Shown here: positions 1-64,000 of the stretch, one piece after another | How positions within the stretch are numbered: the stretch's first letter is position 1 | How the letters are laid out: each line of letters begins with the position of its first letter | Assembly (NCBI GenBank): GCA_033648345.1 | Contig: GCA_033648345.1_4121.1 | DNA length: 64,000 nucleotides | Source of the DNA: a phage | Strand: one strand, 5' to 3' | Translations under genes and position numbers: made by a program | Notes under the pieces: model-generated | The model's input: the letters and a program-made list of their open reading frames with translations, nothing else | What the model was told of the DNA's origin: nothing | Databases searched by the model: none

Positions 1-794
1 GATGCTGCTGTGCTGCCTGGAGTTTTATTTGAATAAATTGAAATATACAAATTATCAGGTGTTTGGTTATGTTCAGACGCGGGGATAGTAATGGTGTATT
101 CATCACTAGATACTACCCAATCCGCTTGGTTAATTAATTTACTATAAGGTACTGTCATTGTTGTTGCTCCTATGATGTTGACTTTGACACTTGTATAATC
201 AGTGATTTGACCAATAACACCAATCGTAATGTCACCAATACCACTCACAGTGACGTTAGTTTGGAATACAGTGTCAAGTGGGATGTTACCAGGATCACCC
301 TGTAGCTGAACCATAATATCTGGCCCACGACCATGTACTGATTCAGGTAAAGAATAAGTATATTGATCTGTTGTTCCAGGAACTAATGTAAATGCCGATA
401 CAGGAACGATTTCAGTAGTAACGTAAGAACTATCAGTACCTGGAGTTGTGCTTTGGAGAGGCTTCCAAACACCAAGGTCTTTAATATAGATCTGAATAAT
501 ATTAGTACTGTCAACTAAGAAGTAAGCGTCACCATCTACACCGATTGATTCAGATGGTGCAATAGTTCCACGTAAAATACCGGAACCGCCACCACCACCG
601 CTATGTGTATTCAAATAACCCAATGTAACCAAGTGTGTATTTGCGGTTGGGTCACCTGCTGAAACAGGAAGAAGTTGTGTACCCGTGTAGTTCTGGATTT
701 GAACAACATTACCATTAGTGGCAATTTGTGCACCATTTTTACCAAGTATGAAGGTCTTCTTCATGGTTCCTTCTAAATTAGAAAAAACTGCCAT
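1..794 (-). CDS. Tail fiber protein, 5' partial in window (C-terminus lies beyond position 1)
   Basis: ATG at 794 (reverse strand) preceded by AAGGAG; frame open to the window edge; N-terminus MAVFSNLEGTMKKTFILGKNGAQI nearly identical to the N-terminus of the next gene; poly-Gly linker GGGGGSG typical of fibers. Confidence 0.6.
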   Translation of the reverse strand, partial: MAVFSNLEGTMKKTFILGKNGAQIATNGNVVQIQNYTGTQLLPVSAGDPTANTHLVTLGYLNTHSGGGGGSGILRGTIAPSESIGVDGDAYFLVDSTNIIQIYIKDLGVWKPLQSTTPGTDSSYVTTEIVPVSAFTLVPGTTDQYTYSLPESVHGRGPDIMVQLQGDPGNIPLDTVFQTNVTVSGIGDITIGVIGQITDYTSVKVNIIGATTMTVPYSKLINQADWVVSSDEYTITIPASEHNQTPDNLYISIYSNKTPGSTAA

Positions 795-808
795 TTTTAT
801 AATCTCCT

Positions 809-2950
809 TTAAGATAGGGTGATATATGTTATTGGTTGAGCAGCTTTCAATAATGCCCCTGCTGCGGTAGCAGTAACAATCGGATCGGCAATATCGATAC
901 GATACGCATTATTAACAACATAAACTGCTCTAGTGATATATGTTTTTAAATCTTCGCCATTTTCCCCTGCTCCTGTGATTAGGATTTCGGTTCCAGCAGC
1001 TTTAGCATATTGATTATCACCCCATGATACACCCAATGCTTCGATATAAGTTTGTCCTGCAACTGTTTGTCTAATTGTGTCATATCGACCAAAGAAAGAA
1101 CCACCTACTGTAACAATAAATTTTCCACCTGATTGTTTATGGATAATTGTTCCTGCTGGGAAATATCTCCCACCAGGAAAAACATCATAAGGCACGTAAT
1201 ACTGTTCAACTACAGGTATTACTACAGGTCCACGATGACCCGTTCCATCAATTGCAGTGGTTACTTTAAAGTTATTAGATGATTGGTCAATACGGTCAAC
1301 ATACATTCTTGAGAAACTATATTTTGATATGTTACAATCATCTTGAACAACACAATTAGTCCAGTTGGTATATGTATATTTAGAGCGAGTATATAAGCCC
1401 CCTCCTTCACCTTCAGTTGCAAGGTGTTGTCCAATAACATCAAGTTCTTTAGTACTGATATTATTAAACTTGGAAGATGACGGCAATCCACGCCATTGAA
1501 TTCTACTACATGTAATATTAGAAAGTTCAGTAGTATTTAGCCAATTATCAGAGCCTGAAGTATACACAATAATAGACGACTCAGGAATGTGGAGATTACA
1601 TAATTTAAAGTTTCGTGGAGGACCAGCAAATTTACCAGATGTTACGCCCCAGTTAATAGAAACCATACGGTTAGTTACTGATGGATCATTTAATAGATGC
1701 CCAGATAGGCCATCAATAATAAAATCAACAGAACCATAAGTAATTACACCAGCGGTTGTCAAACCAGTACCAATTGATACCAACGTTGATGGATAAACTT
1801 CATTATTGAGAATTTTAAAGTCTTTACCCAACTCAACGTGAATACATTGACGGACATTGTACAAGCGGTTATTTTTTATAACGAATTTTTTTACATATTG
1901 TGAATCATCAGCATTCACATCATAAGGACCAGAACCTGCAACACCGATACCAATACCCCAGTTTGAAAGAGGAATTGGTGCATTTGTACCATCTACGTTT
2001 TCAATCAAGTTACCTTCTATTACAAATCCGTCTGGGTAATGTGAGTTGACTACGTTCAATTCAATTGCATCACCATATATATCATGGATGTGGTTGTATG
2101 AATAACGCCCAACGGTCATTTTCTCACCAGTGCCTTGCTGAAGAACACCGTACTTACATTGTGTCATTTCATTAAAGCAGAAGTCGATAGTACCTGATTC
2201 AGTCATACCTTGCATTAGAAATGCAGCAGTACTTGTAATATTAATAAATTTATTAAAATAAAATTTACCATTACCACCAAAGAATTTTAAATAACATCCT
2301 GTTAATGTTGCTTGTTGGATTGTACTATTCAGTACCGATACCATTGTGCCACCGTTACCAGTGATTGTACCACCAAACCATTGAATATCATTCAAATAAA
2401 CAGCAGTTCTGATACGATAATTACCACCAGCTTGAATTTGGATTTTGTGTTCTTTAGCATAAACTGCACATGCGTTAACCGCCGCCGTGTCATCAGTGAT
2501 GCCATCACCTTTTGCACCAAACTCTTCTGGAGTTATGTAAAACTGTGCCTGTTGAAGTGTTCCTCCAGTAATAAGTCCGATATAATCAGCACCGTTAACA
2601 CTGGAAAGGACATTTTTATTAATGTATAATGATTTTACCCAAACATCATTTGTTTTTGCAAAGATATCAACAATACCCTCAGAATCAACTTGAAAATAAG
2701 TGTTGTTATTTTTACCAATGTCATTTGTTGGTGGAAGTACGCCAAATAAAGCATTTGGGTTATCTTCAAGATACCTAACGTTTACTGCGGAATCATCGTC
2801 ATTAGGAGTTCCCACCTTAACAGGTAGGAACGTTTCGCCTAAAAAGTCTTTGATTGCGACAGAATCGTTTACAAAATTAATAGAAGCACCACGTTTACCC
2901 AACTTGAATGTTGGCATCATGGTCCCTTCTAAATTGGAAAAAACTGCCAT
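809..2950 (-). CDS. Tailspike / tail fiber with pectate-lyase-like beta-helix (putative polysaccharide depolymerase)
   Basis: 713 aa; FGAKGDGITDDTAAV motif typical of the pectate lyase superfamily; shares the N-terminal module with the upstream fiber; GAGGG RBS. Confidence 0.7.
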   Translation of the reverse strand: MAVFSNLEGTMMPTFKLGKRGASINFVNDSVAIKDFLGETFLPVKVGTPNDDDSAVNVRYLEDNPNALFGVLPPTNDIGKNNNTYFQVDSEGIVDIFAKTNDVWVKSLYINKNVLSSVNGADYIGLITGGTLQQAQFYITPEEFGAKGDGITDDTAAVNACAVYAKEHKIQIQAGGNYRIRTAVYLNDIQWFGGTITGNGGTMVSVLNSTIQQATLTGCYLKFFGGNGKFYFNKFINITSTAAFLMQGMTESGTIDFCFNEMTQCKYGVLQQGTGEKMTVGRYSYNHIHDIYGDAIELNVVNSHYPDGFVIEGNLIENVDGTNAPIPLSNWGIGIGVAGSGPYDVNADDSQYVKKFVIKNNRLYNVRQCIHVELGKDFKILNNEVYPSTLVSIGTGLTTAGVITYGSVDFIIDGLSGHLLNDPSVTNRMVSINWGVTSGKFAGPPRNFKLCNLHIPESSIIVYTSGSDNWLNTTELSNITCSRIQWRGLPSSSKFNNISTKELDVIGQHLATEGEGGGLYTRSKYTYTNWTNCVVQDDCNISKYSFSRMYVDRIDQSSNNFKVTTAIDGTGHRGPVVIPVVEQYYVPYDVFPGGRYFPAGTIIHKQSGGKFIVTVGGSFFGRYDTIRQTVAGQTYIEALGVSWGDNQYAKAAGTEILITGAGENGEDLKTYITRAVYVVNNAYRIDIADPIVTATAAGALLKAAQPITYITLS

Positions 2951-2964
2951 TTATCAACCCTCTT

Positions 2965-4092
2965 TTAAATGTTATCTTGAATAGGCTGAATAGGTGCTTG
3001 CCATGATAAAGTACAAACGATCTTCATTTCACCAAATGAACTGTTGTTTACGGAATCATTGAATACACAAGAAATGATTTCATCTTTACTTGATACTTCG
3101 TGGTTGGTTTCGTTAACAATGTAACGCATTTTGCGGTTGATATCGAAATAATCAACAGGTGCAATTACAGTACCACCAATATCTTCTTGTGCTTCACCAC
3201 CGAAACGTACAAACATTTCATTTACTGGTTCATCATATGCTTGGTTAATATCAACTTCGATATTAGTTACTAGGTATCCAGCAGGGCATGTACCAATAAC
3301 TAACAATGCGTTAGTCCATGAATGATCAATAGTGTTGATGATAACAACTGTATCTTTACCTGGTTCACCCTGAATACCTTGTTCACCTTGCTTACCTTCT
3401 TCACCGTCTTTTCCACGGAATAAGATACCAGCACTCCACTCTTTAGTTGGGGTTGATGATGTAGTTACGATATCGACATAATACAAATTACCATCTGTCG
3501 TGTTATAGAAGCAATAATCTTGTGGTAGATTATCAATGCTTGGGAATTGACTACCAGTACTATCAATATGGAAACGACCACGTAGACCTTGTTCACCACG
3601 GAAAGGAATACCATCACTCCATGTTGCAGTTACGCTTTGATAGAAATATAATTTACCATCTTCAGTATTATAGAATGTGTAATTATTGAAAAGACCAGTT
3701 GTTGGAAACACCGTACCAGAACTGTCAATGTGGAATGGTTTACCAGTTTCACCAGTATCACCTTTACCAAACTCTACACGGTTCCAAGTACTAATTGCTT
3801 CTTGTGCATCGTTTGATTTAAAATATAAAGTACTAGTGCCATTTGCAAGACTAAGATAACACCACCCTAGTTCTTCACCAACACGGAAGAGTTCATTAGG
3901 AACTTCAAAACCTATCTCATTTGGATAAAAGTTTCTACCGTTAGCACCATTTTGTCCAACCACTAGACCTAGGTCTTGGATTGTATTGTCGGAATAGGTT
4001 ACAATTAAATGTCCAGCAGCGTTAATAACTAAACTTTTGATGCCAGAATTATTACATGAACCACCTGACCCATTGTTGAATGAAATTGTCAT
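2965..4092 (-). CDS. Tail fiber protein with collagen-like G-X-Y repeats
   Basis: Track ORF starts at TTG 4128; ATG at 4092 has AAGGGAAA RBS; collagen-like stretches (GEQGLRG, GKDGEEGKQGEQGIQGEPGKD) and internal repeat FYNTEDGKLYF / FYNTTDGNLYY. Confidence 0.6.
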   Translation of the reverse strand: MTISFNNGSGGSCNNSGIKSLVINAAGHLIVTYSDNTIQDLGLVVGQNGANGRNFYPNEIGFEVPNELFRVGEELGWCYLSLANGTSTLYFKSNDAQEAISTWNRVEFGKGDTGETGKPFHIDSSGTVFPTTGLFNNYTFYNTEDGKLYFYQSVTATWSDGIPFRGEQGLRGRFHIDSTGSQFPSIDNLPQDYCFYNTTDGNLYYVDIVTTSSTPTKEWSAGILFRGKDGEEGKQGEQGIQGEPGKDTVVIINTIDHSWTNALLVIGTCPAGYLVTNIEVDINQAYDEPVNEMFVRFGGEAQEDIGGTVIAPVDYFDINRKMRYIVNETNHEVSSKDEIISCVFNDSVNNSSFGEMKIVCTLSWQAPIQPIQDNI

Positions 4093-4201
4093 AATATTTC
4101 CCTTGTATGAGTTAATGTCATATACCAATATTTATCAGTACAAAATACATTTCGTTGCCATTAATAAATAAATGAAAGTTCACTACTAAAAGGGCTTAAC
4201 A

Positions 4202-4699
4202 ATGGCATTAAGATCAAAAGACTTCCTCTTCAAAAGAAAAACTAAAGATGGTTCATGGCAAGAATTTCCTGAATCAGATAGCTGGTATCCTGCTAACTTA
4301 GATTATCATTGGAACGAACAAACATTACCATTAGCTAGTGGCGGCTATTATGGTAGTACTACAGGATTACATACAATATCCTTTACCCTACGTAACTTCA
4401 TTGGTAGAATTTACGTACTCGCTACACTGGCAAGTAATCCATCTGACGATGATTGGTTCCCAATTAAATTTACCGAAAGCTGCAACTTCTATCTTGAATT
4501 TACTGATAATGTCATTCTTAACCCAAATGGCGGCGACCTTATTAGAGAACAAGGTACAACTGGTACATTCGCTGAAACCTTAACCGGAAACTTTACCTAT
4601 CTGAAAGTTGGTATTGACCGTGATTACATTAGCAAGTATCCATCTGATGTACAAAAAAGTTTAGCTGGTAAGTTAGAACAAATTTTAATTAACTACTAA
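4202..4699 (+). CDS. Hypothetical protein
   Basis: 165-aa ORF with AAAGGG RBS; no recognisable motif. Confidence 0.5.
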   Translation: MALRSKDFLFKRKTKDGSWQEFPESDSWYPANLDYHWNEQTLPLASGGYYGSTTGLHTISFTLRNFIGRIYVLATLASNPSDDDWFPIKFTESCNFYLEFTDNVILNPNGGDLIREQGTTGTFAETLTGNFTYLKVGIDRDYISKYPSDVQKSLAGKLEQILINY

Positions 4700-4708
4700 G
4701 GATTAGAA

Positions 4709-5317
4709 ATGAAATTAGAAACAGAACAACCAAAACTATTTGTTAAGGGTCATGTACTAATTACTGACGTTACTGATCCATCTAACCAAAAAATCGTTTT
4801 GGATAAATCAAACGCAATTCACCCTGAAAATATGAGTACTGCTATTGCTAATGCGTTGGCTTATAATCAAGATAGTACTGGTATTCCTATTGGATCTATT
4901 AGTGAGATGCGTTTTGGTAATGGTGGAACAGTAGTTTTGAGTACTGGTCGTATCACATACAAGAAACCACGCGTTACTTCTTTCGGTGGTCTATATTCTC
5001 AGACTTATCTGAAAAAAATCAACCCACGTATCTCTGCTGGTATTGATTCACAATATAACAACATTACAACTGTTCACATTCCAGGCCAAGCTTACACTGA
5101 TATCGTCTGTATTTGTACATTAGGTTTAGGTGAGCCATCTGACCAAGGTGTTAGCTCTGGTACTAGCATGGATGGGACATATGTATTTGACGAATTGGGT
5201 TTATATACAAATGGTGATAGCGGTATTCCACTTACCCATATTATTTTTCACCCAGTTGAGAAAAGTGCTAACCGTGTTTTGCAAATCAAATACACAGTTC
5301 GTGTCCAACTACAATAA
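4709..5317 (+). CDS. Hypothetical protein
   Basis: 202-aa ORF with AAGGA RBS; tightly packed with neighbours. Confidence 0.5.
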   Translation: MKLETEQPKLFVKGHVLITDVTDPSNQKIVLDKSNAIHPENMSTAIANALAYNQDSTGIPIGSISEMRFGNGGTVVLSTGRITYKKPRVTSFGGLYSQTYLKKINPRISAGIDSQYNNITTVHIPGQAYTDIVCICTLGLGEPSDQGVSSGTSMDGTYVFDELGLYTNGDSGIPLTHIIFHPVEKSANRVLQIKYTVRVQLQ

Positions 5318-5329
5318 TAAGGTGATGAT

Positions 5330-6430
5330 ATGAGTGTAAGTTATACAATTTATAGAAGTAATGGTAGCGTTTATGCTACCATCCCAAATAACGTAATATT
5401 AGGACCAAACCAACCTGGTAGTAACCCAGTACCGTTAAACTTTGCAGGTCGAAATAAAGTTGGTTACGGTCAAGCATGGAACGAAAACTTCCTCCACTTG
5501 GTTGAGAACTTCAGTGGGGCTACTGCACCTCGTGGTAACGTTAATGGTCAGATTTGGTACAGAAATACTGGCAACACTGGCGAACTACTTCTTGCATTAG
5601 TTGATAATGCTCGTCAACCAGTAGATACTGCATCTGAAGCTGACTGGGCATCTATCCCAATGATTTCAATTTTCAACACAGTACCAGATGGTGAAAATAG
5701 TATTATGGGTCGTATGGTTCTTACCAGTAATGGTGATTCCCTTCGTGTCCTAATGAAAAATAAAGAATGGCGTGAAATTCAAACATCTCGTCCAGAAAAT
5801 AAAGAGTACTCCACACTACTTGATATCAACTATGATACAGGTAAGAAATATATTGAATTTACACAAAGTAACAGTACTAAGCCATTAGCGTACTTCAATA
5901 TGGGTGGTACTTCACAGGTTGATTCAAATAACTGGACAACATTCACAAATGGTACTGGTGTGTTTGAATTTGGTAGTAACTATTTTTATGAATTGAAAAT
6001 TATGATTCGTGAAGTTAGTGATTCATCAGGTGAAATTGTTTCTCTTCCGTATAATTCAAAAACATTTTTCATTAAAGGTCAGTTCTATGTTGATAACCAA
6101 GGTACATTTGTTCCCGGTTCAATTGGTGCAAGTCAGATTCCAGACCCACGTCGCATAACACAACTAGAATCAATCAAGGATGTAATTACAAGTAGTCGCC
6201 CTAATTGGGATGTATCTATGGTAATTAATGGTGTTGACCCAACTCTCCCAAATCCGAATGGTATTACAAAAGCGGATTACGAAAACTGGGTGGTTAACTC
6301 TCTTAACTCTAATAAAAACTTAGGGTTCCGCGTCGATGGTATAGTAAACAACCTTTCGGCAGGTGAGTCGGTTAAGCTTCAAGCATCTGTTCTACTTAAT
6401 ATAACAGGTATCCCACTAATTGGGGTATAA
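5330..6430 (+). CDS. Hypothetical protein (possibly structural / fiber-associated by context)
   Basis: 366-aa ORF with AAGGTGA RBS; followed by a terminator hairpin. Confidence 0.5.
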   Translation: MSVSYTIYRSNGSVYATIPNNVILGPNQPGSNPVPLNFAGRNKVGYGQAWNENFLHLVENFSGATAPRGNVNGQIWYRNTGNTGELLLALVDNARQPVDTASEADWASIPMISIFNTVPDGENSIMGRMVLTSNGDSLRVLMKNKEWREIQTSRPENKEYSTLLDINYDTGKKYIEFTQSNSTKPLAYFNMGGTSQVDSNNWTTFTNGTGVFEFGSNYFYELKIMIREVSDSSGEIVSLPYNSKTFFIKGQFYVDNQGTFVPGSIGASQIPDPRRITQLESIKDVITSSRPNWDVSMVINGVDPTLPNPNGITKADYENWVVNSLNSNKNLGFRVDGIVNNLSAGESVKLQASVLLNITGIPLIGV

Positions 6431-6462
6431 AAAGAAAAAAGGAGCCAATGGCTCCTTTTTTA
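6431..6462. terminator. Bidirectional intrinsic terminator between convergent genes
   Basis: A-run, hairpin GGAGCC-AAT-GGCTCC (6441-6455), T-run. Confidence 0.6.
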
Positions 6463-6927
6463 TTAATATCGATATGGTAAGCTGTTGACAAACTGTGTAC
6501 CTTGTCGTATACTTTCCCACAATGAATAGAAATCCTTCATTAAATTTGTGTTGAGTAATGTGTTTTTTGCACCAGGATGTAATGGTTTGGGCCATGAGCC
6601 AATCTTAACCCATGCATAACCAGAACTCTCATGATTTAAAGTAGGTACGAATTCATTTTCAACTACAATGACAAATGAATAATATTTAAATTTACCATTC
6701 TTCGTACAAAATACATCAAATGGTATAATATCTATTATCGTTGGAATAGAATCACCTAGCTCTTCTTTAATCTCACGCATAAGACCCTGTAACGGAGTTT
6801 CATTATACTCAAGCTTCCCACCAACAAATGCCCAGTTGTTAGAATACGTACTTCTTTCTGATCTCAAGTTTAACATCATGTGTCCAGTACTTTTAGATAA
6901 AAATATAGCACCTACTGCTTCATTCAT
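6463..6927 (-). CDS. Nudix hydrolase
   Basis: Complete Nudix box GGKLEYNETPLQGLMREIKEELG (GX5EX7REUXEEXGU); strong AAGGAGGTG RBS. Confidence 0.8.
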   Translation of the reverse strand: MNEAVGAIFLSKSTGHMMLNLRSERSTYSNNWAFVGGKLEYNETPLQGLMREIKEELGDSIPTIIDIIPFDVFCTKNGKFKYYSFVIVVENEFVPTLNHESSGYAWVKIGSWPKPLHPGAKNTLLNTNLMKDFYSLWESIRQGTQFVNSLPYRY

Positions 6928-6939
6928 AACAACACCTCC

Positions 6940-8283
6940 TTATTTGTCAGTGAAAGTTATTTTCCAATATCCCTGACGATATACTGACATAATACTCTTA
7001 TGCCATTTGAATTTGTCATTATATCTATAATATCCACTATCTTCCATATTATAAACATAGTTGTGTACTCGCGATGGCTCAATAAGTTCTGCTCCATCAT
7101 TGGTAATTTTAAACAAATAGTTCGCTGGGATTTCAGTCTCTTTGTAAATGATGTTATGTATGCTATTATTTACATAATATTGTTCAGGTAGTGCGTTATA
7201 TAATAAAGAGTCTTTACTAATGAATCCATGTATTGTATAATCAACAGTATAATTACTATTATCAAGCTGAACTACAATCTTGTTAGAATCAGCCCCTTCC
7301 CCAAATGAAGAGATATGTCCTTTTAGTGGGTTATCCTCTTCTATAGCTTGTTGGAATTTAATACCTACAGTCTTGTCTTCATATTCTGGGTCCAAGTACT
7401 TAAGGTATTTTTCCCATGAATAAATCCCACCATTTGGTGATGTTTCCGATAGTGATTGACTAACAAGAGTGAGTTGGTAAGTATCTGGAATATTAAGTTC
7501 AGAGTTTGTTATTTCATCAACTTTAATACATAAGTTCTTTGGTGTGAATACATCAGTAATGATATCCGAGTAATTACCAATTTCAAAATCAAGTTCATCA
7601 CGAGCACCTTTAATATTGGTGGTGATTTGTTGGATAAGTTTTGGTTTCTCAACAATAGCTGGCAAAGAGAACCAAATTGTGGTTTCAAATGTCAATACCA
7701 TTATATCCAAATCACTATCGGTTCCTTGTGGGAAACCACGAGTAGTAAATTGACAGTCAATCAACTCCACATCACTCAATGATGTCCAATCCAATGGGTT
7801 CTCGGAGAGTTGTAGTTGAATACTAGGAGCAAACAATGTTGAAATTTGCTCAAATAGTTCCATTTTAGTTTGTGTTTGTGTAACCCAAATATTAACATCA
7901 AACGTAAATGTCCAAGGTACTGGGTTATGACGAGTTACTTTATACTGTTTATCTAAGTCTTTAGTATATTCGTTAATTCCAGGGGACTTGTTAGTCCCCA
8001 TAACTAATGTTTCATTTGCGTTTGAACGAACTGACTTGCGATCTAGTTTAAGTTGGTTTACACTAATGGTCATGATTGGTGCTGTTGGAAGCACGTTCTC
8101 ACTGTTACCATTAATAATTGCGGCTGCCATACGTGAAATATCTGCATAGCGGCAAGGAACTTTCTTATATTTTGGTTTTCCGTCAGCATCAACACCATTT
8201 TGTACTTGAAATTCACCAAACACTCTGATAAGATGTTTCAGTACTCGACGAAATTGACCATCATAATAATAATCTATTTTCAT
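6940..8283 (-). CDS. Hypothetical protein
   Basis: 447-aa ORF; ATG at 8283 overlaps the stop of the upstream gene; AAGGA RBS. Confidence 0.5.
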   Translation of the reverse strand: MKIDYYYDGQFRRVLKHLIRVFGEFQVQNGVDADGKPKYKKVPCRYADISRMAAAIINGNSENVLPTAPIMTISVNQLKLDRKSVRSNANETLVMGTNKSPGINEYTKDLDKQYKVTRHNPVPWTFTFDVNIWVTQTQTKMELFEQISTLFAPSIQLQLSENPLDWTSLSDVELIDCQFTTRGFPQGTDSDLDIMVLTFETTIWFSLPAIVEKPKLIQQITTNIKGARDELDFEIGNYSDIITDVFTPKNLCIKVDEITNSELNIPDTYQLTLVSQSLSETSPNGGIYSWEKYLKYLDPEYEDKTVGIKFQQAIEEDNPLKGHISSFGEGADSNKIVVQLDNSNYTVDYTIHGFISKDSLLYNALPEQYYVNNSIHNIIYKETEIPANYLFKITNDGAELIEPSRVHNYVYNMEDSGYYRYNDKFKWHKSIMSVYRQGYWKITFTDK

Positions 8284-9776
8284 TCTGAATCCTTATGTAT
8301 ACGATACGCTGTATTAGGTTTAACTGCATCATGTAATGGTACACGGTTCGGGCTATTAACAAATTCTGTTAGAGCAAGATCTGCACCTTCCCACGGTTTT
8401 CTACCACCGTAATCGAAAATCACCCAAGAATTCTTGGACGCACTGTATTCCCATAGGGTTACTGGTGTATAATCGGTACGATAGTAGTAATCACCATCAA
8501 CTGCATCACTTGGGAACATATTACCTTCAGGAACTGTACCTCGTGCTGGAGGAATCTTAGGACGATAATCTTGTTGTGAATCGATATTTCCATAAACACT
8601 ATTAGAAGTGAATGGGTCATTAACGTAAGTTACTTCTGGTTCTCCCCATTTACCATTTAAGTACTGATAAATGTGTGGTTCTTTGTATTCAATATAAAAA
8701 TCATCAACCCCTTGTGGTGGTGTGCTTTCTGTAGTATACTCAACATCACAATTTAGCCACTTTTTGGCAGATTTATCGTATTGATACAATGAGAAGCCAG
8801 TGACATCAGCCTCGTTTTCTTTAAAGAAGAAGTCACCATCCATCGGTTTGCGAGGAAAGATTGTTCCACGCTTGACTTCTACAGAAATCCATGTATCATT
8901 AGATAGTTCTTTCAGTACTGGGTAAGTTTTCTTGAGGAAATACATTTTATTTGCTGGTTCCTCTGGTAATTCGTATCCATTTAGCATATACTTAGACAAA
9001 TCAACAGTATCTGGTCTGTCATCGAACAAGTGTTCGTTAGTAAAATGAATGTATGGTACTTCATCATCAGCTTGCATAATGATACGGTTCATAATATCCA
9101 TTTCATTACCATAGCTGCTGTTCTCTGAAGAGCCATCATCAGTATTACCATTGCCGTTGTTTGGATCATCTGGGTCATCAGGGTAGTTATTGTTACCTAG
9201 AAGGTCAGAGTACTCTGGTGAATCAGTAAGAGGTTTAACACGGAGTTTGTAAATGTGATGTTGCCATGTAACTGAGTAACCTTCTGACGTTCTAAACCCA
9301 TCTTGTACTACATAGAAGCGGTTTAAACCAGAATCTTTACCAAGTACATCAAAATCACGTAAGTTAGGAAGTTCGATTACGTCACCTGGCATAATTTTTC
9401 TTCCCAAACGCTGAATCATTGTGTTATAATGAATTGTGATGTCCATAGTGTTAAAGTTGAAGAACAATCCTGGGATTTTCAAGTCAGGAGTTGCTTCTTG
9501 GACTTGGTAGACGCAACTTAAGGTGATAGCTTCGAGATTATAGTTACGACTTGGAGTGTCACCAAAAATTAAATCACCAATGCTTGACACAACGGTACTA
9601 TCTGATCCATAATAATCACCGCCGTATGATAAATCAGTGTTATCAGCGACTTGTTTTGGTCCGACATAGGCATAAAGCCACATGTCAACACCACCGATGT
9701 TGTATTGTTCTGCTATGGCAGAGTCAATGAACTTGTAATCATTGGTTCTACCTTTTTTCCACATTCTATATGCCAT
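8280..9776 (-). CDS. Hypothetical protein
   Basis: Track start 9788 is TTG; ATG at 9776 preceded by GGAGAC; 498 aa. Confidence 0.5.
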   Translation of the reverse strand: MAYRMWKKGRTNDYKFIDSAIAEQYNIGGVDMWLYAYVGPKQVADNTDLSYGGDYYGSDSTVVSSIGDLIFGDTPSRNYNLEAITLSCVYQVQEATPDLKIPGLFFNFNTMDITIHYNTMIQRLGRKIMPGDVIELPNLRDFDVLGKDSGLNRFYVVQDGFRTSEGYSVTWQHHIYKLRVKPLTDSPEYSDLLGNNNYPDDPDDPNNGNGNTDDGSSENSSYGNEMDIMNRIIMQADDEVPYIHFTNEHLFDDRPDTVDLSKYMLNGYELPEEPANKMYFLKKTYPVLKELSNDTWISVEVKRGTIFPRKPMDGDFFFKENEADVTGFSLYQYDKSAKKWLNCDVEYTTESTPPQGVDDFYIEYKEPHIYQYLNGKWGEPEVTYVNDPFTSNSVYGNIDSQQDYRPKIPPARGTVPEGNMFPSDAVDGDYYYRTDYTPVTLWEYSASKNSWVIFDYGGRKPWEGADLALTEFVNSPNRVPLHDAVKPNTAYRIHKDSE

Positions 9777-9818
9777 GTTTGTCTCCAAAATAAATCGGGT
9801 ATATCTTTATTTACCTTG

Positions 9819-9846
9819 TTGACAAACGCAAAGAATGTGATATAAT
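9819..9846 (+). promoter_or_regulatory. Sigma70-type promoter for the ClpA-like gene
   Basis: TTGACA (9819-9824), 16-nt spacer ending TGa, TATAAT (9841-9846). Confidence 0.6.
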
Positions 9847-9884
9847 GTTTATTAATTAGAGTGACTACTCATTTAGGAGAATAC

Positions 9885-12173
9885 ATGAATCTTACCCAAT
9901 TATTCAAAAAAAGCGACGAACTGGCAACTTCTCTGGGTCATACCTTCTTGACTATTGACCATCTAAGTGCTACAGTACTGACAATCGATAGCATCAAAGC
10001 AGTATTTGAAGATATGAACATCGATGCAGACAACCTACACGGTCGTTTGATTGCATATCTGAAGAATACAACATTCCCACATGCACCTAAAAGTGCTGAT
10101 GGTGATGAAGCGAACCGCACATCACTTCTCGTGAACCGTGTAGTTCAGGAACTTTCTAAGAAATCAGTAATTGAGCAACTTAAACGTGATGATTTCTCAA
10201 TTGATGCTTATTTTGTACTGTTTGAGTGTTTGTCCTTCCCAAATACTGCACTAGAAGCAGCATTGCGTGAAGAGGGTATCACTTGTACTGAAGCAGCACG
10301 AACTCTACAGAAGCACGTAGAAGCAATCGACAACGGAATCAACCTTCAAAGCATTAGTGATGAGCCAACTGGGGAGAAAAAAGTGGCACAACAACAACCA
10401 TCGTCCAAACAAAAAGGTTTAGAAGATTACACCACTAACCTAACCGCACTTGCAAAAGAAGGTAAACTTGACCCAATGATTGGTCGCCAGAAAGAGCTTT
10501 CTGCACTGATTGAAACTCTGGCCCGTAAGACTAAGAAGAATGCTATCCTGACTGGTGAAGCTGGTGTTGGTAAAACTCAAATCATTGATGGTCTAGCACA
10601 GGCAATCGCTGATGGTGAAGTACCAGAGCATCTTAAAGATGTTGAAATTCTGTCTCTGAACGTAGGTGCACTGACTGCTGGTACTAAGTACCGTGGTGAG
10701 TTCGAAGAACGTATCGATAACCTACTAAAAGAACTGAAGAAACGTGAAAACACTATTGTGTTCATCGATGAAATCCATATTATGGTTGGTGCTGGTTCAG
10801 CAAGCAACGGTTCTATGGATATGAGCAACATGCTCAAACCTGCACTATCTCGTGGTGAGATTCGTGTAATCGGTGCAACAACTTACGATGAATATCGTAA
10901 AAACATCGAAAAAGATAGTGCACTAACTCGCCGTTTCATGAAAATTGATGTAGTTGAGCCAACAATTGATGAAACCCGTGCGATTGTGAATGGTTTGAAA
11001 TCTACTTATGAAACTTTCCATAACGTAGAGTTCAGTACTGAAGCAATGGATGCAGTTATTACACTAAGTGATAAGTTCCTGAAGAACAAACACTTCCCTG
11101 ACAAAGCAATCGACCTAATGGATGCGGCAGCAGCGAAAGTACGTTCTCGTGAAACTGATGATAACATCATCACTGTTGCACTGATTCAAGAAGTTGTTGC
11201 AGGTATCGCAAACCTAGATATTAATGTGGTTGCTTGCACTGAAAGTGAACGTATGCGTAATCTACCAGATGCACTCCGTTCTCGTGTATACGGTCAAGAA
11301 GAAGCAGTACAGAAACTGGTTGATAACGTGATGGTAGCTCGTGCTGGTCTGCGTGATAAATCAAGTGTTCAAGGTGCATTCATGTTTGTTGGTCCATCTG
11401 GTACTGGTAAAACTGAAATTACCAAAGCACTGGCTGATGCAACTGGTTCTGAACTGATTCGTTTCGATATGTCCGAGTTTTCACAGGAACATACTGTTGC
11501 TAAACTGATTGGTTCACCTCCAGGCTATGTTGGTCACGATTCTGGTAACGGTCTGCTACTCGACAAGATTGAGCAGTTCCCGAATGCAGTACTGTTGCTT
11601 GATGAAATCGAAAAAGCTGATCGTAAAGTACTACTAACCTTCCTACAGGTTCTGGACGAAGGACGTTTGACTGGTTCACAAGGTAAAACTGTTTACTTCA
11701 ATAACGTAACTGTTATTATGACGACTAACCTTGGTGCAGCAGATTCAACCAAGCGTAGTATTGGGATGAGCGGTAGTGATACAGCACAAGATAAAGCTAT
11801 TAAAGCATTCTTGCCACCTGAATTCATCAACCGTATCGATAGTATTGTGACATTCAAAGACCTAAGCAGCGAAGCGATTGACAGCATCATTGATAAGTTC
11901 ATGGGTAGTCTGAATGAACAAATCAAAGACCGCAAAGTTAAAGTTTCCCTGACTAAAGCGGCACGTGAGTGGTTGGCAACAAATGGTGTTAAAGTTGGGA
12001 TGGGTGCACGTCCAATGAAACGCACTATTGAGCAAAACATCCGTGTCCCACTAGCTAAAGAGATGTTGTGTGGTTCTCTGGTTAATGGTGGTAACGTAAC
12101 GTTTGATGTGATTGATGGTAAATTGGCTATCAAACCTAAACGAACTAAAGCAGTAGAAAAAGTTATTGCGTAA
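9885..12173 (+). CDS. clpA: ClpA-type ATP-dependent Clp protease ATP-binding subunit (N-domain plus two AAA+ modules)
   Basis: Near-colinear with E. coli ClpA from memory: two Walker A motifs (GEAGVGKTQ, GPSGTGKTE), GARPMKR sensor, candidate ClpP-docking tripeptide IGM; track start GTG 9861 replaced by ATG 9885 with AGGAGA RBS. Confidence 0.85.
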   Translation: MNLTQLFKKSDELATSLGHTFLTIDHLSATVLTIDSIKAVFEDMNIDADNLHGRLIAYLKNTTFPHAPKSADGDEANRTSLLVNRVVQELSKKSVIEQLKRDDFSIDAYFVLFECLSFPNTALEAALREEGITCTEAARTLQKHVEAIDNGINLQSISDEPTGEKKVAQQQPSSKQKGLEDYTTNLTALAKEGKLDPMIGRQKELSALIETLARKTKKNAILTGEAGVGKTQIIDGLAQAIADGEVPEHLKDVEILSLNVGALTAGTKYRGEFEERIDNLLKELKKRENTIVFIDEIHIMVGAGSASNGSMDMSNMLKPALSRGEIRVIGATTYDEYRKNIEKDSALTRRFMKIDVVEPTIDETRAIVNGLKSTYETFHNVEFSTEAMDAVITLSDKFLKNKHFPDKAIDLMDAAAAKVRSRETDDNIITVALIQEVVAGIANLDINVVACTESERMRNLPDALRSRVYGQEEAVQKLVDNVMVARAGLRDKSSVQGAFMFVGPSGTGKTEITKALADATGSELIRFDMSEFSQEHTVAKLIGSPPGYVGHDSGNGLLLDKIEQFPNAVLLLDEIEKADRKVLLTFLQVLDEGRLTGSQGKTVYFNNVTVIMTTNLGAADSTKRSIGMSGSDTAQDKAIKAFLPPEFINRIDSIVTFKDLSSEAIDSIIDKFMGSLNEQIKDRKVKVSLTKAAREWLATNGVKVGMGARPMKRTIEQNIRVPLAKEMLCGSLVNGGNVTFDVIDGKLAIKPKRTKAVEKVIA

Positions 12174-12206
12174 AAAAGAAAAGGAGAGCAAATGCTCTCC
12201 TTTTTG
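12174..12206. terminator. Bidirectional intrinsic terminator
   Basis: Hairpin GGAGAGC-AAAT-GCTCTCC (12183-12200) flanked by A-run and T-run; near-identical hairpin recurs at 57509-57526. Confidence 0.65.
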
Positions 12207-15200
12207 TTATTTAACTTCTAATAGATTTTTAATGTCATTACCACTTATTTGCAAACTATCGGAGTAAACAGATAGTTCGATTGGATAACTGTTAACACTA
12301 TAACGTTTTAGTAAATTAACTTTACCTAAGTTCAAGCCATTAAATGAATATGTCACATTCTCTTTAAAGTCGTGTTCTGCACTATACATTACCCCACGGA
12401 GTAAGTTATTTGCAAAACGTACTTCAACTTTTTCAAAACCAAGAGAAATAATATCATTCATACTTGCACCAGCACCAGATAGAACATTATTAGTAACACT
12501 ATATGGACTAACTGAATCTGGTTGTGAAACATAAGTAGTATTTTCTTCACTGATAGCAGTAATGTTAGTTACTGTTCCACCAACTACACCAATATATGTA
12601 TCACTAACTAGTGGATATGCATATTCCCATACCCCTTCAGTATTCAGTACTGGTTGAATAATACCAACATCATACTCGAACACGTTAATTTCCACACTAT
12701 CAGTCATTTTGGTTCTCACTAACTCACTAAGAACACCTGCACCAGTAATTGGTAAGTTATATCCGTTATCAATGGTAACACCATCAACTTCAAATATCTC
12801 GTTAGACACTACCCAAACATCAACGTCATCTGGTGTAATTCCATCATTATAAGAACCACCGTATAGTGTTGTGTCGTAGAATACTTCATAGTTCATTGCA
12901 TCGATAGCATAGTTTCTATTTGTTTCATACAACTTAACACCATCAACCAAGAATTCTGGATCAGCAAAGGTTCTAATACGAACAATGTTCAATGCTAGAG
13001 GTATTGCTGGTTCATTCTGTTGTTGTTTAGTGATGTTATCATAACGAAGTACAACTCCAGTACTATCTAGTAGTTCTACAGTTCCGTTCGCAGTGTTTCT
13101 TACTGTGTACAAGGTTGGTGTGGTGTCAGTTTTGATTTTTGATACACTCAAGATGGTTTCCCATGCATTGTTTTGGTATCTCACATAATCTTCACCATCA
13201 GTTGTGAATATCATAACCTTATCACCATCAGATAGGGTATTGTCAATTACTTCAGCTTCTGTATCACTAACAATTGATTTAATTTTATAGAAGTATTTTT
13301 CATCATACTTACTGTATGATTTACTAATATCATTTTCAATCTTAGCGTAAGAAGGAATACTAACAATTGCTTCTGTTGTTTTATAAGGGTTGATAATAAC
13401 CATACCTTCAGTTTTATATCTACTATTGTCTCTCAATTGAACTAGTGAAACACTATTGAATCCATAACCATCAACTGTGAAGCGAATCTGACCAATCTTT
13501 CTTCCTGATGGGTTAATATCAGAAATGTCGATTATGTACGGATCTACTTCGTCACCTTCAACTTCCCATTTTAACTCGGAAGTTTGTGATTCAAGTGCTA
13601 GGTTATCAAATGCATTCATATCATCGTAGTACTTAGCATCGGTGATGCTATCTAGGATGTGCTGATAATCACTGTACATTGGGTTATTTCTATCAAGAGG
13701 TAAGTCATCAAGATTTATTTCTGCCAATTGAACTAGTTGACCGTCAGTTATGAATTTGTCTTCCATGAAATCATCAATGCTTTGGTCATCTGGGATACTC
13801 TCGTATACACCATTAACATTAACATAAACATATTTTCGTGGCATCATAGTAAATGCATGAATATCAATAGGCATTCTACTTAGTATTTCTTCAGCCTTTT
13901 CATAATGGTCGGTAGCATCTTTGTCATACAAACCACGCATACCGGACAATACATGAATTGCGTCATTGTAGAATCGTTGATTTCCATCTTCATCTACATG
14001 GCGATATGAATAAACACCATATTCAACTTCAAGTATAATTCTAACTTCATCATCAGTTGCAGTAGTATTGTTTTCTTTAATTAAAGAAACATACTTTTTA
14101 TACAACTCACTACTAACTTCAAAGTAACCAAAGTTATAATCAGTACTGGATGCATAACCAAACGGTAGTCTGGTGCTTGGATTATCATCATAGGTTAACC
14201 CACTAAATCCACATCCAACTTCATCATGAATTACTTCATCATCTGCACCTGTGTACAATTTCAAACGGTTAGAGAGTGTGTTATACTGAACGTAATGATT
14301 TACGTCATTAAACATTTCATTTTGTGTTGATTCTTTATATACACGATTCAACGTTTCTGTGAATTCTGCGGTTGCTACCAAATCATCTGCATGGTCTGCA
14401 TACCATTGGTTAACACCGTAAGCAATCCCTAGAGTTACGTTCAATTCTGGGTAATACAATTGCATCTGATAAGCAACCAATAGGTCGAAATCTTCATCAC
14501 TGTATTCTGGGAATGTATATTTGTAACGTTGTAATTCAAAATTACTAACAACATCTTGTGCATTAGATTGATATTTCTTATTCACTTCTTCCAATACATC
14601 AACACTTGCCAAATTATCATTTGGTTTACATTGAGTGTTGTCGTAGTGCATGATAACATCAATTTCTTGGAAACGGCGATTAGGTGTTACGAAATCACTT
14701 GGCAATTCACCAACTTGCTCCCAACGTTGAGTTACCTCATTGAATTGAGCATATTCATAATCCCAAATGTCTTTTTCCGTTTTAACCCAAGTCCCATCTG
14801 CAAATATATAGCCATTAGGATCTAAATCATTACACAAACCTTTAATTAAATCATCATCTGAAGTTTTCTGTTCAATCTGGGAACGAATCTTAGTTCTATA
14901 TGGTTTAACTTCTTCAAAGTACTCAACGATTTGATTAATCAAGTTGTCGTTGGAATAGTTCTGTACTAATGATTGTTCTAAACCTACAATATAAATGTAA
15001 GATGTTTTGAATACCCAATCAACAACGCTTTGTTCTACGTGAACATACTTAACCATATCAAACACAATTTCACTCTGATGTAAGTCGAATGAGTTCTTCA
15101 ATAAAGCTAGTGCTTTACGAACGTTAATCTCACGATTACTCAACGAACCATTAGCATCACGAACTGTATAGTCAGCGTATAACATATCATTCAATTCAAC

Positions 15201-18200
15201 TGTACTATTTTCACGACCAATTGCTTTCCAGTAAACTGAATCACGTGATTGTGCTTTAATGTACAATGTCCAGATGCCATCAACATCTGTAATTCTGATA
15301 ATGTCACCAACTTGATAGTTCTTAGTGTTTGCATCTTCTAGGCTGGATTCTTGTGTATATGCAGTATTTTTATCGTAACCAATATCATACCAATCTGCTA
15401 GTGACCAGTACTGGGTCATGTCCAATGAAGTTCCTAGTGCTTCAACATAGTCTGATTGTTTAATCATTTTCTGTTGACCTTCACCACGGTTTTCCAATGT
15501 AATGGTAACCACACTACCAGCACTTGATGGACTATTCATTAGATGAATATAACCATTAGCATCAATATGCACAAAATATACAGAGCTAGTTGATAGTGGG
15601 TTAGGTAATACACCACTAGTACTTACTAGTACTGCGTCATTTTCTTTGAACTTGTCACTTTCAGGTGCAATGACTAATTCACTATTGTAAGTTAGTACAC
15701 GATATGATACTTCATTCGGGTTAACTTCAGTAGTTTTAACATTAAACACTTCGTCCATTAGAACAGTGTTAGTTGTTATATTCTGTGAGCGATAATAGTT
15801 ATTTGCACTTTCTACAAAGTTTCTACGAGCTTCAATTACATCTTGGAACCAAGTCTTATTAGAACCTAAACCGTTTGGTACTAAAGGATATAGTAAATCA
15901 ATAACAGTTCCTGATTCAGTAGTTTCTTGACCAATCATAGAATTCCACATAGAAGTCCAGATTGATGGATTGAAGTTATAGCTATCACCTTCTTTACATA
16001 ATTGATACTGGTCATGTTTAATAACTTCAGTATTATCCATGTAATAAGAAACAGTTAAAATACTTGTGTCATCGTTGACTTCAAATTGCATATTACTTAG
16101 AATGAACGAGCTTTCATTGATTGGTGCAAACCAAGGAATGTTAAGCTGTGCTGGTTCTTTAATAATACGAGCAATATCAGTACAAGATTTAGTTCTGGAA
16201 TGCAATGGTGGTACATAGATTGTATCACGAACCCAGAAATAGTATTTTGTAACATAAGTATCAGTTGTGCTATCATATTCTAAGAACGTACTATAATTAT
16301 CTTCCAATGCGGTTCCGCTTGGTAGGTACATAGTGTTGTTTTTATTTTTGTTAGCAACGTCTTTACAGTATTTGTCCCAGTTATATGGTTCAACTGGCGA
16401 ACATACCCATTCAAGAACATCAACAGTACTGTGCGGTAGCAATCTGCCCCAGTTATAACGTTTATATTCATTTGTTGCATCAACATCCACATTACCATCA
16501 GCATCATAGATTGCACGAGTGTAATCTAAGTAGAAAGCAGTGCTGGTGTTCCACCAAACCTGACCAACTTTATCAGCACCCCATGCTTGAATCAATTCAC
16601 CATTGCTGTTGTATTGTGCTGGGTCAACTGGAGATGTGTAGGTAACGTTCTGCATCGCTGCACCAGGAATAACACCGTTGATTGGGTCAAACACGTTTAG
16701 GTACAACGCAGTAATGTTAGTACGCTCATCATATGTGGTTGGGCGGTCAAACAAAGTACTTTGTGGAGCTTTAAAACTATATTTTCTGTCAATGTATTCC
16801 TGACGCATCTCTTCAGTACTGAATCGTGAAACATAACGATACAAGCGTGGGCGAGTATCAGGATCAGTGAAGTCAATAGTGATTGAAGTGTCAAACGGAA
16901 CTACCATAACTCTAGGGTCATTACCCGCAGTATAATATTGACTTTCTATAGTCAATGTATCTGGCATAAAGTTAGTTTCATCAACAAAGTAATAATAATC
17001 ACCATCATTTAGTGGGATATCATCACTTAGAGTTACTTTACAGAATTGTTCTGCATATACATCGGTATTTTCAATTGGAACGATAGAGAGCATCTCAACT
17101 TCAGTGTCTATTAGTTCGAAAATATTCCACAAATCATTACCATCTTTAAACATCCATACAGAATCTGGGATTTCACCACTGTTATTCATATAATTGATAC
17201 GATCATTATATGCAGTACTGAAATCTTTAGTAACGTATGAAATTTCATCTAGTGTCACAGGACCAATGTCTGGAAGTTGGATATTCTCACTTCTTCCACT
17301 ACGCATTGGGAATGAAAACTTACCATTTGGACGAGTAATCCAGCGTGAGTCAACCCCTTGTTCACCGTAATAAACAATACCATTACCAGTACCATTTGAT
17401 GTAGCATTAACATCAAACGAAACCATCTGTGGTTGTTGTTTAAATTGGTCATTGATTAGTTTAAATTGTAGATTTTTCTTACCATTGATATTACCATAAG
17501 TACCAATCTTAAATGCCCATTCCTGAAGTGCTTTATATTCATCAGTGTCGTAAGATTTAGAAACGCGTAGTACTTTTTCCATTACTTGGTTAGTACCTTT
17601 GTCATGAATGAATCCTTTATAGAAATCAACACGACTAACATCACTACTAATCATACGTTGTAGATAATCACGAGTTTGATAGCCAATCAAGTGATTTGAT
17701 AACTCTTGAAGCTGAACATCACTCACAGGAGTTTCACTATTATAATATAATTCAAAATCAGTTACTAATTTTTCAAATGATGGTAAAGTTCCTGCTTCTA
17801 GTATAATGAAACCAGGTGCTTGTAGGCGACCAGTCCATGACCCAGTAATGTAACCATACATTTTAATCAATTCTTGAATAGCACCATAAGTTGGTTGGTA
17901 AATGTAATCACCAAAGATAGTTTTATCATCAAAAACAACTGCGTGTTCATATGAACTTAGGCTCAAACGAATCAACGCCATACGTTTTTGTGATTCGGAT
18001 GTAGTTCTCACTGTGAATACGTTACCGATACGCGAAGTTTCGATTTCATATTGACGGATACCTTGGTTTTCATCATCGAGTAGTGACCAAACACCACCAC
18101 TATTCTGTGTAACAGATTGAACTGAACCAAAATCCGCACCAAATTTAGCATTAGCTGCACTTGGAGTACAGGAGATGAACTCACCAGTACTTAAATTATT

Positions 18201-21200
18201 CTGACTCCAAATAACAAAGTCTTTAGCAATAGTTGTCCAGTCTTGTTGAGTACCACTATCATTTACATCTTCAAAAATCCAGCCATGTTCTTTTAGATAT
18301 TCACCATATCCACAAATGAAAGTATAAACTTCTTGGTATGTATTGAATATTTTACCATATTCTAACGTACCTTCAGATTTCCATTCATTGTAATGAACAA
18401 CAGTTCTGTCTTCCAATTTAAGAGTTACTTTTCTTCCATTTTTAACTGGAATTTTATATTTAAATTTAGCACCAACTAAATCATAACCATCAATTTGATA
18501 TGCACTACCATTCCAAGTAATTTTTACTGCACTCATTTGCTCATCGCGAATGTTATTGGAACGAACTAGACCGATAGTTTGGTTTTCTTGTGAAATCAAA
18601 CCGAAAGATTTAGCAGTGAATGTCAATTGGTCTGCTTTAGTAAAGCCACCAATTTTGTGAGCAACATTAACATAAGAAGAACGAACAACGTCACCGTATT
18701 TGGTGGTAATGTTCTTATTCTGATACATCAAATAGTCACTAACAAACATTTGATAACCGATAGTACGGGTATTTTTCTCACCATGTACTAATGTAGTACT
18801 GTCAAAGTTTAGACGCTTACGAGTTTCACCATAAAGGAACTGTGAACCATCAGTATAAACTGGTTTAAGGTTATCATTACGGGTATCCCAGTAATAGTTT
18901 GCAAACTGTGCTGGTTTTGCTTTGTATAGAAGAAGCATTTGGTCATAAGCAAACATCGCAGTGTTCATGTAAGTGAATTCCATGTCACCCATGTCACCAT
19001 AAGCCCACGGTTCTGCACGATGATCTAAATTACCACTAACAAGACCTAAAACTTCAGGTGCAATATATTCAACTTCACAAATATCAATACCAGTACTGGT
19101 TTTCTCGCCAGTCTTAGTGATTTTAAATGGCTGTACACCGAAACGCTTGTATTTGTCATATTGACCACGGCGTTCACCGGACAAAATAGTACCAGTGCTG
19201 CTGTCACCGATAGTACCATCAATATCCCACAATCCACTTGGGACCAAATCACCACTTTCATTCATTACTAGTGCTTCATACACATAAACAACATCACCCT
19301 CACGTTCACCAACTTGAACTGCGGTTGGTTCGTATTCTTGGTTCCACCAAGTAGGACGTTGAGAGAAGCCCATCATTTCCCACGGGTGGGTTGCTGGACG
19401 ATATGTTCCGTATTGATCAGTATAGATTGCACGCCATGAACCACGAGCAGGAATTTCAGTACGTTGACCATCAACAACATAATAACTACCAGTATAGTTC
19501 CAAGTTCTCCAGTTATTTGCATCATAATCATGAGTACTGTTACTAATACTATTGGTTGCTGTGAAGTTAATGTAACCACGTAGTAATAGAGTTTTCTTTT
19601 CTTCTGCACTATAATCAGTACCAGTGAAATATGGAGTTGGGAATAGGTCTTCACTGTTTAGTACTGGTTTATAATCAATATCCTTGAAAGTAAGGTCAAT
19701 ACTATTAAAGATACGATTCTCCAATTCGAAAACAACGTCATCCATTTTATCAACACCATTGATAACACGGTATGCTTTTGAAATAATACCAGTATGACTG
19801 ATATTATACCAGCTAGATTTACTACCAGCAGTTAAGAATGTTGCTTTTTGTGGTGTATAAGCTTGCAAAATACCCAAGAACTGTGGAGTTGGTGGGACAA
19901 ATGCACGAATAAACCCAGCAGTGCTTGCAACGTTGTCATAGTAGAATGGGAATGTACTATCACGTCCCATATTAATAGCTGTTAGAATCGCATCTACGAT
20001 GTTTGATGCACTATTACCAAGAAAAGCACTTGGGTCTTCTTCATACAAACGAAGCATTTGAGTGTTGAACTTGTTAATGAAGCGGAAGTATTCTGCTTGC
20101 ATAAACATGATTGATTCAAACAAATCAATATCTTCATTAGCGGTATGTGCCATTAGTGGTAATATGGACGCTTCGTTTTGAATAATTTTAGTGCCTACAC
20201 CATTATTAACCAAACCAGCAGCCAAACGTTCTTCGTAATTGTTAAAGTCATCAGCAGAACCAGATGTAATATTCTTTTGAATAATATCTTGGAAGTGCAG
20301 GGTGTAATCACCTTGGTTGATGTATTCAATGTTTGAATTATATGGGTTATTTTGTAGGTTAATTGGAACTTCATATGCACCCAACTCTTTATTAGGAGTG
20401 ATAGTGCTACTATAAGTTCTGATTTGTACAACAGAATCTTCATCCAAATCAACAGAACTATCAATTGTAATACTTTGTACTTGATTATTAACTACAGTTT
20501 TGGTGTATTCTTTTATTTCCACACCATCAACAACTAGTTCGATAATATCATCAGAATTATCTAGTACTTTTTGTGCCAATTCAAATGTATGATTGTACTT
20601 AACGCTTTGTACCCCATCACCAACGATAACATGCCAATCAAGATATGTTTCACGTTCTGCTTTGTAATATTGATAAGTTCTGTCAACTTCAATTACATAA
20701 GCATACATTCCTTCAACTGGGTCTTTGAAACTTTCCATGTCATAAACAGTACTGAACACGCGGAACATTACTGTACGTTCAACCTGTGGAGTTTGTTTAA
20801 CATATTGTTTGGAGTATTCAGTACTACGAACCCAATCAGTTTCTAGGTTCATTGTATTACCTTCACCAATTACGTTATAGTAATATAGTCCATCAATTTC
20901 AACTTCCACACCCAAATGCTCGTAAGTATAACGAGTTGATTGTAGGAAATTCTCATAGGTGTAATAATTGTAATCACCTAGTTCAATGTTATAACCATAA
21001 ACGCTATCGGTTGCATAATTATAGTTAATTTTAAAACCAAATAATGAAGAACCAGTAAAAGTACTTGATGGATAGGTAGTAGTGTTGTTTAGTTTAACAC
21101 CATTACGGTCATACAATTGGAATTGTGGAAATACGTTCACAGAAGTTTTAGACTGTGCTTGAATCCAATGAGAACCGTCCCAATACATGGAACTGTTACC

Positions 21201-22178
21201 AAATTCATTACCTTTGATAATAAGAACTACGTCACCATCTTGTGGTTCACCACTCGGACGGCTTTCAGATTCTTCGTCTGGATCTAATGCTAGACCATAC
21301 ACACGTGTTCCATCTTGCATACGTTTAACATATACTTTATAAATTCGGTTGTTTTCACCATTGTTACCAATACTGGTGAAAAGAATACGCATACCATCTT
21401 GTGGAATAATACCATCAATACGTATACCGCTGTTAATATCTTTTTGTACGATATCTTCAGGTTTAATAATATCAGAGAACAAATCAACTGTCCCACGGAA
21501 TTTAGTACCGTAGTTCATTAGTTCGATATTTTTATTGTATTCGATAATTGGTGCACGAGCACGAACAAAACGGGAATCTTGCATTAGTTCTTCAGTTAGG
21601 ATAGTACCATCTTCTAAAGTTTCACCTAATGTGTACCAGAAGTTTTGTAGTGACCAAGTGTTACCATTTTCTGCACCACGTTCCATTACAATATAATCTG
21701 GAGTTGTGATATTATAGCTATTCTTGGAATCCCATAGGTATGAACTGTAGTTGTTCATTTTATTTGGGTTAATTGGTGGGGTCCATGAATAGAACTTACC
21801 ATTAAACAAACGGCTTTCATTTTCGGTTAGTGCACCGTAATGATTCATATAGCCAACTAGATCATCATAAAATTGAATTGAACGAATGCTGGAGTCATCA
21901 TTTCTTGAGACATACGCAGTGGACAACTGATATAGTTGACGTGCGACTGTTGACTCGTGTAAGAAGATGTTCCCTGCTGCTGCCGGAGAACCCATGTCAC
22001 CAATGTAGCCGTCAACTAATTCGTTTTCAGCCGGATTAAACCATTGTTGGATAACATCATCACTGACTTTCTGAATATCTTCTAAGCCTTGCATCCACTC
22101 AGGCAATCTTTTTATGAAAAGCTTCTTCTGTACTGCTTCAGCCATCTGTGTAGGTTGAAACTTAAAATTATTAGTCAT
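12207..22178 (-). CDS. Giant protein (~3323 aa) of unknown function, in the baseplate/tail module
   Basis: Uninterrupted 10 kb ORF; ATG at 22178 has GGAG RBS (track start 22208 has none); no enzyme motif recognised; followed by a gp25-like gene and a spike gene. Confidence 0.7.
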   Translation of the reverse strand: MTNNFKFQPTQMAEAVQKKLFIKRLPEWMQGLEDIQKVSDDVIQQWFNPAENELVDGYIGDMGSPAAAGNIFLHESTVARQLYQLSTAYVSRNDDSSIRSIQFYDDLVGYMNHYGALTENESRLFNGKFYSWTPPINPNKMNNYSSYLWDSKNSYNITTPDYIVMERGAENGNTWSLQNFWYTLGETLEDGTILTEELMQDSRFVRARAPIIEYNKNIELMNYGTKFRGTVDLFSDIIKPEDIVQKDINSGIRIDGIIPQDGMRILFTSIGNNGENNRIYKVYVKRMQDGTRVYGLALDPDEESESRPSGEPQDGDVVLIIKGNEFGNSSMYWDGSHWIQAQSKTSVNVFPQFQLYDRNGVKLNNTTTYPSSTFTGSSLFGFKINYNYATDSVYGYNIELGDYNYYTYENFLQSTRYTYEHLGVEVEIDGLYYYNVIGEGNTMNLETDWVRSTEYSKQYVKQTPQVERTVMFRVFSTVYDMESFKDPVEGMYAYVIEVDRTYQYYKAERETYLDWHVIVGDGVQSVKYNHTFELAQKVLDNSDDIIELVVDGVEIKEYTKTVVNNQVQSITIDSSVDLDEDSVVQIRTYSSTITPNKELGAYEVPINLQNNPYNSNIEYINQGDYTLHFQDIIQKNITSGSADDFNNYEERLAAGLVNNGVGTKIIQNEASILPLMAHTANEDIDLFESIMFMQAEYFRFINKFNTQMLRLYEEDPSAFLGNSASNIVDAILTAINMGRDSTFPFYYDNVASTAGFIRAFVPPTPQFLGILQAYTPQKATFLTAGSKSSWYNISHTGIISKAYRVINGVDKMDDVVFELENRIFNSIDLTFKDIDYKPVLNSEDLFPTPYFTGTDYSAEEKKTLLLRGYINFTATNSISNSTHDYDANNWRTWNYTGSYYVVDGQRTEIPARGSWRAIYTDQYGTYRPATHPWEMMGFSQRPTWWNQEYEPTAVQVGEREGDVVYVYEALVMNESGDLVPSGLWDIDGTIGDSSTGTILSGERRGQYDKYKRFGVQPFKITKTGEKTSTGIDICEVEYIAPEVLGLVSGNLDHRAEPWAYGDMGDMEFTYMNTAMFAYDQMLLLYKAKPAQFANYYWDTRNDNLKPVYTDGSQFLYGETRKRLNFDSTTLVHGEKNTRTIGYQMFVSDYLMYQNKNITTKYGDVVRSSYVNVAHKIGGFTKADQLTFTAKSFGLISQENQTIGLVRSNNIRDEQMSAVKITWNGSAYQIDGYDLVGAKFKYKIPVKNGRKVTLKLEDRTVVHYNEWKSEGTLEYGKIFNTYQEVYTFICGYGEYLKEHGWIFEDVNDSGTQQDWTTIAKDFVIWSQNNLSTGEFISCTPSAANAKFGADFGSVQSVTQNSGGVWSLLDDENQGIRQYEIETSRIGNVFTVRTTSESQKRMALIRLSLSSYEHAVVFDDKTIFGDYIYQPTYGAIQELIKMYGYITGSWTGRLQAPGFIILEAGTLPSFEKLVTDFELYYNSETPVSDVQLQELSNHLIGYQTRDYLQRMISSDVSRVDFYKGFIHDKGTNQVMEKVLRVSKSYDTDEYKALQEWAFKIGTYGNINGKKNLQFKLINDQFKQQPQMVSFDVNATSNGTGNGIVYYGEQGVDSRWITRPNGKFSFPMRSGRSENIQLPDIGPVTLDEISYVTKDFSTAYNDRINYMNNSGEIPDSVWMFKDGNDLWNIFELIDTEVEMLSIVPIENTDVYAEQFCKVTLSDDIPLNDGDYYYFVDETNFMPDTLTIESQYYTAGNDPRVMVVPFDTSITIDFTDPDTRPRLYRYVSRFSTEEMRQEYIDRKYSFKAPQSTLFDRPTTYDERTNITALYLNVFDPINGVIPGAAMQNVTYTSPVDPAQYNSNGELIQAWGADKVGQVWWNTSTAFYLDYTRAIYDADGNVDVDATNEYKRYNWGRLLPHSTVDVLEWVCSPVEPYNWDKYCKDVANKNKNNTMYLPSGTALEDNYSTFLEYDSTTDTYVTKYYFWVRDTIYVPPLHSRTKSCTDIARIIKEPAQLNIPWFAPINESSFILSNMQFEVNDDTSILTVSYYMDNTEVIKHDQYQLCKEGDSYNFNPSIWTSMWNSMIGQETTESGTVIDLLYPLVPNGLGSNKTWFQDVIEARRNFVESANNYYRSQNITTNTVLMDEVFNVKTTEVNPNEVSYRVLTYNSELVIAPESDKFKENDAVLVSTSGVLPNPLSTSSVYFVHIDANGYIHLMNSPSSAGSVVTITLENRGEGQQKMIKQSDYVEALGTSLDMTQYWSLADWYDIGYDKNTAYTQESSLEDANTKNYQVGDIIRITDVDGIWTLYIKAQSRDSVYWKAIGRENSTVELNDMLYADYTVRDANGSLSNREINVRKALALLKNSFDLHQSEIVFDMVKYVHVEQSVVDWVFKTSYIYIVGLEQSLVQNYSNDNLINQIVEYFEEVKPYRTKIRSQIEQKTSDDDLIKGLCNDLDPNGYIFADGTWVKTEKDIWDYEYAQFNEVTQRWEQVGELPSDFVTPNRRFQEIDVIMHYDNTQCKPNDNLASVDVLEEVNKKYQSNAQDVVSNFELQRYKYTFPEYSDEDFDLLVAYQMQLYYPELNVTLGIAYGVNQWYADHADDLVATAEFTETLNRVYKESTQNEMFNDVNHYVQYNTLSNRLKLYTGADDEVIHDEVGCGFSGLTYDDNPSTRLPFGYASSTDYNFGYFEVSSELYKKYVSLIKENNTTATDDEVRIILEVEYGVYSYRHVDEDGNQRFYNDAIHVLSGMRGLYDKDATDHYEKAEEILSRMPIDIHAFTMMPRKYVYVNVNGVYESIPDDQSIDDFMEDKFITDGQLVQLAEINLDDLPLDRNNPMYSDYQHILDSITDAKYYDDMNAFDNLALESQTSELKWEVEGDEVDPYIIDISDINPSGRKIGQIRFTVDGYGFNSVSLVQLRDNSRYKTEGMVIINPYKTTEAIVSIPSYAKIENDISKSYSKYDEKYFYKIKSIVSDTEAEVIDNTLSDGDKVMIFTTDGEDYVRYQNNAWETILSVSKIKTDTTPTLYTVRNTANGTVELLDSTGVVLRYDNITKQQQNEPAIPLALNIVRIRTFADPEFLVDGVKLYETNRNYAIDAMNYEVFYDTTLYGGSYNDGITPDDVDVWVVSNEIFEVDGVTIDNGYNLPITGAGVLSELVRTKMTDSVEINVFEYDVGIIQPVLNTEGVWEYAYPLVSDTYIGVVGGTVTNITAISEENTTYVSQPDSVSPYSVTNNVLSGAGASMNDIISLGFEKVEVRFANNLLRGVMYSAEHDFKENVTYSFNGLNLGKVNLLKRYSVNSYPIELSVYSDSLQISGNDIKNLLEVK

Positions 22179-22226
22179 TTTTGGACTCCATATAATTCGT
22201 TCATTCATTTGATTTATTTATGATAT

Positions 22227-22250
22227 AAAAAAGACGTTCCGAAGAACGCC
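22227..22250 (-). terminator. Intrinsic terminator (minus strand) with UUCG tetraloop
   Basis: Minus-strand RNA GGCGUUC-UUCG-GAACGUC followed by U6. Confidence 0.5.
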
Positions 22251-22258
22251 TTAATGTG

Positions 22259-25200
22259 TTATGAACCAATGTTAATGTTACTCTTAGCCAAGGAATTGAC
22301 TATCTGTACGTTATCAACTGATGCAGTACTTAAGAAAATCTGGTCAGAACGTGAAGGGATTTCAAATAGTGAGCCAAATTTAGAGTTAGGGTTTTGAGCT
22401 ACGATAACAATAGTACTAATATGTCGTCCTAATTGGGAGTGAATGTATGTACACAAGTCAGTGTAATAGAAACTTTCACCAAAATCCCAGTTGTCAACAT
22501 TAAAATACTCGTTAGTTAGTGCTACGACATTTTGACGAATTTCATCATCACTCATTGTACTGTTAGGCAATTTGACGACTTTGAAATCTGCTTTATAATC
22601 TTCAGCAGCACTCGCACCAAATAATGGTAGATATTCTGCACTATGCCAAATAATACTGTCACTGATGACTATTTTTTGTTCAACTTCTTTAAAAATGTCT
22701 TTCAATTCAACAGATGTTGGTGGTTTAGGCATATTACCTTGTGTTCCATTCTTCAACCATACATCAACTTCAGTTTTGTATGAATTGGTTAATACATACA
22801 TGTCAATCAAGTTTGTTCTACTTGGGTCAATGCGATTATCATCTGGTGCATAATGTTTCCAGTGGAAATCAATACCAGTTCTTGCATTCGTTTTTACGGT
22901 ATATTGTGAAGTTACATCTTTATAACCATAATAATCTAACTTTTGGTTAACATCAGCATTAGTACCGATATTAACAATAGCACGATAAAACGCAAGTTCA
23001 GGAGTTGCAGCAGTTGTATCATCAGAATAGGTCAAGTTCTCAATTAATTGGTTTAAACGGTCATTATTATTACCAACAGTTTGTTCTATGAAGTAATATT
23101 TACCATCGTATTTAAAGCCAACCATAAAGCCTGAACCTTTACTATAGATACCACTCAATGTTGTTGAGCGAATAGCATTATTGCGAACAAATTCACTTCT
23201 CTTATACGCATTAGTTTCTGCAAGTGCCTGATCCATTGTATAAGCCCATGAAGAATCAAGAATAGTGAAAGTATCGCTCGGTAATGACAGTACTGATATA
23301 GTGAAATCATCGTTTTCTTGGAAAACCAATATACCACCATATTTAACTGAATCTTCACCAGTCCAATTTGGTACAATTTCTCTGAATTGATTAGGTTCTA
23401 GTGGGATTCCATTACTATCAACGTTTTCAGAGGTGATAACCACACGAGAACCATCAAGATACCCGTTTTCTTGTTGAATTGTGTCATAAATTTGGAAATC
23501 TATGTTACTTGTCAACCCAGCATTACTATTGCTTGTGGTATTTGATGATAAAATTTCAATTTTGTCACTTTGAACACTACCAGTACTAATATCAGTTATC
23601 TTTTTAGAAGAAACGAAGTAAAAACGAACTTTATCACCACCAACGAACACATATTCAACGCCATTCGCATCAAATTCCCAGGTTTCAGCAGTATATTTGA
23701 TGTTAATCATAACAAGAACTTCATTTCCATTATAAGAAATAGTATCTTCATCAGTACTGATTTCTAATGGAATCCAAGAAGTTGTTTCTTTATCATGAAT
23801 AATAACAAAATCTGTCTTTTTATCAAGCATTGCAGCGATTGCTTGCACTTCGACACTATTAAAACGTGTTCTGTATTGTAAAATGTACTCTTGTGCTTGC
23901 ATATTTGATGAAACTGAAGTACTTAGAACGTAATATCCATTATCAAGAACACTAACAATACTAGCCCACACAGTAGTTCCGGCATTTGAAAACTTAATCA
24001 ACGTACCAACTTGATAATTTCCGAATACGTTACCTGTTGCCCCCATAATACGACCATACGTATTAGTTGCGTAATTAGAATTGTATTCAGGTGTCCATTT
24101 TTGTTGAATTTCAATACCAATTGTATTCGGTGGATATGCTTGATAACGTTGGATTACAGCATTCTCACCAATCAATGGCTGAATATTATCAATTACAATA
24201 CTAGCATTTGTTTTGGTAGTTGGTAATTGTAAAGATTTATTAAATTGTGTGTTTTCTTGATACATTGAACCATCATCACTAAACACATCAGTGTTTTGAT
24301 ACTTACCAGTTGGATCATTAATATCAATGAATCGTGACTGTCCACTATATAAACGGTTAATTGCTTTAGATTTAAGAACTGTGTTACCCAAACTCAACGG
24401 AGCAATGTTATAGTCTTCGCCGTTAACAAAACGGTTTTGAGTGTAATACATTTGTGGAGCACGAGCCTTAATTTGTTCAATTGTTTCTGCACTTTGTGCA
24501 CGATCTGATTCATATTGCAATGTGAAACGAATATCCAAAGTACTGGATTCATAGCTTGATTGTGTTTTGGTTCTATAGGTGTATTTTACACTTTTGTTCT
24601 GGATTTCAGACGTTTTAATGTTGTATGTTTCACCATTACTAACACGATACCATACACGATACGTCCCACGAGGAACAACACCACTACGAGAATCAGGATA
24701 CTTAATAGTAATCTGGTCTTTATCACGAGTTGTGACAGCAAAGATTGTTTTTAGTTGACGGTTAACAGTATTGTATGCGATACTTTCCATAGATGGAACT
24801 TTGGTCCATTTAGTACGTACAATACCATCTTCGTTGATTTCCTGAACCCAAACATCAGTTTCGTTGATATTATCTACGTTGATGTCTTGGATACGGTTTT
24901 CTTCACGAATATTATATTGGTAATCTTGGTATGTCAATGTCCCTTGAACAAAATAAACGAAGAAACCAGTATTTGGTGAACTAAATCCGTTACCATCATT
25001 CTGATAAACGATATATTTTTGCTCTTGTGGTTCAGGGTGACGCTCTTCAACACCAACTGCTGTAATATCAGGGTTGACAACTTCAAATGTCATCGATTCA
25101 CCATTAACTGTAGCTGTGAATGGAAGACTTGGTGCTGACATTGGAATTGTATTCATACGATATAGCTGACGAGAAACACCATTGATATCGATACGTTTAA

Positions 25201-25720
25201 CCGGATTACCAAACTGGTTAGTACTGACAAATGAACTGTTCATAACTAGAATGAAGTTCTCATACCAGTTTGTGTCCATTGGGTCATTCCAACGAATGAT
25301 TTTATCCTTAAGTGATTCGTTAAAACTATTACGAACGTCTTGGTTGGTTTTTATTTCTGTTAATTTAGCAACTGCACGACCTGGATATGAACGGCGTGGA
25401 GAGTAAGAAATCATTTTTGCGAGTTTCAGTACTGATGCACGACGAGTAGCAGTATCTAGGAAGTTCTCACGAGTGTTTAAATCCATACGGAATGCTAAGT
25501 TCTGGCCTAGCATAGAAATGGTATCTAGAATAAAGATGAACTGGTCGTTTTCGATCCAGTCGTTGAAAGAATCTGGGTACGTAGCACGTAGATAGTCAAT
25601 CATACTTTGACGGATTGTATCAAAGTCATAAGCTGTTAGATTGATCTTATAAAAGCTTTCATATACTTGAGTCCAATCTTCACCAGCGTATAAATTTGAT
25701 TGCCTTTTTTGTTGTGACAT
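22259..25720 (-). CDS. Large hypothetical protein (1153 aa), possibly a baseplate wedge component by position
   Basis: Long ORF with AAAGGAA RBS; sits between the gp25-like gene and the giant gene. Confidence 0.6.
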   Translation of the reverse strand: MSQQKRQSNLYAGEDWTQVYESFYKINLTAYDFDTIRQSMIDYLRATYPDSFNDWIENDQFIFILDTISMLGQNLAFRMDLNTRENFLDTATRRASVLKLAKMISYSPRRSYPGRAVAKLTEIKTNQDVRNSFNESLKDKIIRWNDPMDTNWYENFILVMNSSFVSTNQFGNPVKRIDINGVSRQLYRMNTIPMSAPSLPFTATVNGESMTFEVVNPDITAVGVEERHPEPQEQKYIVYQNDGNGFSSPNTGFFVYFVQGTLTYQDYQYNIREENRIQDINVDNINETDVWVQEINEDGIVRTKWTKVPSMESIAYNTVNRQLKTIFAVTTRDKDQITIKYPDSRSGVVPRGTYRVWYRVSNGETYNIKTSEIQNKSVKYTYRTKTQSSYESSTLDIRFTLQYESDRAQSAETIEQIKARAPQMYYTQNRFVNGEDYNIAPLSLGNTVLKSKAINRLYSGQSRFIDINDPTGKYQNTDVFSDDGSMYQENTQFNKSLQLPTTKTNASIVIDNIQPLIGENAVIQRYQAYPPNTIGIEIQQKWTPEYNSNYATNTYGRIMGATGNVFGNYQVGTLIKFSNAGTTVWASIVSVLDNGYYVLSTSVSSNMQAQEYILQYRTRFNSVEVQAIAAMLDKKTDFVIIHDKETTSWIPLEISTDEDTISYNGNEVLVMINIKYTAETWEFDANGVEYVFVGGDKVRFYFVSSKKITDISTGSVQSDKIEILSSNTTSNSNAGLTSNIDFQIYDTIQQENGYLDGSRVVITSENVDSNGIPLEPNQFREIVPNWTGEDSVKYGGILVFQENDDFTISVLSLPSDTFTILDSSWAYTMDQALAETNAYKRSEFVRNNAIRSTTLSGIYSKGSGFMVGFKYDGKYYFIEQTVGNNNDRLNQLIENLTYSDDTTAATPELAFYRAIVNIGTNADVNQKLDYYGYKDVTSQYTVKTNARTGIDFHWKHYAPDDNRIDPSRTNLIDMYVLTNSYKTEVDVWLKNGTQGNMPKPPTSVELKDIFKEVEQKIVISDSIIWHSAEYLPLFGASAAEDYKADFKVVKLPNSTMSDDEIRQNVVALTNEYFNVDNWDFGESFYYTDLCTYIHSQLGRHISTIVIVAQNPNSKFGSLFEIPSRSDQIFLSTASVDNVQIVNSLAKSNINIGS

Positions 25721-25786
25721 AATTTATTCCTTTAAATCAGTAAAGTACTAGTTCAGTACTGGGAATTATATATAGAAATATTTATC

Positions 25787-25814
25787 CAAAAAGAAAAGCA
25801 CCCCGAAGAGTGCT
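25787..25814 (-). terminator. Intrinsic terminator (minus strand) with UUCG tetraloop
   Basis: Minus-strand RNA AGCACUC-UUCG-GGGUGCU followed by UUUUCUUUUU. Confidence 0.5.
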
Positions 25815-25822
25815 TTTATAAT

Positions 25823-26218
25823 TTACAAAGATGATACAGAATAGGTAGCCATTCTGTTGTTACTTCTTGCATCAAAAACTATAGTTAATTCTTCAAGAGT
25901 ATTGAGAACAACATATTCAAGTACTATATCCATCTGATAACCGTACTCAATTCTTGATATTTGAAGTTTCTTTAAGCTTAAACGTGGGTCCAAGCTAATA
26001 ATTCTACGGGCATCTGCTTCCAAAAGGTTGATTGTATTATAACCATCCAATTCAAATAGCAAATCCCACGCAATGAACCCATAATCAGCATCAAATGCAC
26101 GTTCACCTTTTTTTGTATTGAAATGATTCATTAAATCCTGACGAACCAATTCACTGTCATACAATGTTTCAGTTCTTCCAACTACTGGTGTTGAAAAACC
26201 TTTAAAAACAATTGCCAT
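25823..26218 (-). CDS. Baseplate wedge protein, gp25 / GPW-like
   Basis: 131 aa; KGERAFDADYG...LLFE and EADARRIISLDPRL resemble the T4 gp25 family; adjacent to the spike gene. Confidence 0.55.
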   Translation of the reverse strand: MAIVFKGFSTPVVGRTETLYDSELVRQDLMNHFNTKKGERAFDADYGFIAWDLLFELDGYNTINLLEADARRIISLDPRLSLKKLQISRIEYGYQMDIVLEYVVLNTLEELTIVFDARSNNRMATYSVSSL

Positions 26219-26233
26219 TATGTGTTTCCTTTA

Positions 26234-26722
26234 TTATACGGATTCGACGATGCGAGCCATCTTCTCCGCTCTGGATGTGGTTTGTTTGTACCACGAACTA
26301 TCACGCATTTCTTTACCAGCAGTTTTATAATCACCACGACCGAGAGCAGCCATCGCTTTTTTGAAATTTAAAACTTTTGATTTACCCATTTGGAACACCA
26401 TAAACCACAATACACGCTGAACCTGTACTGGAGCAGTCATTCCAAATTGATCATAGATTGATTTTGCGTCATTGTAAGCGGTCTGAGCATCTTTTATAAG
26501 GAGAGCATCAGCTTCTGCTTCAGTGAGTCCATTTTTGAAACTTTCACCCTTAAGTACAAGGTGACCGTAACCAATGGTATCAAGACCTAGACTGTCTTTA
26601 TATACCCAAAACTTATCATTTTTAAAATAACCAAGTTTTTTCTGATACGCAATAGTACCTTCAAATTCTTTAATTTCTTTAAAAAATTGTTCGTCGGTAT
26701 TTTTGATTTCCCATTTACTCAT
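26234..26722 (-). CDS. T4-type lysozyme (GH24 endolysin)
   Basis: 162 aa; catalytic Glu (KEFEG), Asp (YKDSLG), Thr (DTIGYGHL) and VFQMG as in T4 lysozyme; GAGGAAA RBS. Confidence 0.8.
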   Translation of the reverse strand: MSKWEIKNTDEQFFKEIKEFEGTIAYQKKLGYFKNDKFWVYKDSLGLDTIGYGHLVLKGESFKNGLTEAEADALLIKDAQTAYNDAKSIYDQFGMTAPVQVQRVLWFMVFQMGKSKVLNFKKAMAALGRGDYKTAGKEMRDSSWYKQTTSRAEKMARIVESV

Positions 26723-26759
26723 AAAGATTTCCTCATTATTATTTATAGTACTGAAATAT

Positions 26760-29423
26760 TTATTGACATGCCTCTAATCTACGTGCCATTAATTCAGCAC
26801 GGCGTGTAGTTTGACGATACCAAGCTGAATTTCGAATTTGAGCAGCAGCTTGCTTGTAGTTACCTTTAGCCATTTCAGATAGCATTGACTTAAATTTCAT
26901 TACACCACCTTTACCCATCTGGAATACCATTTGACATAGAACTTGTTGTGCCATGTAAGGTGTTTTCATCTTATAAGAAGCGTAAATGGATTTTGCGTCA
27001 TATATAGCCTTACTACTATCACGCACCAACATATCATTGGCTTCCTGTTCGGTAATCCCACCAGAGAAGTTTTCACCACCAACAATCAAGTGACCGTAAC
27101 CAATAGTTGGGAATCCACGACTATCCAAATATCTCCAAAATTTGCCATTACGGTAATATCCTTTAGCTTGTTGATACGCCATTGTTCCTTCATATTCTTT
27201 CAATTCAGAAATAAATTGTGAATCACCCGGAACAACTTTCCAATCAATTGCAGTCTTATCAACATTACCCACATTGTATGATTCTTGTGCAGTAGGTACT
27301 GGAGTACCACCTGAACGTTGTGTTCTTCTACGACGAGGGACATGACGAGAACCACGTTGAGAATACCCAGTACCGATAGTTTTAATTTTAGTTGTTACAA
27401 CTAATTCATCACTATCAACAGAAGGTTGAACAACAGCTTTCGGTGCTGCTTGGTTCGTTGCTTGTCCTGCAATTAATGTTTTATTTCCCGCTTCAGAACC
27501 TGTACCAGTCTGGGATGCATAGAATAATCCAGGGTCAACTGAACCACTAAATCCTAGTACGTTGGCAGAGGTAACTCTTATTTCAAATTGAATAACACCA
27601 TTAGCTTTACCGATAACTTGACCTTTTTGAACAACGTCTTTATTGAGCAAATCTGATTGAATATTATAAAATACAGATTTATATCCAGACTTATGTTGAA
27701 CCAATAAAGCACCATTAGTGATAACAACTACACCGCCATCTGGAGCTACAACATCACCCTTGCACTGTATTTCCCAGCCACTTCTATCAGCTTTACCACC
27801 ACCACTAGTCGGGACACCTTTCCCCCAATAACCGTATTGGCGAATGGTTCCACTACACGGCATGAACATATGAAGACCTTCATATGTAATGCTATAACCA
27901 GTCATACCAGGATCAGAAGTCATTAAATCTTGTGTTTGAACTTGTTCTGTTTCTGTTGTATAATTTACATATTGAATTGCTTCAGTGTCCTGTACTGGAG
28001 CTAAAGTTGGAGCTACATCATTAGCAGGTTCAGGTTGAACTGGGGATTCACTATTCCCACTACCACCACCTTGACGTGGAGGTTCAACAGTACTGCCGTG
28101 ATTCTCAGCATCAACCCAAGCCGATATATCATGTATATGATCATTCAAGCCAGCAGATGGGGTGCGGAAGTTTGGTGCATTAAATTCAGCAGTACCACTA
28201 TTACCACCACTGTTAACAGTAAGAGTTTGACCACCACCACTAATAATAGCTGATGAAGAACCAATGAGATTAGCACTGGTAGCAGCAGAGATTGACGCAT
28301 TAGAACCAGCAGTTATATCAGTACTGCTACCACTTTGCATACGTAATGAAGCTGCTGTTACTAAACGTAAATCTGCTCCAGCGTTAATAACAACCTGACC
28401 ACCAACTTTAGCATCCAATGCACCAACCAAATCTAGTTTAGTGTTTGCACCAACACGAGCATTGAAGTCTGCTCCACTTTCAATATTATATGAGCGTCCA
28501 GCCACCATGTTAATATCTTGACCTGCACGAATGTTAATATTCTTATCACAGTGCATTTCAATATCACCTTCACCAGTGAATTTAATACGTGCAGTACCAT
28601 CACGGTTAATTAAAAGAACATCACCAGAGGCTTCAGATAACAACAACTGTGCACCACTACGTGTTTTAATTACAACGCCTTCATTTTTACGAGAACCAAC
28701 ACGAGTATCGTTCACTGGGTTATTGAATTGGGTATCCTGATAACCATCTGGATCTTGATCCCATGTAGGTGCTGTTAATTCTTCTTCTGTGTAACCATCA
28801 TCAATAATAAAACTGTTACCACGAGGTGAGGAAAGACCATAAACAGTACTGGTGGTCTGGCGAGTACTGCTACGGTTAGCAACACCCGCTTCCTCATCAT
28901 AAAGTAAGTTTTGTTTTTTCAGACCTGCAATAATTGGAACGTTTGCATATTTGTCTTGAGTACTGGTAGAAATTGTATTACGGTCATAATCAGTTACGGG
29001 TAATGGCATATCAGTACCAGCATAGTTGCTTATTTCAGTAGCCATCCCAGGAACCATCGTATTCATACGTTGGTCATAAACACAACCAATCCAATACGCT
29101 TGGAATGTTCTTGCTTGTGCAAATATAACAACAACAGTACATCCGACATCAGGTGGAACCGCCCAAAAACCATATCCCTTTGGATATTGACCATAAGCAT
29201 CAGCACTTGGTATCCCTGGAGTTTTGCCAGCGAATGGAGACATGTATGATGCTTCAATCCATGACTCTTTTGAATTTTTATCACTTTGTGAACCTTGAAT
29301 CCACACTTTTAGCTTACCGGATTTAGTTGGGTCACGGTTATCCATCACGGTTGCTAGTTGTGGATACGAAGGGTCAAAACGACCCAACTGTTGTTGGGCA
29401 TATTTCTTACTTGTATCTGCCAT
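26760..29423 (-). CDS. Baseplate central spike protein with beta-helix, degenerate M23-like domain and C-terminal GH24 lysozyme domain
   Basis: 887 aa; beta-helical repeat region; M23-like fold lacking HxxxD/HxH zinc ligands (VIQFEIRV); C-terminal 150 aa paralogous to the adjacent free lysozyme with conserved E/D/T. Confidence 0.7.
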   Translation of the reverse strand: MADTSKKYAQQQLGRFDPSYPQLATVMDNRDPTKSGKLKVWIQGSQSDKNSKESWIEASYMSPFAGKTPGIPSADAYGQYPKGYGFWAVPPDVGCTVVVIFAQARTFQAYWIGCVYDQRMNTMVPGMATEISNYAGTDMPLPVTDYDRNTISTSTQDKYANVPIIAGLKKQNLLYDEEAGVANRSSTRQTTSTVYGLSSPRGNSFIIDDGYTEEELTAPTWDQDPDGYQDTQFNNPVNDTRVGSRKNEGVVIKTRSGAQLLLSEASGDVLLINRDGTARIKFTGEGDIEMHCDKNINIRAGQDINMVAGRSYNIESGADFNARVGANTKLDLVGALDAKVGGQVVINAGADLRLVTAASLRMQSGSSTDITAGSNASISAATSANLIGSSSAIISGGGQTLTVNSGGNSGTAEFNAPNFRTPSAGLNDHIHDISAWVDAENHGSTVEPPRQGGGSGNSESPVQPEPANDVAPTLAPVQDTEAIQYVNYTTETEQVQTQDLMTSDPGMTGYSITYEGLHMFMPCSGTIRQYGYWGKGVPTSGGGKADRSGWEIQCKGDVVAPDGGVVVITNGALLVQHKSGYKSVFYNIQSDLLNKDVVQKGQVIGKANGVIQFEIRVTSANVLGFSGSVDPGLFYASQTGTGSEAGNKTLIAGQATNQAAPKAVVQPSVDSDELVVTTKIKTIGTGYSQRGSRHVPRRRRTQRSGGTPVPTAQESYNVGNVDKTAIDWKVVPGDSQFISELKEYEGTMAYQQAKGYYRNGKFWRYLDSRGFPTIGYGHLIVGGENFSGGITEQEANDMLVRDSSKAIYDAKSIYASYKMKTPYMAQQVLCQMVFQMGKGGVMKFKSMLSEMAKGNYKQAAAQIRNSAWYRQTTRRAELMARRLEACQ

Positions 29424-29436
29424 CTTAAATTATTCC

Positions 29437-31692
29437 TTATTCAATTATACTATCGTGACGTTTGAGTGCACGAATTACAATTGCAGCCTGAATTTGTTGT
29501 GTAAATGAACCACCTGCACCAAAATCATGAACAATTTTGTTTACACGATAAACAGTTTGGTTAAATGTAGTTGGGGTATTAATATCAAGAACACCAGTGT
29601 TATCATTTATAGAAACTACAGGTTGTAATTTCAATAAAAGATATGCTTCAGATGTAATGTAGTTTGCTACATGGTAATCTTCTGGATTAATTTCCATATC
29701 TTCTCCATTAATTACCTGTTCAAGATATTGGATATATGAATAATCACTCCAACCTAACCAATATGGGTCACCAACTACACGCATATCCAATTTACACAAG
29801 AATGGACGATTGTAATAGTTGTCACGAATTTTACGGCGGTCCATTTCATATGTACTACTGTTATCGTTCAATGATGCAGATAATGTTGTTTCATTATTGG
29901 TTGCTTCAGTTGGCATTGTGAATACTTCACCATATCGATGACCAATTCCATCGGTTCCACCGTCATTTTCTTCATATGTGGTTACATAATCTTCAATATA
30001 CTGTGGTAGAACGTTTACTTGATAGTTATTATAACGATCCTGTTCTTCAGCATTACCAACCTGCATTTGTTCTCTTGCTAAAGTTTCTACTCGATTTAAA
30101 AGTTGCTCTTGTGCCTGTGTTAATATACCACCAAGATCACGTGTGACGCGTAAATCACTTGTTTTTGCCCACGCATCTGGTATACTGTTGTACTGAACAC
30201 CTTGGATATTCAATTCTTGTGATGTGTGTGTACCAGCATGGTTCGCAACGTCCTGTATTGGACCAGGGTTACGAGTTGTAGCTACAAAGAATTGCTGATC
30301 AAACTTCAAATCAAGGTCTAGAATCTCACTATTGAGTCCACTAAACTGATAATTGTAAGTTTTCATGTTAATCTTTGGTTTTTGGTCATTTGGGTCTACA
30401 TATTTCTCGGCATTTTCAAAGAAATACTCAAATGTAAAGTTTTCTGGCTGTAAATCGGATTCATGAACAATATCACCAATTTTAAAACGAACTATATAGA
30501 AAACAACTTTATAAACTGACGTGTTTCGGTAATTATCAAATCCAACATACTGTTTAAGTGGGATTATATTAACAAATTGACGAACACTAGTACTATCATC
30601 AGCCTGTACAGTACAGGTATCTATTACGTCATCGATAATTCGAGAAATTGGAGTACTTGGATTCCATGAAAAGTTTTTAGAACCCTGTGCACCACTTTTT
30701 GTAGCTCCAGCTTCTGCCATCTGTTTAGAATCATAGTTTATAAACAAATCCTGTAAATCTGGTGCAACTTTAAATTCAAAGAACTTCCCTTCTGCTAACT
30801 CACCAAATTTATAACGCAAATAACCATATTGCTGGTCTGCCATTTGATTCAATTTATCTTCCAAATCAAAACAAAAATCACCAAAGTTTTCTGCTGTGCA
30901 GTTAAATGGTTCTTTAAGAGTCCATTCCACATTATCCACTAGAGCCGCACGGTTATGAACAAGACTCATAGAATACATCATAGTACTACCACTTTGTGAT
31001 GCACTAGCGGTAACACTGTTAATCTTCACGGACCATCTACGAGTTGTTTCTGGTATAGTTTCAGGTACACCATTAGTATTGAATCCAATAAATTTCAATT
31101 CTAATATCAAAGGTAAGTCCATGAACTTATGATACCTTAGTTTATTACTTAAAGAAATTAGTTCATCATATAAACTCATACTATTGTTTTCTGAAAGGTT
31201 CAGTACTGCTGTGTTGAAGCAATAGTTGGTTGTCATCCCTGGAGTTGAAGGACCAGCTTGCGTCATCTGAACACTTGTGATATTATACTTTCCAGTTACA
31301 CCACTTTCAGAGATGACATGACGTTGAACTTCAGCATCTGGGTAAAGCCAGAAGTTTTTGAAATCATCCTTGTCTAATGCGAAAAGGGAAAAGTGCCAAG
31401 TTGGATTGTCATACTTTAACAATTTATTGTCATAAGGAATAACAAACTCACTTAGATCCAAGTCTTCATACACTTGGTCAACGCTTGCACTTTGCTTTGG
31501 TAAAGACTGTACGTTACTAACCTTAGCTTTAAAATTGTTTTTTACTTTTTCAAGATCATTTTGCAAAGTATTAGCAGTGGCTTTTAAGCTTTCAATAGTA
31601 CTTGTTGCAGTTTCTTTTGCTGCCTTTGCAGAACTTGTGATGTTTGAAATATCATTTTTAAAATTATCAACAGAACTTTGTAAATCTGCCAT
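29437..31692 (-). CDS. Hypothetical protein (751 aa), probable baseplate/hub-associated structural protein
   Basis: N-terminal coiled-coil-like segment; GGAG RBS; immediately upstream of the spike gene. Confidence 0.5.
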   Translation of the reverse strand: MADLQSSVDNFKNDISNITSSAKAAKETATSTIESLKATANTLQNDLEKVKNNFKAKVSNVQSLPKQSASVDQVYEDLDLSEFVIPYDNKLLKYDNPTWHFSLFALDKDDFKNFWLYPDAEVQRHVISESGVTGKYNITSVQMTQAGPSTPGMTTNYCFNTAVLNLSENNSMSLYDELISLSNKLRYHKFMDLPLILELKFIGFNTNGVPETIPETTRRWSVKINSVTASASQSGSTMMYSMSLVHNRAALVDNVEWTLKEPFNCTAENFGDFCFDLEDKLNQMADQQYGYLRYKFGELAEGKFFEFKVAPDLQDLFINYDSKQMAEAGATKSGAQGSKNFSWNPSTPISRIIDDVIDTCTVQADDSTSVRQFVNIIPLKQYVGFDNYRNTSVYKVVFYIVRFKIGDIVHESDLQPENFTFEYFFENAEKYVDPNDQKPKINMKTYNYQFSGLNSEILDLDLKFDQQFFVATTRNPGPIQDVANHAGTHTSQELNIQGVQYNSIPDAWAKTSDLRVTRDLGGILTQAQEQLLNRVETLAREQMQVGNAEEQDRYNNYQVNVLPQYIEDYVTTYEENDGGTDGIGHRYGEVFTMPTEATNNETTLSASLNDNSSTYEMDRRKIRDNYYNRPFLCKLDMRVVGDPYWLGWSDYSYIQYLEQVINGEDMEINPEDYHVANYITSEAYLLLKLQPVVSINDNTGVLDINTPTTFNQTVYRVNKIVHDFGAGGSFTQQIQAAIVIRALKRHDSIIE

Positions 31693-31703
31693 ACTTTACT
31701 CCA

Positions 31704-32018
31704 TTAACCTATGTTACGAGTACCGTTCAAATAGTTTTGTACTCGTTGATTTGAGGGAACACGAATTGTGATACCACTATTAAAATTGTATATTGGGTCT
31801 TCTCCTAATATATCAGGATTCAATAGGGCAAATACATAATACAGACGTTCATTACCATACATTTCGTATGCTAAACGCCAAGGTTGATGCTCATACTTCA
31901 ATGGAATTACATAGAAGTCGTCAGTATCAGCAGGAACCATATCACGTGGTAAATTGTAACCAAGATACCACGTTTGTTTAACCTTTGCATAAGGAGAGTA
32001 TTGACTATAATTGGACAT
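31704..32018 (-). CDS. Hypothetical protein
   Basis: 104-aa ORF; GGAGGA RBS; start overlaps upstream stop. Confidence 0.45.
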   Translation of the reverse strand: MSNYSQYSPYAKVKQTWYLGYNLPRDMVPADTDDFYVIPLKYEHQPWRLAYEMYGNERLYYVFALLNPDILGEDPIYNFNSGITIRVPSNQRVQNYLNGTRNIG

Positions 32019-32749
32019 TAGATAAATCCTCCATTACGTAATAGTTCACCACGCTTAAATGCATTTAGGTTGAACTTTTTAGTCATGTAATCAGATGTTG
32101 GTTGTTCTTCAAGTTGAAGCATTACAGATATTTTCTGTGGAACCCATACCTCATCTTGTGGATTCATATATCCAGTACTTCTAAGCTGTTCGAAGAATTT
32201 ACGACTATCCATATCAGATAAATTAAAAGTACTATCACTACTATTCAATGGAACCTGAATGTAAGAAACATCATTTGGATATGTAAAATTATATGCTTTC
32301 AAAATAACAGGAATATCATTATATGTATAACGACCATACCCACTTAATAGTAAAATTGGCGGTGGTGCACCTGCAATTGCTAGTTCGGGATTATTAGCAG
32401 ATGCTGCTTGACGACCAAAGTCCATTAAGGACACGGAACGAATAAAATGAACACAAGCCAATGCATACATTGCTTCAGCAGCAGTGTTCGCATAAAACTC
32501 ACCTTGAATAGTGAAAACAGTGTTTGTTGTATTCTTGTAGTTGTTGTAGATACTGTTAGTATGTATAGGGGACTGTGTTTCATATTGAACCGACCTTTGT
32601 TCAGTTACAGTTGGGGTTACAGTCCAAACCAAACCATTTGTTGGACGCAGAAACGATAGCAATGTTGGCTCTGAACTGTTGCCAAAATCACCATACACAT
32701 AGTTAGCACCTGCGGTTTTAGGTCTTAATCGGATTCTACGATCAATCAT
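32018..32749 (-). CDS. Hypothetical protein
   Basis: Track ORF starts at TTG 32839; ATG at 32749 has GGAGAA RBS, leaving a divergent promoter region at 32750-32880. Confidence 0.5.
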   Translation of the reverse strand: MIDRRIRLRPKTAGANYVYGDFGNSSEPTLLSFLRPTNGLVWTVTPTVTEQRSVQYETQSPIHTNSIYNNYKNTTNTVFTIQGEFYANTAAEAMYALACVHFIRSVSLMDFGRQAASANNPELAIAGAPPPILLLSGYGRYTYNDIPVILKAYNFTYPNDVSYIQVPLNSSDSTFNLSDMDSRKFFEQLRSTGYMNPQDEVWVPQKISVMLQLEEQPTSDYMTKKFNLNAFKRGELLRNGGFI

Positions 32750-32794
32750 CTTTTTGATTCTCCATAAGAAGGGAACATTTGATGTATTTATACG

Positions 32795-32823
32795 TGGGAC
32801 AAAGACGTTTTTGGTGCTATAAT
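32795..32823 (+). promoter_or_regulatory. Early/middle-type promoter upstream of the gp55-like gene
   Basis: TGGGAC, 17-nt spacer ending TGC, TATAAT (32818-32823); member of a recurring family. Confidence 0.45.
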
Positions 32824-32880
32824 AACATTGATGGTACAAGGAATGTACCTATTGGATTTAAAACATGGAGAGTTGAAATA

Positions 32881-33720
32881 ATGACAAATAGGCCGAAGCG
32901 TAAAAAGTATCTTAACAATGCTGATTTACTTCGTGAGATACAAAAAAGTAAAATCTCATATTGCTGGTTACTTGATAAGTGCTACAGTATGTACGATTAT
33001 ATCGTTTTTGATGAATCCGAAATCACAGCAGAACTTTTAGATAAAGCTAAAGCAGCACGTATTAAACGTCTCAACAATGAAATGCTTGATGCAATTCGTG
33101 AAAAAGAAGGTATGAGTGCGAAGAAAGCGAAGGAATACGCAGATGAGCACAATTTAGTACTGACTGATGTACCTATCGATGAGGTGGTTATTCGTGTAAT
33201 TACCGATGAACATATCCCAGCAGATACAAGAGTTAATTTTGAACCATTCAAACATTACATTGTAGATGAAGAAGGTATTCTGTACGAAGTCGTTCGTTCT
33301 CACTGGAAAGGTGATCTTGAAGACGGAGAATTCAGTACTGTTCATGGTAAAATCACTAATGAACTAGGTAAAATGTTCATTAAACTGGCAGAGGAAATCT
33401 CACACAAATCCAACTATAGAAACTATACATATTTGGATGAAATGATGGGTGATGCCAGAATACAATTAGTTAAAAACGCACTTCTCTTTAAAGAGAGTAT
33501 TCTTTACAAAAAAGATAAACCAGCAGTACAGTTGAATCCTTTCTCTTACTATACTTCGTTCGTTAACAATAGTTTCCGTTCTATTCTTAATAGTGAGAAA
33601 AATGTTCGTAACATCCGAGACGATTTACTTGAGATGCATGGTTTTACACCATCACACACTCGTCAAATCGAAATTGAAATGAACATGATTGAAAGGAAAA
33701 ACGAAGATGGCTCTATTTGA
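32881..33720 (+). CDS. Late-transcription sigma factor, T4 gp55-like
   Basis: KYLNNADLLREI, YTYLDEMMGDARIQLVKNALLFKE and NPFSYYTSFVNNSFRSILNSEKNV match T4 gp55 blocks from memory; about 100 aa longer than T4 gp55; GGAGAG RBS. Confidence 0.7.
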   Translation: MTNRPKRKKYLNNADLLREIQKSKISYCWLLDKCYSMYDYIVFDESEITAELLDKAKAARIKRLNNEMLDAIREKEGMSAKKAKEYADEHNLVLTDVPIDEVVIRVITDEHIPADTRVNFEPFKHYIVDEEGILYEVVRSHWKGDLEDGEFSTVHGKITNELGKMFIKLAEEISHKSNYRNYTYLDEMMGDARIQLVKNALLFKESILYKKDKPAVQLNPFSYYTSFVNNSFRSILNSEKNVRNIRDDLLEMHGFTPSHTRQIEIEMNMIERKNEDGSI

Positions 33721-34738
33721 TAAAGCAATTACATTTACTGATATTCATTTAGGATTAAAGAATAACAGCAAGCAGCACAACGAAGATTGTTTGAACTTCA
33801 TCAAGTTTATGATTGAACTTGCTAAGAAAAATGGTATTACTGTATGCGTGTTTATGGGAGATTACTTCCATAACCGCAGTAATATTAACATTCAAACATT
33901 AAACTATGGTTTACAAATTCTACAATTACTAAATGACAACTTTGATAAGGTTTACTTCTTAGTTGGGAACCATGACATGTATCATAAAAATAAACGTGAC
34001 ATTACTAGTATTAATATGGCACAAGTTTATGAGAACATCGAGTTCATTAATGAAATCACAACATTTGATGATTGTACTTTCATTCCATTTATGATTGAAG
34101 ATGAATACAAAGTTCTACCTCAACTTAAAAGCAAGTATGTTTTTGGTCACTTAGAGTTACCTGGCTACTTGCTTAATAAAATGGTTGAGATGCCAGATCA
34201 TGGTAAAGAGACTGAAGGTTCTTTTGGTGGTTGTGAGTATGTTTTTAGTGGACATTTCCATAAGAGACAAGCAAAAACAACATCAAAAGGAACTCGTGTA
34301 ATTTACACAGGTAACTGTTTCCCACATAACTTTTCTGATACTTGGGATGATGCAAGAGGTGTGATGATTTTAGAACATGGCAAAGAACCAACTTTCCATT
34401 CTTGGTCAGAAGCACCAAAATATAGAACATTTACACTTTCAGAACTATTAACAGATCCAAGTTATTATCTTCAAGACAATACTATTTCAAAGGTTCAAGT
34501 TGATATTGCTATCACTACTGATGAGATTAGTTTTATTCGTGATACTTTTACTAAACTTTATAACATTCGTGAGTTTAACGTTGTTACTAGCAAGCAAAGT
34601 ATCAAAGAACTTATTGAAGATGGTGAAAGCTTTGAAAGTACTGAGTCAGTTGATGAGATTGTGTTACAACAAATCATGGAAATTGATTCACCTATGTTCG
34701 ATAAAAATCTTCTAATCCAAATTTACAGATCACTATAA
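33707..34738 (+). CDS. Recombination nuclease subunit, Mre11/SbcD-like (T4 gp47-like)
   Basis: Calcineurin-type phosphoesterase motifs (GDYFH, VGNHD, GHLE, SGHFH); track start TTG 33689 replaced by ATG 33707 with AGGAAA RBS. Confidence 0.8.
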   Translation: MALFDKAITFTDIHLGLKNNSKQHNEDCLNFIKFMIELAKKNGITVCVFMGDYFHNRSNINIQTLNYGLQILQLLNDNFDKVYFLVGNHDMYHKNKRDITSINMAQVYENIEFINEITTFDDCTFIPFMIEDEYKVLPQLKSKYVFGHLELPGYLLNKMVEMPDHGKETEGSFGGCEYVFSGHFHKRQAKTTSKGTRVIYTGNCFPHNFSDTWDDARGVMILEHGKEPTFHSWSEAPKYRTFTLSELLTDPSYYLQDNTISKVQVDIAITTDEISFIRDTFTKLYNIREFNVVTSKQSIKELIEDGESFESTESVDEIVLQQIMEIDSPMFDKNLLIQIYRSL

Positions 34739-34750
34739 GGGAAATTTATT

Positions 34751-36898
34751 GTGCTAAACATTACACGTATATCAATGAGGAACTTCTTTTCATTTGGCAA
34801 TGCACCACAAGTAATTGATTTGTCTGGTGCTGATATATCGTTAGTTCTTGGTCAAAACAATGATGCAGTTATTGAAGGTGGTGATAGTTCCGGTCGCCGT
34901 AATGGTGTTGGTAAAAGTGCCATCATTCAAGGTTTAGTTTTTGGTTTGTTTGGAAAAAGTATTGGTAACGATATCAAAATTCCAAACTTAGTTAATAAAA
35001 CTAATGCTAAAAACTGTGAAGTATCTGTTGAGTTCGAGAAAGATGGTGTACAATATCTCGTCGAGCGTGGGAGAAGTCCCACGTATTTCAACTTTATTAC
35101 ATTAGGTAAAGATAATAAGGTCGAAGATGAGTCAAGAGGGGAGAAGAAAGATACACAAGAAGATCTAAACGAGATTCTTGGGATTTCTCAACTACTATTT
35201 GAACATATTGTAGTACTTAATGCTAACGTAGAGCCGTTTCTTGCATTATCATCACAGAAACAACGTGATATGATTGAGGAACTTCTGGGTATCACACAAT
35301 TAACAGAGAAAGCTGAACTATTAAAGGATATGTATAAAGATTCTAAACGTTTAGCTGAACAAGAAAAGTTCAAAATTGAAACTGTGGCTGCAAGTAATGA
35401 ACGTATTCAAAAAAGTATTGAATCATTACAAGAACAAGCTAACCAATTTGAGATTGATAAAAATAATAGAGTATCTAAGTTGACTGAAGAATTGAATATC
35501 TACAAAACTTTAGACTTCAACGATCTCTATGATTTGGCAGAAGTGAAAGAGAAAGCTCTTATTCATAATGCTGCTCGTGATCAAATAGAAAGACGTGTAC
35601 AAGAGTTAGCTTTGAAGTATGATGCATATGACCGTGAACTGGCAACAGCAAAATTAGCATTAAATGTAAGTATTGATAAGCTAAAAACTATTGATATCAG
35701 TACTGAATTAGAAAATCACAATGAGTTGGAGATATGGAAACAGTTGGAGGGTATTCTAAAAGAGAATAATAACCAAAAACGTTTCAAAGAACAAAAACTT
35801 AACGCATTAAAGGTGGCTTTAAATGGTCATGAGAGTTCGTTACGTGCTGAGGTGGACAAATTAGCAACAGTGGAGAGTAGTAAATGTCCACTTTGTATGT
35901 CCGAATTAGAACATAATGAACATACTTCGTCTATTAAAGATAAAATTCAAAATACTATTAATGAACTTCAATCGAAAATTGATAGTTCCACTTCTGAAAT
36001 TGAAACATTACTTCAGGAAATTGATAGTATTGAGATTTTTGATATGCCACCTAAGCCTGTGACATTCTATTCTACACTAACTGAAGCACAAATGCATGAG
36101 CATAAGCTTCAAGAACTTATTAAAAAGAGTGAAGAAGAGCAAATTAACATCTATGCTAATGAACTTATGTCATCATATGAAGAACTGAACGCACATGTTC
36201 TTCAAGAAGTACCAGATACATTGAATAAATCTGAAGTAAAAGAGTTAGAAATGACAGTAACTTCATTATCACAGCAATTAGATCGTGAATTGAAAACTAC
36301 TAACACATTTATTGGACAAATTAATACACTTACGACCGATTCATTAGTACCAATCGACTATAGTGACTATAATAACCTTGATAAGATGGCAAATCACCAA
36401 GATTTCTTGGTTAAATTGTTGTTAAACAAGGATTCTTATGTCCGTAAGCGTATTATTGAACAAAACATTTCGTATCTGAATACACGTCTTCAATATTACA
36501 TTGATATGTGTGGTTCTGAACATAATGTTGTGTTCTTGAATGATTTGAGTGTAGAAATTGAGAAAAGTGGTCAGTACTTTGACTATAAACAGCTTAGTCG
36601 TGGTGAGCGTACAAGGGTAAACATTGCTTTATCTTGTGCTTTCCGTGATACATATGAGTCATTGTATCAAAGTATCAATATTCTTATCATTGATGAGATG
36701 ATTGACCAAGGTCTTGATTCAAGTGGTGTTCTTCGCGTGTGGTCTATCTTCCAAGATATGGCTGCTGTGCGTGGTAAGAATGTATATGCCATTTCTCACA
36801 GAGAAGAATTGCTTTCTAAGACTGAGAAAATCCTAAAAGTAGTTAAAGAGGATGGTTTCAGTACTGTTGAGTATACAACTCTTGATGATGTATTCTAA
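34751..36898 (+). CDS. Recombination nuclease ATPase subunit, Rad50/SbcC-like (T4 gp46-like)
   Basis: Walker A GRRNGVGKSA, long coiled-coil region, CPLC zinc-hook, Walker B ILIIDEMIDQGLD; GTG start with AAGGGAAA RBS. Confidence 0.8.
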   Translation: MLNITRISMRNFFSFGNAPQVIDLSGADISLVLGQNNDAVIEGGDSSGRRNGVGKSAIIQGLVFGLFGKSIGNDIKIPNLVNKTNAKNCEVSVEFEKDGVQYLVERGRSPTYFNFITLGKDNKVEDESRGEKKDTQEDLNEILGISQLLFEHIVVLNANVEPFLALSSQKQRDMIEELLGITQLTEKAELLKDMYKDSKRLAEQEKFKIETVAASNERIQKSIESLQEQANQFEIDKNNRVSKLTEELNIYKTLDFNDLYDLAEVKEKALIHNAARDQIERRVQELALKYDAYDRELATAKLALNVSIDKLKTIDISTELENHNELEIWKQLEGILKENNNQKRFKEQKLNALKVALNGHESSLRAEVDKLATVESSKCPLCMSELEHNEHTSSIKDKIQNTINELQSKIDSSTSEIETLLQEIDSIEIFDMPPKPVTFYSTLTEAQMHEHKLQELIKKSEEEQINIYANELMSSYEELNAHVLQEVPDTLNKSEVKELEMTVTSLSQQLDRELKTTNTFIGQINTLTTDSLVPIDYSDYNNLDKMANHQDFLVKLLLNKDSYVRKRIIEQNISYLNTRLQYYIDMCGSEHNVVFLNDLSVEIEKSGQYFDYKQLSRGERTRVNIALSCAFRDTYESLYQSINILIIDEMIDQGLDSSGVLRVWSIFQDMAAVRGKNVYAISHREELLSKTEKILKVVKEDGFSTVEYTTLDDVF

Positions 36899-36900
36899 TT

Positions 36901-36932
36901 AAAAGGAAAGGGAGCCTTAGCTCCCTTTTTTT
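36901..36932. terminator. Bidirectional intrinsic terminator
   Basis: Hairpin GGGAGC-CTTA-GCTCCC (36910-36925) with T7 run; the stop codon of the minus-strand gene lies in the loop. Confidence 0.65.
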
Positions 36933-37408
36933 ATATCTACCATATTTAATTTACCTTCCTTGATAAGCTTTCTGGCTTGCTTAACACGAGCAGCATTGTT
37001 TGCACCAGGGATAACACCTAACTCTTCCAGTATTGCATTCTGTTGTCCTGCTGGAAGCCTTTTAAACTTATTCGTATCGATTGTTAGTGCAGTGTGATGT
37101 ATAACTTGCTCATCTTCAGGAATGCTGTTATTACGCTCCAGATAATCCGCAAGATTTCGTAGTACCTCGTATAAGGGTTTATCGGTTAAGTGCTTCATAT
37201 AGCGATTAAAGCTGTTCTGTACTTTACCTTCCCATGCGTTCACTTCGTTCTGGAGAACTTCACGACAGTGTTGATTCTCGAAGTGATAGTGATCAAGTAC
37301 TGGCTTAGTTATTGGTTCCTTAATTATAGGATCAATTCCTTTTTGCTTCTTTAGTAATTCATTTCGATAGTTTGCAGCTTCTTTACTATCTTTTAATCTT
37401 TTCTTCAT
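36917..37408 (-). CDS. Endonuclease VII-like (HNH-type) protein, T4 gp49-like
   Basis: LDHYHFEN...NEVNAWEGK resembles the Endo VII LDHDHE...N..EG core; the zinc-binding cysteine pairs seem absent; GGGGA RBS. Confidence 0.45.
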   Translation of the reverse strand: MKKRLKDSKEAANYRNELLKKQKGIDPIIKEPITKPVLDHYHFENQHCREVLQNEVNAWEGKVQNSFNRYMKHLTDKPLYEVLRNLADYLERNNSIPEDEQVIHHTALTIDTNKFKRLPAGQQNAILEELGVIPGANNAARVKQARKLIKEGKLNMVDIKKGS

Positions 37409-37501
37409 AAATCCCCACTAAACTAATTCTTATCAAAATATTTATGCGTTACTTCAATGTTCAAGAATTATGTACTTTTTATAAATTTTTTATCATAATA
37501 G

Positions 37502-37530
37502 TGAGACACTTTTGAATTTGGTGCTATAAT
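37502..37530 (+). promoter_or_regulatory. Promoter of the early family, in an ORF-free region
   Basis: TGAGAC, 17-nt spacer ending TGC, TATAAT (37525-37530). Confidence 0.4.
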
Positions 37531-37992
37531 GTTAATTGTAGTGATGACAATCCTGTTGAATGCAGAAATGCATATAAATTAGAACCTGATCCTATCGAAA
37601 ATGTAGATGGCAGATGAGCAGTTCAACAGTGCGATGAGCAGAAGAAACCCGTTAGATGTGGGCATAGTTTGAACCCCTCACGGCGACACGGCTCAATAAA
37701 GAACTCCGATAAGCATACAGAGAGTTCCTCGATAGATGTATAAGGATCGCACCTTACCAGATTTGCTAAGGGAGTTTATTAAGTGATTTAATAAACAGCC
37801 TGAAGTTTGATTGTATAGACTTTCAGGTGAGTGTCAGGATGATTAAGACTGACGACCGTTGCACATGACTGCGATAGAGAGAAACAGAGCAACCCGCTTT
37901 CGTTCTTAATGAATTTTAAGAAATTCGCAATACAATAAATGCTGAAACCATCAGCGTCAAGAATTAAGAGACTTAATTGTCTCTTTTTTATT
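37531..37992 (+). ncRNA. Candidate ~460-nt non-coding transcript, function unknown
   Basis: Bounded by a promoter and a plus-strand intrinsic terminator; only very short ORFs without RBS; direct repeat GATGAGCAG at 37613 and 37633. Confidence 0.3.
37967..37992 (+). terminator. Intrinsic terminator (plus strand)
   Basis: Hairpin AGAGAC-TTAATT-GTCTCT followed by T5. Confidence 0.45.
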
Positions 37993-38199
37993 GTCTTCAT
38001 TCCCCTGCGGGGGGATGAAAATGTCTTCAACAAATCCCGTCAAGTATTAAATCTTTTAAAGTTCTTTATAATTAATTATAAGAAATGAATATGAGTTACG
38101 TAGTAACGAATATTCTTCAGCTAACGAATGAAATGAGTTAGATGAGTTCACTATAAAATAATTAATTCCTTTCATAATTCAATTCAATCAATTCTGTAG

Positions 38200-38233
38200 T
38201 TTAAAACCAAAAAAACCAGCAACAATGTGCTGG
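38200..38233 (-). terminator. Intrinsic terminator (minus strand)
   Basis: Minus-strand hairpin CCAGC-N8-GCUGG followed by U7. Confidence 0.5.
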
Positions 38234-38244
38234 CTCCTTGTGAG

Positions 38245-38454
38245 TTAGTGCTTCTCGTTTTGTTTTTTAATTTTCTTATTAAAAGACTTAACTAATAAGT
38301 CTCTATCAATTAGTGGCATATTAAGTAGTGTTCCGTAATCAACACTTTCCATATAAACAGAACACTCCATTAATGCAGTTTTAATATCTGACTTATTCAA
38401 CTCAAATTCCTTAAGTACTTCTTGTATTTCTTCAGGAGATGAGTGGAGAAGCAT
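38245..38454 (-). CDS. Hypothetical small protein (69 aa)
   Basis: ORF with TAATG stop/start overlap to the upstream gene. Confidence 0.4.
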   Translation of the reverse strand: MLLHSSPEEIQEVLKEFELNKSDIKTALMECSVYMESVDYGTLLNMPLIDRDLLVKSFNKKIKKQNEKH

Positions 38455-39290
38455 TATGCGAAAAAATGACTTGGGTCATATTTCAGTCCATTAATTTCCC
38501 ATTGATGATTACAGTCACTGCATTCAACTTCCATAGTATGGGAAACACCAATTTCAAGTACTTCATCCATTTTTTCACGAATTATTTTAAGTGTTCCTTT
38601 GGACTGCTGACCTAGCCATTCAGAAATGAATTCATTTTCAGTTACTTCATCACCTTCAGGTGTAATTACCTTAGCAATAACTCCTGCGATCATATCAAAG
38701 TTGAGTTGTGCCATACTTTCAAATACTTCACCAAACACTTTAACTTTTTCTTCCTGCTCCATTTCGGCAGTTTCAAGGAATTTAGTTTTTTGTTGTTCTG
38801 TAAACATTCTTTCTGCGAAGTTAGAATATTCCTTCCAAGTAAGTGGTCTAAACTCTAAACTTAGTCCATTATCCAATTGTACAGTAGGAACTTCACTGAA
38901 AGTTTGTGCTGTTTCTAGTAGATATGATAAGCTACGCTCAAAACGACCTTCTTTGTTACATTCAGGGCATGTCACATTAATATCATATGATTCTTCTTTA
39001 GAAGCTACTTTAATAGCGATAAGTAGTTGCTCTACGTCATTTACATAAAGTTCATCTGCATCAAGTACGTTAGGTACGCAGTTTTCAATAACACGAGCAA
39101 TTGCATCACCATTTAGAAGCATATCTGGTGTATTGAGTGTCATTTCATCACGTGCACTACGAGCACAAATGCCACATTTGATACCTTTAGAGCCAAGAAC
39201 TCCTTCTTTATAAGGAATCACGCCATTTGTGACCAATTTTGTACCAAGTTCTTCAATTTTAGTATACTTAGCTAGTGGGTTCATTGCCAT
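38454..39290 (-). CDS. Hypothetical protein with three CxxC pairs (putative zinc-ribbon protein)
   Basis: CGIC, CPEC and CSDC pairs; ATG at 39290 with GGAG RBS preferred over the track start 39359. Confidence 0.5.
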   Translation of the reverse strand: MAMNPLAKYTKIEELGTKLVTNGVIPYKEGVLGSKGIKCGICARSARDEMTLNTPDMLLNGDAIARVIENCVPNVLDADELYVNDVEQLLIAIKVASKEESYDINVTCPECNKEGRFERSLSYLLETAQTFSEVPTVQLDNGLSLEFRPLTWKEYSNFAERMFTEQQKTKFLETAEMEQEEKVKVFGEVFESMAQLNFDMIAGVIAKVITPEGDEVTENEFISEWLGQQSKGTLKIIREKMDEVLEIGVSHTMEVECSDCNHQWEINGLKYDPSHFFA

Positions 39291-39435
39291 TTTATTAAAT
39301 CTCCATGTAATAAATGTCTTTGTAGTATTTATTACCAAAAAATGGGACAAATTGGACAAATGTTATAGATGGGTCTTTTTTATTCGTTATAGATTCATAA
39401 ATATTTCTATAATACATCTATTAAAAGGGAATGTT

Positions 39436-41634
39436 ATGGCTGTCAATACAAGTGATTACCTACTACAGCAGTTGGTTAATCAAACTAAAGATAACAATGA
39501 TAGTTTGACTGCTATCCGTGAGTTATTAGCTGAAAATATAAAGAATGATAAGAAAAAATCAGGTTCAAATAGTAAAAAGAATGGTTCCAGTTCCAGTTCT
39601 TCCAGTAATCGTGGAAATCGTGGAAGTGCACAAGCCGATGACGGGAAAGCATTTGGTAAATTGTTCAAATCACTATCTTCTGAAGTTTCTAATGTAAGCA
39701 AAACAATGATGAACTCCAGTACCAACGTAAGTACTGTAGTAAACTCATTAGGCGTTAGTGCATCATCATTTGCTGGTTCATTAGCAATGATGCCAGGTCC
39801 AATTGGTGCAGCGGCAGCAGCATTTAAACTCGTTACTGGTGCTGGTCTTGCTGTATATAACGCACTTAATGCACAATTGGAAGTATATACCAGAATTAAC
39901 AGTGCTGGTGTTGCATTGGCTGAAGGTTATGGTTCAGTACTGAAAGGTGCAGGTGCATCTATGTTGAGTATGGATGCATTCAGTGAAGCTCTACAAACAC
40001 ATAGTTCTGTAGTAGCTCAATTGGATGGGGCATATGGTGATGGTGTTGCTACCTTTGGTAAATTATTAGGAACTGTTCAACAAGCTCAAAATGAACTTGG
40101 CCTTTATGGTATTTCTCAAAAAACATTAACTGATTTAACTGCAAGAAACATTAAGTTCCAAAAACAATATGGTGGTCGTGAAGCTCTTCGTAGTATGGAC
40201 CAAGCTAAAAGTACTGAACAATTCATCATGAGCATGACTAAATTCAGTAAAAGCATGGGTGAATCCGTTGATGCATTACTAAACAAAACACAAAACCTAG
40301 ATAAATCACTCGATACGCGTTCTATGCAAATTGCATTGCAGAACTACTCTGGACTATCCAGTAAAGCTGCTGTAGCAACATCTAAGGCGTTCAACGAAGC
40401 TGCGGGTGCAATGGGTGATGCAGGTGCAGATTTCCTCCGTTTGATATCACACAGATTGTCTATTGGTGGCGTACCGGATGACCTACTCACTCCAGTACTG
40501 AACCAGTTCGCTGATTTAGGTGAAAATCTTGTGCGTAGTGGTGTAACTGATTCACAAGAAATTCGTCGCCAACAATTAGAATTCGTTAAAAAGAATAAAG
40601 AATTAATTAAGCAAGATTTGCTTAACCAGATTCAATTAGGAAACACAACTGCTGCAACCTTCTACCAACAACTATTGGATATGGAAGCAACCGTAAATGA
40701 ACCTAAAAATAATCCCGCTGATAAATTAACTCAATTTACTAACCGCTTCAATATGTGGATTAGTAAAGAATTCACTGAACCATTTAATACAATGTATGCT
40801 AATACACAAAATTCAATTGTGGATTATCTTTCAGACATTGCAGACAGAACTGATGGTGCATGGGAGTTTATTGGGGAATTGGCTCTTGATGGATTTGGGT
40901 TAGTACCTATTGCTAAAGATGCAATTGCTTACCTTGATCGTATTGGTGCTGAATTTACAGCTTGGTTGGATGGATTGGGTGCAGATATATTCGGTTCAGG
41001 TTACTCTAAAGTGTCAGAAGCATTTGATACCTTTATGAATAACTTAATGGATTTACCTGGTAACCTATGGAATTCTGTTAAAAGTTGGTTCGGTGGTGGT
41101 TCTGATAATGATATAAAACTCAATAACAGTACTGAAACCCCAGCAGAAAGCGTAAACAACATCATTGACAACGGTGTAAATAGTGTTAGTGATTATTTTG
41201 CAGGGATGTGGGATAAGTTCAACAAATGGAACACCTCACGTAACTACAAAGAACCAAAACCACTACCATCTGATTATGCTGACAGTTTATTCAACCGTCC
41301 AGGAGTAGAACGTATTCGTCCTGTTATTGAAAAAACCAATAACGTTGCTCCAGAAATAACTGTATCTCGTAAAGATTTTGATAAAACTGCATGGGCACCA
41401 GGTGAACCACCAGTTCCACCAAAACCTGACGATACAGAGGCAATTAAGAAGATGATAAATAATGGTAGTGCAGTGACATCGAGAACTGGACCACCAGCAC
41501 CGATTTCTGATGAAATGAAAGAAATACTCAAAAAGCTTGCCGATGTTAATGAACAATCACTATCTGCTGTACAACAGACAAATAATTATCTAAGAACTAT
41601 CTCTGAAAACACCCAAGGTGAGAGAAACAGTTAA
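39436..41634 (+). CDS. Hypothetical Ser/Ala/Gly-rich protein (732 aa), possible virion internal or tail-assembly protein
   Basis: Track start 39229 replaced by ATG 39436 with AAGGGA RBS; poly-Ser run, low-complexity segments; immediately upstream of the portal gene. Confidence 0.5.
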   Translation: MAVNTSDYLLQQLVNQTKDNNDSLTAIRELLAENIKNDKKKSGSNSKKNGSSSSSSSNRGNRGSAQADDGKAFGKLFKSLSSEVSNVSKTMMNSSTNVSTVVNSLGVSASSFAGSLAMMPGPIGAAAAAFKLVTGAGLAVYNALNAQLEVYTRINSAGVALAEGYGSVLKGAGASMLSMDAFSEALQTHSSVVAQLDGAYGDGVATFGKLLGTVQQAQNELGLYGISQKTLTDLTARNIKFQKQYGGREALRSMDQAKSTEQFIMSMTKFSKSMGESVDALLNKTQNLDKSLDTRSMQIALQNYSGLSSKAAVATSKAFNEAAGAMGDAGADFLRLISHRLSIGGVPDDLLTPVLNQFADLGENLVRSGVTDSQEIRRQQLEFVKKNKELIKQDLLNQIQLGNTTAATFYQQLLDMEATVNEPKNNPADKLTQFTNRFNMWISKEFTEPFNTMYANTQNSIVDYLSDIADRTDGAWEFIGELALDGFGLVPIAKDAIAYLDRIGAEFTAWLDGLGADIFGSGYSKVSEAFDTFMNNLMDLPGNLWNSVKSWFGGGSDNDIKLNNSTETPAESVNNIIDNGVNSVSDYFAGMWDKFNKWNTSRNYKEPKPLPSDYADSLFNRPGVERIRPVIEKTNNVAPEITVSRKDFDKTAWAPGEPPVPPKPDDTEAIKKMINNGSAVTSRTGPPAPISDEMKEILKKLADVNEQSLSAVQQTNNYLRTISENTQGERNS

Positions 41635-41646
41635 GGACGAACAATA

Positions 41647-43383
41647 ATGAGTTGGAAACGACATATGACAATGGGGAGATCGAAGTTATCGGTCGTCCCT
41701 AATCAGTCCAGTAATAGCAACAAATCAACAGGAACGAAAACCAATTTCGCTTCCTATCTTCCAGTAGTATACAATGGTTTAGCTAACCGTACTGAACGTT
41801 ATAGTCAGTATGAACAGATGGACCAAGATCCTGAAATTAGAACAGCACTTAATATCATTGCTGACTTCTGTACACAAAGTACTGAAGATTTTGGTCTTCC
41901 ATATAAAATCAAATATAAAGATGATATTGGTGATACAGAAGTAACTACTATTGAAGACCGTTTGGATGCATGGACTGAACAAAATGATTTTAAAACCAGA
42001 ATGTATGAAATTGTACGTGGCCTATTAAAATACGGTGACCAATTCTTCATTCGTGACCCAGAAACATTTGACTGGTACTGGGTAAGCCCAAAAAACGTTG
42101 AACAAGTATTCGTTAACGAAGCAACCGGAAAAACCCCTGTAATTTATTATATCCGTGACGTATCTTTGAATCTTAAAGATAAAGTGTTTAGTAACTTGCA
42201 AGTTGGTTTTGACAAAACTGCATATCCTGGTGCAATCCCTACCACATTAGGTGGCGGTGGTTCAGTAGCAGCAGGTGGTGCATCTGGCTTTACTAACCAA
42301 GGAAACTCTGCTGACCCATTCAGTACTAACGGTCGTCTTGATGTTATTCCAGTTGGTGCAGAACACGTAATTCATCTAACCCTAAATACAGGACAAGATG
42401 GAGTTTGGCCTTTTGGTACTAGTATACTTGAAGATGTTTTCAAAGTCTATAAACAAAAAGAATTACTTGAAGATAGTATTATTATCTATCGTGTTCAACG
42501 TGCTCCAGAGCGTCGTGTATTTAAAATCGACGTTGGTGATATGCAAACTCACCAAGCAATGGCATACGTAGAACGATTCAAAAATGAAATTCACCAAAGA
42601 CGTATCCCTTCAAATAAAGGTGGCAGTACTTCTCTAATGGATGCAGCATATAATCCATTAAGTATTCTAGAAGATTACTTCTTCCCACAAACTTCTGAAG
42701 GTCGTGGTTCAGATGTACAAACACTTCCTGGTGGTGATAACTTAGGTCAGATTGATGACTTGCGTTACTTCAACAATAAATTGATTCGTGGATTGCAAAT
42801 TCCAGCTTCATATCTACCGCAAGGTCCAGATGATGGTGGTGTATCACTATTTGGTGATGGTGCAACACAAGCAATGGCAAGTGAATTACGTTTTAATAAC
42901 CAATGTATGCGTTATCAACGTTTGGTTGCAAAACTATTTGATGCAGAATTTAAACGTTTTATGGTTAAAAATGGATATAACATTAGTACTTCATCTTTTG
43001 AAGTAATTATGAATCCACCTATTAACTTGGCTTCTTATCGTAAAGCGGAACTAGATGCTAAACTAATTAACACCTATCTCCCACTTAACGATCTGCCATA
43101 TATGGCAAAACAAACTATTCTTGAAAAAATGGGCTTCTCTAAAGCTGATATTGTTAAGAATGAGCAAATGTGGCTCCAAGAAAATCCACAAGATGGTTCT
43201 GCTCCGTCAAGTGGTGAAGAAGATGCTGCTGGGTTGCAATCTGTTGGTATAGATGCTCCTAACGATCCTGGTATGGATTTGGGTATTGATGGTGACGGTA
43301 ACTTAGAAAGTGCCGATGCTGAATACCAAGAACAACAAGGAAGTGCAGGTTTTAACCCGAATAATTTAGGCGATTCTTTTTAA
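41647..43383 (+). CDS. Portal protein (T4 gp20-like)
   Basis: 578 aa; IYRVQRAPERRVFKIDVG block resembles T4-type portals; first gene of a head module in T4 order; AAGGA RBS. Confidence 0.65.
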   Translation: MSWKRHMTMGRSKLSVVPNQSSNSNKSTGTKTNFASYLPVVYNGLANRTERYSQYEQMDQDPEIRTALNIIADFCTQSTEDFGLPYKIKYKDDIGDTEVTTIEDRLDAWTEQNDFKTRMYEIVRGLLKYGDQFFIRDPETFDWYWVSPKNVEQVFVNEATGKTPVIYYIRDVSLNLKDKVFSNLQVGFDKTAYPGAIPTTLGGGGSVAAGGASGFTNQGNSADPFSTNGRLDVIPVGAEHVIHLTLNTGQDGVWPFGTSILEDVFKVYKQKELLEDSIIIYRVQRAPERRVFKIDVGDMQTHQAMAYVERFKNEIHQRRIPSNKGGSTSLMDAAYNPLSILEDYFFPQTSEGRGSDVQTLPGGDNLGQIDDLRYFNNKLIRGLQIPASYLPQGPDDGGVSLFGDGATQAMASELRFNNQCMRYQRLVAKLFDAEFKRFMVKNGYNISTSSFEVIMNPPINLASYRKAELDAKLINTYLPLNDLPYMAKQTILEKMGFSKADIVKNEQMWLQENPQDGSAPSSGEEDAAGLQSVGIDAPNDPGMDLGIDGDGNLESADAEYQEQQGSAGFNPNNLGDSF

Positions 43384-43456
43384 TCATAAATAACAATGTA
43401 TAAGAATGAGGGTACATTAGTTGCCCTCATTATAATGCATATTCAAAGGAGATGAA

Positions 43457-43684
43457 ATGTTAAAGGACATCTTTGAATCTAGCAGTGATTCTTTATACGA
43501 CCCTGAAGATGATCAGAACGTATATAAAATTACTGATTCCAGAAAACCAAAACTAACATTACAAGTACTTAATAATTTAAGAAAGTACCGTGAATTTAAA
43601 GCTAATGAAGAACAACGACGCAAAAATGTTGTCGCTGTTGTTTATGCAGCAGCACCATCCGGTGATGGTTCAGGATTAATGTAA
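43457..43684 (+). CDS. Small prohead core protein candidate (gp67/68-like by position)
   Basis: 75-aa ORF with AAAGGAGA RBS between portal and core/protease genes. Confidence 0.4.
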   Translation: MLKDIFESSSDSLYDPEDDQNVYKITDSRKPKLTLQVLNNLRKYREFKANEEQRRKNVVAVVYAAAPSGDGSGLM

Positions 43685-43720
43685 ACAAAAATCGCACTTT
43701 TTAAAGCTTTTAAAAATGGC

Positions 43721-43751
43721 GAAATTTTTCAGTACTAAATAATATCATACT
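43721..43751 (+). promoter_or_regulatory. Late-promoter-like element (TAAATAATAT box)
   Basis: 31-nt block GAAATTTTTCAGTACTAAATAATATCATACT, nearly identical to the block upstream of the capsid gene. Confidence 0.45.
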
Positions 43752-43784
43752 TTATATGAATGTAATATATCTATGGAGGATATA

Positions 43785-44615
43785 ATGGCGAATTTAAAAC
43801 TACTACAAGAAGCAATTGAAGCGTTTGCAAACGGCGAACAGGATGTTGCTGATAAAAAAATGCGTAAGTACTTTGTTGAGCAAGCTCAAGAAATCAATAA
43901 AGAACTAGAAGAAAGCATGGACGAAGAAGAATGTGAAGTTGAAGTCAAAGACGAAGAAAAACTTGACGAAGACTTTGATGTTCAACCAGACGCTGGTCTA
44001 AATGCTGAAATCGAATACACCCTAGGTGAAGAAGATGAAAGTGCCGAAGAAGAAGTTGAATTCTCTGCTGATGCTGATGGCGAAGAAGTTGACGCTGAAG
44101 CAGAAGTTGGTGCAGAAGTTCCTTCCGAAGACCAATGGGAATCTATTCAAGATGCTTTCCGTGGCCTACAACAAATGTTTGACGAAATCGGCGGTGATGA
44201 AGTTGACCTAGGTTCTGAAGACGAAGTTGAAGTTGGTGCGGAAGAAGAATTCGGTGCTGATGGTGAAGAATCTGAAGACGAATTTGCTGATGTACAATTC
44301 GGTGATGAGAAAGTTGGTGAGTCTTTCAAACTTAAGCAAGTTGCTGCGGTTGATAAGAAAGAAAAAGCTGGCGTTAATACCAAGTCTCCAGTTGCTCCAG
44401 AAGCTAAATCTCCAGTTCAAGGTGTTGCTCCAGTGAAATTCGCTAAAGCTTCCGAAAAACAAGTAGATTATGATTTTGAAAACGAAGATGCTATGTCTCA
44501 CACTGATGAAGACCTAGGTAAAAATGCTCGTGGCGAAATGAAAGATGTTGCGAAGCCAAAAAATACCGCTTCTAAATCTCGTTCTCCACTACCAAAATCA
44601 CAACCAAAAATCTAA
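43785..44615 (+). CDS. Highly acidic prohead core / scaffold-like protein
   Basis: Asp/Glu-rich 276 aa; ATG 43785 with GGAGGA RBS preferred over track start 43773. Confidence 0.5.
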   Translation: MANLKLLQEAIEAFANGEQDVADKKMRKYFVEQAQEINKELEESMDEEECEVEVKDEEKLDEDFDVQPDAGLNAEIEYTLGEEDESAEEEVEFSADADGEEVDAEAEVGAEVPSEDQWESIQDAFRGLQQMFDEIGGDEVDLGSEDEVEVGAEEEFGADGEESEDEFADVQFGDEKVGESFKLKQVAAVDKKEKAGVNTKSPVAPEAKSPVQGVAPVKFAKASEKQVDYDFENEDAMSHTDEDLGKNARGEMKDVAKPKNTASKSRSPLPKSQPKI

Positions 44616-44646
44616 CACTAAATAAAGAAAAGGAAAGGAGATCATT

Positions 44647-45267
44647 ATGAGTATGATTCGTGAATGGTCTTCATTCAATGATTCTAAAGTTGTTTTGGAA
44701 CATCGTGATAATGGACTTGGTGGGCGTGATTGCTATCTTCGTGGTATTGCTATTCAAGCCGATCAAAGAAATTTAAATGAGAGAATTTACCCTTTAGCCG
44801 AAATTACTAAAGCTGTTAATAATATGGCTCAACGTTTGGCTAAAGGTGAAAGTATTCTAGTTGAATGTGACCACCCCGAAACACTAACAATTAACCTTGA
44901 CCGTGTAGCAGCAATGATTACTAAGGTCTGGATGGAAGGTGCTAACGGCATGGCAGAAATCAAACTACTTGATACTGCTCATGGTACTAATATTCGTAAA
45001 ATGCTAGAAGCTGGTGTGAAACTTGGTGTAAGTTCTCGTGGTTCCGGTAACGTGGATTACAATGGAATAGTTTCTGATTTTGAAATTATCACAATTGATA
45101 TTGTTGCTCAACCTAGTGCTCCAGAGGCATACCCTACTGCGGTTTTTGAATCTCTGATGAGTAAGTACGGATCACCTTGTAATAGTCCTAAAAAAATCAC
45201 AGAATCTAAAACAGTAAATAATGTAGATTCTGAAATTTACGATTTTTTCAAGAAATTAAAAGGTTAA
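44647..45267 (+). CDS. Prohead protease candidate (T4 gp21-like by position)
   Basis: 206 aa; conserved His (VECDHPE) and Ser (VSSRGSG) candidates; strong AAAGGAAAGGAG RBS. Confidence 0.5.
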   Translation: MSMIREWSSFNDSKVVLEHRDNGLGGRDCYLRGIAIQADQRNLNERIYPLAEITKAVNNMAQRLAKGESILVECDHPETLTINLDRVAAMITKVWMEGANGMAEIKLLDTAHGTNIRKMLEAGVKLGVSSRGSGNVDYNGIVSDFEIITIDIVAQPSAPEAYPTAVFESLMSKYGSPCNSPKKITESKTVNNVDSEIYDFFKKLKG

Positions 45268-45333
45268 CATTTTAAAAATATAAATATTTGTATGTTGAAG
45301 TACAGATATTTCAGTACTTAAAGGAGAGAACGA

Positions 45334-46449
45334 ATGTCTAAATTAGAAAAGCTTCTAAAAGAATCATCTCTTTCTGATGAGGCAAAACAGCTAATTCAGG
45401 AAGCATGGAATGAAGAAAAAAACACACTTGCCGCAGAAATGCGTGAAGAAATGAAAGGCCGCTACAAACAAGATTTGTCTGAGCTAACCGAAGGTCTAAA
45501 TACTATGGTTACTCAAGTTATCGCTGAAGAAATGGGTGCAGTATATGAAGAGAAAAAACGTCTTGTAGAAGATCGTGTAACTCTCCGCAAAACCCTAAGT
45601 AATTTCTCTGCGTTTTCTAACTCTGTTTTGGCTGAAGAAGTTAAACAAATGCGTAAAGAACGTAAGCATCTTCAAGAATGCATGGGTAAATTCGTTAATT
45701 TCTCTAACGGTATCCTAGCAGAAGAGCTAAAAGAATTCCACATCGAGAAACGTCAACTAGTTGAAACTCGCGTTAAACTACTAGCTGAAGGCTCCCGTCA
45801 AATTGCTGAAGCACGTAACAACTTCATCAAACGTACATCTGAAAGTGCTGCTAAATATATTGCAGAAACTACTCAGAAAAACCTATACGCTTTGAAAGAA
45901 GATCTTGTTGAAGCAAAACAAAATATGTTTGGTCGTAAAATCTTTGAAGCATTTGCTCAAGAGTTTAATGTCAAACAATTTAATGAGAATTCACTACTAC
46001 GTTCCCTAACTGAATCAATCAAGTCTAAAGAAGACGAAATTGCTCAAGTTAAGAAAGAACTAAATGAAACTGTAAGTGAAGTTAAAGCTGCTAAAACCAA
46101 ACTACGTATTATGGAAGATTCACAAGCTCGTAATGCGATTATGTCTGAACTAGTTAAGCCACTAACTACACAACAGAAACAAATTATGGAATCCCTTCTA
46201 GCTACTTCTCCTACAGAAAAGCTTAAAGACGATTTCAGCAAGTACCATAAGTCAGTACTTAACGGTACTAAAGTAAATGAATCTGCTACCACTCGTCAAG
46301 CAGTTCAGTCTTCCGCTAAGAGAACTCTTGCAGAAGGTAAAGTAATCACTGGCAACCGTCAGGCTATTGTTGAAAGCGAAGAAATGACCGCTGACGATAT
46401 GGCATTCCTAAAAGAACTCGATGTTCTTTCTGGTATCAATAAAAAATAA
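45334..46449 (+). CDS. Scaffold protein candidate (T4 gp22-like by position)
   Basis: 371 aa, charged coiled-coil-like composition; AAAGGAGAG RBS; directly upstream of the capsid gene. Confidence 0.5.
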   Translation: MSKLEKLLKESSLSDEAKQLIQEAWNEEKNTLAAEMREEMKGRYKQDLSELTEGLNTMVTQVIAEEMGAVYEEKKRLVEDRVTLRKTLSNFSAFSNSVLAEEVKQMRKERKHLQECMGKFVNFSNGILAEELKEFHIEKRQLVETRVKLLAEGSRQIAEARNNFIKRTSESAAKYIAETTQKNLYALKEDLVEAKQNMFGRKIFEAFAQEFNVKQFNENSLLRSLTESIKSKEDEIAQVKKELNETVSEVKAAKTKLRIMEDSQARNAIMSELVKPLTTQQKQIMESLLATSPTEKLKDDFSKYHKSVLNGTKVNESATTRQAVQSSAKRTLAEGKVITGNRQAIVESEEMTADDMAFLKELDVLSGINKK

Positions 46450-46472
46450 ACATTTTAAAGCATTTTAATAAT

Positions 46473-46505
46473 CAAATTTTTCAGTTCTATAAATAATATC
46501 ATACT
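46473..46505 (+). promoter_or_regulatory. Late promoter with exact T4-type TATAAATA box
   Basis: TATAAATA at 46488-46495, 45 nt upstream of the capsid ATG, inside a block shared with 43721-43751. Confidence 0.5.
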
Positions 46506-46539
46506 GAAAAACGAATATAACATCTTTAAGGAGATAATA

Positions 46540-47715
46540 ATGTCACAACTACTAAATGAATCCAAATGGGTAGCAGTTAAAGAGAAACTAGTTGAAGGTC
46601 TACAAGGTACTCGTAAGTCCGTAATGGAAACCGTACTTGATAACCATCGTAAACTAATGCTAAACGAATCTGCTACTTCTGGTGCAACCACCGCTGGTAA
46701 CATCGCTACTCTAAACAAAGTGATTCTACCAATTATGCGTCGTGTTATGCCAACCGTAATCGCTAACGAAATCATCGGTGTTCAGCCAATGACTGGCCCA
46801 GTTGGTCAGATCCACACCCTACGTGTTCAATATGCTGACAACGCTCCTGGTGTTATCGCTGGTGAAGAAATGCTTTCTCCATACAAAATCGCTAAGTCTT
46901 ATACTGGTGACCTAAACGCAGACAACAGCAACCCACAAGCTGCTCCTACTAGCCAACTAGAAGGTACTATGGGTCGTCGCGTTAACATCCGTATTCTACG
47001 TGAAACTGTTGAAGCGAAATCTCGTCGTCTATCTGCACGTTGGACTGTTGAATCTGCACAAGATGCACAATCCCAACATGGTATCGACGTTGAAGCTGAA
47101 CTAATGGCTGCAATCGCTCAAGAAGTTACCGTTGAAATCGACCAAGAGCTACTAAGCCGTCTACGTGCACTACCTGGTGCTGCTGCTGTAACTTATGACC
47201 AATCTAAAGTTACTGGTGTTGCGACCTTCGTTGGTGACGAGCACGCTGCTCTAGCTACCCTAATCAACCGTCAAGCGAACGAAGTTGCTCGTCGTACCAA
47301 ACGTGGTGCTGCGAACTGGGCTGTTGTTTCTCCAACCGCTCTAACCATTCTACAGTCTGCAACTACTTCTAGTTTTGCACGTACTACTGAAGGTACTTTC
47401 GAAGCTCCAACTAACGTTAAATTTGTTGGTACTCTAAACAGCACCATGCGTATCTTCGTTGATACCTATGCAAGTGATGTTGAAGATATCCTAATTGGTT
47501 ACAAAGGTAACGCTGAAACTGATGCTGGTGTGTTCTATTGCCCATACATCCCACTAATGGCTTCCGGTACTGTAATGGACCCTAACACTGGAGAACTCGT
47601 TACAACTTTCTTAACCAGATACGGGTATGTTCAGTTGACCGATAGCACCAGTTCACTAGGTAACGCTGCTGACTACTACAGTAAAATCGCTATCAAAAAC
47701 GTTACTTTCATGTAA
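46540..47715 (+). CDS. Major capsid protein (T4 gp23 family)
   Basis: IMRRVMPTVIANEIIGVQPMTGPVGQ, EAKSRRLSARWTVESAQD and GYKGNAETDAGVFYCPYIPL match gp23 blocks from memory; 391 aa. Confidence 0.85.
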   Translation: MSQLLNESKWVAVKEKLVEGLQGTRKSVMETVLDNHRKLMLNESATSGATTAGNIATLNKVILPIMRRVMPTVIANEIIGVQPMTGPVGQIHTLRVQYADNAPGVIAGEEMLSPYKIAKSYTGDLNADNSNPQAAPTSQLEGTMGRRVNIRILRETVEAKSRRLSARWTVESAQDAQSQHGIDVEAELMAAIAQEVTVEIDQELLSRLRALPGAAAVTYDQSKVTGVATFVGDEHAALATLINRQANEVARRTKRGAANWAVVSPTALTILQSATTSSFARTTEGTFEAPTNVKFVGTLNSTMRIFVDTYASDVEDILIGYKGNAETDAGVFYCPYIPLMASGTVMDPNTGELVTTFLTRYGYVQLTDSTSSLGNAADYYSKIAIKNVTFM

Positions 47716-47738
47716 TAATAAAGAATTTAAATATACTA

Positions 47739-47768
47739 GGGACTCTTCGGAGTCCCTTTTCTTTTTTC
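47739..47768 (+). terminator. Intrinsic terminator after the capsid gene (UUCG tetraloop)
   Basis: GGGACUC-UUCG-GAGUCCC followed by a U-rich run. Confidence 0.65.
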
Positions 47769-47779
47769 AGAAAAAAAGC

Positions 47780-47808
47780 TTGACAAGTAGATTTTAATTA
47801 TATATAAT
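47780..47808 (+). promoter_or_regulatory. Consensus sigma70 promoter
   Basis: TTGACA (47780-47785), 17-nt spacer, TATAAT (47803-47808). Confidence 0.6.
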
Positions 47809-47843
47809 TACCACATACCAAAAATCACAAAGAGACAAATAAA

Positions 47844-48950
47844 ATGCCAAAAGTAAGTATCGACAAAGAAAAATTCATTGAAGAGATGAACAACAAGTAT
47901 GGAGCATATGGTGAATTTGATTTCAGCACTTTAGTATTCAAAGCCAGTAAGACAACAGTTAAATGTAATAAATGCGGAAAAGAAAATACTAAACCTGCAC
48001 TACGTCACATTTCATGTACATGTTCTTCATGTTATTCAAACATGTCACAGCGTTCGAACAACGAAAAATTTATCAGCACGGTAGAAACTAAATTTGGAAA
48101 AGATAAATTCAAATTTGATAAACTAAATTACATTAACGCTATAACAAAAGTAACCATACTCTGCACAGACGAAGAACATAACGATTACTTTGAAATTACA
48201 CCAAACAAATTTCTTACTGGTAAGGGATGTCCTATATGTAATAAAAATGAAGCATACAGTACTGAAGAATTCGTAGAAAAAGTAAAAGAAAATTATGGTG
48301 ATTCATTAGATTTAACTAACACAGTATATGTAAATCAAAAAACTAAAGTAACTGTGTATTGTAAAGCGGGTAACCATGAATGGACAGTTGATCCGAAAAC
48401 TTTACTTGTTGGTAAGACTGGTTGTGGTACATGCTCCGGTAAAGGTGGTCGCAGTACTGAACGTTTCATTGAACTGGTATCACCTATCCATAACCATAAG
48501 TATGATTATAGTTTGGTTGAATATACTATAAGCGAGAATTATGTTGATATTGTATGTCCAACTCATGGTGTTTTCTCCCAACAACCAAAAGCACATATGG
48601 CTGGTAAAGGATGCCCATCATGTGGTGAATATGGATATCAGCCATCAAAACCTGGATATTTCTATGTTCAAAAACTAACTAATAAAGATAAGACAGTGTA
48701 CAAGTATGGAATCACTGGTGATATGAAACGCCGTGTAAATGAGCAAAGTCGTCATTCTGGTTTTGAACACACAGTACTGATAGAACGTTACTTTGAAGAT
48801 GGAAATCAACCATTACTGTTGGAAAAGTTCATAAAGAAATACATTGAAAGTGGTGTTGTAAGTACTGAAGAGTTGCCATCAGGATTTACTGAAACTTTTG
48901 ATGCTAAGTATCTTGAAAGTGTTTTAGAAATTGTAAATACTTTTAAGTAA
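47844..48950 (+). CDS. Protein with tandem zinc-ribbon repeats plus C-terminal T5orf172 (GIY-YIG superfamily) domain
   Basis: Three to four ~60-aa repeats each ending GKGCPxC / GCGTC with paired Cys; C-terminal GYFYVQK...YKYGITGDMKRRVNE block matches the T5orf172 pattern. Confidence 0.6.
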   Translation: MPKVSIDKEKFIEEMNNKYGAYGEFDFSTLVFKASKTTVKCNKCGKENTKPALRHISCTCSSCYSNMSQRSNNEKFISTVETKFGKDKFKFDKLNYINAITKVTILCTDEEHNDYFEITPNKFLTGKGCPICNKNEAYSTEEFVEKVKENYGDSLDLTNTVYVNQKTKVTVYCKAGNHEWTVDPKTLLVGKTGCGTCSGKGGRSTERFIELVSPIHNHKYDYSLVEYTISENYVDIVCPTHGVFSQQPKAHMAGKGCPSCGEYGYQPSKPGYFYVQKLTNKDKTVYKYGITGDMKRRVNEQSRHSGFEHTVLIERYFEDGNQPLLLEKFIKKYIESGVVSTEELPSGFTETFDAKYLESVLEIVNTFK

Positions 48951-48973
48951 ACAACCATAAGGAGTTGACACGG

Positions 48974-49324
48974 ATGTTAACTGTATACATTTTTAAGAAA
49001 GAAGAGTACTTAAAGAGTCAGTACTCAAAAATTGAGATTAACGTTCCATACGGGACTTTAGTTGGTTATGATGAAGCTAGTGAAACTTTGTATTATAATG
49101 ATGATAGACTGGACTATAGTATTGATTCATTTATTGAAGACATACTTAATAGTAACACTGAAGATATGTTGTATGAAGAATACTTAGATAAGTACAAAGA
49201 ACGTATGTCAAAGTTACATGCTGATGCTCCAGTACTGAACATTTCAAAAACTCCTTCTGAATTCGAGCCACAAAACCCATTCCAACGCCTAATTGATGCT
49301 GGGGTAAATTTCCGAATTACTTGA
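48974..49324 (+). CDS. Hypothetical protein
   Basis: Track start TTG 48965; ATG 48974 with AAGGAG RBS; 116 aa. Confidence 0.45.
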   Translation: MLTVYIFKKEEYLKSQYSKIEINVPYGTLVGYDEASETLYYNDDRLDYSIDSFIEDILNSNTEDMLYEEYLDKYKERMSKLHADAPVLNISKTPSEFEPQNPFQRLIDAGVNFRIT

Positions 49325-49363
49325 TTAATAAATATCTTCATATTACTGATGGAGATATTTTCT

Positions 49364-49672
49364 ATGTCACAGATATGTTATGTTATAGTAAATGATGCAT
49401 GGCCTGATTATGTTAAGATAGGATTTACCAGTAAATCTGAAATGACAGAACGTTTAAGGACATATCAAACTGCTACACCTTTTAGAGATTTTGTGGTATA
49501 CCATGAAGTACACTTTGAAGATGCACGTTTAGCAGAGAAAGAAATTCACAAAAGACTAAAACAAATGAACGCAGTAAGGCAACCTAACACCGAGTGGTTC
49601 AAGATGCCTAAGAAGATAGCAGCGAACATCGTTGATTCTGTTCTTGACGATATGGAAAACGACTTGCTATAG
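49364..49672 (+). CDS. T5orf172 (GIY-YIG superfamily) domain protein
   Basis: CYVIVNDAWPDYVKIGFTS...ERLRTYQTATPF...EWFK pattern; ATG 49364 with GGAGA RBS preferred over 49349. Confidence 0.6.
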   Translation: MSQICYVIVNDAWPDYVKIGFTSKSEMTERLRTYQTATPFRDFVVYHEVHFEDARLAEKEIHKRLKQMNAVRQPNTEWFKMPKKIAANIVDSVLDDMENDLL

Positions 49673-49713
49673 TAATAAATATAGTATATATTAATCATTA
49701 AAGGGATTTATAC

Positions 49714-51426
49714 ATGAGCATAAGTTTTAATAACCCACTGGATACTATGACTAGTACTGGTGCTAATGGATCTTTAGAACTAATAGTGCTTGGTGGTACA
49801 CCAACTAATCCAAGACCTATTCGTTTTAATTCATCTTCTGTCATTTTACCAGTACAGGCATTGCCAGCAGGTGAGCAAGGTGCTATGGTATTTGATAGAA
49901 ATGAGTTGGTGTTAAAATACCACAACGGGACAAGTTGGATTGCAGTATACGATACTGATACAATTCTTGAACCAATCCGTATTTCACTCGATGAAGTGAA
50001 CCGTAAACTGAATTTAAAAGTTGAAACAGTAACATATAGTAGTAGTGCTGTTCCAAGTGCGAGCATTAGTGGTACGAATTTAAATATCGTATTCCCTACT
50101 CCATCAAGTAGCGGTAGTGGCCCAACAGGTCTTTACACTTCAATGAAGCCTGGTGCAATTACCCAGTACTCATTGACTTCTGGACAAACTGTTGCTAGTA
50201 TTCGTGAACAGATGTCTGGAGTAACTAATGGTCAAAGTGGTCGTAATGGTACACAAGGTTCTCCGTGGAAAACTTCTGATGGTTGGTGTTTTGCTGATGG
50301 AATGTGGTGGCAATGGGTTGGTGAAAATGGTACAATCACTAAACAAGTTCCAAATCTTAACCAAGAAGCATACTTGAAAGGCATTACCACATCAGGCGTA
50401 ACTAAAACTGATAGTGTGATTGCAAGTAGTGCATCAATTAGTGGTACTGCGATATCAATTGCTCAACTTCCACCGCACTCATTTAGTTTCAGTGGAACTA
50501 CTGGTGCTGCTGGTCGTCATGGTCATAGCCAAGCACTAAAAGGTATGGACAGAAGTGGTCTTAATGCGTTAACATCCAGTAACGACAACGGAATCCCAAC
50601 TGTAATTAATAACATTAACGAAGCACCTGATCACGTGCATAGTTTCAGTGGTTCTACGAATACTGTTGGTAGTGGTCAAGCACACAGCCACGGAATTAGC
50701 AATATTGACGTACCACACTTTAATGTGGCATACTTATATAACATTGCAGAGTCTAACGTTGCATTGAGTGAAAAAGTTGCAAACACCCGTTATGTACTGA
50801 AAACTGGTGATACAATGTCTGGTTCATTGACTATTGCTAACAGTGCAACAATTCGTTCGAATGATACTTCATTAGTACTTTACTTCCGTAACGCTACTAA
50901 TGGTGAACGTGCAGCAATTTATCATAATTCATCTAACAATACATTACGTTTGAGAAGTAATGGTGGTTCTGAAGTTTCTATCAACTCTTCAGGTGTACTA
51001 ACTTCCCCATCGTTAGTTGTTAGTTCTAACTCTGCAACAGTTTCTGGTAAAAACATTGTACGTTCAGTTAACGGTACTGCGGCAGATGCAAGTGGTAATG
51101 TAACTATATCTACCACAACAACTTCTGCGTCATTGACACAAAATGGCTGGCATAAAGATAACAATACTGGTATGATTACCCAGTGGGGATACTTAACTGT
51201 TGGTGACGACTCTTATGTTACTGTAAACTTACCAGTTGCATATCCTAATGCTTGTTTAAATCTACAAGTAACTGGTAGAGTATCCAGAGCACCAGGTAAC
51301 CGTACTTCATTTGCTGGTCATGGTAACATTTTAAGTAACTCACAAATTGCTGTTGGTGCAGCTAACCCTGGTAGTGACGGTGACCACAATGGGCTAGGAG
51401 TGTACTGGACAACAATTGGTTATTAA
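49714..51426 (+). CDS. Tail fiber protein with His-rich HxH motifs
   Basis: 570 aa, Ser/Thr/Gly-rich; HGHSQ and HVHSFSGSTNTVGSGQAHSHGISN resemble metal-binding HxH motifs of T4-type fiber tips; AAAGGGA RBS. Confidence 0.6.
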   Translation: MSISFNNPLDTMTSTGANGSLELIVLGGTPTNPRPIRFNSSSVILPVQALPAGEQGAMVFDRNELVLKYHNGTSWIAVYDTDTILEPIRISLDEVNRKLNLKVETVTYSSSAVPSASISGTNLNIVFPTPSSSGSGPTGLYTSMKPGAITQYSLTSGQTVASIREQMSGVTNGQSGRNGTQGSPWKTSDGWCFADGMWWQWVGENGTITKQVPNLNQEAYLKGITTSGVTKTDSVIASSASISGTAISIAQLPPHSFSFSGTTGAAGRHGHSQALKGMDRSGLNALTSSNDNGIPTVINNINEAPDHVHSFSGSTNTVGSGQAHSHGISNIDVPHFNVAYLYNIAESNVALSEKVANTRYVLKTGDTMSGSLTIANSATIRSNDTSLVLYFRNATNGERAAIYHNSSNNTLRLRSNGGSEVSINSSGVLTSPSLVVSSNSATVSGKNIVRSVNGTAADASGNVTISTTTTSASLTQNGWHKDNNTGMITQWGYLTVGDDSYVTVNLPVAYPNACLNLQVTGRVSRAPGNRTSFAGHGNILSNSQIAVGAANPGSDGDHNGLGVYWTTIGY

Positions 51427-51433
51427 AAAATAT

Positions 51434-51462
51434 TGAGACAACTTTTAAAGTAGTGATACAAT
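51434..51462 (+). promoter_or_regulatory. Promoter of the early family
   Basis: TGAGAC, 17-nt spacer ending TGA, TACAAT; upstream context AAAATATTGAGACAA mirrors 55375-55390. Confidence 0.4.
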
Positions 51463-51523
51463 GTAGTCATCTTACAGCGGTTGTGAGATGACATTTTTTC
51501 AAAACACATGGAGAAGCAAACAA

Positions 51524-51829
51524 ATGGCAAAAGCTAAAAAAGAAGTTAAAGTTGAAATTCGTGACCTAAATGATGAACAACGTAAACGTCTAGGTGATGC
51601 ACTAAACAACGCAGTAGTACAACTTACTTTTATTGACGACACCAAAGCATCCTATGCAGATTTCATTAGTTCCATCTCTGATGAACTAGGTATTGATGCA
51701 TCCGATATCAAACAAGCCGCTCAACGTATCTACAAAGGCGATTACTTTGATAAACAAAACAAACTCGATAACATCGAAACTATCCTAAGTGTTACTAACA
51801 ATTTACCACAAGCAGATGACGATTACTAA
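51524..51829 (+). CDS. Hypothetical protein
   Basis: ATG 51524 with GGAGAAG RBS (track start 51488 has none); followed by a hairpin/T-run. Confidence 0.45.
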   Translation: MAKAKKEVKVEIRDLNDEQRKRLGDALNNAVVQLTFIDDTKASYADFISSISDELGIDASDIKQAAQRIYKGDYFDKQNKLDNIETILSVTNNLPQADDDY

Positions 51830-51911
51830 TAAGTACTAAAAACTAAACTTTATAGCCTCCAATGAATGGGGGCTTTATTTTTAACTTAATAAACGTAAAG
51901 GAATACAAACG

Positions 51912-54900
51912 ATGTATATCGATGCTTATATGGAACGTAAACGTACTGGTGATATTTTGCACGTAGCAGAACGTAAAAACGGTAAACGTATTCTACGTCA
52001 GTTGGACCCAGTATATGAATATTATGTTGAATCTCCTACTGGTGAACACAAAACAATTTATGGAACCAACGCAAAGCATTTGGAGTTTGAAACTCAATCA
52101 CAGATGAATAAAAGCGTTGAGCAACATAAAAATGAAGGTCTACGTATTTTTGAAAGTGATTGCAACATTACCTTCAAAACGTTGGCTAGAGAATACATGG
52201 GTAAAGGTTCGCCGGATTTGAACGTAGCATTTTTCGATATCGAAACCGACTTCCATAAGAAGTTTGGTTATGCTCCACCATCAGATCCATTCAACCGTGT
52301 AACTGCAATTTCTCTATATCAATCATGGACTGGTAAGGATTATGTACTTACTTTGCCACCAACTGATATGGAAATGTACGAAGCACAAGATATTGTTCGA
52401 CAGTTAAACGAAGAAACTAACGACCCTAACAGTACTGTCATCCTTTATACGGATGAGAAAGAAATGTTTATGGAGTTCTTTAGTCTAATCGATGACTCTG
52501 ATGTAATTTCAGGTTGGAACAGTGAATTCTTTGATATTCCATATATGGTAAACCGTACCAAGAAAATCTTCAACGAAGCAACTACTGCTCGTTGGTGTTT
52601 GTGGAATAAAAAACCAAATGCTCGTGAAGCTGATAACTTTGGTAAAACTGTAGTAACATATGATCTTATTGGTCGCGTACACTTAGACTATCTTGCTCTT
52701 TATAAGAAACATGCTGGTCAAGTTGAACAGTCGTACAAACTAGATTATATTGCTGAAAAAGTAACTAAAGAAAACAAAGTATCCTATGAAGGTTCATTGG
52801 ATAAACTATACCGTGAAGATTACATTACATTCTTGCGTTATTCTAAGCAGGATAGTATTCTTCTAAAGAAAATTGATGCTAAATGTGACTTTATCAACCT
52901 GCACAACCGTCTTGCTCATAAAGAATGTGTACTAATTAGTACTACAATGGGTTCGGTTGCACTAATCGACACTGCTATCATCAACCTTGCTCACAGTCGC
53001 GGTGAAGTTGTTTTTAACAAAGCACCGAAGGATGATTTTGAGTTAGATCCAGAGATGGAGTACTATGGTGAAGAAGGTGATGAAGAAGATGAGAAAATCA
53101 GTGCAAAAGCTGCTGGTGCATGGGTTCAAGATCCAGTTCTTGGCCTTGTTAGCGATTTGGGATGTACAGACTTTAACTCATTGTATCCAACTGTACTACG
53201 TACACTTGGCATGAGTACTGAATGTATTCTTGGACAACTTCGTCAAGACTACACTGATGCATATCTTGCTGCTAAAGTACAAGAGCAAAAAGCTAAATCC
53301 AAATCTAAAGCGTTTGAACCTGATTGGACCGCTGCATGGCATGGTTTATTTGCTGCTGTAGAATTTACAATGGTTCATGAAAAATCTGACAAAACTTTGA
53401 TTGTTGATTTAGAAGATGGTAGTTCGTTCAATGCAACTGGTAAAGAATTGTATGATATTATCTTTGCTGAAGACAGTACTATTGTACTAAGTGCTAACGG
53501 AACACTTTTTGATAAGTCTAAGTATGGTGTAATTCCAGATATTCTTACTCAATGGTATTCTGAGCGTAAAGCACAACAAAAAATGGTAATCGACTACAAA
53601 CACATGTACAGTGATGGGTGGGAATTCAATGGTTCTGAGAAGGTTGAACCTTTGCTATCTAACTACACAAGTGGTACAATGTTCCGTACAAACTTACATG
53701 ACAATGATCCTGTTTACCTATTACGTATTGCTATTGGTAAAGGTCAATGGGAAGAAGTTGCAAAACTCATTGTGGAAAATGGTTTAGTACTGAAAGATGG
53801 TCGTATTTTCTGTGCAACGGAAGATAAGAATTACTTCAAACAGCAAAGTGCATTCTGGAAACAGAACCAGCAAATTCGTAAGATTCTTCTAAACAGTCTA
53901 TATGGTGCACTATTGAACAAAGGTTCACGTTTCTTTGATAAGCGTTTAGGTCAGTCCGTTACCTTAACTGGTCGTTCTATGACTAAACATATGGCAAGCC
54001 GTATCAATGAAATCACTACTGGTGTTTATAATCACCAAGGTGGCTCTGTAATTTACGGTGATACTGACTCCGTTTACTTCAGTGTAACTCATTACCTGAA
54101 AGAACAAGGTATTCCATATAATCTTTCGAAAGAAGAAATCGTTGACATGTATATCAAAATCGGTGATGAAGTTGGTGAATCATTCCCTTCATTCATGAAC
54201 GAAATGTTCAATACTGGTATTGAGAAAGGTAAGATTGTTGGTGCAGACCTAGAGATGGTCGGTTCCCGTGGTCTATTCCTGAAGAAAAAGCGTTATGCAA
54301 TTCTCAAGTACTGGGAAGATGGTTTCCGTAAAGATGTTGATGGAAAGCCTGGTGAAATTAAAGCGATGGGTCTTGAAATTAAACGTTCAGATACGCCAAA
54401 ATACATCCAGAACTTCCTAGAAGAGACTCTAATTGCATTGCTGGTGGGTGAGTCTGAAGCTCAACTTAAACAGCGTGTACGTGACTTTAAAGAGGTATTT
54501 AAAGACATGCCTGTACACGAAAAGGGTTCACCGAAAACTGTTAAGAACTATACCAACTTAGAAGCAGAATATGAAGTTTCTGGTAAATGTAAAGTTGGTC
54601 ACGTATTAGCAGGTATTCAATGGAACCGTCTACGTGAAGTATATGATGACAAAACTGTACCTGAAGTAACTGACGGTACAAAAGTAATTGTATGTAACTT
54701 AAAAGATAACCCGATGGGTATCAAAGCAGTAGGTTATCCAATTGACTGTGTGGAATATCTACCTGAATGGTTCTTAGAACTACCATTTGATACAGAGAAA
54801 ATGGAAGAAATAGTTCTAACTAAAAAATTAGAAAACATTTTTGGTATTCTGGATATGGATATTGGTATTCATGAGAAAAGTACAGCAGCCGTTAATAACG

Positions 54901-54917
54901 GATTCTTCACCTGGTAA
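51912..54917 (+). CDS. DNA polymerase, family B (T4 gp43-like)
   Basis: Exo I FFDIETD, motif A DFNSLYP, motif B KILLNSLYGAL, motif C YGDTDS; 1001 aa; AAAGGAA RBS. Confidence 0.9.
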   Translation: MYIDAYMERKRTGDILHVAERKNGKRILRQLDPVYEYYVESPTGEHKTIYGTNAKHLEFETQSQMNKSVEQHKNEGLRIFESDCNITFKTLAREYMGKGSPDLNVAFFDIETDFHKKFGYAPPSDPFNRVTAISLYQSWTGKDYVLTLPPTDMEMYEAQDIVRQLNEETNDPNSTVILYTDEKEMFMEFFSLIDDSDVISGWNSEFFDIPYMVNRTKKIFNEATTARWCLWNKKPNAREADNFGKTVVTYDLIGRVHLDYLALYKKHAGQVEQSYKLDYIAEKVTKENKVSYEGSLDKLYREDYITFLRYSKQDSILLKKIDAKCDFINLHNRLAHKECVLISTTMGSVALIDTAIINLAHSRGEVVFNKAPKDDFELDPEMEYYGEEGDEEDEKISAKAAGAWVQDPVLGLVSDLGCTDFNSLYPTVLRTLGMSTECILGQLRQDYTDAYLAAKVQEQKAKSKSKAFEPDWTAAWHGLFAAVEFTMVHEKSDKTLIVDLEDGSSFNATGKELYDIIFAEDSTIVLSANGTLFDKSKYGVIPDILTQWYSERKAQQKMVIDYKHMYSDGWEFNGSEKVEPLLSNYTSGTMFRTNLHDNDPVYLLRIAIGKGQWEEVAKLIVENGLVLKDGRIFCATEDKNYFKQQSAFWKQNQQIRKILLNSLYGALLNKGSRFFDKRLGQSVTLTGRSMTKHMASRINEITTGVYNHQGGSVIYGDTDSVYFSVTHYLKEQGIPYNLSKEEIVDMYIKIGDEVGESFPSFMNEMFNTGIEKGKIVGADLEMVGSRGLFLKKKRYAILKYWEDGFRKDVDGKPGEIKAMGLEIKRSDTPKYIQNFLEETLIALLVGESEAQLKQRVRDFKEVFKDMPVHEKGSPKTVKNYTNLEAEYEVSGKCKVGHVLAGIQWNRLREVYDDKTVPEVTDGTKVIVCNLKDNPMGIKAVGYPIDCVEYLPEWFLELPFDTEKMEEIVLTKKLENIFGILDMDIGIHEKSTAAVNNGFFTW

Positions 54918-54927
54918 GGAAAATATT

Positions 54928-55068
54928 ATGATTATTGCAGACGAAACTAAACTAAAATATGACGAAGTAAATGACGTATTCTCTGATGAATCACTAGCAC
55001 TGTCTGAGGACAGTGTTAACGAGGCGTGGGAACAGTACGTTTTATGGAGTGCATCCCAAGGAGAGTAA
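54928..55068 (+). CDS. Small acidic protein (46 aa)
   Basis: ATG with AAGGAAA RBS directly after the polymerase stop; Asp/Glu-rich; coding status uncertain. Confidence 0.35.
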   Translation: MIIADETKLKYDEVNDVFSDESLALSEDSVNEAWEQYVLWSASQGE

Positions 55069-55069
55069 T

Positions 55070-55372
55070 ATGGAAAATATATATAAGCGTGTTGGTGCAG
55101 TACTGGAAGATAGTACTATCGTAAATTCAGTACTTGCATACAATAATGATGATGAAGTTGTTCTAATGTCTGCTGGTTTCACCAGAACTGGCTCTGTTGA
55201 AATTGACGGTGAGATTGTTGACGTCTATTCTATTGAAAAGAAACGCAAAGTTGTCATTGTTGAAGATGTTAACACGTTAAAAGACTTAGAACATCTACGT
55301 TACAAATTCAACATTGGTGCAGGTGCAAACGCTGATAAGCCGTACCTTAAACGTTGGAACACAAAATACTGA
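55070..55372 (+). CDS. Hypothetical protein
   Basis: ATG 55070 with AAGGAGAG RBS (track start 55013 overlaps the upstream ORF); 100 aa. Confidence 0.45.
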   Translation: MENIYKRVGAVLEDSTIVNSVLAYNNDDEVVLMSAGFTRTGSVEIDGEIVDVYSIEKKRKVVIVEDVNTLKDLEHLRYKFNIGAGANADKPYLKRWNTKY

Positions 55373-55380
55373 TAAAAAAT

Positions 55381-55409
55381 TGAGACAAGCATCATTCACG
55401 AGATATAAT
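55381..55409 (+). promoter_or_regulatory. Promoter of the early family
   Basis: TGAGAC, 17-nt spacer, TATAAT (55404-55409). Confidence 0.4.
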
Positions 55410-55476
55410 GGTGCTTGTAGTAATCTGAAGCATACAAAAACATTTTTGATTAACAAATAAAACGGAGAATTATATA

Positions 55477-56208
55477 ATGGATCTACGCAACGTACTACGT
55501 GACCTAGTTAACACTACCAACGGCATCGACTTTTCTTGTATCGCAGTTAGCAGTGAAGACCGTGGTGATGGACAGCGTGTTTACATGGAAGCATACACCG
55601 ATGACCGCACCCTAGTTATGCGTGCTCACACTAAAGAAGACGTACCAGAAGTTCAAGGTCGTTTTGGTCTTGGTAACCTAGGTCTTCTACAGGGTCTAAT
55701 GTCTCTAAAAACTTATAGTACTGAAGGAACTACTATCACTTCTAATTTGAAAGATGGTGCAGTTAAGAGCCTAGCATTCAAAGCAGAAGATGCAAGCACT
55801 ACTTTCATGGTTCAACCAGAAAAACTAATTCCAGCCCAGCCTCGTTTCCATGAACAACCATATGACGTACAGGTTACACCTAGTGCAGCTAAAGTTCAGG
55901 AACTAAAAAGTTTCTCTGGTGTGTTTAAATCTTTCAGTTCTCTAGTAACTCCATACACTGAAGGTGATACTCTTTACTTCCACGTTGGTGAGAAGAATAA
56001 AAGTAACCACGTTGGTGCACTAGCATTCTCTAAAACTGAAGGTGAACTAGGTCTTGGTTTTGGTTATAACATTGACCGTGTTCTACAAGCTCTATCCCGC
56101 GTTTCTAACGCAGAATCTGTTACCCTTGGTATTACCAAAACTGGTATGCTAAACGTAACTCTAGACACTGGTATTGCGGTATACAAGATTTACGTAACAG
56201 GTTGCTAA
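55477..56208 (+). CDS. Hypothetical protein; weak resemblance to a sliding clamp (gp45-like), unverified
   Basis: 243 aa with GGAGA RBS; N-terminal LVNTTNGI segment loosely recalls the T4 gp45 N-terminus; followed by hairpin GGGGAAC-ATGGA-GTTCCCC. Confidence 0.5.
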   Translation: MDLRNVLRDLVNTTNGIDFSCIAVSSEDRGDGQRVYMEAYTDDRTLVMRAHTKEDVPEVQGRFGLGNLGLLQGLMSLKTYSTEGTTITSNLKDGAVKSLAFKAEDASTTFMVQPEKLIPAQPRFHEQPYDVQVTPSAAKVQELKSFSGVFKSFSSLVTPYTEGDTLYFHVGEKNKSNHVGALAFSKTEGELGLGFGYNIDRVLQALSRVSNAESVTLGITKTGMLNVTLDTGIAVYKIYVTGC

Positions 56209-56274
56209 TATAAATAATGGGGAACATGGAGTTCCCCAAATTTTTGATTTAAAAATAAGTAAAGGAAGACAAAA

Positions 56275-56481
56275 ATGCCATTATATACATATCGTTGTGA
56301 AAAAGAAGAATGTAAACACAGTTTAGAAAAGATTGTAAAAATTGCCAATCGTGAAGAACCTCATGATTGTCCTCAATGTAATGGTGAGAAGACTATGAAG
56401 TTGGAAGTTTTTACCCCAGGTGATAAAGGTGCAAATCTTTATTTCCGTGGTAAATGGTTTGCAAACACTGGAGGTTACTGA
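56275..56481 (+). CDS. FmdB-type zinc-ribbon protein
   Basis: MPLYTYRCEKEECKH...CPQCNG matches the MP(I/L)YEYRC..C...CP.CG zinc-ribbon pattern; AAAGGAAG RBS. Confidence 0.55.
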   Translation: MPLYTYRCEKEECKHSLEKIVKIANREEPHDCPQCNGEKTMKLEVFTPGDKGANLYFRGKWFANTGGY

Positions 56482-56482
56482 T

Positions 56483-56785
56483 ATGAAAATTAAAATGATT
56501 AACGATTATGTACTGGTTCGTCAAATTGAAGCACAGAATAAAAGTACTGGTGGTATTATCCTAGGAAACGTTGAACCACCATGTGTTGGTATGGTGATTT
56601 CAGTTGGTGAAGGTAAAGTACTACCTAATGGGCAAATTGCAGAACATAATATTTGTGTTGGTGATATGGTTGTATTCGGTCGTTCATCACTAAACACTCC
56701 TATCACTGAAGATCTTGGTGGTGGTGAAGACACATATTATGTGATGAAAATTGAAGAAATTTTTGGTAAGAAATCAAATGGCTAA
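56483..56785 (+). CDS. groES: Co-chaperonin GroES (Cpn10) homolog
   Basis: MKIKMINDYVLVRQIEAQNKSTGGIILG...VGDMVVFG colinear with bacterial GroES including the mobile-loop region; GGAGG RBS; 100 aa. Confidence 0.75.
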   Translation: MKIKMINDYVLVRQIEAQNKSTGGIILGNVEPPCVGMVISVGEGKVLPNGQIAEHNICVGDMVVFGRSSLNTPITEDLGGGEDTYYVMKIEEIFGKKSNG

Positions 56786-57503
56786 AAAAAGGTTTATTCC
56801 TTTCTGGATGGTCCCCGCTCATTGGGGACTTTCTGGTAAAGCGAAAGAGATTGCGAAAGCATACTACTATAACGATGATTATGAAGCTGATATGTTAGTT
56901 GCAGAACTTACATATCTAACACCATATGAAGTTGATGTAGCACAGTTGGATATCAAAAAGAAATACAATGTATTAGAAACTCTTGATTATCTAATAGCAC
57001 AGGCAGATGTACAATTGAAGTATTCCAAGATTACCCGTGATGAGTATAATGTAAAATTACTTGATGCTAAATTAAGTACTGGTGCAATTACTCAAAAAGA
57101 GTATGATATGGAAGTAATCGAACTAATGCCTGATGGTGATGACAAACGTCTTAAAGCTATCGAGTTTGCATATCGTTATGAAGAGATTACACAACAAGAG
57201 TATTCAAAGGAAATCTTTACTTTACGTAAAGAACCTTGGATTGATTTGGATGTAGTACTTAATCCAGAAACAAATGAAGTTGAATTTGTTTTTGATTATA
57301 ATGAATACTTTTGGAAAAAGTTAAAAGCGGAAGGTCATCCAGGTAATGACGAAGAAGAAATTATTGACAACTTCGTTAGAGACATGGGGCGTAAACTAGC
57401 TACGGATGATTTCAGTGATGATTATGACGTAAAGCTAGTGAATGCGAACGAAGGGTTAGAGAATCTACCTGGTTTACCTGAAGGGTTCCGTTCATACAAA
57501 TAA
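56778..57503 (+). CDS. Hypothetical protein
   Basis: ATG overlapping the GroES stop; 241 aa; followed by a terminator. Confidence 0.5.
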   Translation: MAKKRFIPFWMVPAHWGLSGKAKEIAKAYYYNDDYEADMLVAELTYLTPYEVDVAQLDIKKKYNVLETLDYLIAQADVQLKYSKITRDEYNVKLLDAKLSTGAITQKEYDMEVIELMPDGDDKRLKAIEFAYRYEEITQQEYSKEIFTLRKEPWIDLDVVLNPETNEVEFVFDYNEYFWKKLKAEGHPGNDEEEIIDNFVRDMGRKLATDDFSDDYDVKLVNANEGLENLPGLPEGFRSYK

Positions 57504-57504
57504 A

Positions 57505-57537
57505 AAAAGGAGAGCAAAAGCTCTCCTTTTCTTTTAT
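57505..57537. terminator. Bidirectional intrinsic terminator
   Basis: GGAGAGC-AAAA-GCTCTCC (57509-57526) with flanking A and T runs. Confidence 0.65.
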
Positions 57538-57547
57538 CTTTAATTTA

Positions 57548-58237
57548 TTAAACCATCGCTGGGATGAATTTGAATAGTTTGATACCGAAGTCACCAGCAG
57601 CATCAGCAGCTTGGGAACGTAGAACAACTTCAGTAACACCATCTTTAGCGAGTAGTGGAACTGCGGTTAGGTCATCAATTAGTAGACGGCCTTCTTCGAT
57701 CTCAGTACTTGGAACGCCTTGGAAAGATTGAATATCTTTATCAAATACGTTAGCACGTTCAACGAGGAAAGTAACTACTGAAGCACTAGCGATATCAACA
57801 GACCCAACACTTAGGATACCGTCAGCAGCGTTGGTAAAACCAGTAACTGCAAATGGCTCAGCGTCGTTGCCAGCGATTTCGGAAGTAGCGATGATAACTG
57901 CACGTTGTTGAACAACATCAACGATACGTTTAACGTTAGTTTGTGCAGCGTAAGCAGCGTTATAATCAGCTTCTAGAGTTGCTGCTTCAAATGGAGTACC
58001 ATCGACACGGATGATACCTTTTTCGTTTAGATATGCAACGATTTCATCAGCTACGTCAGTGTTTAGGAAACGTTGTAGACCAGCGAAAGAACCAACTGCA
58101 CCAGTAACACGCACGTTAACATTACCAATTTTACTAATTGCGATAGATGCTAGGGCGTTTTTACCACAGAAGTAACCTAGAATTTTATCAAAGGAATAAC
58201 CATTGATACGTTCAAAAGAAGTATTAGTATTAGACAT
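57548..58237 (-). CDS. Putative virion structural protein (paralog A)
   Basis: 229 aa, Ala/Val/Thr/Gly-rich; shares QQRAV...TS...ER.NVFDK blocks with the adjacent gene; AGGGGGA RBS. Confidence 0.55.
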   Translation of the reverse strand: MSNTNTSFERINGYSFDKILGYFCGKNALASIAISKIGNVNVRVTGAVGSFAGLQRFLNTDVADEIVAYLNEKGIIRVDGTPFEAATLEADYNAAYAAQTNVKRIVDVVQQRAVIIATSEIAGNDAEPFAVTGFTNAADGILSVGSVDIASASVVTFLVERANVFDKDIQSFQGVPSTEIEEGRLLIDDLTAVPLLAKDGVTEVVLRSQAADAAGDFGIKLFKFIPAMV

Positions 58238-58252
58238 ATTGTAGTCCCCCTA

Positions 58253-58852
58253 TTATAGTTGTACTGGTAGAGCAGCACGAACTTTAATTGCAACAGCGTC
58301 AGCGGCAGCAGCATCACCAACACCATCAGTACCTAGAGCAACATAAGATTTGGTACGGAAGAATTTAGCTTGTGCAATAGCTTTAGCTAGTTCAACAGTT
58401 GGATCAACTGGAACAGAGTAAGCAGCACCTGGGCGAACTTCTTGTTTGTCAAATACGTCTTGACGTTCACAGATGAAGGTTAGAGCAACAGAACCAGCAC
58501 CACCTGTAACATCAGCACCACTAGTACCAAACGCGATTACGTTACCACCAACGGTTTTAAAGTCAGCAGGGATAACAACAGCGGTGTCTAGAGCTAGTAC
58601 GGAAGTAGTAACTAGTACTGCACGTTGTTGTAGTAGTTGGGTAATCATGAATTGGTTGTATTGAGCATTGCTGATTGCAGTTTGTAGTGCTTCATCTTGA
58701 ATTTCGGAACCGTCAGAAGTAACAGCGGTAGTACCAACTTCAACATCTGCTGGTAGATCAACAACGATGGTTACGAAACCATTGTTACCACCCCAGTATT
58801 CACGAGCAGTAGCAGACATACCATAGTTACGGTTAAAAGAATTAAGACTCAT
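58253..58852 (-). CDS. Putative virion structural protein (paralog B)
   Basis: 199 aa paralog of the downstream gene; AAGGAG RBS; late-promoter boxes upstream. Confidence 0.55.
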   Translation of the reverse strand: MSLNSFNRNYGMSATAREYWGGNNGFVTIVVDLPADVEVGTTAVTSDGSEIQDEALQTAISNAQYNQFMITQLLQQRAVLVTTSVLALDTAVVIPADFKTVGGNVIAFGTSGADVTGGAGSVALTFICERQDVFDKQEVRPGAAYSVPVDPTVELAKAIAQAKFFRTKSYVALGTDGVGDAAAADAVAIKVRAALPVQL

Positions 58853-58894
58853 AAAAATCTCCTTGTCAAATTTTGTGCAGGAACACCCTGCTTA

Positions 58895-58972
58895 ATATTA
58901 TTTATCAAAAAATATAAACCACATTTAAATTTAAGGCAATATTCCCTGATCTCTATGATATTATTTATCAAA
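58895..58972 (-). promoter_or_regulatory. Two tandem late-promoter-like boxes (minus-strand TTTGATAAATAATAT)
   Basis: Identical 15-mers at 58895-58909 and 58958-58972 (plus coordinates), 63 bp apart; proximal copy ~43 nt upstream of the ATG at 58852. Confidence 0.4.
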
Positions 58973-58974
58973 TC

Positions 58975-64000
<5,026 letters not shown>

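Follow-up and report, generated by a model that had tools for sequence, protein, structure and literature searches.

Two intergenic regions of the same phage, each in front of a head gene, carry closely similar blocks of sequence, and the locus raises the question of whether such a block is one regulatory element or several. Both regions lie in a 64,000-nucleotide stretch of DNA (the window) from a jumbo myovirus of the 121Q/RaK2 type, which is 99.7% identical to Escherichia phage BF17 and about 90% identical to 121Q; our genome-wide counts refer to the assembled genome (∼362 kb). An earlier note had described the block as about 55 nt long and had taken it for an extended T4-type late promoter or an added leader element. 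We estimate a probability of about three in four that the two blocks are late promoters, driving the acidic core gene and the major capsid gene, and that their extended likeness is composite and specific to this pair.

Two similar regions in front of head genes

The first block precedes a gene (43785-44615, + strand) that matches phrog_15696, "virion structural protein," with an E value of 6e-110. Its product is as acidic as had been claimed (pI 4.07, with D and E making up 30% of the residues), and we placed its start at the ATG that adjoins a Shine-Dalgarno site, at 43785 and not at 43773. Upstream lies a gene of 75 aa, the stop codon of which occupies positions 43682-43684. The second block precedes the major capsid protein gene (46540-47715, +; Pfam Gp23, E value of 9.5e-90), 3' of which a strong terminator hairpin with a T-run (47738-47757, +) ends the head-gene transcription unit. 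A scaffold gene starting at 45334 has an ATAAATA late box of its own (45280-45286, +), with a separate TTTCAGTACT 3' of that box (45309-45318, +).

Both blocks were found where the earlier note had put them. Alignment of positions 43680-43790 with positions 46440-46550 (∼110 nt, 119 columns) gave 82% column identity, and the 32-nt core pattern of the block had no chance match in 100 shuffles. The likeness takes in the whole intergenic region between the upstream stop codon and the start codon, which is more than 55 nt, and the core copy is the shorter of the two by 2 nt at the box. When every NTAAATA promoter region of the assembled genome was paired with every other and the pairs were ranked, the core/capsid pair came 25th out of 2,553 and rose to 2nd after a tandem paralog array was left out, its score of 63 lying about 8 standard deviations above the mean (24.5; standard deviation, 4.7). 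Since this ranking and a blastn search, which found the block at only two places per genome, confine it to the core/capsid pair, the idea that the 55-nt block is a general extended late promoter was not borne out.

The predicted late box and its class

Late promoters of T4 carry TATAAATA at about -10, which is read by gp55 together with gp33 and the gp45 sliding clamp. The earlier note had seen a T4-type box in both blocks. For the capsid copy this holds exactly, the octamer TATAAATA being present at 46488-46495 (+) as the predicted late promoter of the major capsid gene and including the family box ATAAATA at 46489-46495. The core copy has no T4 octamer: upstream of the acidic core gene we found the variant box CTAAATA (43735-43741, +), and the corresponding octamer, ACTAAATA, matches TATAAATA at six of eight positions, with a C where the T4 late promoter has an essentially invariant A. 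The boxes lie 43 nt (core) and 44 nt (capsid) before the respective starts, in intergenic DNA and on the coding strand, and both are followed by ATATCATAC.

We then evaluated the box across the genome. ATAAATA is 5-fold depleted (52 observed versus 269 expected), the 100-kb early region having 6 copies versus ∼88 expected, and 35 of the 52 copies lie within 120 nt upstream of a start on the same strand. Noncoding DNA makes up 7.7% of the window and harbors 26 of its 47 TAAATA hexamers, most of them 15 to 65 nt upstream of a same-strand start. Each of the five exact copies of TATAAATA precedes a gene on the same strand and is situated within an intergenic region or at its border. The octamer is not enriched in number (5 observed versus 7.5 expected), and we rejected enrichment as a signal; the signal consists of its position and of the avoidance of ATAAATA elsewhere. 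The family has ATAAATA as its consensus, with CTAAATA as a variant form, and not the T4 octamer; in the class profile, T is not favored just ahead of the box.

Something of an extended promoter does survive at the level of the class, in the form of limited features and not of the full block. Among 32 late boxes, T accounts for 47 to 59% of the bases at positions -13 to -5, and A peaks (69%) 6 nt after the box, where it coincides with the A of CATAC. Only 7 of the 21 T-runs come after a strong hairpin; promoters of this class often have a T-run but can do without one. A -35 element left no trace in the class profile, and apart from the T-run the sequence ahead of the box differs from genus to genus.

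Conservation was assessed in a cross-genus alignment of nine genomes (∼70% identity) that belong to five genera or groups. The order T-run, N6-8, (A/C)TAAATA, N3-4, CATA(C/T), GGAG, and ATG is retained in both intergenic regions. At the capsid site, ATAAATAA is unchanged in all nine genomes. At the core site, the box is ATAAATA in Munch, GAP32, CBB, pEa47, Yen9-04, and XbC2 and CTAAATA in 121Q and KP13-7; CATAC is kept in 8/9 genomes (KP13-7 has CATAT) and CATA in 9/9. Further afield, a terminator followed by TATAAATA occurs 5' of the core gene in Vibrio and Pseudomonas relatives, the octamer persisting there in PA5oct and in a Vibrio phage.

The window also contains the gp55-like gene that had been reported from it (32782-33720, +), with matches to phrog_12791 (E value of 1e-152) and to phrog_234, "late sigma transcription factor" (E value of 1.5e-16); its true start is probably downstream of 32782. 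The likeness to T4 gp55 is weak (25% identity over 121 aa; BLASTP E value of 3e-4), and a phmmer search against the PDB gave no match for T4 gp55. In contrast to the 185 aa of T4 gp55, the protein has ∼280 to 310 aa, with an N-terminal extension. The next genes encode SbcD and SbcC homologs, an order equal to that of T4 genes 55-47-46. The promoters share with those of T4 a -10-type A/T box without a -35 element, a location before head genes, and a putative start ∼6 nt after the box; unlike in T4, the first T is not part of the consensus, and position 2 of the T4 octamer may be a C. A homolog of the clamp loader gp44 is present (E value of 2e-22). Homologs of gp45 and gp62 were not detected (for gp45, by phmmer and tblastn, with no Pfam matches among the neighboring proteins), and divergence could hide both gp45 and gp33. 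As the authors of the CBB study found neither gp33 nor gp45 (PMC5259590), and as gp45 escaped detection here, the T4 activation mechanism may not apply.

Recognition of both sites by the gp55-like sigma factor, their late activity, and their exact start are all inferred from these sequence features. Host RNA polymerase carrying the phage sigma factor would recognize the -10-type ATAAATA, with CTAAATA tolerated and no -35 element needed, and would begin transcription 6 nt past the box, at the A in CATAC. The resulting leader would be unstructured, AT rich, and ∼38 nt long, with a strong Shine-Dalgarno site.

Such a late motif is not new to this group of giant phages. An ATAAATA motif together with a gp55-like sigma factor was predicted earlier for Pectobacterium phage CBB and Cronobacter phage GAP32 (PMC5259590), and CTAAATA variants occur among the predicted CBB late promoters (PMC5259590, Table S7). 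Our sites share with them the 7-bp box and its CTAAATA variants, the placement before structural genes, the A/T-rich downstream sequence, and the gp55-like sigma factor, and both have the box, the location, and the ortholog conservation of the RaK2-like ATAAATA late-promoter class. They differ in that the CBB list includes the ortholog of the scaffold-gene promoter, Porf_256, but not the promoters of the core and capsid genes, and in that the published 14-nt motif lacks the T-tract, the A at 6 nt, the genome-wide avoidance, and the likeness specific to one pair. As the two blocks are very probably late promoters of a type predicted already, the finding is for the most part an ordinary one, and the surprise lies in the excess of the hexamer AGTACT described below. 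The finding adds two well-defined predicted late promoters to a class known so far by motif prediction only and sharpens that class by four features (the ATAAATA core, an optional T-tract, a putative start at an A 6 nt past the box, and the strong avoidance of the box across the genome), which give precise targets in 121Q-type phages.

Make-up of the two copies

The striking 55-nt repeat resolves into terminator, promoter, and dispersed word; its parts are a predicted leaky terminator hairpin (core copy), a T-run, a copy of CAGTACT, the box with ATAT-CATAC, and the leader. A hairpin that follows the 75-aa gene (43692-43722, +) makes up the upstream half in the core copy and is weak in the window (-7.9 kcal/mol; z = -1.5). 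The orthologous hairpins are strong in GAP32 (-19 kcal/mol; z = -5.9), Munch (-15.7 kcal/mol; z = -6.0), and KP13-7 (-12.6 kcal/mol; z = -3.6), their stems differing in sequence while retaining the pairing, and a terminator is annotated at this position in Munch. The core copy thus has the makings of an intrinsic terminator (a hairpin with G+C, then a T-run, with pairing kept in relatives), and its hairpin is best read as a leaky terminator of the 75-aa gene and not as part of the promoter. The T-run that follows (TTTTT, 43725-43729, +) is kept at the core site in all nine aligned genomes and is a terminator tail and/or a T-rich upstream tract of the late promoter. Next come CAGTACT (43730-43736, +), whose last two bases open the late box, then CATAC as the putative transcription start region (43746-43750, +; A at 43747), and finally the Shine-Dalgarno site GGAGGA (43775-43780) with the ATG (the whole spanning 43775-43787, +).

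The corresponding upstream part of the capsid copy is an A/T-rich segment (46453-46476, +) that resembles the loop region of the core hairpin and has no stem. Folding gave no hairpin there (-0.1 kcal/mol; z = +0.7), and this copy lacks the structure of an intrinsic terminator. Its T-run (TTTTT, 46477-46481, +) is nevertheless present as at least four T's in 9/9 genomes; its conservation could reflect a real upstream promoter element. The next stretch, CAGTTCT (46482-46488, +), is a decayed CAGTACT found in both BF17 and 121Q, and the KP13-7 ortholog has a perfect CAGTACTG in its place. Downstream of the box are CATAC (46500-46504, +; A at 46501, 6 nt after the box) and a Shine-Dalgarno site with the ATG at 46540 (46529-46542, +).

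How far the likeness between the copies reflects function, and how far descent, is the point on which the main alternative turns. Duplication or gene conversion may have left an extended likeness that is history only, selection being limited to the box, the start region, and the Shine-Dalgarno site; we give this somewhat less than an even chance. It fits the restriction of segment 46453-46476, with its resemblance to the core hairpin loop and its lost stem, to Asteriusvirus and Alcyoneusvirus (the intergenic region is shorter in other genera), and it fits the limitation of near-identity to close relatives, other genera sharing short class-level motifs only. Genera without the extended likeness nevertheless conserve the T-run and CATAC at both sites, which argues that some of the flank is selected. 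Moreover, history would explain the flanks alone and does not compete with the late-promoter reading. We infer that the two regions are nearly identical from the T-run through CATACT most likely because they had a common ancestor or underwent gene conversion in the Asteriusvirus/Alcyoneusvirus lineage and were then kept alike by selection for a strong late promoter.

Another view, that the whole ∼55-nt block works as a single unit, appears unlikely to us. The block would then be either one long late promoter or a binding site for a further factor (for example, a dimer reading TTCAGTACTGAA by the box) that raises or times expression of the two head genes. The pair is an 8-standard-deviation outlier in similarity, the capsid-site T-run is retained without a hairpin, and the perfect CAGTACTG of the KP13-7 capsid promoter stands at the same place. 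CAGTACT also abuts the box both here and at 26746 on the - strand, with the geometry of CAGTACTG-TATAAT in early promoters. That second case (AATATTTCAGTACTATAAATAATAA, 26736-26760, -; upstream of the gene at 26234-26722, -) is the sole other late promoter in which CAGTACT abuts the box. Against a single unit, the terminator accounts for the upstream half of the core copy, and CAGTACT, decayed in the capsid copy, belongs to the variable part of the cross-genus alignment: the CAGTACT/TTTCAGTACT stretch differs between genera, and CAGTACT is missing at both sites in GAP32, CBB, and XbC2 and in the Erwinia and Yersinia phages. Of the 35 ATAAATA boxes that are well placed, only 1 has the word next to it, which is close to what a density of 4.7 AGTACT sites per kb of noncoding DNA would give. 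No offset of AGTACT to late boxes was enriched and no phasing was seen, and we rejected the word as a general late-promoter element.

It is most improbable that both sites are ordinary sigma-70 promoters, served by a host or phage sigma-70-family factor and not by a gp55-type one. The phage does encode a sigma-70-family sigma factor with regions 2 and 3, and TAATAT within ATAAATAATAT matches the -10 hexamer at 4/6 positions. A consensus scan of the + strand gave no -35/-10 pair in front of either gene, and the same scan detected a perfect pair at 47780-47808. The would-be -35 region varies between genera, and the early sigma-70-type promoters of this phage look quite different (TTGCAA or TTGACA, N16-17, TATAAT). 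Least credible of all is an RNA reading of the block, as a structured leader or as a small RNA: conservation does extend into the leader (ATATCT, a few bases, and GGAG), against which the block has no Rfam match at E values up to 1, the upstream region of the capsid copy is unfolded, and the AT-rich leaders of the two genes differ outside short motifs.

The AGTACT word

A more interesting by-product than the late promoters is the hexamer inside CAGTACT, a palindrome uniquely overrepresented in phages that otherwise purge palindromes. AGTACT occurs 988 times in the ∼362-kb genome versus 124 expected, an 8-fold excess, and CAGTACTG occurs 225 times versus 3.9 expected, a 58-fold excess; the full palindrome is (TT)CAGTACTG(AA). 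Several other 6-bp palindromes have no occurrence at all versus ∼37 expected. The signal is absent from T4, which shows no excess, from PA5oct, and from a Vibrio relative. Where it exists, the positions of the sites turn over between genera and their density is maintained.

Most of the sites (86%) are intragenic and occur in each of the three reading frames. Part of the excess comes from writing Ser-Thr as AGT-ACT and Val-Leu as GTA-CTG: AGT-ACT was found 75 times, where the number of Ser-Thr pairs and the codon usage predict 21.7, and GTA-CTG was found 21 times versus 1.7 expected. A coding artifact as the source was rejected, given the excess in three frames and in noncoding DNA. An RNA-level signal is unlikely, as the asymmetric flanks have no more than a mild strand preference relative to transcription (156 versus 211). 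We saw no regular spacing of the sites (coefficient of variation, 1.14).

We compared the word with the binding site of the E. coli protein SlmA, GTGAGTACTCAC, a 12-bp palindrome with AGTACT at its center, whose half-site has G, T, purine, A, and G at positions 1 to 5 (PMC3020112). At positions 1 to 3, where SlmA requires G, T, and a purine, the phage sites favor T, T, and C; G at position 3 of the flanks is at 9% versus a background of 18%, and G..C is the rarest pair (5/986). With these preferences and with no strict SlmA site in 362 kb, SlmA was rejected as the reader. The enrichment of Chi (GCTGGTGG, 34 observed versus 2.3 expected) was likewise set aside as mostly a matter of composition, its one-base variants averaging 11.6 and GGTGGTGG reaching 33. 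The searchable literature held no relevant description of AGTACT or CAGTACTG in phages.

The excess of AGTACT points to an undescribed DNA-reading activity in a phage group that is under development for therapy. Tentatively, and with somewhat more doubt than confidence, we propose that a clade-specific symmetric protein, encoded by phage or host, reads the word as duplex DNA throughout the genome. Such a reader could mark or organize the phage DNA or switch early promoters off, and the head-gene promoters could be influenced as well. BF17 encodes a Dam-family methylase at about positions 60839-61360 of its genome. In the early promoters, AGTACT takes two fixed positions, one overlapping the -35 element and one abutting the -10 element.

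A block repeated upstream of two head genes

The window is part of a 121Q/PBECO4/RaK2-type jumbo myovirus genome. Its head-gene segment shares 99.7% identity with Escherichia phage BF17 and about 90% with phage 121Q, and the local order is portal, a 75-aa gene, acidic virion protein, prohead protease, scaffold protein, and major capsid protein. An earlier note had reported a block shared by the regions upstream of the acidic core gene (43696-43751) and the capsid gene (46451-46505), and we found both copies as described: the two intergenic regions are 82% identical (alignment of 119 columns), and shuffled sequence yielded zero chance matches to the 32-nt core pattern of the block. The T4 late-promoter octamer, TATAAATA, which the note had placed in the block, is present exactly in the capsid copy (46488-46495), whereas the core copy is shorter by two bases and has CTAAATA in its place.

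We then assembled the whole genome from BF17 and the window and scored the similarity of all NTAAATA promoter-region pairs. With a score of 63 (mean, 24.5; standard deviation, 4.7), the core/capsid pair ranked 25th out of 2553, or 2nd when a tandem paralog array was left out, and blastn located the block at only these two places per genome. The repeat is genuine and specific to the core/capsid pair. In the array (BF17, about 339-358 kb, minus strand), some of the roughly 15 paralogous genes (~370 aa) carry an RCC1-like annotation; the near-identical intergenic regions between them consist of a hairpin with CCAGTACT, a T-run, and TTAAATA-TAG-TATAAT, and pairs of them score above the core/capsid pair.

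The ATAAATA box and the gp55-like sigma factor

Of the 48 genes in the window, about 17 have ATAAATA upstream, and 26 of the 47 TAAATA hexamers are in non-coding DNA, which makes up 7.7% of the window, mostly 15-65 nt 5' of a same-strand start. Genome-wide, ATAAATA was observed 52 times versus 269 expected, with 35 of the 52 copies preceding a same-strand start by at most 120 nt, and the 100-kb early region contains 6 versus about 88 expected. The motif has thus been purged except before structural genes, which is promoter-like behavior. Since the exact octamer TATAAATA is not enriched by count and the late-box profile reveals no preference for T at the base preceding the box, the family consensus is ATAAATA. 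The same box, together with a gp55-like sigma factor, was predicted earlier for the related phages CBB and GAP32 (PMC5259590); the supplementary table of that study contains CTAAATA variants and the scaffold-gene promoter, and lists no promoter in front of the core or the capsid ortholog.

The gp55-like gene of the window was recovered at 32782-33720. Its product matches the PHROGs entry "sigma factor for late transcription" (E value, 1e-152) and the wider late-sigma family (E value, 1.5e-16), and is 25% identical to T4 gp55 over 121 residues (E value, 3e-4). SbcD and SbcC homologs follow, as genes 47 and 46 follow gene 55 in T4. The phage also has a homolog of the gp44 clamp loader, and no homolog of the gp45 clamp was detectable in it by sequence. 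At 32782-32792, a minus-strand TATAAATA that precedes gene 32018-32749(-) coincides with the initial codons of the longest gp55-like open reading frame (ORF), for which 121Q has its start annotated about 100 nt further 3'. Translation of the gp55-like gene probably begins after 32782, with a divergent intergenic region larger than the ORF map implies. BF17 311016-311984 codes for a second sigma factor, a sigma-70 family member with regions 2 and 3.

Neither a sigma-70-type promoter nor an Rfam family was found at the core or capsid site. Amid the head and tail gene region, an early-type promoter that matches the sigma-70 consensus perfectly (TTGACA, 17 nt, TATAAT) occupies 47780-47808 (+); it directly follows the terminator of the capsid gene (47738-47757) and precedes gene 47844-48950. 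Their sequences place the core and capsid sites in the known ATAAATA class of predicted late promoters; for both sites, we infer late timing, start site, and sigma dependence. They are added members of that class and of modest interest in themselves.

Composition of the block

For nine genomes covering five genera or groups (about 70% identity), we compared the two intergenic regions by alignment. A T-run, 6-8 variable bases, (A/C)TAAATA(A), 3-4 bases, CATA(C/T), and later GGAG and ATG follow in this order in 9/9 genomes. The CAGTACT segment falls within the variable stretch: among the nine genomes, only BF17 and 121Q carry it at the core site; at the capsid site, these two have the decayed form CAGTTCT, and KP13-7 alone has a perfect copy. 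A hairpin followed by the T-run makes up the upstream half of the core copy. This hairpin is weak in the window (-7.9 kcal/mol; z-score, -1.5); in relatives, its stem differs in sequence with pairing kept (z-scores, -3.6 to -6), and a terminator is annotated at its position in phage Munch. The capsid copy showed no folding. In the more distant PA5oct and a Vibrio phage, a terminator and then TATAAATA still precede the core gene.

A profile of 32 late boxes is T-rich at -13 to -5 and has an A peak (69%) six bases 3' of the box, where each of the two copies has the A of its CATAC. T-runs accompany 21 of 49 boxes, and as a strong hairpin precedes only 7 of these 21, the T-run is common, optional, and only in part attributable to terminator tails. 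The late-promoter interpretation of the earlier note is supported in part: the box belongs to a known class, but the 55-nt block is a pair-specific composite and not a general element. The long similarity is made up of different parts, namely terminator, T-run, dispersed word, box, start region, and leader. Near-identity of the two regions is limited to close relatives, which fits shared ancestry or gene conversion together with selection for a strong promoter.

An excess of AGTACT across the genome

The dispersed word deserves follow-up. A search for TTTCAGTACT with one mismatch returned 67 matches versus 8 expected; both strands carry them, mostly within genes. AGTACT itself has 136 sites in the window (6-fold over-represented; e.g., 11034, 16815, 35699, 39936, and 60448) and 988 versus 124 expected genome-wide (8-fold), and CAGTACTG reaches 225 versus 3.9 (58-fold). 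The sites are 86% coding (frames 0, 2, and 1, 422, 268, and 156), and the two codon pairs with the greatest excess in the window, GTA-CTG and AGT-ACT, are one DNA word in two frames. Preferred flanks are TTC-AGTACT-GAA; relative to transcription, the strand bias is no more than mild, and spacing is close to random. The excess occurs in every enterobacterial genus sampled and is not present in PA5oct, a Vibrio relative, or T4, which differs from this phage in that respect. Between genera, positions are conserved no better than for an average hexamer, and density is kept across five genera. The SlmA site has the same AGTACT centre and was ruled out by its different flanks; we found no description of the word in the phage literature.

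The terminal-repeat early region (BF17 1-20 kb, outside the window) contains 65-68 AGTACT per 10 kb, and the word occurs there at two fixed positions of sigma-70-type promoters: overlapping the -35 element (AGTAC-TTGCAA-N16-TATAAT, 18 cases; also given as AAAAAGTAC-TTGCAA-N16-TATAAT) or adjoining the -10 element (TTGACA-N9-CAGTACTG-TATAAT; CAGTACTG-TATAAT, 20 cases). No phasing of AGTACT relative to the box was found at late boxes. A Dam-family N6-adenine methyltransferase (173 aa; PF05869; E value, 2e-31) is encoded outside the window (BF17 60839-61360), and this methylase or the second sigma factor could be relevant to AGTACT reading or middle-gene transcription.

AGTACT is the only 6-bp palindrome strongly over-represented (8-fold; next, 2.3-fold), and several others are wholly absent. 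Genome-wide in BF17, CCATGG, AGGCCT, AGCGCT, and CGATCG number 0 each versus about 37 expected, CCCGGG, CGGCCG, CCGCGG, and CGCGCG 0 each versus about 11, and GATC, CTAG, and TCGA are depleted about 2-fold. This looks like strong restriction-site avoidance, which makes the AGTACT excess more conspicuous. For the E. coli Chi octamer, GCTGGTGG, the genome-wide count is 34 versus 2.3 expected, including 8 on the top strand of the terminal repeat and, in the window, 2424 and 41491 (bottom strand) and 54440 and 60395 (top strand); its one-base variants are also frequent (mean, 11.6; GGTGGTGG, 33), so Gly/Ala codon composition lies behind most of this excess.

Locally, the 2 kb around the capsid gene (46254-48258) are AGTACT-free, among the longest such stretches in the genome, and the Ser-Thr pairs of this gene are AGC-ACC, the genome's usual choice being AGT-ACT. 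Just inside the terminal repeat, two arrays of overlapping ORFs of very small size (BF17 20.5-25.7 kb and 28.4-36.7 kb) have zero AGTACT over 5.3 kb and 8.3 kb, versus about 13 and 21 expected at the genome's own rate, and may be recently acquired DNA or under different selection. At 60549-60566, two AGTACT 12 nt apart (GGGGAGTACTTTAACGAGTACTTCCC) occupy the short gap before gene 60581-61267.

Follow-up and report, generated by a model that had tools for sequence, protein, structure and literature searches.

The T5orf172-class homing endonuclease genes (HEGs) typically encode repeated DUF723, DUF4379, or CapR zinc fingers fused to a T5orf172 domain, and they often lie by capsid genes (Barth et al. 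2023, PMC10448857). The only member of the T5orf172 family for which there is biochemical proof of cleavage is Odn (ICP1 Gp88), whose catalytic Arg and Glu are needed and whose E180A mutant is dead (PMC8263062). We compared with these systems a locus in a 64,000-nt stretch of phage DNA (hereafter, the window), which derives from an Asteriusvirus (121Q/PBECO4-like) jumbo coliphage of a virulent jumbo myovirus lineage, with BF17 as its nearest relative. Three open reading frames, ORF1, ORF2, and ORF3, are located there between a gp23-like major capsid gene (MCP; 46540-47715; Pfam Gp23, E = 9.5e-90) and a tail-fiber gene.

ORF1 has the same domain order as ICP1 gp121, gp130, gp165, gp174, and other HEGs treated in PMC10448857, with an N-terminal zinc-finger array and a C-terminal T5orf172 domain. 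Like them, it is free-standing next to a capsid gene (the setting of 31% of the published neighborhoods), and in both cases modules are shuffled between alleles and the genes are placed at genetic-exchange boundaries; further, tblastn links ORF1 directly to the ICP1 'tcgB putative homing endonuclease'. The two differ in that (i) ORF1 is found in another host lineage, the Asteriusvirus/Rak2-like jumbo coliphages (121Q, PBECO4, and RaK2 do not appear in the accessible part of the supplementary text of PMC10448857), and (ii) the ORF1 site has an allelic series matched to synonymous haplotypes of the capsid-gene 3' end. I-TevI and the free-standing GIY-YIG homing endonucleases SegA-G of T4-like phages belong to another subfamily: their nuclease domain is N-terminal whereas that of ORF1 is C-terminal, they use NUMOD/HTH elements where ORF1 has four zinc modules of about 64 aa, the T5orf172 domain of ORF1 has K-x-G replacing Y-I-G, and, unlike those systems, ORF1 is not associated with an intron. 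Odn shares with ORF1 the nuclease domain family and the conserved catalytic Arg and Glu; however, Odn targets a satellite replication origin through RepA_N and is not known to home, while ORF1 carries zinc modules and shows a homing-type population pattern. Orthologs of ORF1 (89% amino-acid identity) and ORF3 are already annotated in 121Q, as gp604 ('endonuclease') and gp606 ('GIY-YIG nuclease family protein'), respectively, although these GenBank/RefSeq annotations come with no domain analysis, mobility evidence, or target, and most records read 'hypothetical'.

We conclude that ORF1 is a clear, if unremarkable, representative of a class described before and that, together with its promoter, it is probably a free-standing HEG of the T5orf172 class (GIY-YIG superfamily), situated in a hot spot between the capsid terminator and ORF2. 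This reading draws directly on the architecture and fold of ORF1, its conserved catalytic residues, its presence and absence among relatives, the discordant phylogeny, purifying selection, and a block that has moved between genomes; that ORF1 cleaves DNA, where it does so, that its promoter is active, and that recoding confers immunity are predictions of the reading.

Promoter and domain architecture of ORF1

The capsid gene is followed by an intrinsic terminator on the + strand (47738-47767), comprising a stem-loop (47738-47757; 8-bp stem with five G-C pairs) and a T run, which is kept in all relatives whether ORF1 is present or not. Beyond it lies a predicted sigma70-consensus promoter for the ORF1 cassette, TTGACA-17-TATAAT (47780-47808, + strand), which is the sole 12/12 match in the 12 kb scanned and the sole zero-mismatch match in the 64-kb window. 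Near-consensus sigma70 promoters were not significantly enriched in the window (four found vs. 1.7 expected), so that the argument for this promoter is built on the exactness of the match, where it lies, and the fact that diverged alleles conserve it; a -35/-10-like pair occupies the same position in every ORF1 allele, in differing sequences, and is missing from empty sites. From these features we infer that ORF1 has its own sigma70-like promoter, with predicted activity.

ORF1 (47844-48950, + strand) encodes a protein of 368 aa, 100% identical to that of BF17, which matched PHROG 681 'endonuclease' (E = 1.6e-77); NCBIfam gave no matches for ORF1, ORF2, or ORF3. Its AF2 model has a pLDDT of 87, and dN/dS is about 0.1 in both domains, consistent with purifying selection. 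Repeat alignment, ligand positions, and the AF2 model together delimit four tandem zinc-finger modules (47859-48638, + strand; aa 6-69, 70-137, 138-203, and 204-265), a predicted DNA-recognition array. The repeats are 62-68 aa long (about 64 aa), can be mutually aligned, and are modeled as four copies of a helix plus β-hairpin unit. All four have the four-ligand C..C/H ... CxxC arrangement, provided by C41/C44/C60/C63, C107/H112/C129/C132, C173/H178/C194/C197, and C238/H241/C257/C260 in repeats 1 to 4, respectively, and the cysteines of repeats 2-4 are invariant across 45 homologs. DUF723 matched repeat 4 above its cut-off (24.9 vs. 20.9 bits), DUF4379 and CapR matched repeats 3 and 2 below theirs (20.3 vs. 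24.5 and 17.5 vs. 24.2 bits), and repeat 1 yielded generic zinc-ribbon matches only; close homologs carry precomputed PF05265 and PF14311 matches. Judged by sequence, the modules are probably zinc fingers of the DUF723/DUF4379/CapR kind, predicted to bind DNA in a sequence-specific way, which the literature demonstrates for CapR alone among them. In other homologs, HNH or Vsr-like nuclease domains are attached to the same array, and a search of PDB sequences with a profile of the ORF1 family returned nothing meaningful.

The C-terminal domain (aa 266-368; 48639-48947, + strand) is predicted to be a T5orf172 nuclease of the GIY-YIG fold, with the motifs GYFY271-274, YKYG286-289, R297, E327, and E350. 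As its Pfam T5orf172 score falls just below threshold (17.8-18.4 bits vs. a cut-off of 20), the assignment was confirmed by profile-profile comparison and fold: a profile of 48 ORF1 C-terminal domains aligned with the ORF3 family at 95.5% probability (hhalign, E = 1.5e-8), and the modeled domain has the GIY-YIG α/β fold, with GIY-YIG nucleases as its top structural matches. Precomputed PF10544 and PF13455 matches are found on ORF1 homologs, and PHROG 681 covers both ORF1 and ORF3. Within the ORF1 family (45 sequences) E350 is invariant and R297 nearly so; the two match the catalytic Glu and Arg of Odn, the correspondence with Odn E180 being by motif and not by direct alignment. On the basis of profiles and model, ORF1 is a T5orf172/GIY-YIG-type protein that would be expected to cleave DNA. 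We rejected an intron-encoded homing endonuclease, as ORF1 is intergenic and the intact capsid gene ends 128 nt upstream; a search of 46000-52000 for introns or noncoding RNAs yielded nothing in Rfam at E<=1.

Much of the original prediction was thus upheld: the terminator, the textbook promoter behind it, the three ORFs, and the T5orf172 domain of ORF1 are all present. The 'three to four' zinc repeats of about 60 aa, each said to end in GKGCPxC, are indeed tandem repeats, but they number exactly four, and that ending holds for repeats 2 and 4 only (repeat 3 has GKTGCGTC and repeat 1 SCTCSSC). Nor is the architecture unusual, as had been proposed, since repeated zinc fingers joined to a T5orf172 domain have been published as the usual arrangement in such HEGs (PMC10448857).

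The ORF1 slot and the capsid-gene 3' end

Sixteen Asteriusvirus loci were read base by base, and other relatives were classified by BLAST identity. The variable part of the locus consists of the promoter and ORF1 only. This slot is empty in fEgEco12, whose flanks are 98-100% identical to the window, and in CMSTMSU, SD-15_S21, and PBECO4; Sharanji and Ecwhy_1 have a 3-finger allele of 305 aa there, EC.P1, EJP2, and Turkey5 have other T5orf172 alleles, and UE-S1 has an unrelated DUF7487/REase-like protein. The series therefore comprises at least five T5orf172 alleles, one unrelated nuclease, and the empty state. At the same site, RaK2 has a 408-aa ORF1 homolog and GAP32 a 77-aa remnant of an ORF1-type gene. 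Because the slot is empty in viable isolates, ORF1 is dispensable. Paralogs of ORF1 or ORF3 were not found by tblastn elsewhere in the 64-kb window.

Presence and absence of ORF1 at this one site is sporadic, as it is for HEGs. Phages with the 4-finger allele, with the 3-finger allele, and with an empty slot occur in each of the two flank clades; slot content is independent of flank phylogeny, and the history of the gene is discordant with that of its flanks. Between the window and Turkey3, for instance, ORF1 has a dS of 0.62, whereas the flanks differ by 1-2%, and the Turkey3 gene is a module chimera in which 497 nt are 100% identical to Ecwhy_1.

The neighboring end of the capsid gene is variable as well. 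When the window is compared with fEgEco12, MCP nt 1-1000 are the same and the last 176 nt contain 19 differences (Fisher p = 9e-17 for this clustering), yet the protein is identical; all differences at the capsid 3' end are synonymous. The recoded segment (47592-47682, + strand; capsid nt 1053-1143) is a putative co-conversion tract and a candidate recognition or cleavage region of ORF1. The last ~40 capsid codons occur in several distinct, purely synonymous versions, of which the window type tracks the 4-finger allele and others are shared by different occupants. Over the last ~125 nt, where the haplotypes are purely synonymous, the window type tracks the 4-finger allele in both flank clades, the nt 1053-1143 haplotype being present in every one of 12 carriers and in none of about 24 noncarriers; the 12 carriers are at least 89.7% identical to the window at the capsid-gene 3' end, and all other phages at most 87.8%. 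Two phages with the 4-finger allele, SP27 and phAPEC6, have a haplotype that is only partly window-like. The relationship is not strictly one-to-one, as EC.P1 (a T5orf172 allele) and UE-S1 (the unrelated nuclease) have one haplotype in common, and the haplotype found with the 3-finger allele is also that of empty sites.

A block of 1,185 nt (47575-48759, + strand) differs from phage A4 at six positions (99.5% identity) and spans the MCP 3' end, the terminator, the promoter, the four zinc modules, and the beginning of the nuclease domain. Outside it, divergence between A4 and the window is about 6-10% in the left flank and 13-26% in the right flank, and the divergence profiles have sharp edges. 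Sequence comparison thus indicates that the block was recently exchanged between diverged genomes and that flanking capsid-gene sequence was transferred along with ORF1. Such apparent co-conversion fits homing, although it is not proof of a nuclease-made break; conventional homologous recombination between conserved flanks, with no such break, could also produce the block structure.

Proposed homing and its alternatives

Under the homing model, ORF1 would be transcribed from its own host-type (early) promoter, and its four zinc modules would recognize an extended DNA site in a relative that co-infects the cell and lacks the allele, most likely within the final ~125 nt of the capsid gene. The GIY-YIG-fold domain would cut this target, and the HEG-bearing genome would then serve as repair template, so that the cassette and the adjacent capsid 3' end are copied in. 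With that 3' end synonymously recoded, the carrier genome would escape its own nuclease. At the slot, alleles and other nucleases would compete and replace one another, and zinc-finger and nuclease modules would be shuffled between alleles.

Alternatively, ORF1 might act mainly as a weapon against competitors (phages, satellites, or host DNA), its spread being a by-product without true homing. The T5orf172 nuclease Odn works against PLE satellites, an early-type promoter would suit such a role, and the domain of ORF3 is also found in the candidate defense proteins PDC-S57 and PD-Lambda-1. We nevertheless consider this improbable, because co-conversion close to the target and turnover of alleles at a single fixed site are the pattern that homing or marker exclusion leaves, and ORF1 has no satellite-derived binding domain such as RepA_N. 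The weapon and homing roles are mutually compatible.

It is very improbable, in our estimation, that ORF1 is a domesticated, noncutting DNA-binding regulator that tunes capsid or downstream expression in the manner of CapR, with its variability due to ordinary recombination. CapR is derived from a zinc module of the ORF1 kind and binds a capsid promoter (PMC8096241), ORF1 adjoins the capsid gene, its repeat 2 is a weak match to the CapR domain, and purifying selection would suit any functional protein. A regulator, however, would not account for a retained nuclease domain with conserved Arg and Glu and a dN/dS as low as that of the fingers, for the dispensability of the gene, or for the unrelated nuclease in the UE-S1 slot; moreover, a transferred block accompanied by synonymous recoding of the capsid 3' end is what a cutting enzyme predicts.

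ORF2, ORF3, and the annotation of the locus

ORF2 (48974-49324, + strand; 116 aa) is a conserved resident gene with no Pfam family and with homologs in RaK2 (E = 3e-36), GAP32, and XaC1; it is represented by 13 clusters in 5.8 billion proteins. As its AF2 model is weak (pLDDT 66) and has only low-Z, SH3-like matches, we assign it no function. The lone short cluster is a 68-aa fragment from the frameshift-ridden CMSTMSU record. ORF3 (49364-49672, + strand) encodes the second, stand-alone T5orf172 protein that had been predicted (50.6 bits vs. a cut-off of 20; Pfam T5orf172 E = 3e-13, MUG113 E = 1e-12), which has 102 aa if it begins where relatives are annotated to start and 107 aa if it begins at an upstream ATG. 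Its predicted catalytic Arg and metal-binding Glu are R30/R32 and E77, the latter within a TEWF motif that hhalign aligned with TETF of ORF1, and GAP32 (E = 6e-51) and XaC1 have orthologs in the equivalent position. A late-type motif, TAATAAATAT, lies 30 nt upstream of ORF3. Because PADLOC gave domain-level hits only, and on ORF3 alone, no defense-system assignment is made.

Both genes occur in all 16 Asteriusvirus loci, including those with empty ORF1 slots; their divergence follows the flank clades (81% vs. 99-100%), and they are under purifying selection (dN/dS 0.06-0.29; 0.06 for ORF3 vs. 121Q). ORF2 and ORF3 are old resident genes outside the mobile cassette, and ORF3 is possibly an anciently domesticated nuclease domain. 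That the pair represents a split, decayed HEG was rejected: ORF2 homologs (13 clusters, ~116-120 aa) are never fused to a nuclease, RaK2 has ORF2 without ORF3, and selection maintains both.

It is extremely improbable that 47769-49713 constitutes a single accessory island or moron, as was first proposed, even though all three genes lie between two structural genes, two of the three encode T5orf172 domains, and their G+C content (33-37%) is below that of the capsid gene (45%). All relatives examined keep ORF2 and ORF3, with the ORF1 slot occupied or empty, and both genes are also found outside Asteriusvirus; no capsid-fiber junction lacking them was found among those relatives, and the interval is bounded by neither direct nor inverted repeats, which also led us to reject a transposon-like insertion. 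The original idea of a selfish insertion survives for the promoter and ORF1, which are present, absent, or replaced in near-identical relatives, but not for ORF2 and ORF3. The label 'moron' is also unsuitable, because the lineage is virulent and nothing points to a host benefit; ORF1 encodes a nuclease of the kind carried by selfish elements, and, although a promoter is present, no convincing terminator-like site follows ORF1 before 51466, the interval having only two weak, short stem-loops, within ORF2 and ORF3.

The main gain is one of annotation, in that orthologs recorded as 'hypothetical protein' in most Asteriusvirus records become T5orf172-type homing endonucleases, with which ORF2 and ORF3 are best not lumped. 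The ORF1 locus also explains the mosaic 3' end of an otherwise near-identical capsid gene, which matters where that gene serves as a phylogenetic marker of therapeutic-candidate jumbo phages. Homing by this class, the way in which its tandem DUF723-type fingers recognize targets, and the immunity that synonymous recoding may confer are to date bioinformatic inferences, and the locus offers a convenient E. coli system, with natural HEG+/HEG- pairs whose flanks are 98-100% identical. At least five zinc-finger-array alleles (with three, four, or more modules, shuffled module by module) and an unrelated nuclease may compete for the slot. More tentatively, and with considerable doubt, we suggest that the capsid 3' end forms a natural 'matched set' of alleles, unrelated nuclease, and recodings at one slot. 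If each ~64-aa module does read a defined stretch of DNA, the series may yield a modular recognition code for a little-studied class of zinc finger for which sequence searching detects no structure, and it would provide a tractable coliphage system for the first direct proof of T5orf172 homing.

Gene order and predicted promoters

By its sequence, the window is part of a Rak2-like jumbo myovirus (genus Asteriusvirus); with 5 kb around the locus as the query, Escherichia phage BF17 matched at 99.6%, Turkey3 at 93.6%, and 121Q at ~86%. A prohead protease gene (44647-45267), a scaffold-like gene (45334-46449), and the gp23-like MCP (capsid) gene (46540-47715; Pfam E 9.5e-90) are followed by a strong intrinsic terminator (47738-47767), a perfect TTGACA-17-TATAAT promoter (47780-47808), ORF1 (368 aa, 47844-48950), ORF2 (116 aa, 48974-49324), and ORF3 (102 aa from the start used in relatives, 49364-49672), and then by the tail-fibre gene (49714-51426), a small ORF, and the DNA polymerase gene. 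The original prediction had described the terminator, the promoter, and the three ORFs accurately, and each was located at these coordinates.

The promoter upstream of ORF1 is the sole zero-mismatch match to its consensus across the whole window. The scaffold and MCP start codons are each preceded, at a distance of 45-48 nt, by the T4-late-type motif TATAAATA (45279-45286 and 46488-46495), these being two of five occurrences in the window, a total not above chance, and TAATAAATAT is found ~30 nt upstream of both ORF3 (49326-49335) and the fibre gene (49673-49682). In related Rak2-like phages, RpoD-type promoters are a mark of early genes, and ATAAATA motifs of structural ones (PMC5259590); thus, the predicted ORF1 promoter belongs to another class than its neighbours' motifs, in keeping with the early-type promoter in a late region proposed at the outset.

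Downstream, the window's fibre region (49714-51487) encodes a 570-aa protein with a Gp53-like C-terminal domain, and a tail-fibre-assembly gene is absent after it, as in Turkey3; BF17, 121Q, fEgEco12, and others encode a 536-542-aa fibre plus an assembly protein of ~172 aa. With the window otherwise BF17-like, the 3' end of its fibre gene has the look of a second cassette swap, a putative host-range module. A 10/12 promoter-like site (51433-51462) and a stem-loop (51466-51492) come ahead of a conserved ORF between the fibre and DNA polymerase genes (51488-51829; 113 aa, annotated as ~101 aa), which matched PHROG 12534 (E 2e-45) and had a weak hit to PHROG 639, "transcriptional regulator" (E 2e-7).

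Domain anatomy of ORF1 and its neighbours

The N-terminal 265 residues of ORF1 form four tandem repeats of 62-68 aa, each with a C..C/H...CxxC ligand set, and 45 homologues share every cysteine of repeats 2-4 without exception. When the repeats were scanned singly against Pfam, repeat 4 matched DUF723 (24.9 bits, above the cut-off of 20.9), repeats 3 and 2 fell slightly below threshold for DUF4379 and the CapR homology domain, respectively, and repeat 1 bore only a generic Zn-ribbon likeness. The C-terminal ~100 residues scored 17.8-18.4 bits against Pfam T5orf172, just below the cut-off of 20. Profile-profile alignment of 48 such C-terminal domains with the ORF3 family (95.5% probability, E 1.5e-8), together with PHROG 681 ("endonuclease"), which covers almost all of ORF1 (E 1.6e-77), supports assignment of this region as a putative T5orf172 nuclease domain. 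Y274, K287, G289, E327, and E350 are invariant in homologues and R297 nearly so, a motif set that includes the catalytic Arg and Glu equivalents of ICP1 Odn, the sole biochemically proven T5orf172 nuclease, which the E180A mutation inactivates (PMC8263062). Other homologues join the same finger array to HNH or Vsr-like nuclease domains, which marks the array as a nuclease-targeting module. Both domains of ORF1 are under purifying selection (dN/dS ~0.1).

ORF2 and ORF3 are also under purifying selection. RaK2 (E 3e-36), GAP32, and XaC1 encode a homologue of ORF2 behind their MCP genes. GAP32 (E 6e-51) and XaC1 also have an ORF3 orthologue immediately ahead of the fibre gene, a position filled in RaK2 by a 244-aa gene. 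Among 5.8 billion proteins the two families comprise only 13 and 25 clusters, respectively. For ORF2 no family was detectable, and its structure model is weak, with SH3-like matches only. ORF3 is a genuine T5orf172 domain standing alone, its Arg/Glu motif preserved, and we regard it as an anciently fixed, possibly domesticated nuclease domain. Compared with PADLOC candidate defence proteins, ORF3 matched the N-terminal domain of PDC-S57 (E 1.9e-15) and, weakly, PD-Lambda-1, which shows that bacterial anti-phage candidates make use of this small nuclease domain too.

Occupancy of the slot and transfer of the capsid 3' end

We read base by base 16 Asteriusvirus loci, the window included, and added further carriers by BLAST. 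The original prediction treated 47769-49713 as a single three-gene accessory island; ORF1 with its promoter is indeed variable, but no locus lacked ORF2 or ORF3, whether the slot (the site between the MCP terminator and ORF2) was filled or empty. Given this presence and the homologues in other genera, both residents are therefore old.

A four-finger allele of 365-368 aa, with four Zn modules, occupies the slot in the window, BF17, A4, Turkey3, WPEC3, 121Q, and SP27 and, from BLAST, in UB, JP4, ELP-22, phAPEC6, CRJP21, and Ec-M-J. Sharanji and Ecwhy_1 carry a three-finger allele (305 aa), and other T5orf172 alleles are found in EC.P1 (300 aa), EJP2 (364 aa), and Turkey5 (406 aa, with a CapR domain). 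A 552-aa protein unrelated to these (Pfam DUF7487, E 1.8e-12; a weak match to REase_MTES_1575) sits in the slot of UE-S1 (L011:3448-5106) and appears to represent a different nuclease family at the same site. The slot is empty in fEgEco12, CMSTMSU, SD-15_S21, and PBECO4. The CMSTMSU record (L006, MH494197), labelled UNVERIFIED_ORG, has its MCP, scaffold, and fibre genes split into many short CDSs and probably contains homopolymer sequencing errors; its gene calls are therefore unfit for scoring presence or absence beyond what DNA alignment shows. Every occupied slot has a -35/-10-like pair directly after the terminator, with differing sequences, and none was found after the terminator in empty slots; the promoter is therefore part of the ORF1 cassette. 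The 77-aa ORF in the GAP32 slot (L015:4766-4999, GAP32_251) corresponds to the C-terminal remains of an ORF1-like T5orf172 domain (phmmer E 2e-11) and looks like a decayed endonuclease gene in another genus, and the RaK2 slot contains a 408-aa CapR/DUF723 homologue, so the hot-spot is an old one.

The MCP body and ORF2-ORF3 define two clades (window, BF17, Turkey3, fEgEco12, and Ecwhy_1 versus 121Q, Sharanji, and SD-15), with 99-100% identity inside a clade and 81% for ORF2-3 across clades; four-finger, three-finger, and empty states all occur in each. Against close relatives there are 0-3 mismatches per 100 nt on either flank, and similarity collapses over a block that begins inside the MCP gene, between ~47450 and 47592, and ends near the ORF1 end. 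Between the window and fEgEco12, MCP nt 1-1000 have 0 differences and the last 176 nt have 19 (Fisher p 9e-17); the same split against EC.P1 gives 1 and then 31. Every one of these differences is synonymous, and the loci differ in the last 91 MCP residues only in EJP2 and at three sites. Across the phage collection, the 12 four-finger carriers are exactly the 12 phages with the most window-like MCP 3' ends (89.7-100% identity), and the remainder are at most 87.8% identical to the window, a split that holds inside both clades. A4, whose 121Q-clade flanks have diverged by 6-10% (left) and 13-26% (right), is 99.5% identical to window 47575-48759 (1,185 nt, 6 differences). Just after the MCP stop codon (47716) and before the terminator, 21 nt (TTGTAATNGATTTAAAAGATT) that all other relatives have are missing from the window, BF17, and A4, which also deviate in the ~14 nt preceding the terminator stem; the deletion lies inside the transferred block and moves with it. 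The Turkey3 gene is a chimera, in which fingers 1-3 are of the four-finger type and finger 4 plus the nuclease domain are 100% identical across 497 nt to the Ecwhy_1 three-finger allele. ORF1 dS is 0.62 between genomes with flanks 1-2% apart. Neither an intron nor transposon-like end repeats were found at the locus.

A proposed homing reading of the locus

Architecture, fold, conserved residues, and population pattern are the observed elements of a homing reading, beyond which we infer cleavage, target, immunity, and promoter use. ORF1 is probably a free-standing homing endonuclease; it would be made from its own host-type promoter, and its four Zn modules would recognise a long site in genomes without this allele, most plausibly in the recoded MCP nt ~1053-1143. 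The GIY-YIG-fold domain would cut the recipient genome, and repair of the break by recombination would bring in ORF1 along with its promoter, the terminator, and the MCP 3' end; carriers would be protected by the synonymous recoding. The main caveats are that conserved flanks could produce similar blocks by ordinary recombination, and that haplotype and occupant do not pair perfectly: EC.P1 and UE-S1 have one MCP 3' haplotype in common, and that of the three-finger allele also occurs at empty sites.

As a candidate homing endonuclease gene (HEG), ORF1 belongs to the class of Barth, Dunham and Seed (2023, PMC10448857), in which 87% of T5orf172 HEGs have repeated CapR/DUF723/DUF4379 Zn-finger domains, 31% of the genes lie in capsid-gene neighbourhoods, modules are shuffled, and the genes are located at boundaries of genetic exchange. 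The Asteriusvirus locus does not appear in the available part of that study's supplementary files, nor is it discussed in the fEgEco12 and Sharanji genome papers, and the literature searched contained no report of biochemical homing by a Zn-finger T5orf172 enzyme. The 121Q proteins gp604 and gp606 are already annotated as "endonuclease" and "GIY-YIG nuclease family protein". ORF1 is thus no surprise, being a well-behaved further case of a described class that merits better annotation, and the locus could be a convenient experimental system.

Follow-up and report, generated by a model that had tools for sequence, protein, structure and literature searches.

A GroES/Cpn10 co-chaperonin homolog and its conserved gene neighbours in a RaK2/121Q-like jumbo coliphage

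We analyzed a stretch of phage DNA of 64,000 nucleotides, here called the window, which shares 99.7% identity with sequenced jumbo coliphages of the RaK2/121Q type, and found that positions 56275–57503 hold three closely packed genes on the plus strand, encoding a zinc-ribbon protein, a GroES/Cpn10 homolog and a protein of 241 aa. We consider it likely that this region is a three-gene operon, placed between two terminator-like hairpins and behind a late-promoter-like motif, the middle gene of which encodes a genuine Cpn10/GroES that would most likely act as a heptameric lid on host GroEL late in infection. The GroES assignment is correct and also already known, since the gene has been annotated and published for this phage group. 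The present analysis adds the late-promoter-like motif found ahead of the GroES operon and of capsid and baseplate genes, together with the scale and the RNase H neighbourhood of phrog_13349, the large uncharacterised phage family to which the 241-aa protein belongs.

Results

Gene layout at the GroES locus

The first of the three genes (56275..56481, plus strand) encodes a 68-aa Zn_ribbon_8 (FmdB-type) protein and has the Shine-Dalgarno sequence AAGGAAG upstream. It is followed by the gene for the 100-aa GroES homolog (56483..56785, plus strand), with the junction of zinc-ribbon stop and GroES start reading TGA-T-ATG, and with the GroES Shine-Dalgarno sequence (GGAGG, 8 nt upstream) located within the zinc-ribbon gene. 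The ATG of the third gene (56778..57503, plus strand; 241 aa) overlaps the GroES stop in a shared stretch of 8 nt, ATGGCTAA, and an overlap of stop and start had been described in an earlier note on this DNA. This third gene has a weak Shine-Dalgarno sequence only, and its translation therefore probably depends on translation of GroES. The GC contents of the three genes (35.0–35.3%) are close to that of the window (36.6%) and thus give no sign of recent capture; recent horizontal acquisition of the three genes as a module was rejected on this ground and because the nearest of the compared cellular GroES proteins are only ~30–42% identical.

Downstream of the three genes, a terminator scan revealed a bidirectional terminator-like hairpin (57502..57533), its stem comprising 11 pairs on one strand and 14 on the other with a T run after each, at the boundary to two convergent, paralogous virion-protein genes (57548..58852, minus strand). 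These encode proteins of 229 aa (57548–58237) and 199 aa (58253–58852), both matching phrog_9326, and the virion proteomes of RaK2, CBB, GAP32 and phAPEC6 contain their homologs in abundance. Such phrog_9326 genes were found at all sampled loci having GroES together with a member of the 241-aa family, and at none of 84 loci having the family gene without GroES.

The earlier note had also pointed to a ClpA homolog as a further part of a phage proteostasis toolkit. The window indeed contains a ClpA-like ATPase gene (9885..12173, plus strand), although 44 kb upstream of the GroES operon and thus only as context outside it. The product has two AAA+ modules (Pfam AAA, AAA_lid_9, AAA_2 and ClpB_D2-small), two Walker A motifs and the sequence S-I-G-M at residue 634 of the open reading frame as counted from GTG, and the gene is annotated in fEgEco12 as ‘ATP-dependent Clp protease ATP-binding subunit’.

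The 100-aa protein is a GroES/Cpn10 homolog

Sequence and predicted fold both identify the 100-aa protein as a bona fide Cpn10/GroES, which is far nearer to cellular GroES than to T4 gp31. The HMM search that the earlier note had named as a check on this identity gave a match to Cpn10 (PF00166) with E = 1.1e-16 and 61.1 bits, about 40 bits over the cut-off of 21.1, in which residues 2–96 align with positions 1–92 of the 93 in the profile. The protein also matched phrog_3188, ‘co-chaperonin GroES’ (E = 1e-26), and its sequence matches in the PDB were all Cpn10/GroES or plastid Cpn20-type proteins, while BLASTP against E. coli GroES gave 37% identity over residues 1–67 only (E = 1e-14). An AlphaFold2 model reached a pLDDT of 77.5, with a value of 52 over the mobile-loop block of residues 21–30, as is consistent with a flexible loop. 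When this model was searched with Foldseek, solved GroES chains from GroEL–GroES complexes matched it with TM scores of 0.62–0.71 and E-values down to 6.3e-7. Ranks 1–33 among PDB chains were GroES/Cpn10 or plastid Cpn20-type chains, and T4 gp31 (1G31) followed at rank 34 with 17% identity, in agreement with the proposal that this protein is unlike gp31.

Compared with E. coli GroES (1AON, 5OPX; 97 aa), the phage protein has the full-length profile, the modelled beta-barrel and the roof hairpin in common. The mobile loop S-T-G23-G24-I25-I26-L27-G28 matches E. coli S-A-G-G-I-V-L-T column by column, so that the G-G-I-[IV]-L motif stands at equal positions, and both the TGGIILG and the VGD..VFG motifs singled out in the earlier note proved real, as they align with E. 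coli AGGIVLT and, for the complete strand VGDMVVFG, with VGDIVIFN. Among 23 homologs of the lineage, G24 and I25 are invariant, with G23 and L27 nearly so, and the strands at the subunit interface show the conservation of functional GroES proteins. The phage protein differs from the E. coli protein in having a mobile loop shorter by two residues, and from cellular GroES in general by an invariant P33 and a nearly invariant C34 (E-P-P-C) after the loop, by an extra EDLGGGED segment found in the Escherichia and Klebsiella phage branch, and by being encoded in a phage operon without a GroEL partner. The EDLGGGED insert lies in the C-terminal third, which is divergent.

The comparison with T4 gp31 concerned the two features that set gp31 apart, i.e. 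its longer mobile loop and its lack of a roof hairpin, which gives an enlarged cage. By both, the phage protein is ordinary: in an alignment, its loop is 5 residues shorter than that of gp31, and the predicted roof hairpin is present, its columns showing no deletion, unlike those of T4 gp31 and CBB gp131. The features on account of which T4 cannot do without gp31 are thus absent, and nothing in the structure of the phage protein would keep host GroES from doing the same work. A likeness to gp31 and to RB49 CocO, the latter compared by literature description, would instead lie in the proposed role, a phage-made lid that fits the GroEL of the host, and in the setting, a large myovirus related to T4 and having a gp23-like capsid protein.

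Distribution of the phage GroES and its likely chaperonin partner

The GroES gene was found in 81 phage records, mostly of RaK2-like jumbo phages and including 34 Escherichia phage records, with a syntenic context in every relative examined. The proteins of the RaK2-like group (121Q gp615, PBECO4, RaK2 ORF104, CBB_268, GAP32 and Yen9-04 g261) are orthologs sharing the same neighbours, and no difference of substance separates them from the protein studied here, the window thus representing one more isolate of the group. Identities were 100% to fEgEco12, WPEC3 and Turkey3, 92% to 121Q, 76% to RaK2 and 53% to CBB. A second GroES paralog, more bacterial-like and having no roof hairpin, is found in CBB, GAP32 and in Yersinia, Erwinia and Serratia phages, and is absent from the Escherichia and Klebsiella members.

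The earlier note had also suggested looking for a GroEL homolog elsewhere in the genome, and for this lineage the outcome was negative. A tblastn search with E. coli GroEL, using a query sequence that matched a Salmonella record at 99.2%, returned 252 phage records; the genera listed for these, of which the smallest has 7 records, do not include Escherichia. By this search against phage records, no GroESL-type arrangement, with GroEL in the genome or beside GroES, was seen for the group, and GroES and GroEL occurred together only in the distant Vibrio phage 2.275.O. As GroEL was not found in the Escherichia members, partnership with host GroEL is a sensible inference, and most likely, by analogy, the phage protein caps host GroEL as RB49 CocO and T4 gp31 do.

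A late-promoter-like motif ahead of the operon

The motif TATAAATA is found at 56209..56216 (plus strand), at a distance of 58 nt before the start codon of the zinc-ribbon gene. All five exact sites in the window lie 17–58 nt upstream of the start of a gene on the same strand, these being the capsid-protein gene, a scaffold-like gene, two baseplate genes and the GroES operon. For the core ATAAATA, 17 of the 20 occurrences were located at most 80 nt upstream of a same-strand start, compared to a median of about 11% for 20 other 7-mers of the same composition. The exact motif was not over-represented over the window as a whole (5 found versus 7.5 expected), and a T4-type promoter had at first been dropped for this lack of enrichment, then revived on the non-random positions; the argument for a promoter hence rests on position and not on count. 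Another ATAAATA motif is found at 58899–58905, by the convergent virion-protein gene pair.

The motif before the operon is kept in 121Q and phAPEC6, and the same motif has been predicted as late promoter of CBB and GAP32 in a study that also identified a gp55-like sigma factor (PMC5259590). In the published CBB promoter list, however, the clamp gene is preceded by a middle-type promoter only and CBB_266–269 by no late motif, so that late timing may be a trait of the coliphage branch alone. Directly after the motif, the terminator scan gave a terminator-like hairpin following the sliding-clamp gene (56218..56238, plus strand), composed as TGGGGAAC-loop-GTTCCCCA and then AATTTTTG, which is kept in 121Q, phAPEC6 and RaK2 with changes mainly in the loop. 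We infer that this hairpin ends the clamp transcripts, while late transcripts may start inside it.

In a different use of the protein, phage GroES would not help folding but manipulate the host, either by countering a chaperone-linked defence or by competing with the GroES of the host, so as to block GroEL or turn it to other ends. This we regard as very improbable. Nothing speaks directly for it, although the ClpA-like protein and, in relatives, ClpP proteins indicate a general investment in host-like proteostasis parts, and the roof-less second paralog of some relatives indicates functional diversification. The protein has, however, kept the hydrophobic tripeptide, roof hairpin and interface strands of a working GroES, the late-promoter-like motif is one common to structural genes and not to early host-takeover genes, and the phage co-chaperonins that have been characterised, gp31 and CocO, all act productively with GroEL.

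The zinc-ribbon protein

The gene preceding GroES encodes, as had been noted earlier, an FmdB-like zinc-ribbon protein, which matched Zn_ribbon_8 (PF09723) with E = 6.4e-11 and 42.5 bits against a cut-off of 34.4, and phrog_13665 with E = 2e-39. It resembles FmdB/Zn_ribbon_8 in this profile match and in four conserved Cys residues arranged in two pairs, a predicted zinc ribbon; it differs in its first pair, which is C-x4-C and not C-x2-C, and in a GDKG...G..Y tail specific to the phage clade (phrog_13665). Residues C8, C13, C32 and C35 together with this C-terminal tail are invariant in five zinc-ribbon homologs. The term ‘regulatory protein’ is an inherited name of the FmdB family and denotes a putative role.

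The 241-aa protein belongs to a large phage family

The 241-aa protein, which the earlier note had called unknown, has remained so with regards to domains and fold, but not with regards to family. No Pfam match was obtained at E ≤ 1 other than a chance one to DMAP_binding, and an AlphaFold2 model (pLDDT 82.5), having eight helices and a small C-terminal domain of a beta-hairpin and a helix, gave no meaningful match in fold searches of PDB and BFVD. Three I-T-x-x-E-Y repeats are found at residues 85, 104 and 137; these had suggested a SHOCT domain, for which no match was reported. In PHROG, the protein instead matched phrog_13349 over its full length (E = 7e-111), and all 41 distant relatives tested matched the same PHROG. 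The family comprises at least 655 cluster representatives (E ≤ 1e-3) and occurs in at least 585 IMG/VR stretches.

Outside the RaK2-like clade, the family gene lies just upstream of RNase H. No GroES was found at the 84 sampled loci mentioned above, with flanks of at most 5 kb and for one contig only 1 kb. In 80 of them the family gene is placed between a QueE-like gene (65 of the 80) and RNase H (71 of the 80), and the gene of PA5oct is likewise placed between these two. A GroES HMM of our own, built from 7 sequences and from which very divergent co-chaperonins could escape, gave no match in 80 IMG/VR loci. Proteins of 142 and 148 aa upstream of the family gene in locus L008 were considered as divergent GroES and discarded, as they lack Cpn10, PHROG or convincing Pfam matches and look unlike GroES. 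Homology of the family to T4 gp59, gp33 or DsbA, encoded near rnh, was also rejected, with hhalign probabilities of 0.1–0.2%; in T4 these genes lie downstream of rnh and not upstream.

PHROG and RefSeq label the 241-aa protein as a virion structural protein, and it could then be a virion component folded by the GroES encoded upstream, which we find unlikely. The RaK2 homolog, gp105, was detected in purified virions by MS/MS (5 peptides, 21.7% coverage), and the late-promoter-like motif on the operon agrees with such a role. The virion proteomes of CBB (55 proteins), GAP32 (49) and phAPEC6 (62) nevertheless do not list the homolog, so that one of the four virion proteomes checked supports the label. 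The list for phAPEC6, the closest coliphage, has gp210, gp211 and even the clamp gp215c but not gp212c, and in PA5oct an ESI-MS/MS note is attached to the neighbour but not to the homolog itself. [quoted passage not shown] With regards to annotation, the label of phrog_13349 is weakly founded, and the gene is a widespread core gene by RNase H in many large myoviruses.

Are the three genes a dedicated module?

The earlier note had described a chaperone cluster. Of this, the gene order, the GroES and zinc-ribbon identities and the overlap were supported, while a functional unit was so at most in part, in view of the 84 GroES-less loci and of relatives lacking the zinc ribbon beside GroES. The corresponding explanation, a dedicated module in which the 241-aa protein, and perhaps the zinc ribbon, would be an accessory or adaptor of phage GroES and host GroEL, or else an obligate client, is in our opinion quite unlikely. 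Gene order gives it some backing: GroES is followed directly by the family gene with an overlap of 8 or 4 nt in 121Q, in RaK2, in CBB and in three relatives from metagenomes, where the identity of the 241-aa protein falls to as low as 34%. In Vibrio phage 2.275.O the two genes are likewise neighbours, separated by 36 nt. The weak Shine-Dalgarno sequence of the 241-aa gene and the presence of the zinc ribbon in most GroES-linked relatives point the same way. The family is, however, far larger than the GroES-linked clade, as its size and the GroES-less loci indicate; similarly short overlaps occur with unrelated upstream genes in L008 and PA5oct, and overlaps are common in the genome, with 7 same-strand pairs counted in the fEgEco12 annotation. 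The zinc ribbon is absent beside GroES in Vibrio phage 2.275.O and in locus L097. As the adjacency of GroES and the 241-aa gene is limited to one clade, it may be plain inherited gene order. The zinc-ribbon and 241-aa proteins are conserved neighbours and, as our best guess, not obligatory parts of chaperonin function.

A narrower proposal would confine the pairing to the RaK2-like clade, where phage GroES and the helical-repeat phrog_13349 protein would act together. The latter would be a new type of accessory factor or substrate adaptor for the chaperonin, passing particular virion proteins to a host GroEL that carries the phage lid. It draws on the translational coupling, on the adjacency kept down to 34% identity and on the presence of both phrog_9326 genes at every locus with the pair. 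We mention it as a speculation to which we give little credence.

Discussion

In the reading that we prefer, the phage GroES would most likely assemble as a heptameric lid and dock on host GroEL through the G-G-I-I-L mobile loop. It would thereby provide co-chaperonin capacity, or take over from that already there, in the late phase of infection, when much virion protein must fold, in principle as RB49 CocO and T4 gp31 do, but with ordinary GroES architecture in place of an enlarged cage. Candidate clients are a gp23-like capsid protein, the capsid protein of RaK2 being gp23-like, or the abundant virion proteins encoded next door. A role in capsid-protein folding, as also raised in the earlier note, would follow from the analogy to T4 and RB49 together with the late-promoter-like motif. 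The preferred reading has precedents in the literature, as phage co-chaperonins can replace GroES (Keppel 2002, as summarised in a citing paper), and Iyer et al. have proposed that jumbo phages use their Hsp10 to recruit host Hsp60 to the assembly of virions.

The GroES annotation is already present in many GenBank and RefSeq records, among them those of 121Q, PBECO4, fEgEco12, CBB and GAP32, and GroES of this phage group is discussed in PMC5259590, PMC5852040 and PMC7824862. The RaK2 paper gives ORF104 as a GroS homolog in a supplementary table only, and the fEgEco12 genome paper has no mention of GroES or chaperones; in the literature, we found no published functional test for any phage GroES of the RaK2-like clade. 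As a discovery the finding is hence of little weight, with some value as a reminder case, whereas the ATAAATA late-promoter-like motif provides a simple way to assign late genes in such genomes. GroES is among the listed genes that separate the RaK2/XacN1 group from T4, and throughout a clade of giant enterobacterial phages an ordinary-looking GroES has been retained without a GroEL, even though the host makes GroES.

Organization of the GroES operon and its source phage

The three genes of the operon (window 56275-57503) were all called on the plus strand with near-zero spacing, encoding a zinc-ribbon protein of 68 aa (56275-56481), a GroES protein of 100 aa (56483-56785) and a protein of 241 aa (56778-57503). 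Upstream lies a sliding-clamp homolog (55477-56208), and downstream, on the minus strand, two paralogous virion-protein genes (57548-58237 and 58253-58852). The zinc-ribbon stop and GroES start are arranged as TGA-T-ATG, and the gene overlap proposed in an earlier note was found as 8 nt shared by the GroES stop and the start of the 241-aa gene (ATGGCTAA). Good Shine-Dalgarno sequences precede the zinc-ribbon (AAGGAAG) and GroES (GGAGG) genes, and because the 241-aa gene has only AAGAAA, its translation would probably depend on coupling to that of GroES.

The operon region shared 99.7% identity with the Escherichia phages WPEC3, WPEC5 and fEgEco12, and about 84% with 121Q, PBECO4 and phAPEC6; these are all RaK2-like jumbo myoviruses, with genomes of about 350-384 kb. 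Records of related phages call the product of the first gene a zinc-ribbon or CxxC-CxxC-SSSS protein, that of the second co-chaperonin GroES and that of the third hypothetical or 'virion structural'. The GroES operon is an already annotated and discussed part of a known phage group: a supplementary table of the RaK2 paper identifies ORF104 as a homolog of the 10-kDa chaperonin GroS, the CBB paper describes two GroES-like proteins, CBB_131 and CBB_268, with an analogy to T4/RB49 (PMC5259590), and the XacN1 paper places GroES among the orthologs setting the jumbo-phage group apart from T4 (PMC5852040). No functional study of this GroES was found in the literature. The earlier observation was correct, and its identification of GroES, zinc ribbon and overlapping genes is supported.

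Relative to fEgEco12, window coordinates shift by about 700 nt on the way from the capsid gene to GroES (window 46540-56483; fEgEco12 204741-213976), which indicates an indel in this interval. At 47844-48950 the window has a 368-aa open reading frame where fEgEco12 has two small annotated genes, one a GIY-YIG nuclease.

The 100-aa protein is of the GroES type

The 100-aa protein scored 61.1 bits against Pfam Cpn10 (cut-off 21.1), covering profile positions 1-92 of 93, matched the PHROG family 'co-chaperonin GroES' (E=1e-26) and gave only Cpn10/GroES or plastid Cpn20-type proteins in a PDB sequence search. BLASTP showed 37% identity to E. coli GroES across residues 1-67. In a multiple alignment that included E. 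coli GroES and T4 gp31, the mobile loop S-T-G-G-I-I-L-G aligned with S-A-G-G-I-V-L-T of E. coli. The phage loop is two residues shorter than that of E. coli GroES and the roof hairpin is intact, unlike in both gp31 and the second GroES paralog of phage CBB, where this hairpin is absent. Among 23 GroES homologs of the lineage, G24, I25 and P33 were invariant and G23, L27 and C34 nearly so. The AlphaFold2 model had a mean pLDDT of 77.5, with a value of 52 for residues 21-30, as would be expected for a flexible loop. Each of the best 33 Foldseek matches of this model in the PDB was to a chain of the GroES/Cpn10 or plastid Cpn20 type (TM 0.62-0.71), with T4 gp31 following at rank 34 (17% identity). 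The profile, PHROG and PDB matches, the alignment and the model therefore identify a GroES-type rather than a gp31-type protein, as had been claimed earlier, with both the Cpn10 match and the mobile loop bearing this out.

The second paralog of CBB, gp131 (3408-3689 of the fetched CBB locus), is more bacterial-like (MNIRP..., KSAGGILLT) and has an 8-residue deletion at the roof hairpin. It was found in CBB, GAP32 and relatives infecting Yersinia, Erwinia and Serratia, with no match in RaK2-like phages of Escherichia or Klebsiella.

Genes accompanying GroES

The 241-aa protein, for which no Pfam family was matched, belongs to phrog_13349, labeled 'virion structural protein'. The sole proteome behind this label is that of RaK2, in which the homolog gp105 was detected in virions with 5 peptides (21.7% coverage). 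Homologs are missing from the published virion proteomes of CBB (55 proteins), GAP32 (49 proteins) and phAPEC6 (62 proteins), the last being the closest coliphage with data. The phAPEC6 list includes the neighbours gp210 and gp211, as well as the clamp gp215c, but lacks the homolog gp212c along with gp213c and gp214c. The PA5oct homolog (228734-229345) has no mass-spectrometry note, and the adjacent exonuclease has one. In RefSeq, the name 'virion structural protein' seems to have been propagated from a single proteome. [quoted passage not shown] Kinship of phrog_13349 with T4 gp59, gp33 or DsbA was rejected, these being unrelated.

Searched with a profile (E<=1e-3), 1.84 billion cluster representatives yielded at least 655 members of phrog_13349 with listed lengths of 124-349 aa, and a pattern scan of IMG/VR gave at least 585 confirmed stretches. 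In none of 80 IMG/VR loci did the flanks of the family gene, up to 5 kb long, contain GroES; a gene for an RNase H-type 5'-3' exonuclease lay just 3' of the family gene in 71 of them, and a QueE-like radical-SAM gene, often accompanied by GTP cyclohydrolase I (FolE) and a phosphoribosyltransferase, lay 5' in 65. PA5oct has the same order. In the metagenomic locus L008, polymerase and clamp genes are followed by two small unrelated genes and then by the family gene, which again overlaps its upstream neighbour by 8 nt and precedes RNase H. Within the RaK2-like clade GroES stays next to the family gene even where the family protein is as little as 34% identical (relative locus L097), and the adjacency reaches Vibrio phage 2.275.O. 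Given its absence from the 80 loci and the other order in PA5oct and L008, adjacency to GroES is a feature specific to RaK2-like phages. The gene order and overlap of the 'chaperone cluster' in the earlier note are confirmed. There is at best weak support for the three genes working together as a single chaperone machine, 84 sampled phrog_13349 loci having no GroES in flanks of up to 5 kb. As a separate observation, phrog_13349 lies between 7-deazaguanine-pathway genes and RNase H in many large environmental myoviruses (L015-L094, L008-L011, PA5oct).

A zinc-ribbon gene ahead of GroES, also proposed earlier, was confirmed by a match to Pfam Zn_ribbon_8 above threshold. Its four cysteines and the C-terminal GDKG...G..Y tail were invariant in five homologs, and it accompanies GroES in 121Q, RaK2, CBB and metagenomic locus L014, being absent beside GroES in Vibrio phage 2.275.O and L097. 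In another relative locus, L096, the stretch directly 5' of GroES (about 3890-4000) encodes a zinc ribbon (…FRCVEEGCGNEEDKIVKISEREAPKECPKCKGN…) that was not called as a gene, and the GroES call there begins with 27 extra N-terminal residues that are probably erroneous.

The paralogous minus-strand genes convergent to the operon belong to phrog_9326, homologs of which the RaK2 authors proposed as tail-tube candidates; in published virion proteomes they are covered to as much as 91% (CBB) and 70% (phAPEC6). They occurred in every sampled locus with GroES adjoining phrog_13349 and in none of 84 others. Since only one clade shows this association, it may reflect a gene order passed on by descent and not a functional link.

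A ClpA-like ATPase (9885-12173, plus strand), with two AAA+ modules, a ClpB_D2-small domain and two Walker A motifs, is encoded 44 kb from the operon. It has an S-I-G-M stretch that would correspond in position to the ClpP-docking loop of ClpA and may be such a loop. A 3333-aa open reading frame (12207-22208, minus strand), convergent to this gene, has ATAAATA 6 nt before its start. ClpP homologs have been reported for CBB, GAP32 and RaK2, and a review also notes host-like protein-quality-control parts in jumbo phages (PMC7824862). With ClpA-like protein, GroES and reported ClpP, the phage group thus carries several host-like quality-control parts; to this extent the 'proteostasis toolkit' of the earlier note holds, but no further link joins the ClpA-like gene to the distant GroES operon.

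Transcription signals

Two terminator-like hairpins, one just after the clamp gene (56218-56238) and a bidirectional one (57502-57533), bracket the three operon genes. Directly before the first, TATAAATA (56209-56216, plus strand) corresponds to the T4 late-promoter consensus. This exact 8-mer was not over-represented in the window (5 found, 7.5 expected), and all five sites sit 17-58 nt 5' of a same-strand gene start, the genes being those for the major capsid protein, a scaffold-like protein, two baseplate proteins and the GroES operon. Of the 20 occurrences of the core ATAAATA (including 45280-45286, 46489-46495, 49675-49681 and 56210-56216 on the plus strand, and 58899-58905, 32785-32791 and 26740-26746 on the minus strand), 17 had a same-strand gene start, in most cases that of a structural gene, at most 80 nt downstream, compared with a median of about 11% for 20 other 7-mers of identical composition; it behaves as a strand-specific promoter-like motif. 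ATAAATA also precedes structural genes in CBB and GAP32 as a predicted late promoter, along with a gp55-like sigma factor (PMC5259590), and fEgEco12, in the stretch matching the window, has a gene annotated as a putative sigma factor.

Both TATAAATA and the first hairpin are kept in 121Q and phAPEC6, and RaK2 has TATAAGTA with a hairpin. In CBB a phosphoesterase gene immediately precedes the zinc-ribbon gene, and the only nearby entry in the CBB promoter list is a middle-type promoter in front of the clamp (PMC5259590). From these signals, we read the operon as a probable late transcription unit in the coliphage branch, the start site of which would fall within the hairpin ending the clamp transcript. 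The window also has TGAGACA-N16-TATAAT (55381-55409, plus strand) 68 nt 5' of the clamp gene, resembling the CBB 'middle' promoter TGAAACG-N-TATAAT found before clamp and other DNA-synthesis genes (PMC5259590).

Host GroEL as the likely partner

For the partner of the phage GroES, 50,697 phage records were searched by tblastn using an E. coli GroEL query, which matched a Salmonella record at 99.2%. Matches were found in 252 records, and Escherichia was absent from the genera listed, the smallest of which had 7 records, with window-type GroES present in 34 Escherichia phage records. The Klebsiella matches among those listed were phages of roughly 255 kb that are not RaK2-like. Within the wider group, GroEL and clade-type GroES were seen together only in the distant relative Vibrio phage 2.275.O, having a GroEL 69% identical to that of E. 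coli (MG592671.1 206909-208471); it lies about 137 kb from the clade-type GroES (4001-4285 of the fetched locus, L012).

Since Escherichia was absent from the genera listed for GroEL, the phage GroES, if it is a co-chaperonin, must use host GroEL. Such use of host GroEL by jumbo-phage Hsp10 was proposed earlier by Iyer et al. (PMC7824862), and it is cited in the literature as the established mode of T4 gp31 and RB49 CocO. The most likely mechanism, on the sequence evidence, is that the operon would provide a late-expressed GroES-type lid capping the GroEL of the host.

Follow-up and report, generated by a model that had tools for sequence, protein, structure and literature searches.

Why does a jumbo coliphage carry two copies of the same A/T-rich box, side by side, in front of one gene for a virion protein, and are both of them likely to be in use? 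The window analysed here is a 64,000-nt stretch of an Asteriusvirus-type (121Q/RaK2-type) jumbo coliphage that is 99.8% identical to phages Turkey3, BF17 and fEgEco12. Nine Escherichia jumbo phages, among which are these three (350-385 kb), show 99.3-99.9% identity in this region, and 121Q, PBECO4, G17 and phAPEC6 of the genus Asteriusvirus are about 82% identical to it. About 52 genes were placed on the window by way of the fEgEco12 annotation, and the boxes sit in a divergent intergenic region of about 211 nt (Table 1). A first-pass annotation had read them as tandem late promoters that could boost expression of an abundant virion protein. We propose, from the sequence and its relatives, that the two boxes are probably tandem T4-type late promoters facing a single two-gene virion operon.

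Table 1. Features of the two-box locus, in coordinates of the 64,000-nt window.
Feature	Position	Strand	Sequence or product	Basis
Proximal late box	58895..58909	-	TTTGATAAATAATAT; core 58899-58905	exact repeat and conservation
Predicted start of the proximal promoter	58893	-	A, six nt past the core	
Distal late box	58954..58972	-	TTTGATAAATAATATCATA; core 58962-58968	exact repeat and conservation
Predicted start of the distal promoter	58956	-	A; leader of 104 nt	
Stem-loop	58877..58891	-	GCAGG-GTGTT-CCTGC, 5 bp	covariation
Shine-Dalgarno sequence	58859..58864	-	AAGGAG, in conserved leader ACAAAATTTGACAAGGAGATTTTTATG	sequence
First gene	58253..58852	-	199 aa, virion structural protein, PHROG 9326	
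Second gene	57548..58237	-	229 aa, paralogue of the first	
Intrinsic-terminator-like hairpin	57502..57533		bidirectional, closing the two-gene unit, before a convergent upstream gene	
Sigma70-type promoter of the divergent RNase H gene	58975..59003	+		sequence, conserved in relatives
RNase H-like 5'-3' exonuclease gene (rnh)	59064-60050	+		

The repeat itself is as it had been described. Two exact copies of ATATTATTTATCAAA lie on the plus strand at 58895-58909 and 58958-58972, 63 nt from start to start, and their minus-strand reading is TTTGATAAATAATAT. The 64 kb contain no further exact copy, and with up to two mismatches allowed the sole further match is the box of the major capsid gene (46485-46499, opposite orientation, two mismatches). 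This capsid-gene box (46489-46503) also has an exact 15-mer, ATAAATAATATCATA, in common with the distal box. The first-pass annotation had placed the proximal copy about 43 nt from its gene, at the same distance as for the capsid gene, and this is about right: 42 nt lie between the end of the 15-mer and the ATG at 58852, and 40 nt between the end of the capsid-gene core ATAAATAATAT (46489-46499) and the ATG at 46540. The pair that it described is present, but the 15-mer is not the conserved or functional unit. That unit is the 7-nt ATAAATA (minus strand) with an A six bases downstream; identity over all 15 nt is specific to this lineage, and the two copies in relatives share just 7-12 nt.

One explanation for such a pair is chance, or a recent local duplication in AT-rich DNA, with a second copy that has no function. 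The lineage-specific identity past the core would fit this, and by a composition estimate an extra ATAAATA in one AT-rich spacer of 212 nt is not very improbable. The pair is the only 15-mer direct repeat within 100 nt in the whole window, however, and only 3 of 200 shuffles preserving local composition gave any 15-mer repeat this close. The distribution of the core also argues against a chance origin, as ATAAATA is almost absent from coding DNA and nearly confined to the DNA upstream of genes. It occurs 20 times on the two strands of the window and 16 of these copies are wholly intergenic, against 4.1% of non-coding DNA, whereas other 7-mers of the same composition have 16-36 occurrences with 0-13 intergenic. 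All but one of the 20 copies lie 17-109 nt upstream of a co-oriented start codon, and the genes behind them are mostly structural (baseplate, portal-region, capsid, tail-fibre and other). When the 20 sites are aligned, a T-rich tract is seen upstream and W-T downstream of the box, with A at +6 in 15 of them; a conserved -35 is absent and the sequence just downstream is AT-rich, as in T4 late promoters. The distal box is atypical in that its core ends 109 nt from the ATG, against 17-64 nt at the other 18 sites, and upstream it is flanked by the G/C-containing -35 zone that belongs to the divergent promoter, in place of the usual T-rich tract. A small position-weight matrix built from 15 other sites scored the distal box below 9 bits and the proximal box at 14.5; its flank was over-fitted, and we dropped these scores as evidence.

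The window holds a second ATAAATA pair, at 26740-26763 on the minus strand, 17 nt apart and before the baseplate hub/lysozyme gene (26722-26234); in that pair a mere 17 nt separates the proximal copy from the ATG, so that probably a single copy is in use. Several late boxes directly follow the terminator hairpin and T-run of the preceding gene (22222-22260; 25786-25830, minus strand), an example of such a junction being GGCGTTCTTCGGAACGTC-TTTTTT-ATATC-ATAAATA. The T-rich upstream consensus may thus derive in part from terminators. These junctions bear on another possibility, that ATAAATA is an RNA-level signal for processing or translation, or the site of a DNA-binding protein, and not a promoter. 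The evidence for a promoter is all positional and comparative, and T4 DsbA, a protein that binds A/T-rich DNA at sites overlapping late promoters, offers a precedent for a binding site. However, where a box directly follows a terminator a new transcript must start there, and an RNA element would have no transcript to carry it; a box-to-start-codon distance of 17-64 nt is also too variable for a translation signal. Given that ATAAATA agrees with the T4 late promoter at seven of eight bases and that the window encodes a member of the cognate sigma family, we regard a role other than that of a promoter as very unlikely.

Among the 6-mers of the window, the palindrome AGTACT shows the strongest over-representation: it has 136 sites where base composition predicts about 22, and CAGTAC/GTACTG are enriched too. 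In coding DNA about 62% of the AGTACT sites fall in frame 0 (AGT-ACT, Ser-Thr), the other frames being enriched as well. The sequence TTTCAGTAC is likewise enriched (89 matches with at most one mismatch, 25 in shuffles), and it directly adjoins several late boxes. Examples of this enrichment lie at 26748-26756 on the minus strand and at 43727-43735 and 45309-45317 on the plus strand.

The sigma factor in question is the protein encoded at 32881-33720, which matches PHROG 12791 (E 1.4e-152) and PHROG 234 (E 1.5e-16). T4 gp55 is a member of PHROG 234 (E 2.9e-69) and cross-matches PHROG 12791, and a pairwise BLASTP of the two proteins gives E 2e-4 with 25% identity over 121 aa; the protein from the window has 279-312 aa, against 185 aa in T4. 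A search for it in Pfam and NCBIfam gave no match. The annotated start of this gene at 32782 is probably too far upstream, the PHROG alignment beginning at residue 36; the DNA from there to the ATG at 32881 (32782-32880) holds a promoter-like TGGGAC-17-TGcTATAAT, and the late box of the neighbouring gene lies there on the opposite strand. A gene annotated as the sliding clamp in fEgEco12 lies at 55477-56208; its only PHROG match is to a family of unknown function, and no match to it was found in Pfam, NCBIfam or PDB sequences. The identity of the boxes as late boxes, as the first-pass annotation had it, is supported in silico by their placement before co-oriented genes, by their match to the motif of phages CBB and GAP32 and by the encoded gp55-family sigma.

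Comparison with relatives bears on whether both copies matter. Across 22 of 22 distinct upstream sequences neither the two ATAAATA cores nor the A at +6 of each shows any variation, and the core start-to-start distance is 63-68 nt throughout. These sequences cover Asteriusvirus, Alcyoneusvirus, Eneladusvirus and Mimasvirus (at least four named genera) and several unclassified lineages; 7t3, Hallingskeid and XaC1 are unclassified, EJP2 is divergent, and eight sequences come from uncultured viral contigs, which were gathered by protein-profile search for the orthologous gene. The cultured sources are Asteriusvirus lineages, RaK2, 7t3, fENko-Kae01, Serratia BF, fHe-Yen9-04, GAP32, CBB, Hallingskeid, EJP2 and XaC1. 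In optimal pairwise alignments, identity in the spacer between the cores averages 0.66 and falls as low as 0.49, against 1.00 in the cores and 0.84 in the proximal leader. Both copies are thus under selection, and a spacer identity of 49-66% also disfavours a recent recombinational spread of the intergenic region. With cores invariant across 22 distinct sequences and a spacer far less conserved, a functionless second copy is extremely improbable.

More distant homologues show more varied arrangements. Contigs with homologues of 51% and 46% identity have two to three boxes and two boxes 55 nt apart, respectively, and one at 39% identity (L027) has two boxes 37 nt apart with rnh not adjacent. 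Vibrio phage 2.275.O, an outgroup with a homologue of 40% identity, has one ATAAATA box and the hairpin, and neither a divergent rnh gene nor a distal box; a contig at 36% identity (L168) has one box, of the variant CTAAATA, and the hairpin. A loose scan of IMG/VR for ATAAATA-N50-64-ATAAATAANNNNAAG returned at least 120 loci with a homologue of the gene in none of the matches listed, and these were set aside as chance AT-rich matches. In Escherichia phage Turkey5 (934-1164) an extra 231-nt ORF lies between the rnh promoter and the rnh gene, of which remnants alone are found in JNE01; the two late boxes are unaffected by it.

The main alternative concerns the distal box alone. The promoter of rnh has a -35-like TGGGAA (58975-58980), a 17-nt spacer and an extended -10 TGcTATAAT (58995-59003), its -10 (ATGTGCTATAAT) and -35-like elements are conserved in relatives, and the distal late core is 6 nt from the -35-like element in the window and 6-10 nt from it in relatives. 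One explanation is therefore that the proximal box drives the operon by itself and that the distal box is kept for the rnh promoter, either as an A/T-rich upstream aid akin to an UP element, or by occlusion, whereby late-sigma polymerase on the distal box would block the -35/UP zone and shut rnh off late. The distal core, at about -43 to -49 of the rnh promoter, is indeed in the UP-element zone. UP elements, however, are A/T-rich tracts between -40 and -60 of a sigma70 promoter that are degenerate and usually carry A-tracts in the non-template strand, whereas the distal core is invariant at 7 of 7 positions in the 22 sequences, is in late orientation and has a +6 A; an invariant 7-mer with a +6 A is the signature of the other late boxes. 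Co-oriented sigma70-type promoters in the window (those of the clamp gene and g355) have A-tracts upstream and no TATTTAT, and the exact 15-mer common to the distal box and the capsid-gene late box also points away from a dedicated rnh element. A link to rnh would fit the outlying 109 nt to the ATG and the joint lack of the rnh gene and the distal box in the Vibrio outgroup, but the 39%-identity homologue retains two boxes though rnh is not adjacent. It would also fit the recurrence of a late box 3-6 nt from a divergent sigma70-type -35 at two other places in the window: the same back-to-back layout separates a baseplate gene from the late-sigma gene (32785-32823; TGGGAC-17-TGcTATAAT), and a variant of it lies before a Clp-like ATPase gene (9808-9846; TTGACA-17-TATAAT). 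Promoter and rnh-related roles of the distal box are compatible with each other, and we consider a distal box that serves rnh in place of the operon an unlikely, if the strongest, alternative.

Perhaps boxes of the distal type form a hard-wired middle-to-late switch that would shut off replication genes as the late sigma accumulates, at 58962-59003 (rnh), 32785-32823 (late sigma) and 9808-9846. A late complex and the neighbouring sigma70 complex could not bind together, so the layout would itself act as the switch. If this were so, the late-sigma gene would be under negative autoregulation at 32785-32823, and the 63-68 nt to the proximal box would represent the closest packing of two late complexes. 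We view such a switch as doubtful, and its probability as low.

The reading that we favour is that of two late promoters in tandem. Host RNA polymerase with the phage gp55-family late sigma would recognize each box as a -10-like ATAAATA without a -35 and would initiate at the conserved A six bases past each core (~58893 and ~58956), giving mRNA leaders of 41 nt and 104 nt. The shorter transcript would open with the conserved stem-loop at +3, both would end at the terminator that closes the unit, and two promoters would raise the late output of proteins needed in many copies. In the activated late complex of T4 the clamp is at the upstream end and gp33 cross-links DNA at -39 and -36/-35, and 63-68 nt may thus be about the smallest spacing that accommodates two clamp-activated late complexes side by side. 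Such closest packing could account for a spacing that stays constant despite the free sequence of the spacer.

The proximal leader carries a further conserved element. A stem-loop starts five nt past the proximal core, and its stem is paired in 100% of cells in 14 of 14 aligned sequences, with a loop that varies freely in sequence and length. The RaK2 stem has two compensatory pairs (GTAAG/CTTAC), and in the Vibrio phage outgroup the stem is GCCAG/CTGGC. If transcription starts at the +6 A (58893), the stem would begin at +3 of the mRNA, which is the geometry of a 5'-terminal stabilising hairpin, and the stem-loop is predicted to be probably a guard against 5'-end-dependent decay. The 5' stem-loop of the ompA leader protects its mRNA against RNase E. 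Like stabilisers of the ompA type, the element here has a short covarying stem within 2-3 nt of the predicted 5' end and a free loop; it differs in that the stem is just 5-6 bp and its 5' placement rests on the predicted start. Downstream of it, ACAAAATTTGACAAGGAGATTTTTATG is second in conservation to the box cores alone within the intergenic region. A consensus scan flags 58877-58891 as a plus-strand intrinsic terminator, a reading that we rejected: no plus-strand gene ends upstream, the tail TTAATATTAT is not a T-run, and on the minus strand the position is inside the g364 leader. In the long leader RNAalifold returned the 5-bp hairpin alone and a spacer without conserved structure. Taken singly, the spacers have a slight folding advantage over shuffles (mean z -1.3, 13 of 14 negative), a difference too weak to use, and Rfam gave nothing relevant over 58700-59200.

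The boxes precede two genes for virion structural proteins. Their products are paralogues, as the first-pass annotation had suggested: both belong to PHROG 9326 (E ~1e-81) and BLASTP aligns them at 35% identity over 83 aa. Orthologues of the first gene are fEgEco12 g364, phAPEC6 gp210 (80% identical at the protein level), CBB_271 and RaK2 ORF107, and those of the second are fEgEco12 g363 and phAPEC6 gp211. The second gene, which begins 15 nt past the end of the first, lacks a box of its own and is thus probably co-transcribed with it; a terminator is annotated in phage G17 at the place equivalent to that which closes the unit here. In purified phAPEC6 virions, peptide coverage was 69.8% for gp210 and 69.9% for gp211, with 74.9% for the major capsid protein (PMC7247149), and CBB_270, CBB_271 and the fENko-Kae01 orthologues have been detected by MS as well. 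Coverage so close to that of the major capsid protein supports the earlier suggestion of an abundant virion product. The phAPEC6 capsid has a decoration layer with a copy number equal to that of the capsid protein and without an assigned gene (PMC7247149); paralogues of the g364/g363 type are candidates for it. An AlphaFold model of the first protein (pTM 0.76) had no informative fold match.

We note that gene content at 47731-51448 differs from that of fEgEco12. An extra 368-aa ORF (47844-48950) follows the capsid gene, with a terminator upstream and a strong sigma70-like promoter of its own (TTGACA-17-TATAAT, 47780-47808), and the tail-fibre region is altered, with the fEgEco12 tail-fibre assembly gene absent.

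Our search of the literature on RaK2-like phages found in-silico predictions only and no 5'-end mapping, RNA-seq or reporter data, and the fEgEco12, phAPEC6 and PA5oct papers hold no late-promoter or start-site data on the locus. The present analysis provides a concrete, testable map of predicted promoters for an operon whose virion proteins are among the most abundantly represented in the 121Q/RaK2 group. For the engineering of these phages, the box pair, the +6 A and the 5' hairpin offer candidate signals of strong late expression, and the close packing of late boxes against divergent sigma70-type promoters offers a simple route to studying middle-to-late switching.

How, then, does the locus compare with known systems? 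In a late promoter of T4 the TATA box precedes the start by about one helical turn, an AT-rich segment follows the box and there is no -35 (PMC2988020). The T4 promoters (TATAAATA), at which gp55-RNA polymerase acts with gp33 and the gp45 clamp as activators, likewise have a single A/T box at -10. Further points of likeness are the AT-rich stretch past the box, a predicted start about 6 nt downstream, the location of boxes before structural genes on either strand and a phage-encoded sigma of the gp55 family. The difference in the octamer is that its first T is not conserved here, G being found in both copies.

The closest precedent is from within the clade. ATAAATA was predicted as the late promoter ('promoter 3') of CBB and GAP32 (Buttimer et al. 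2017; PMC5259590), and in CBB this is described as ATAAATA or CTAAATA with A/T-rich sequence after it, placed before structural genes (PMC5259590). Both boxes agree with this description, and the proximal box has its orthologue in the published Table S7, as predicted late promoter Porf_271, ATAAATAACATTAA (PMC5259590). Motif, clade and class of downstream gene are the same as those of 'promoter 3'. The CBB list gives one site per gene, taken from 100 nt upstream, and the distal box, which in CBB is 120 nt upstream, is unlisted. The tandem layout, the conservation of the boxes and their spacing across the clade, the +6 A and the 5' hairpin are absent from the description of CBB and GAP32.

Tandem promoters are themselves familiar before highly expressed genes, for example P1 and P2 of the E. 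coli rrn operons and the paired late promoters before T4 gene e. In these, as here, two promoters in the same direction and no more than about 100 bp apart feed one unit in high demand. Unlike in those examples, both boxes at this locus are apparently of the same temporal class, so that differential regulation would not be expected, and the distance between the promoters is unusually constant (63-68 nt). The pair thus looks like a real but ordinary tandem late-promoter arrangement; it adds a new and better-defined example to a class of promoters that had been predicted for the clade before, and it leaves the general picture of that class unchanged.
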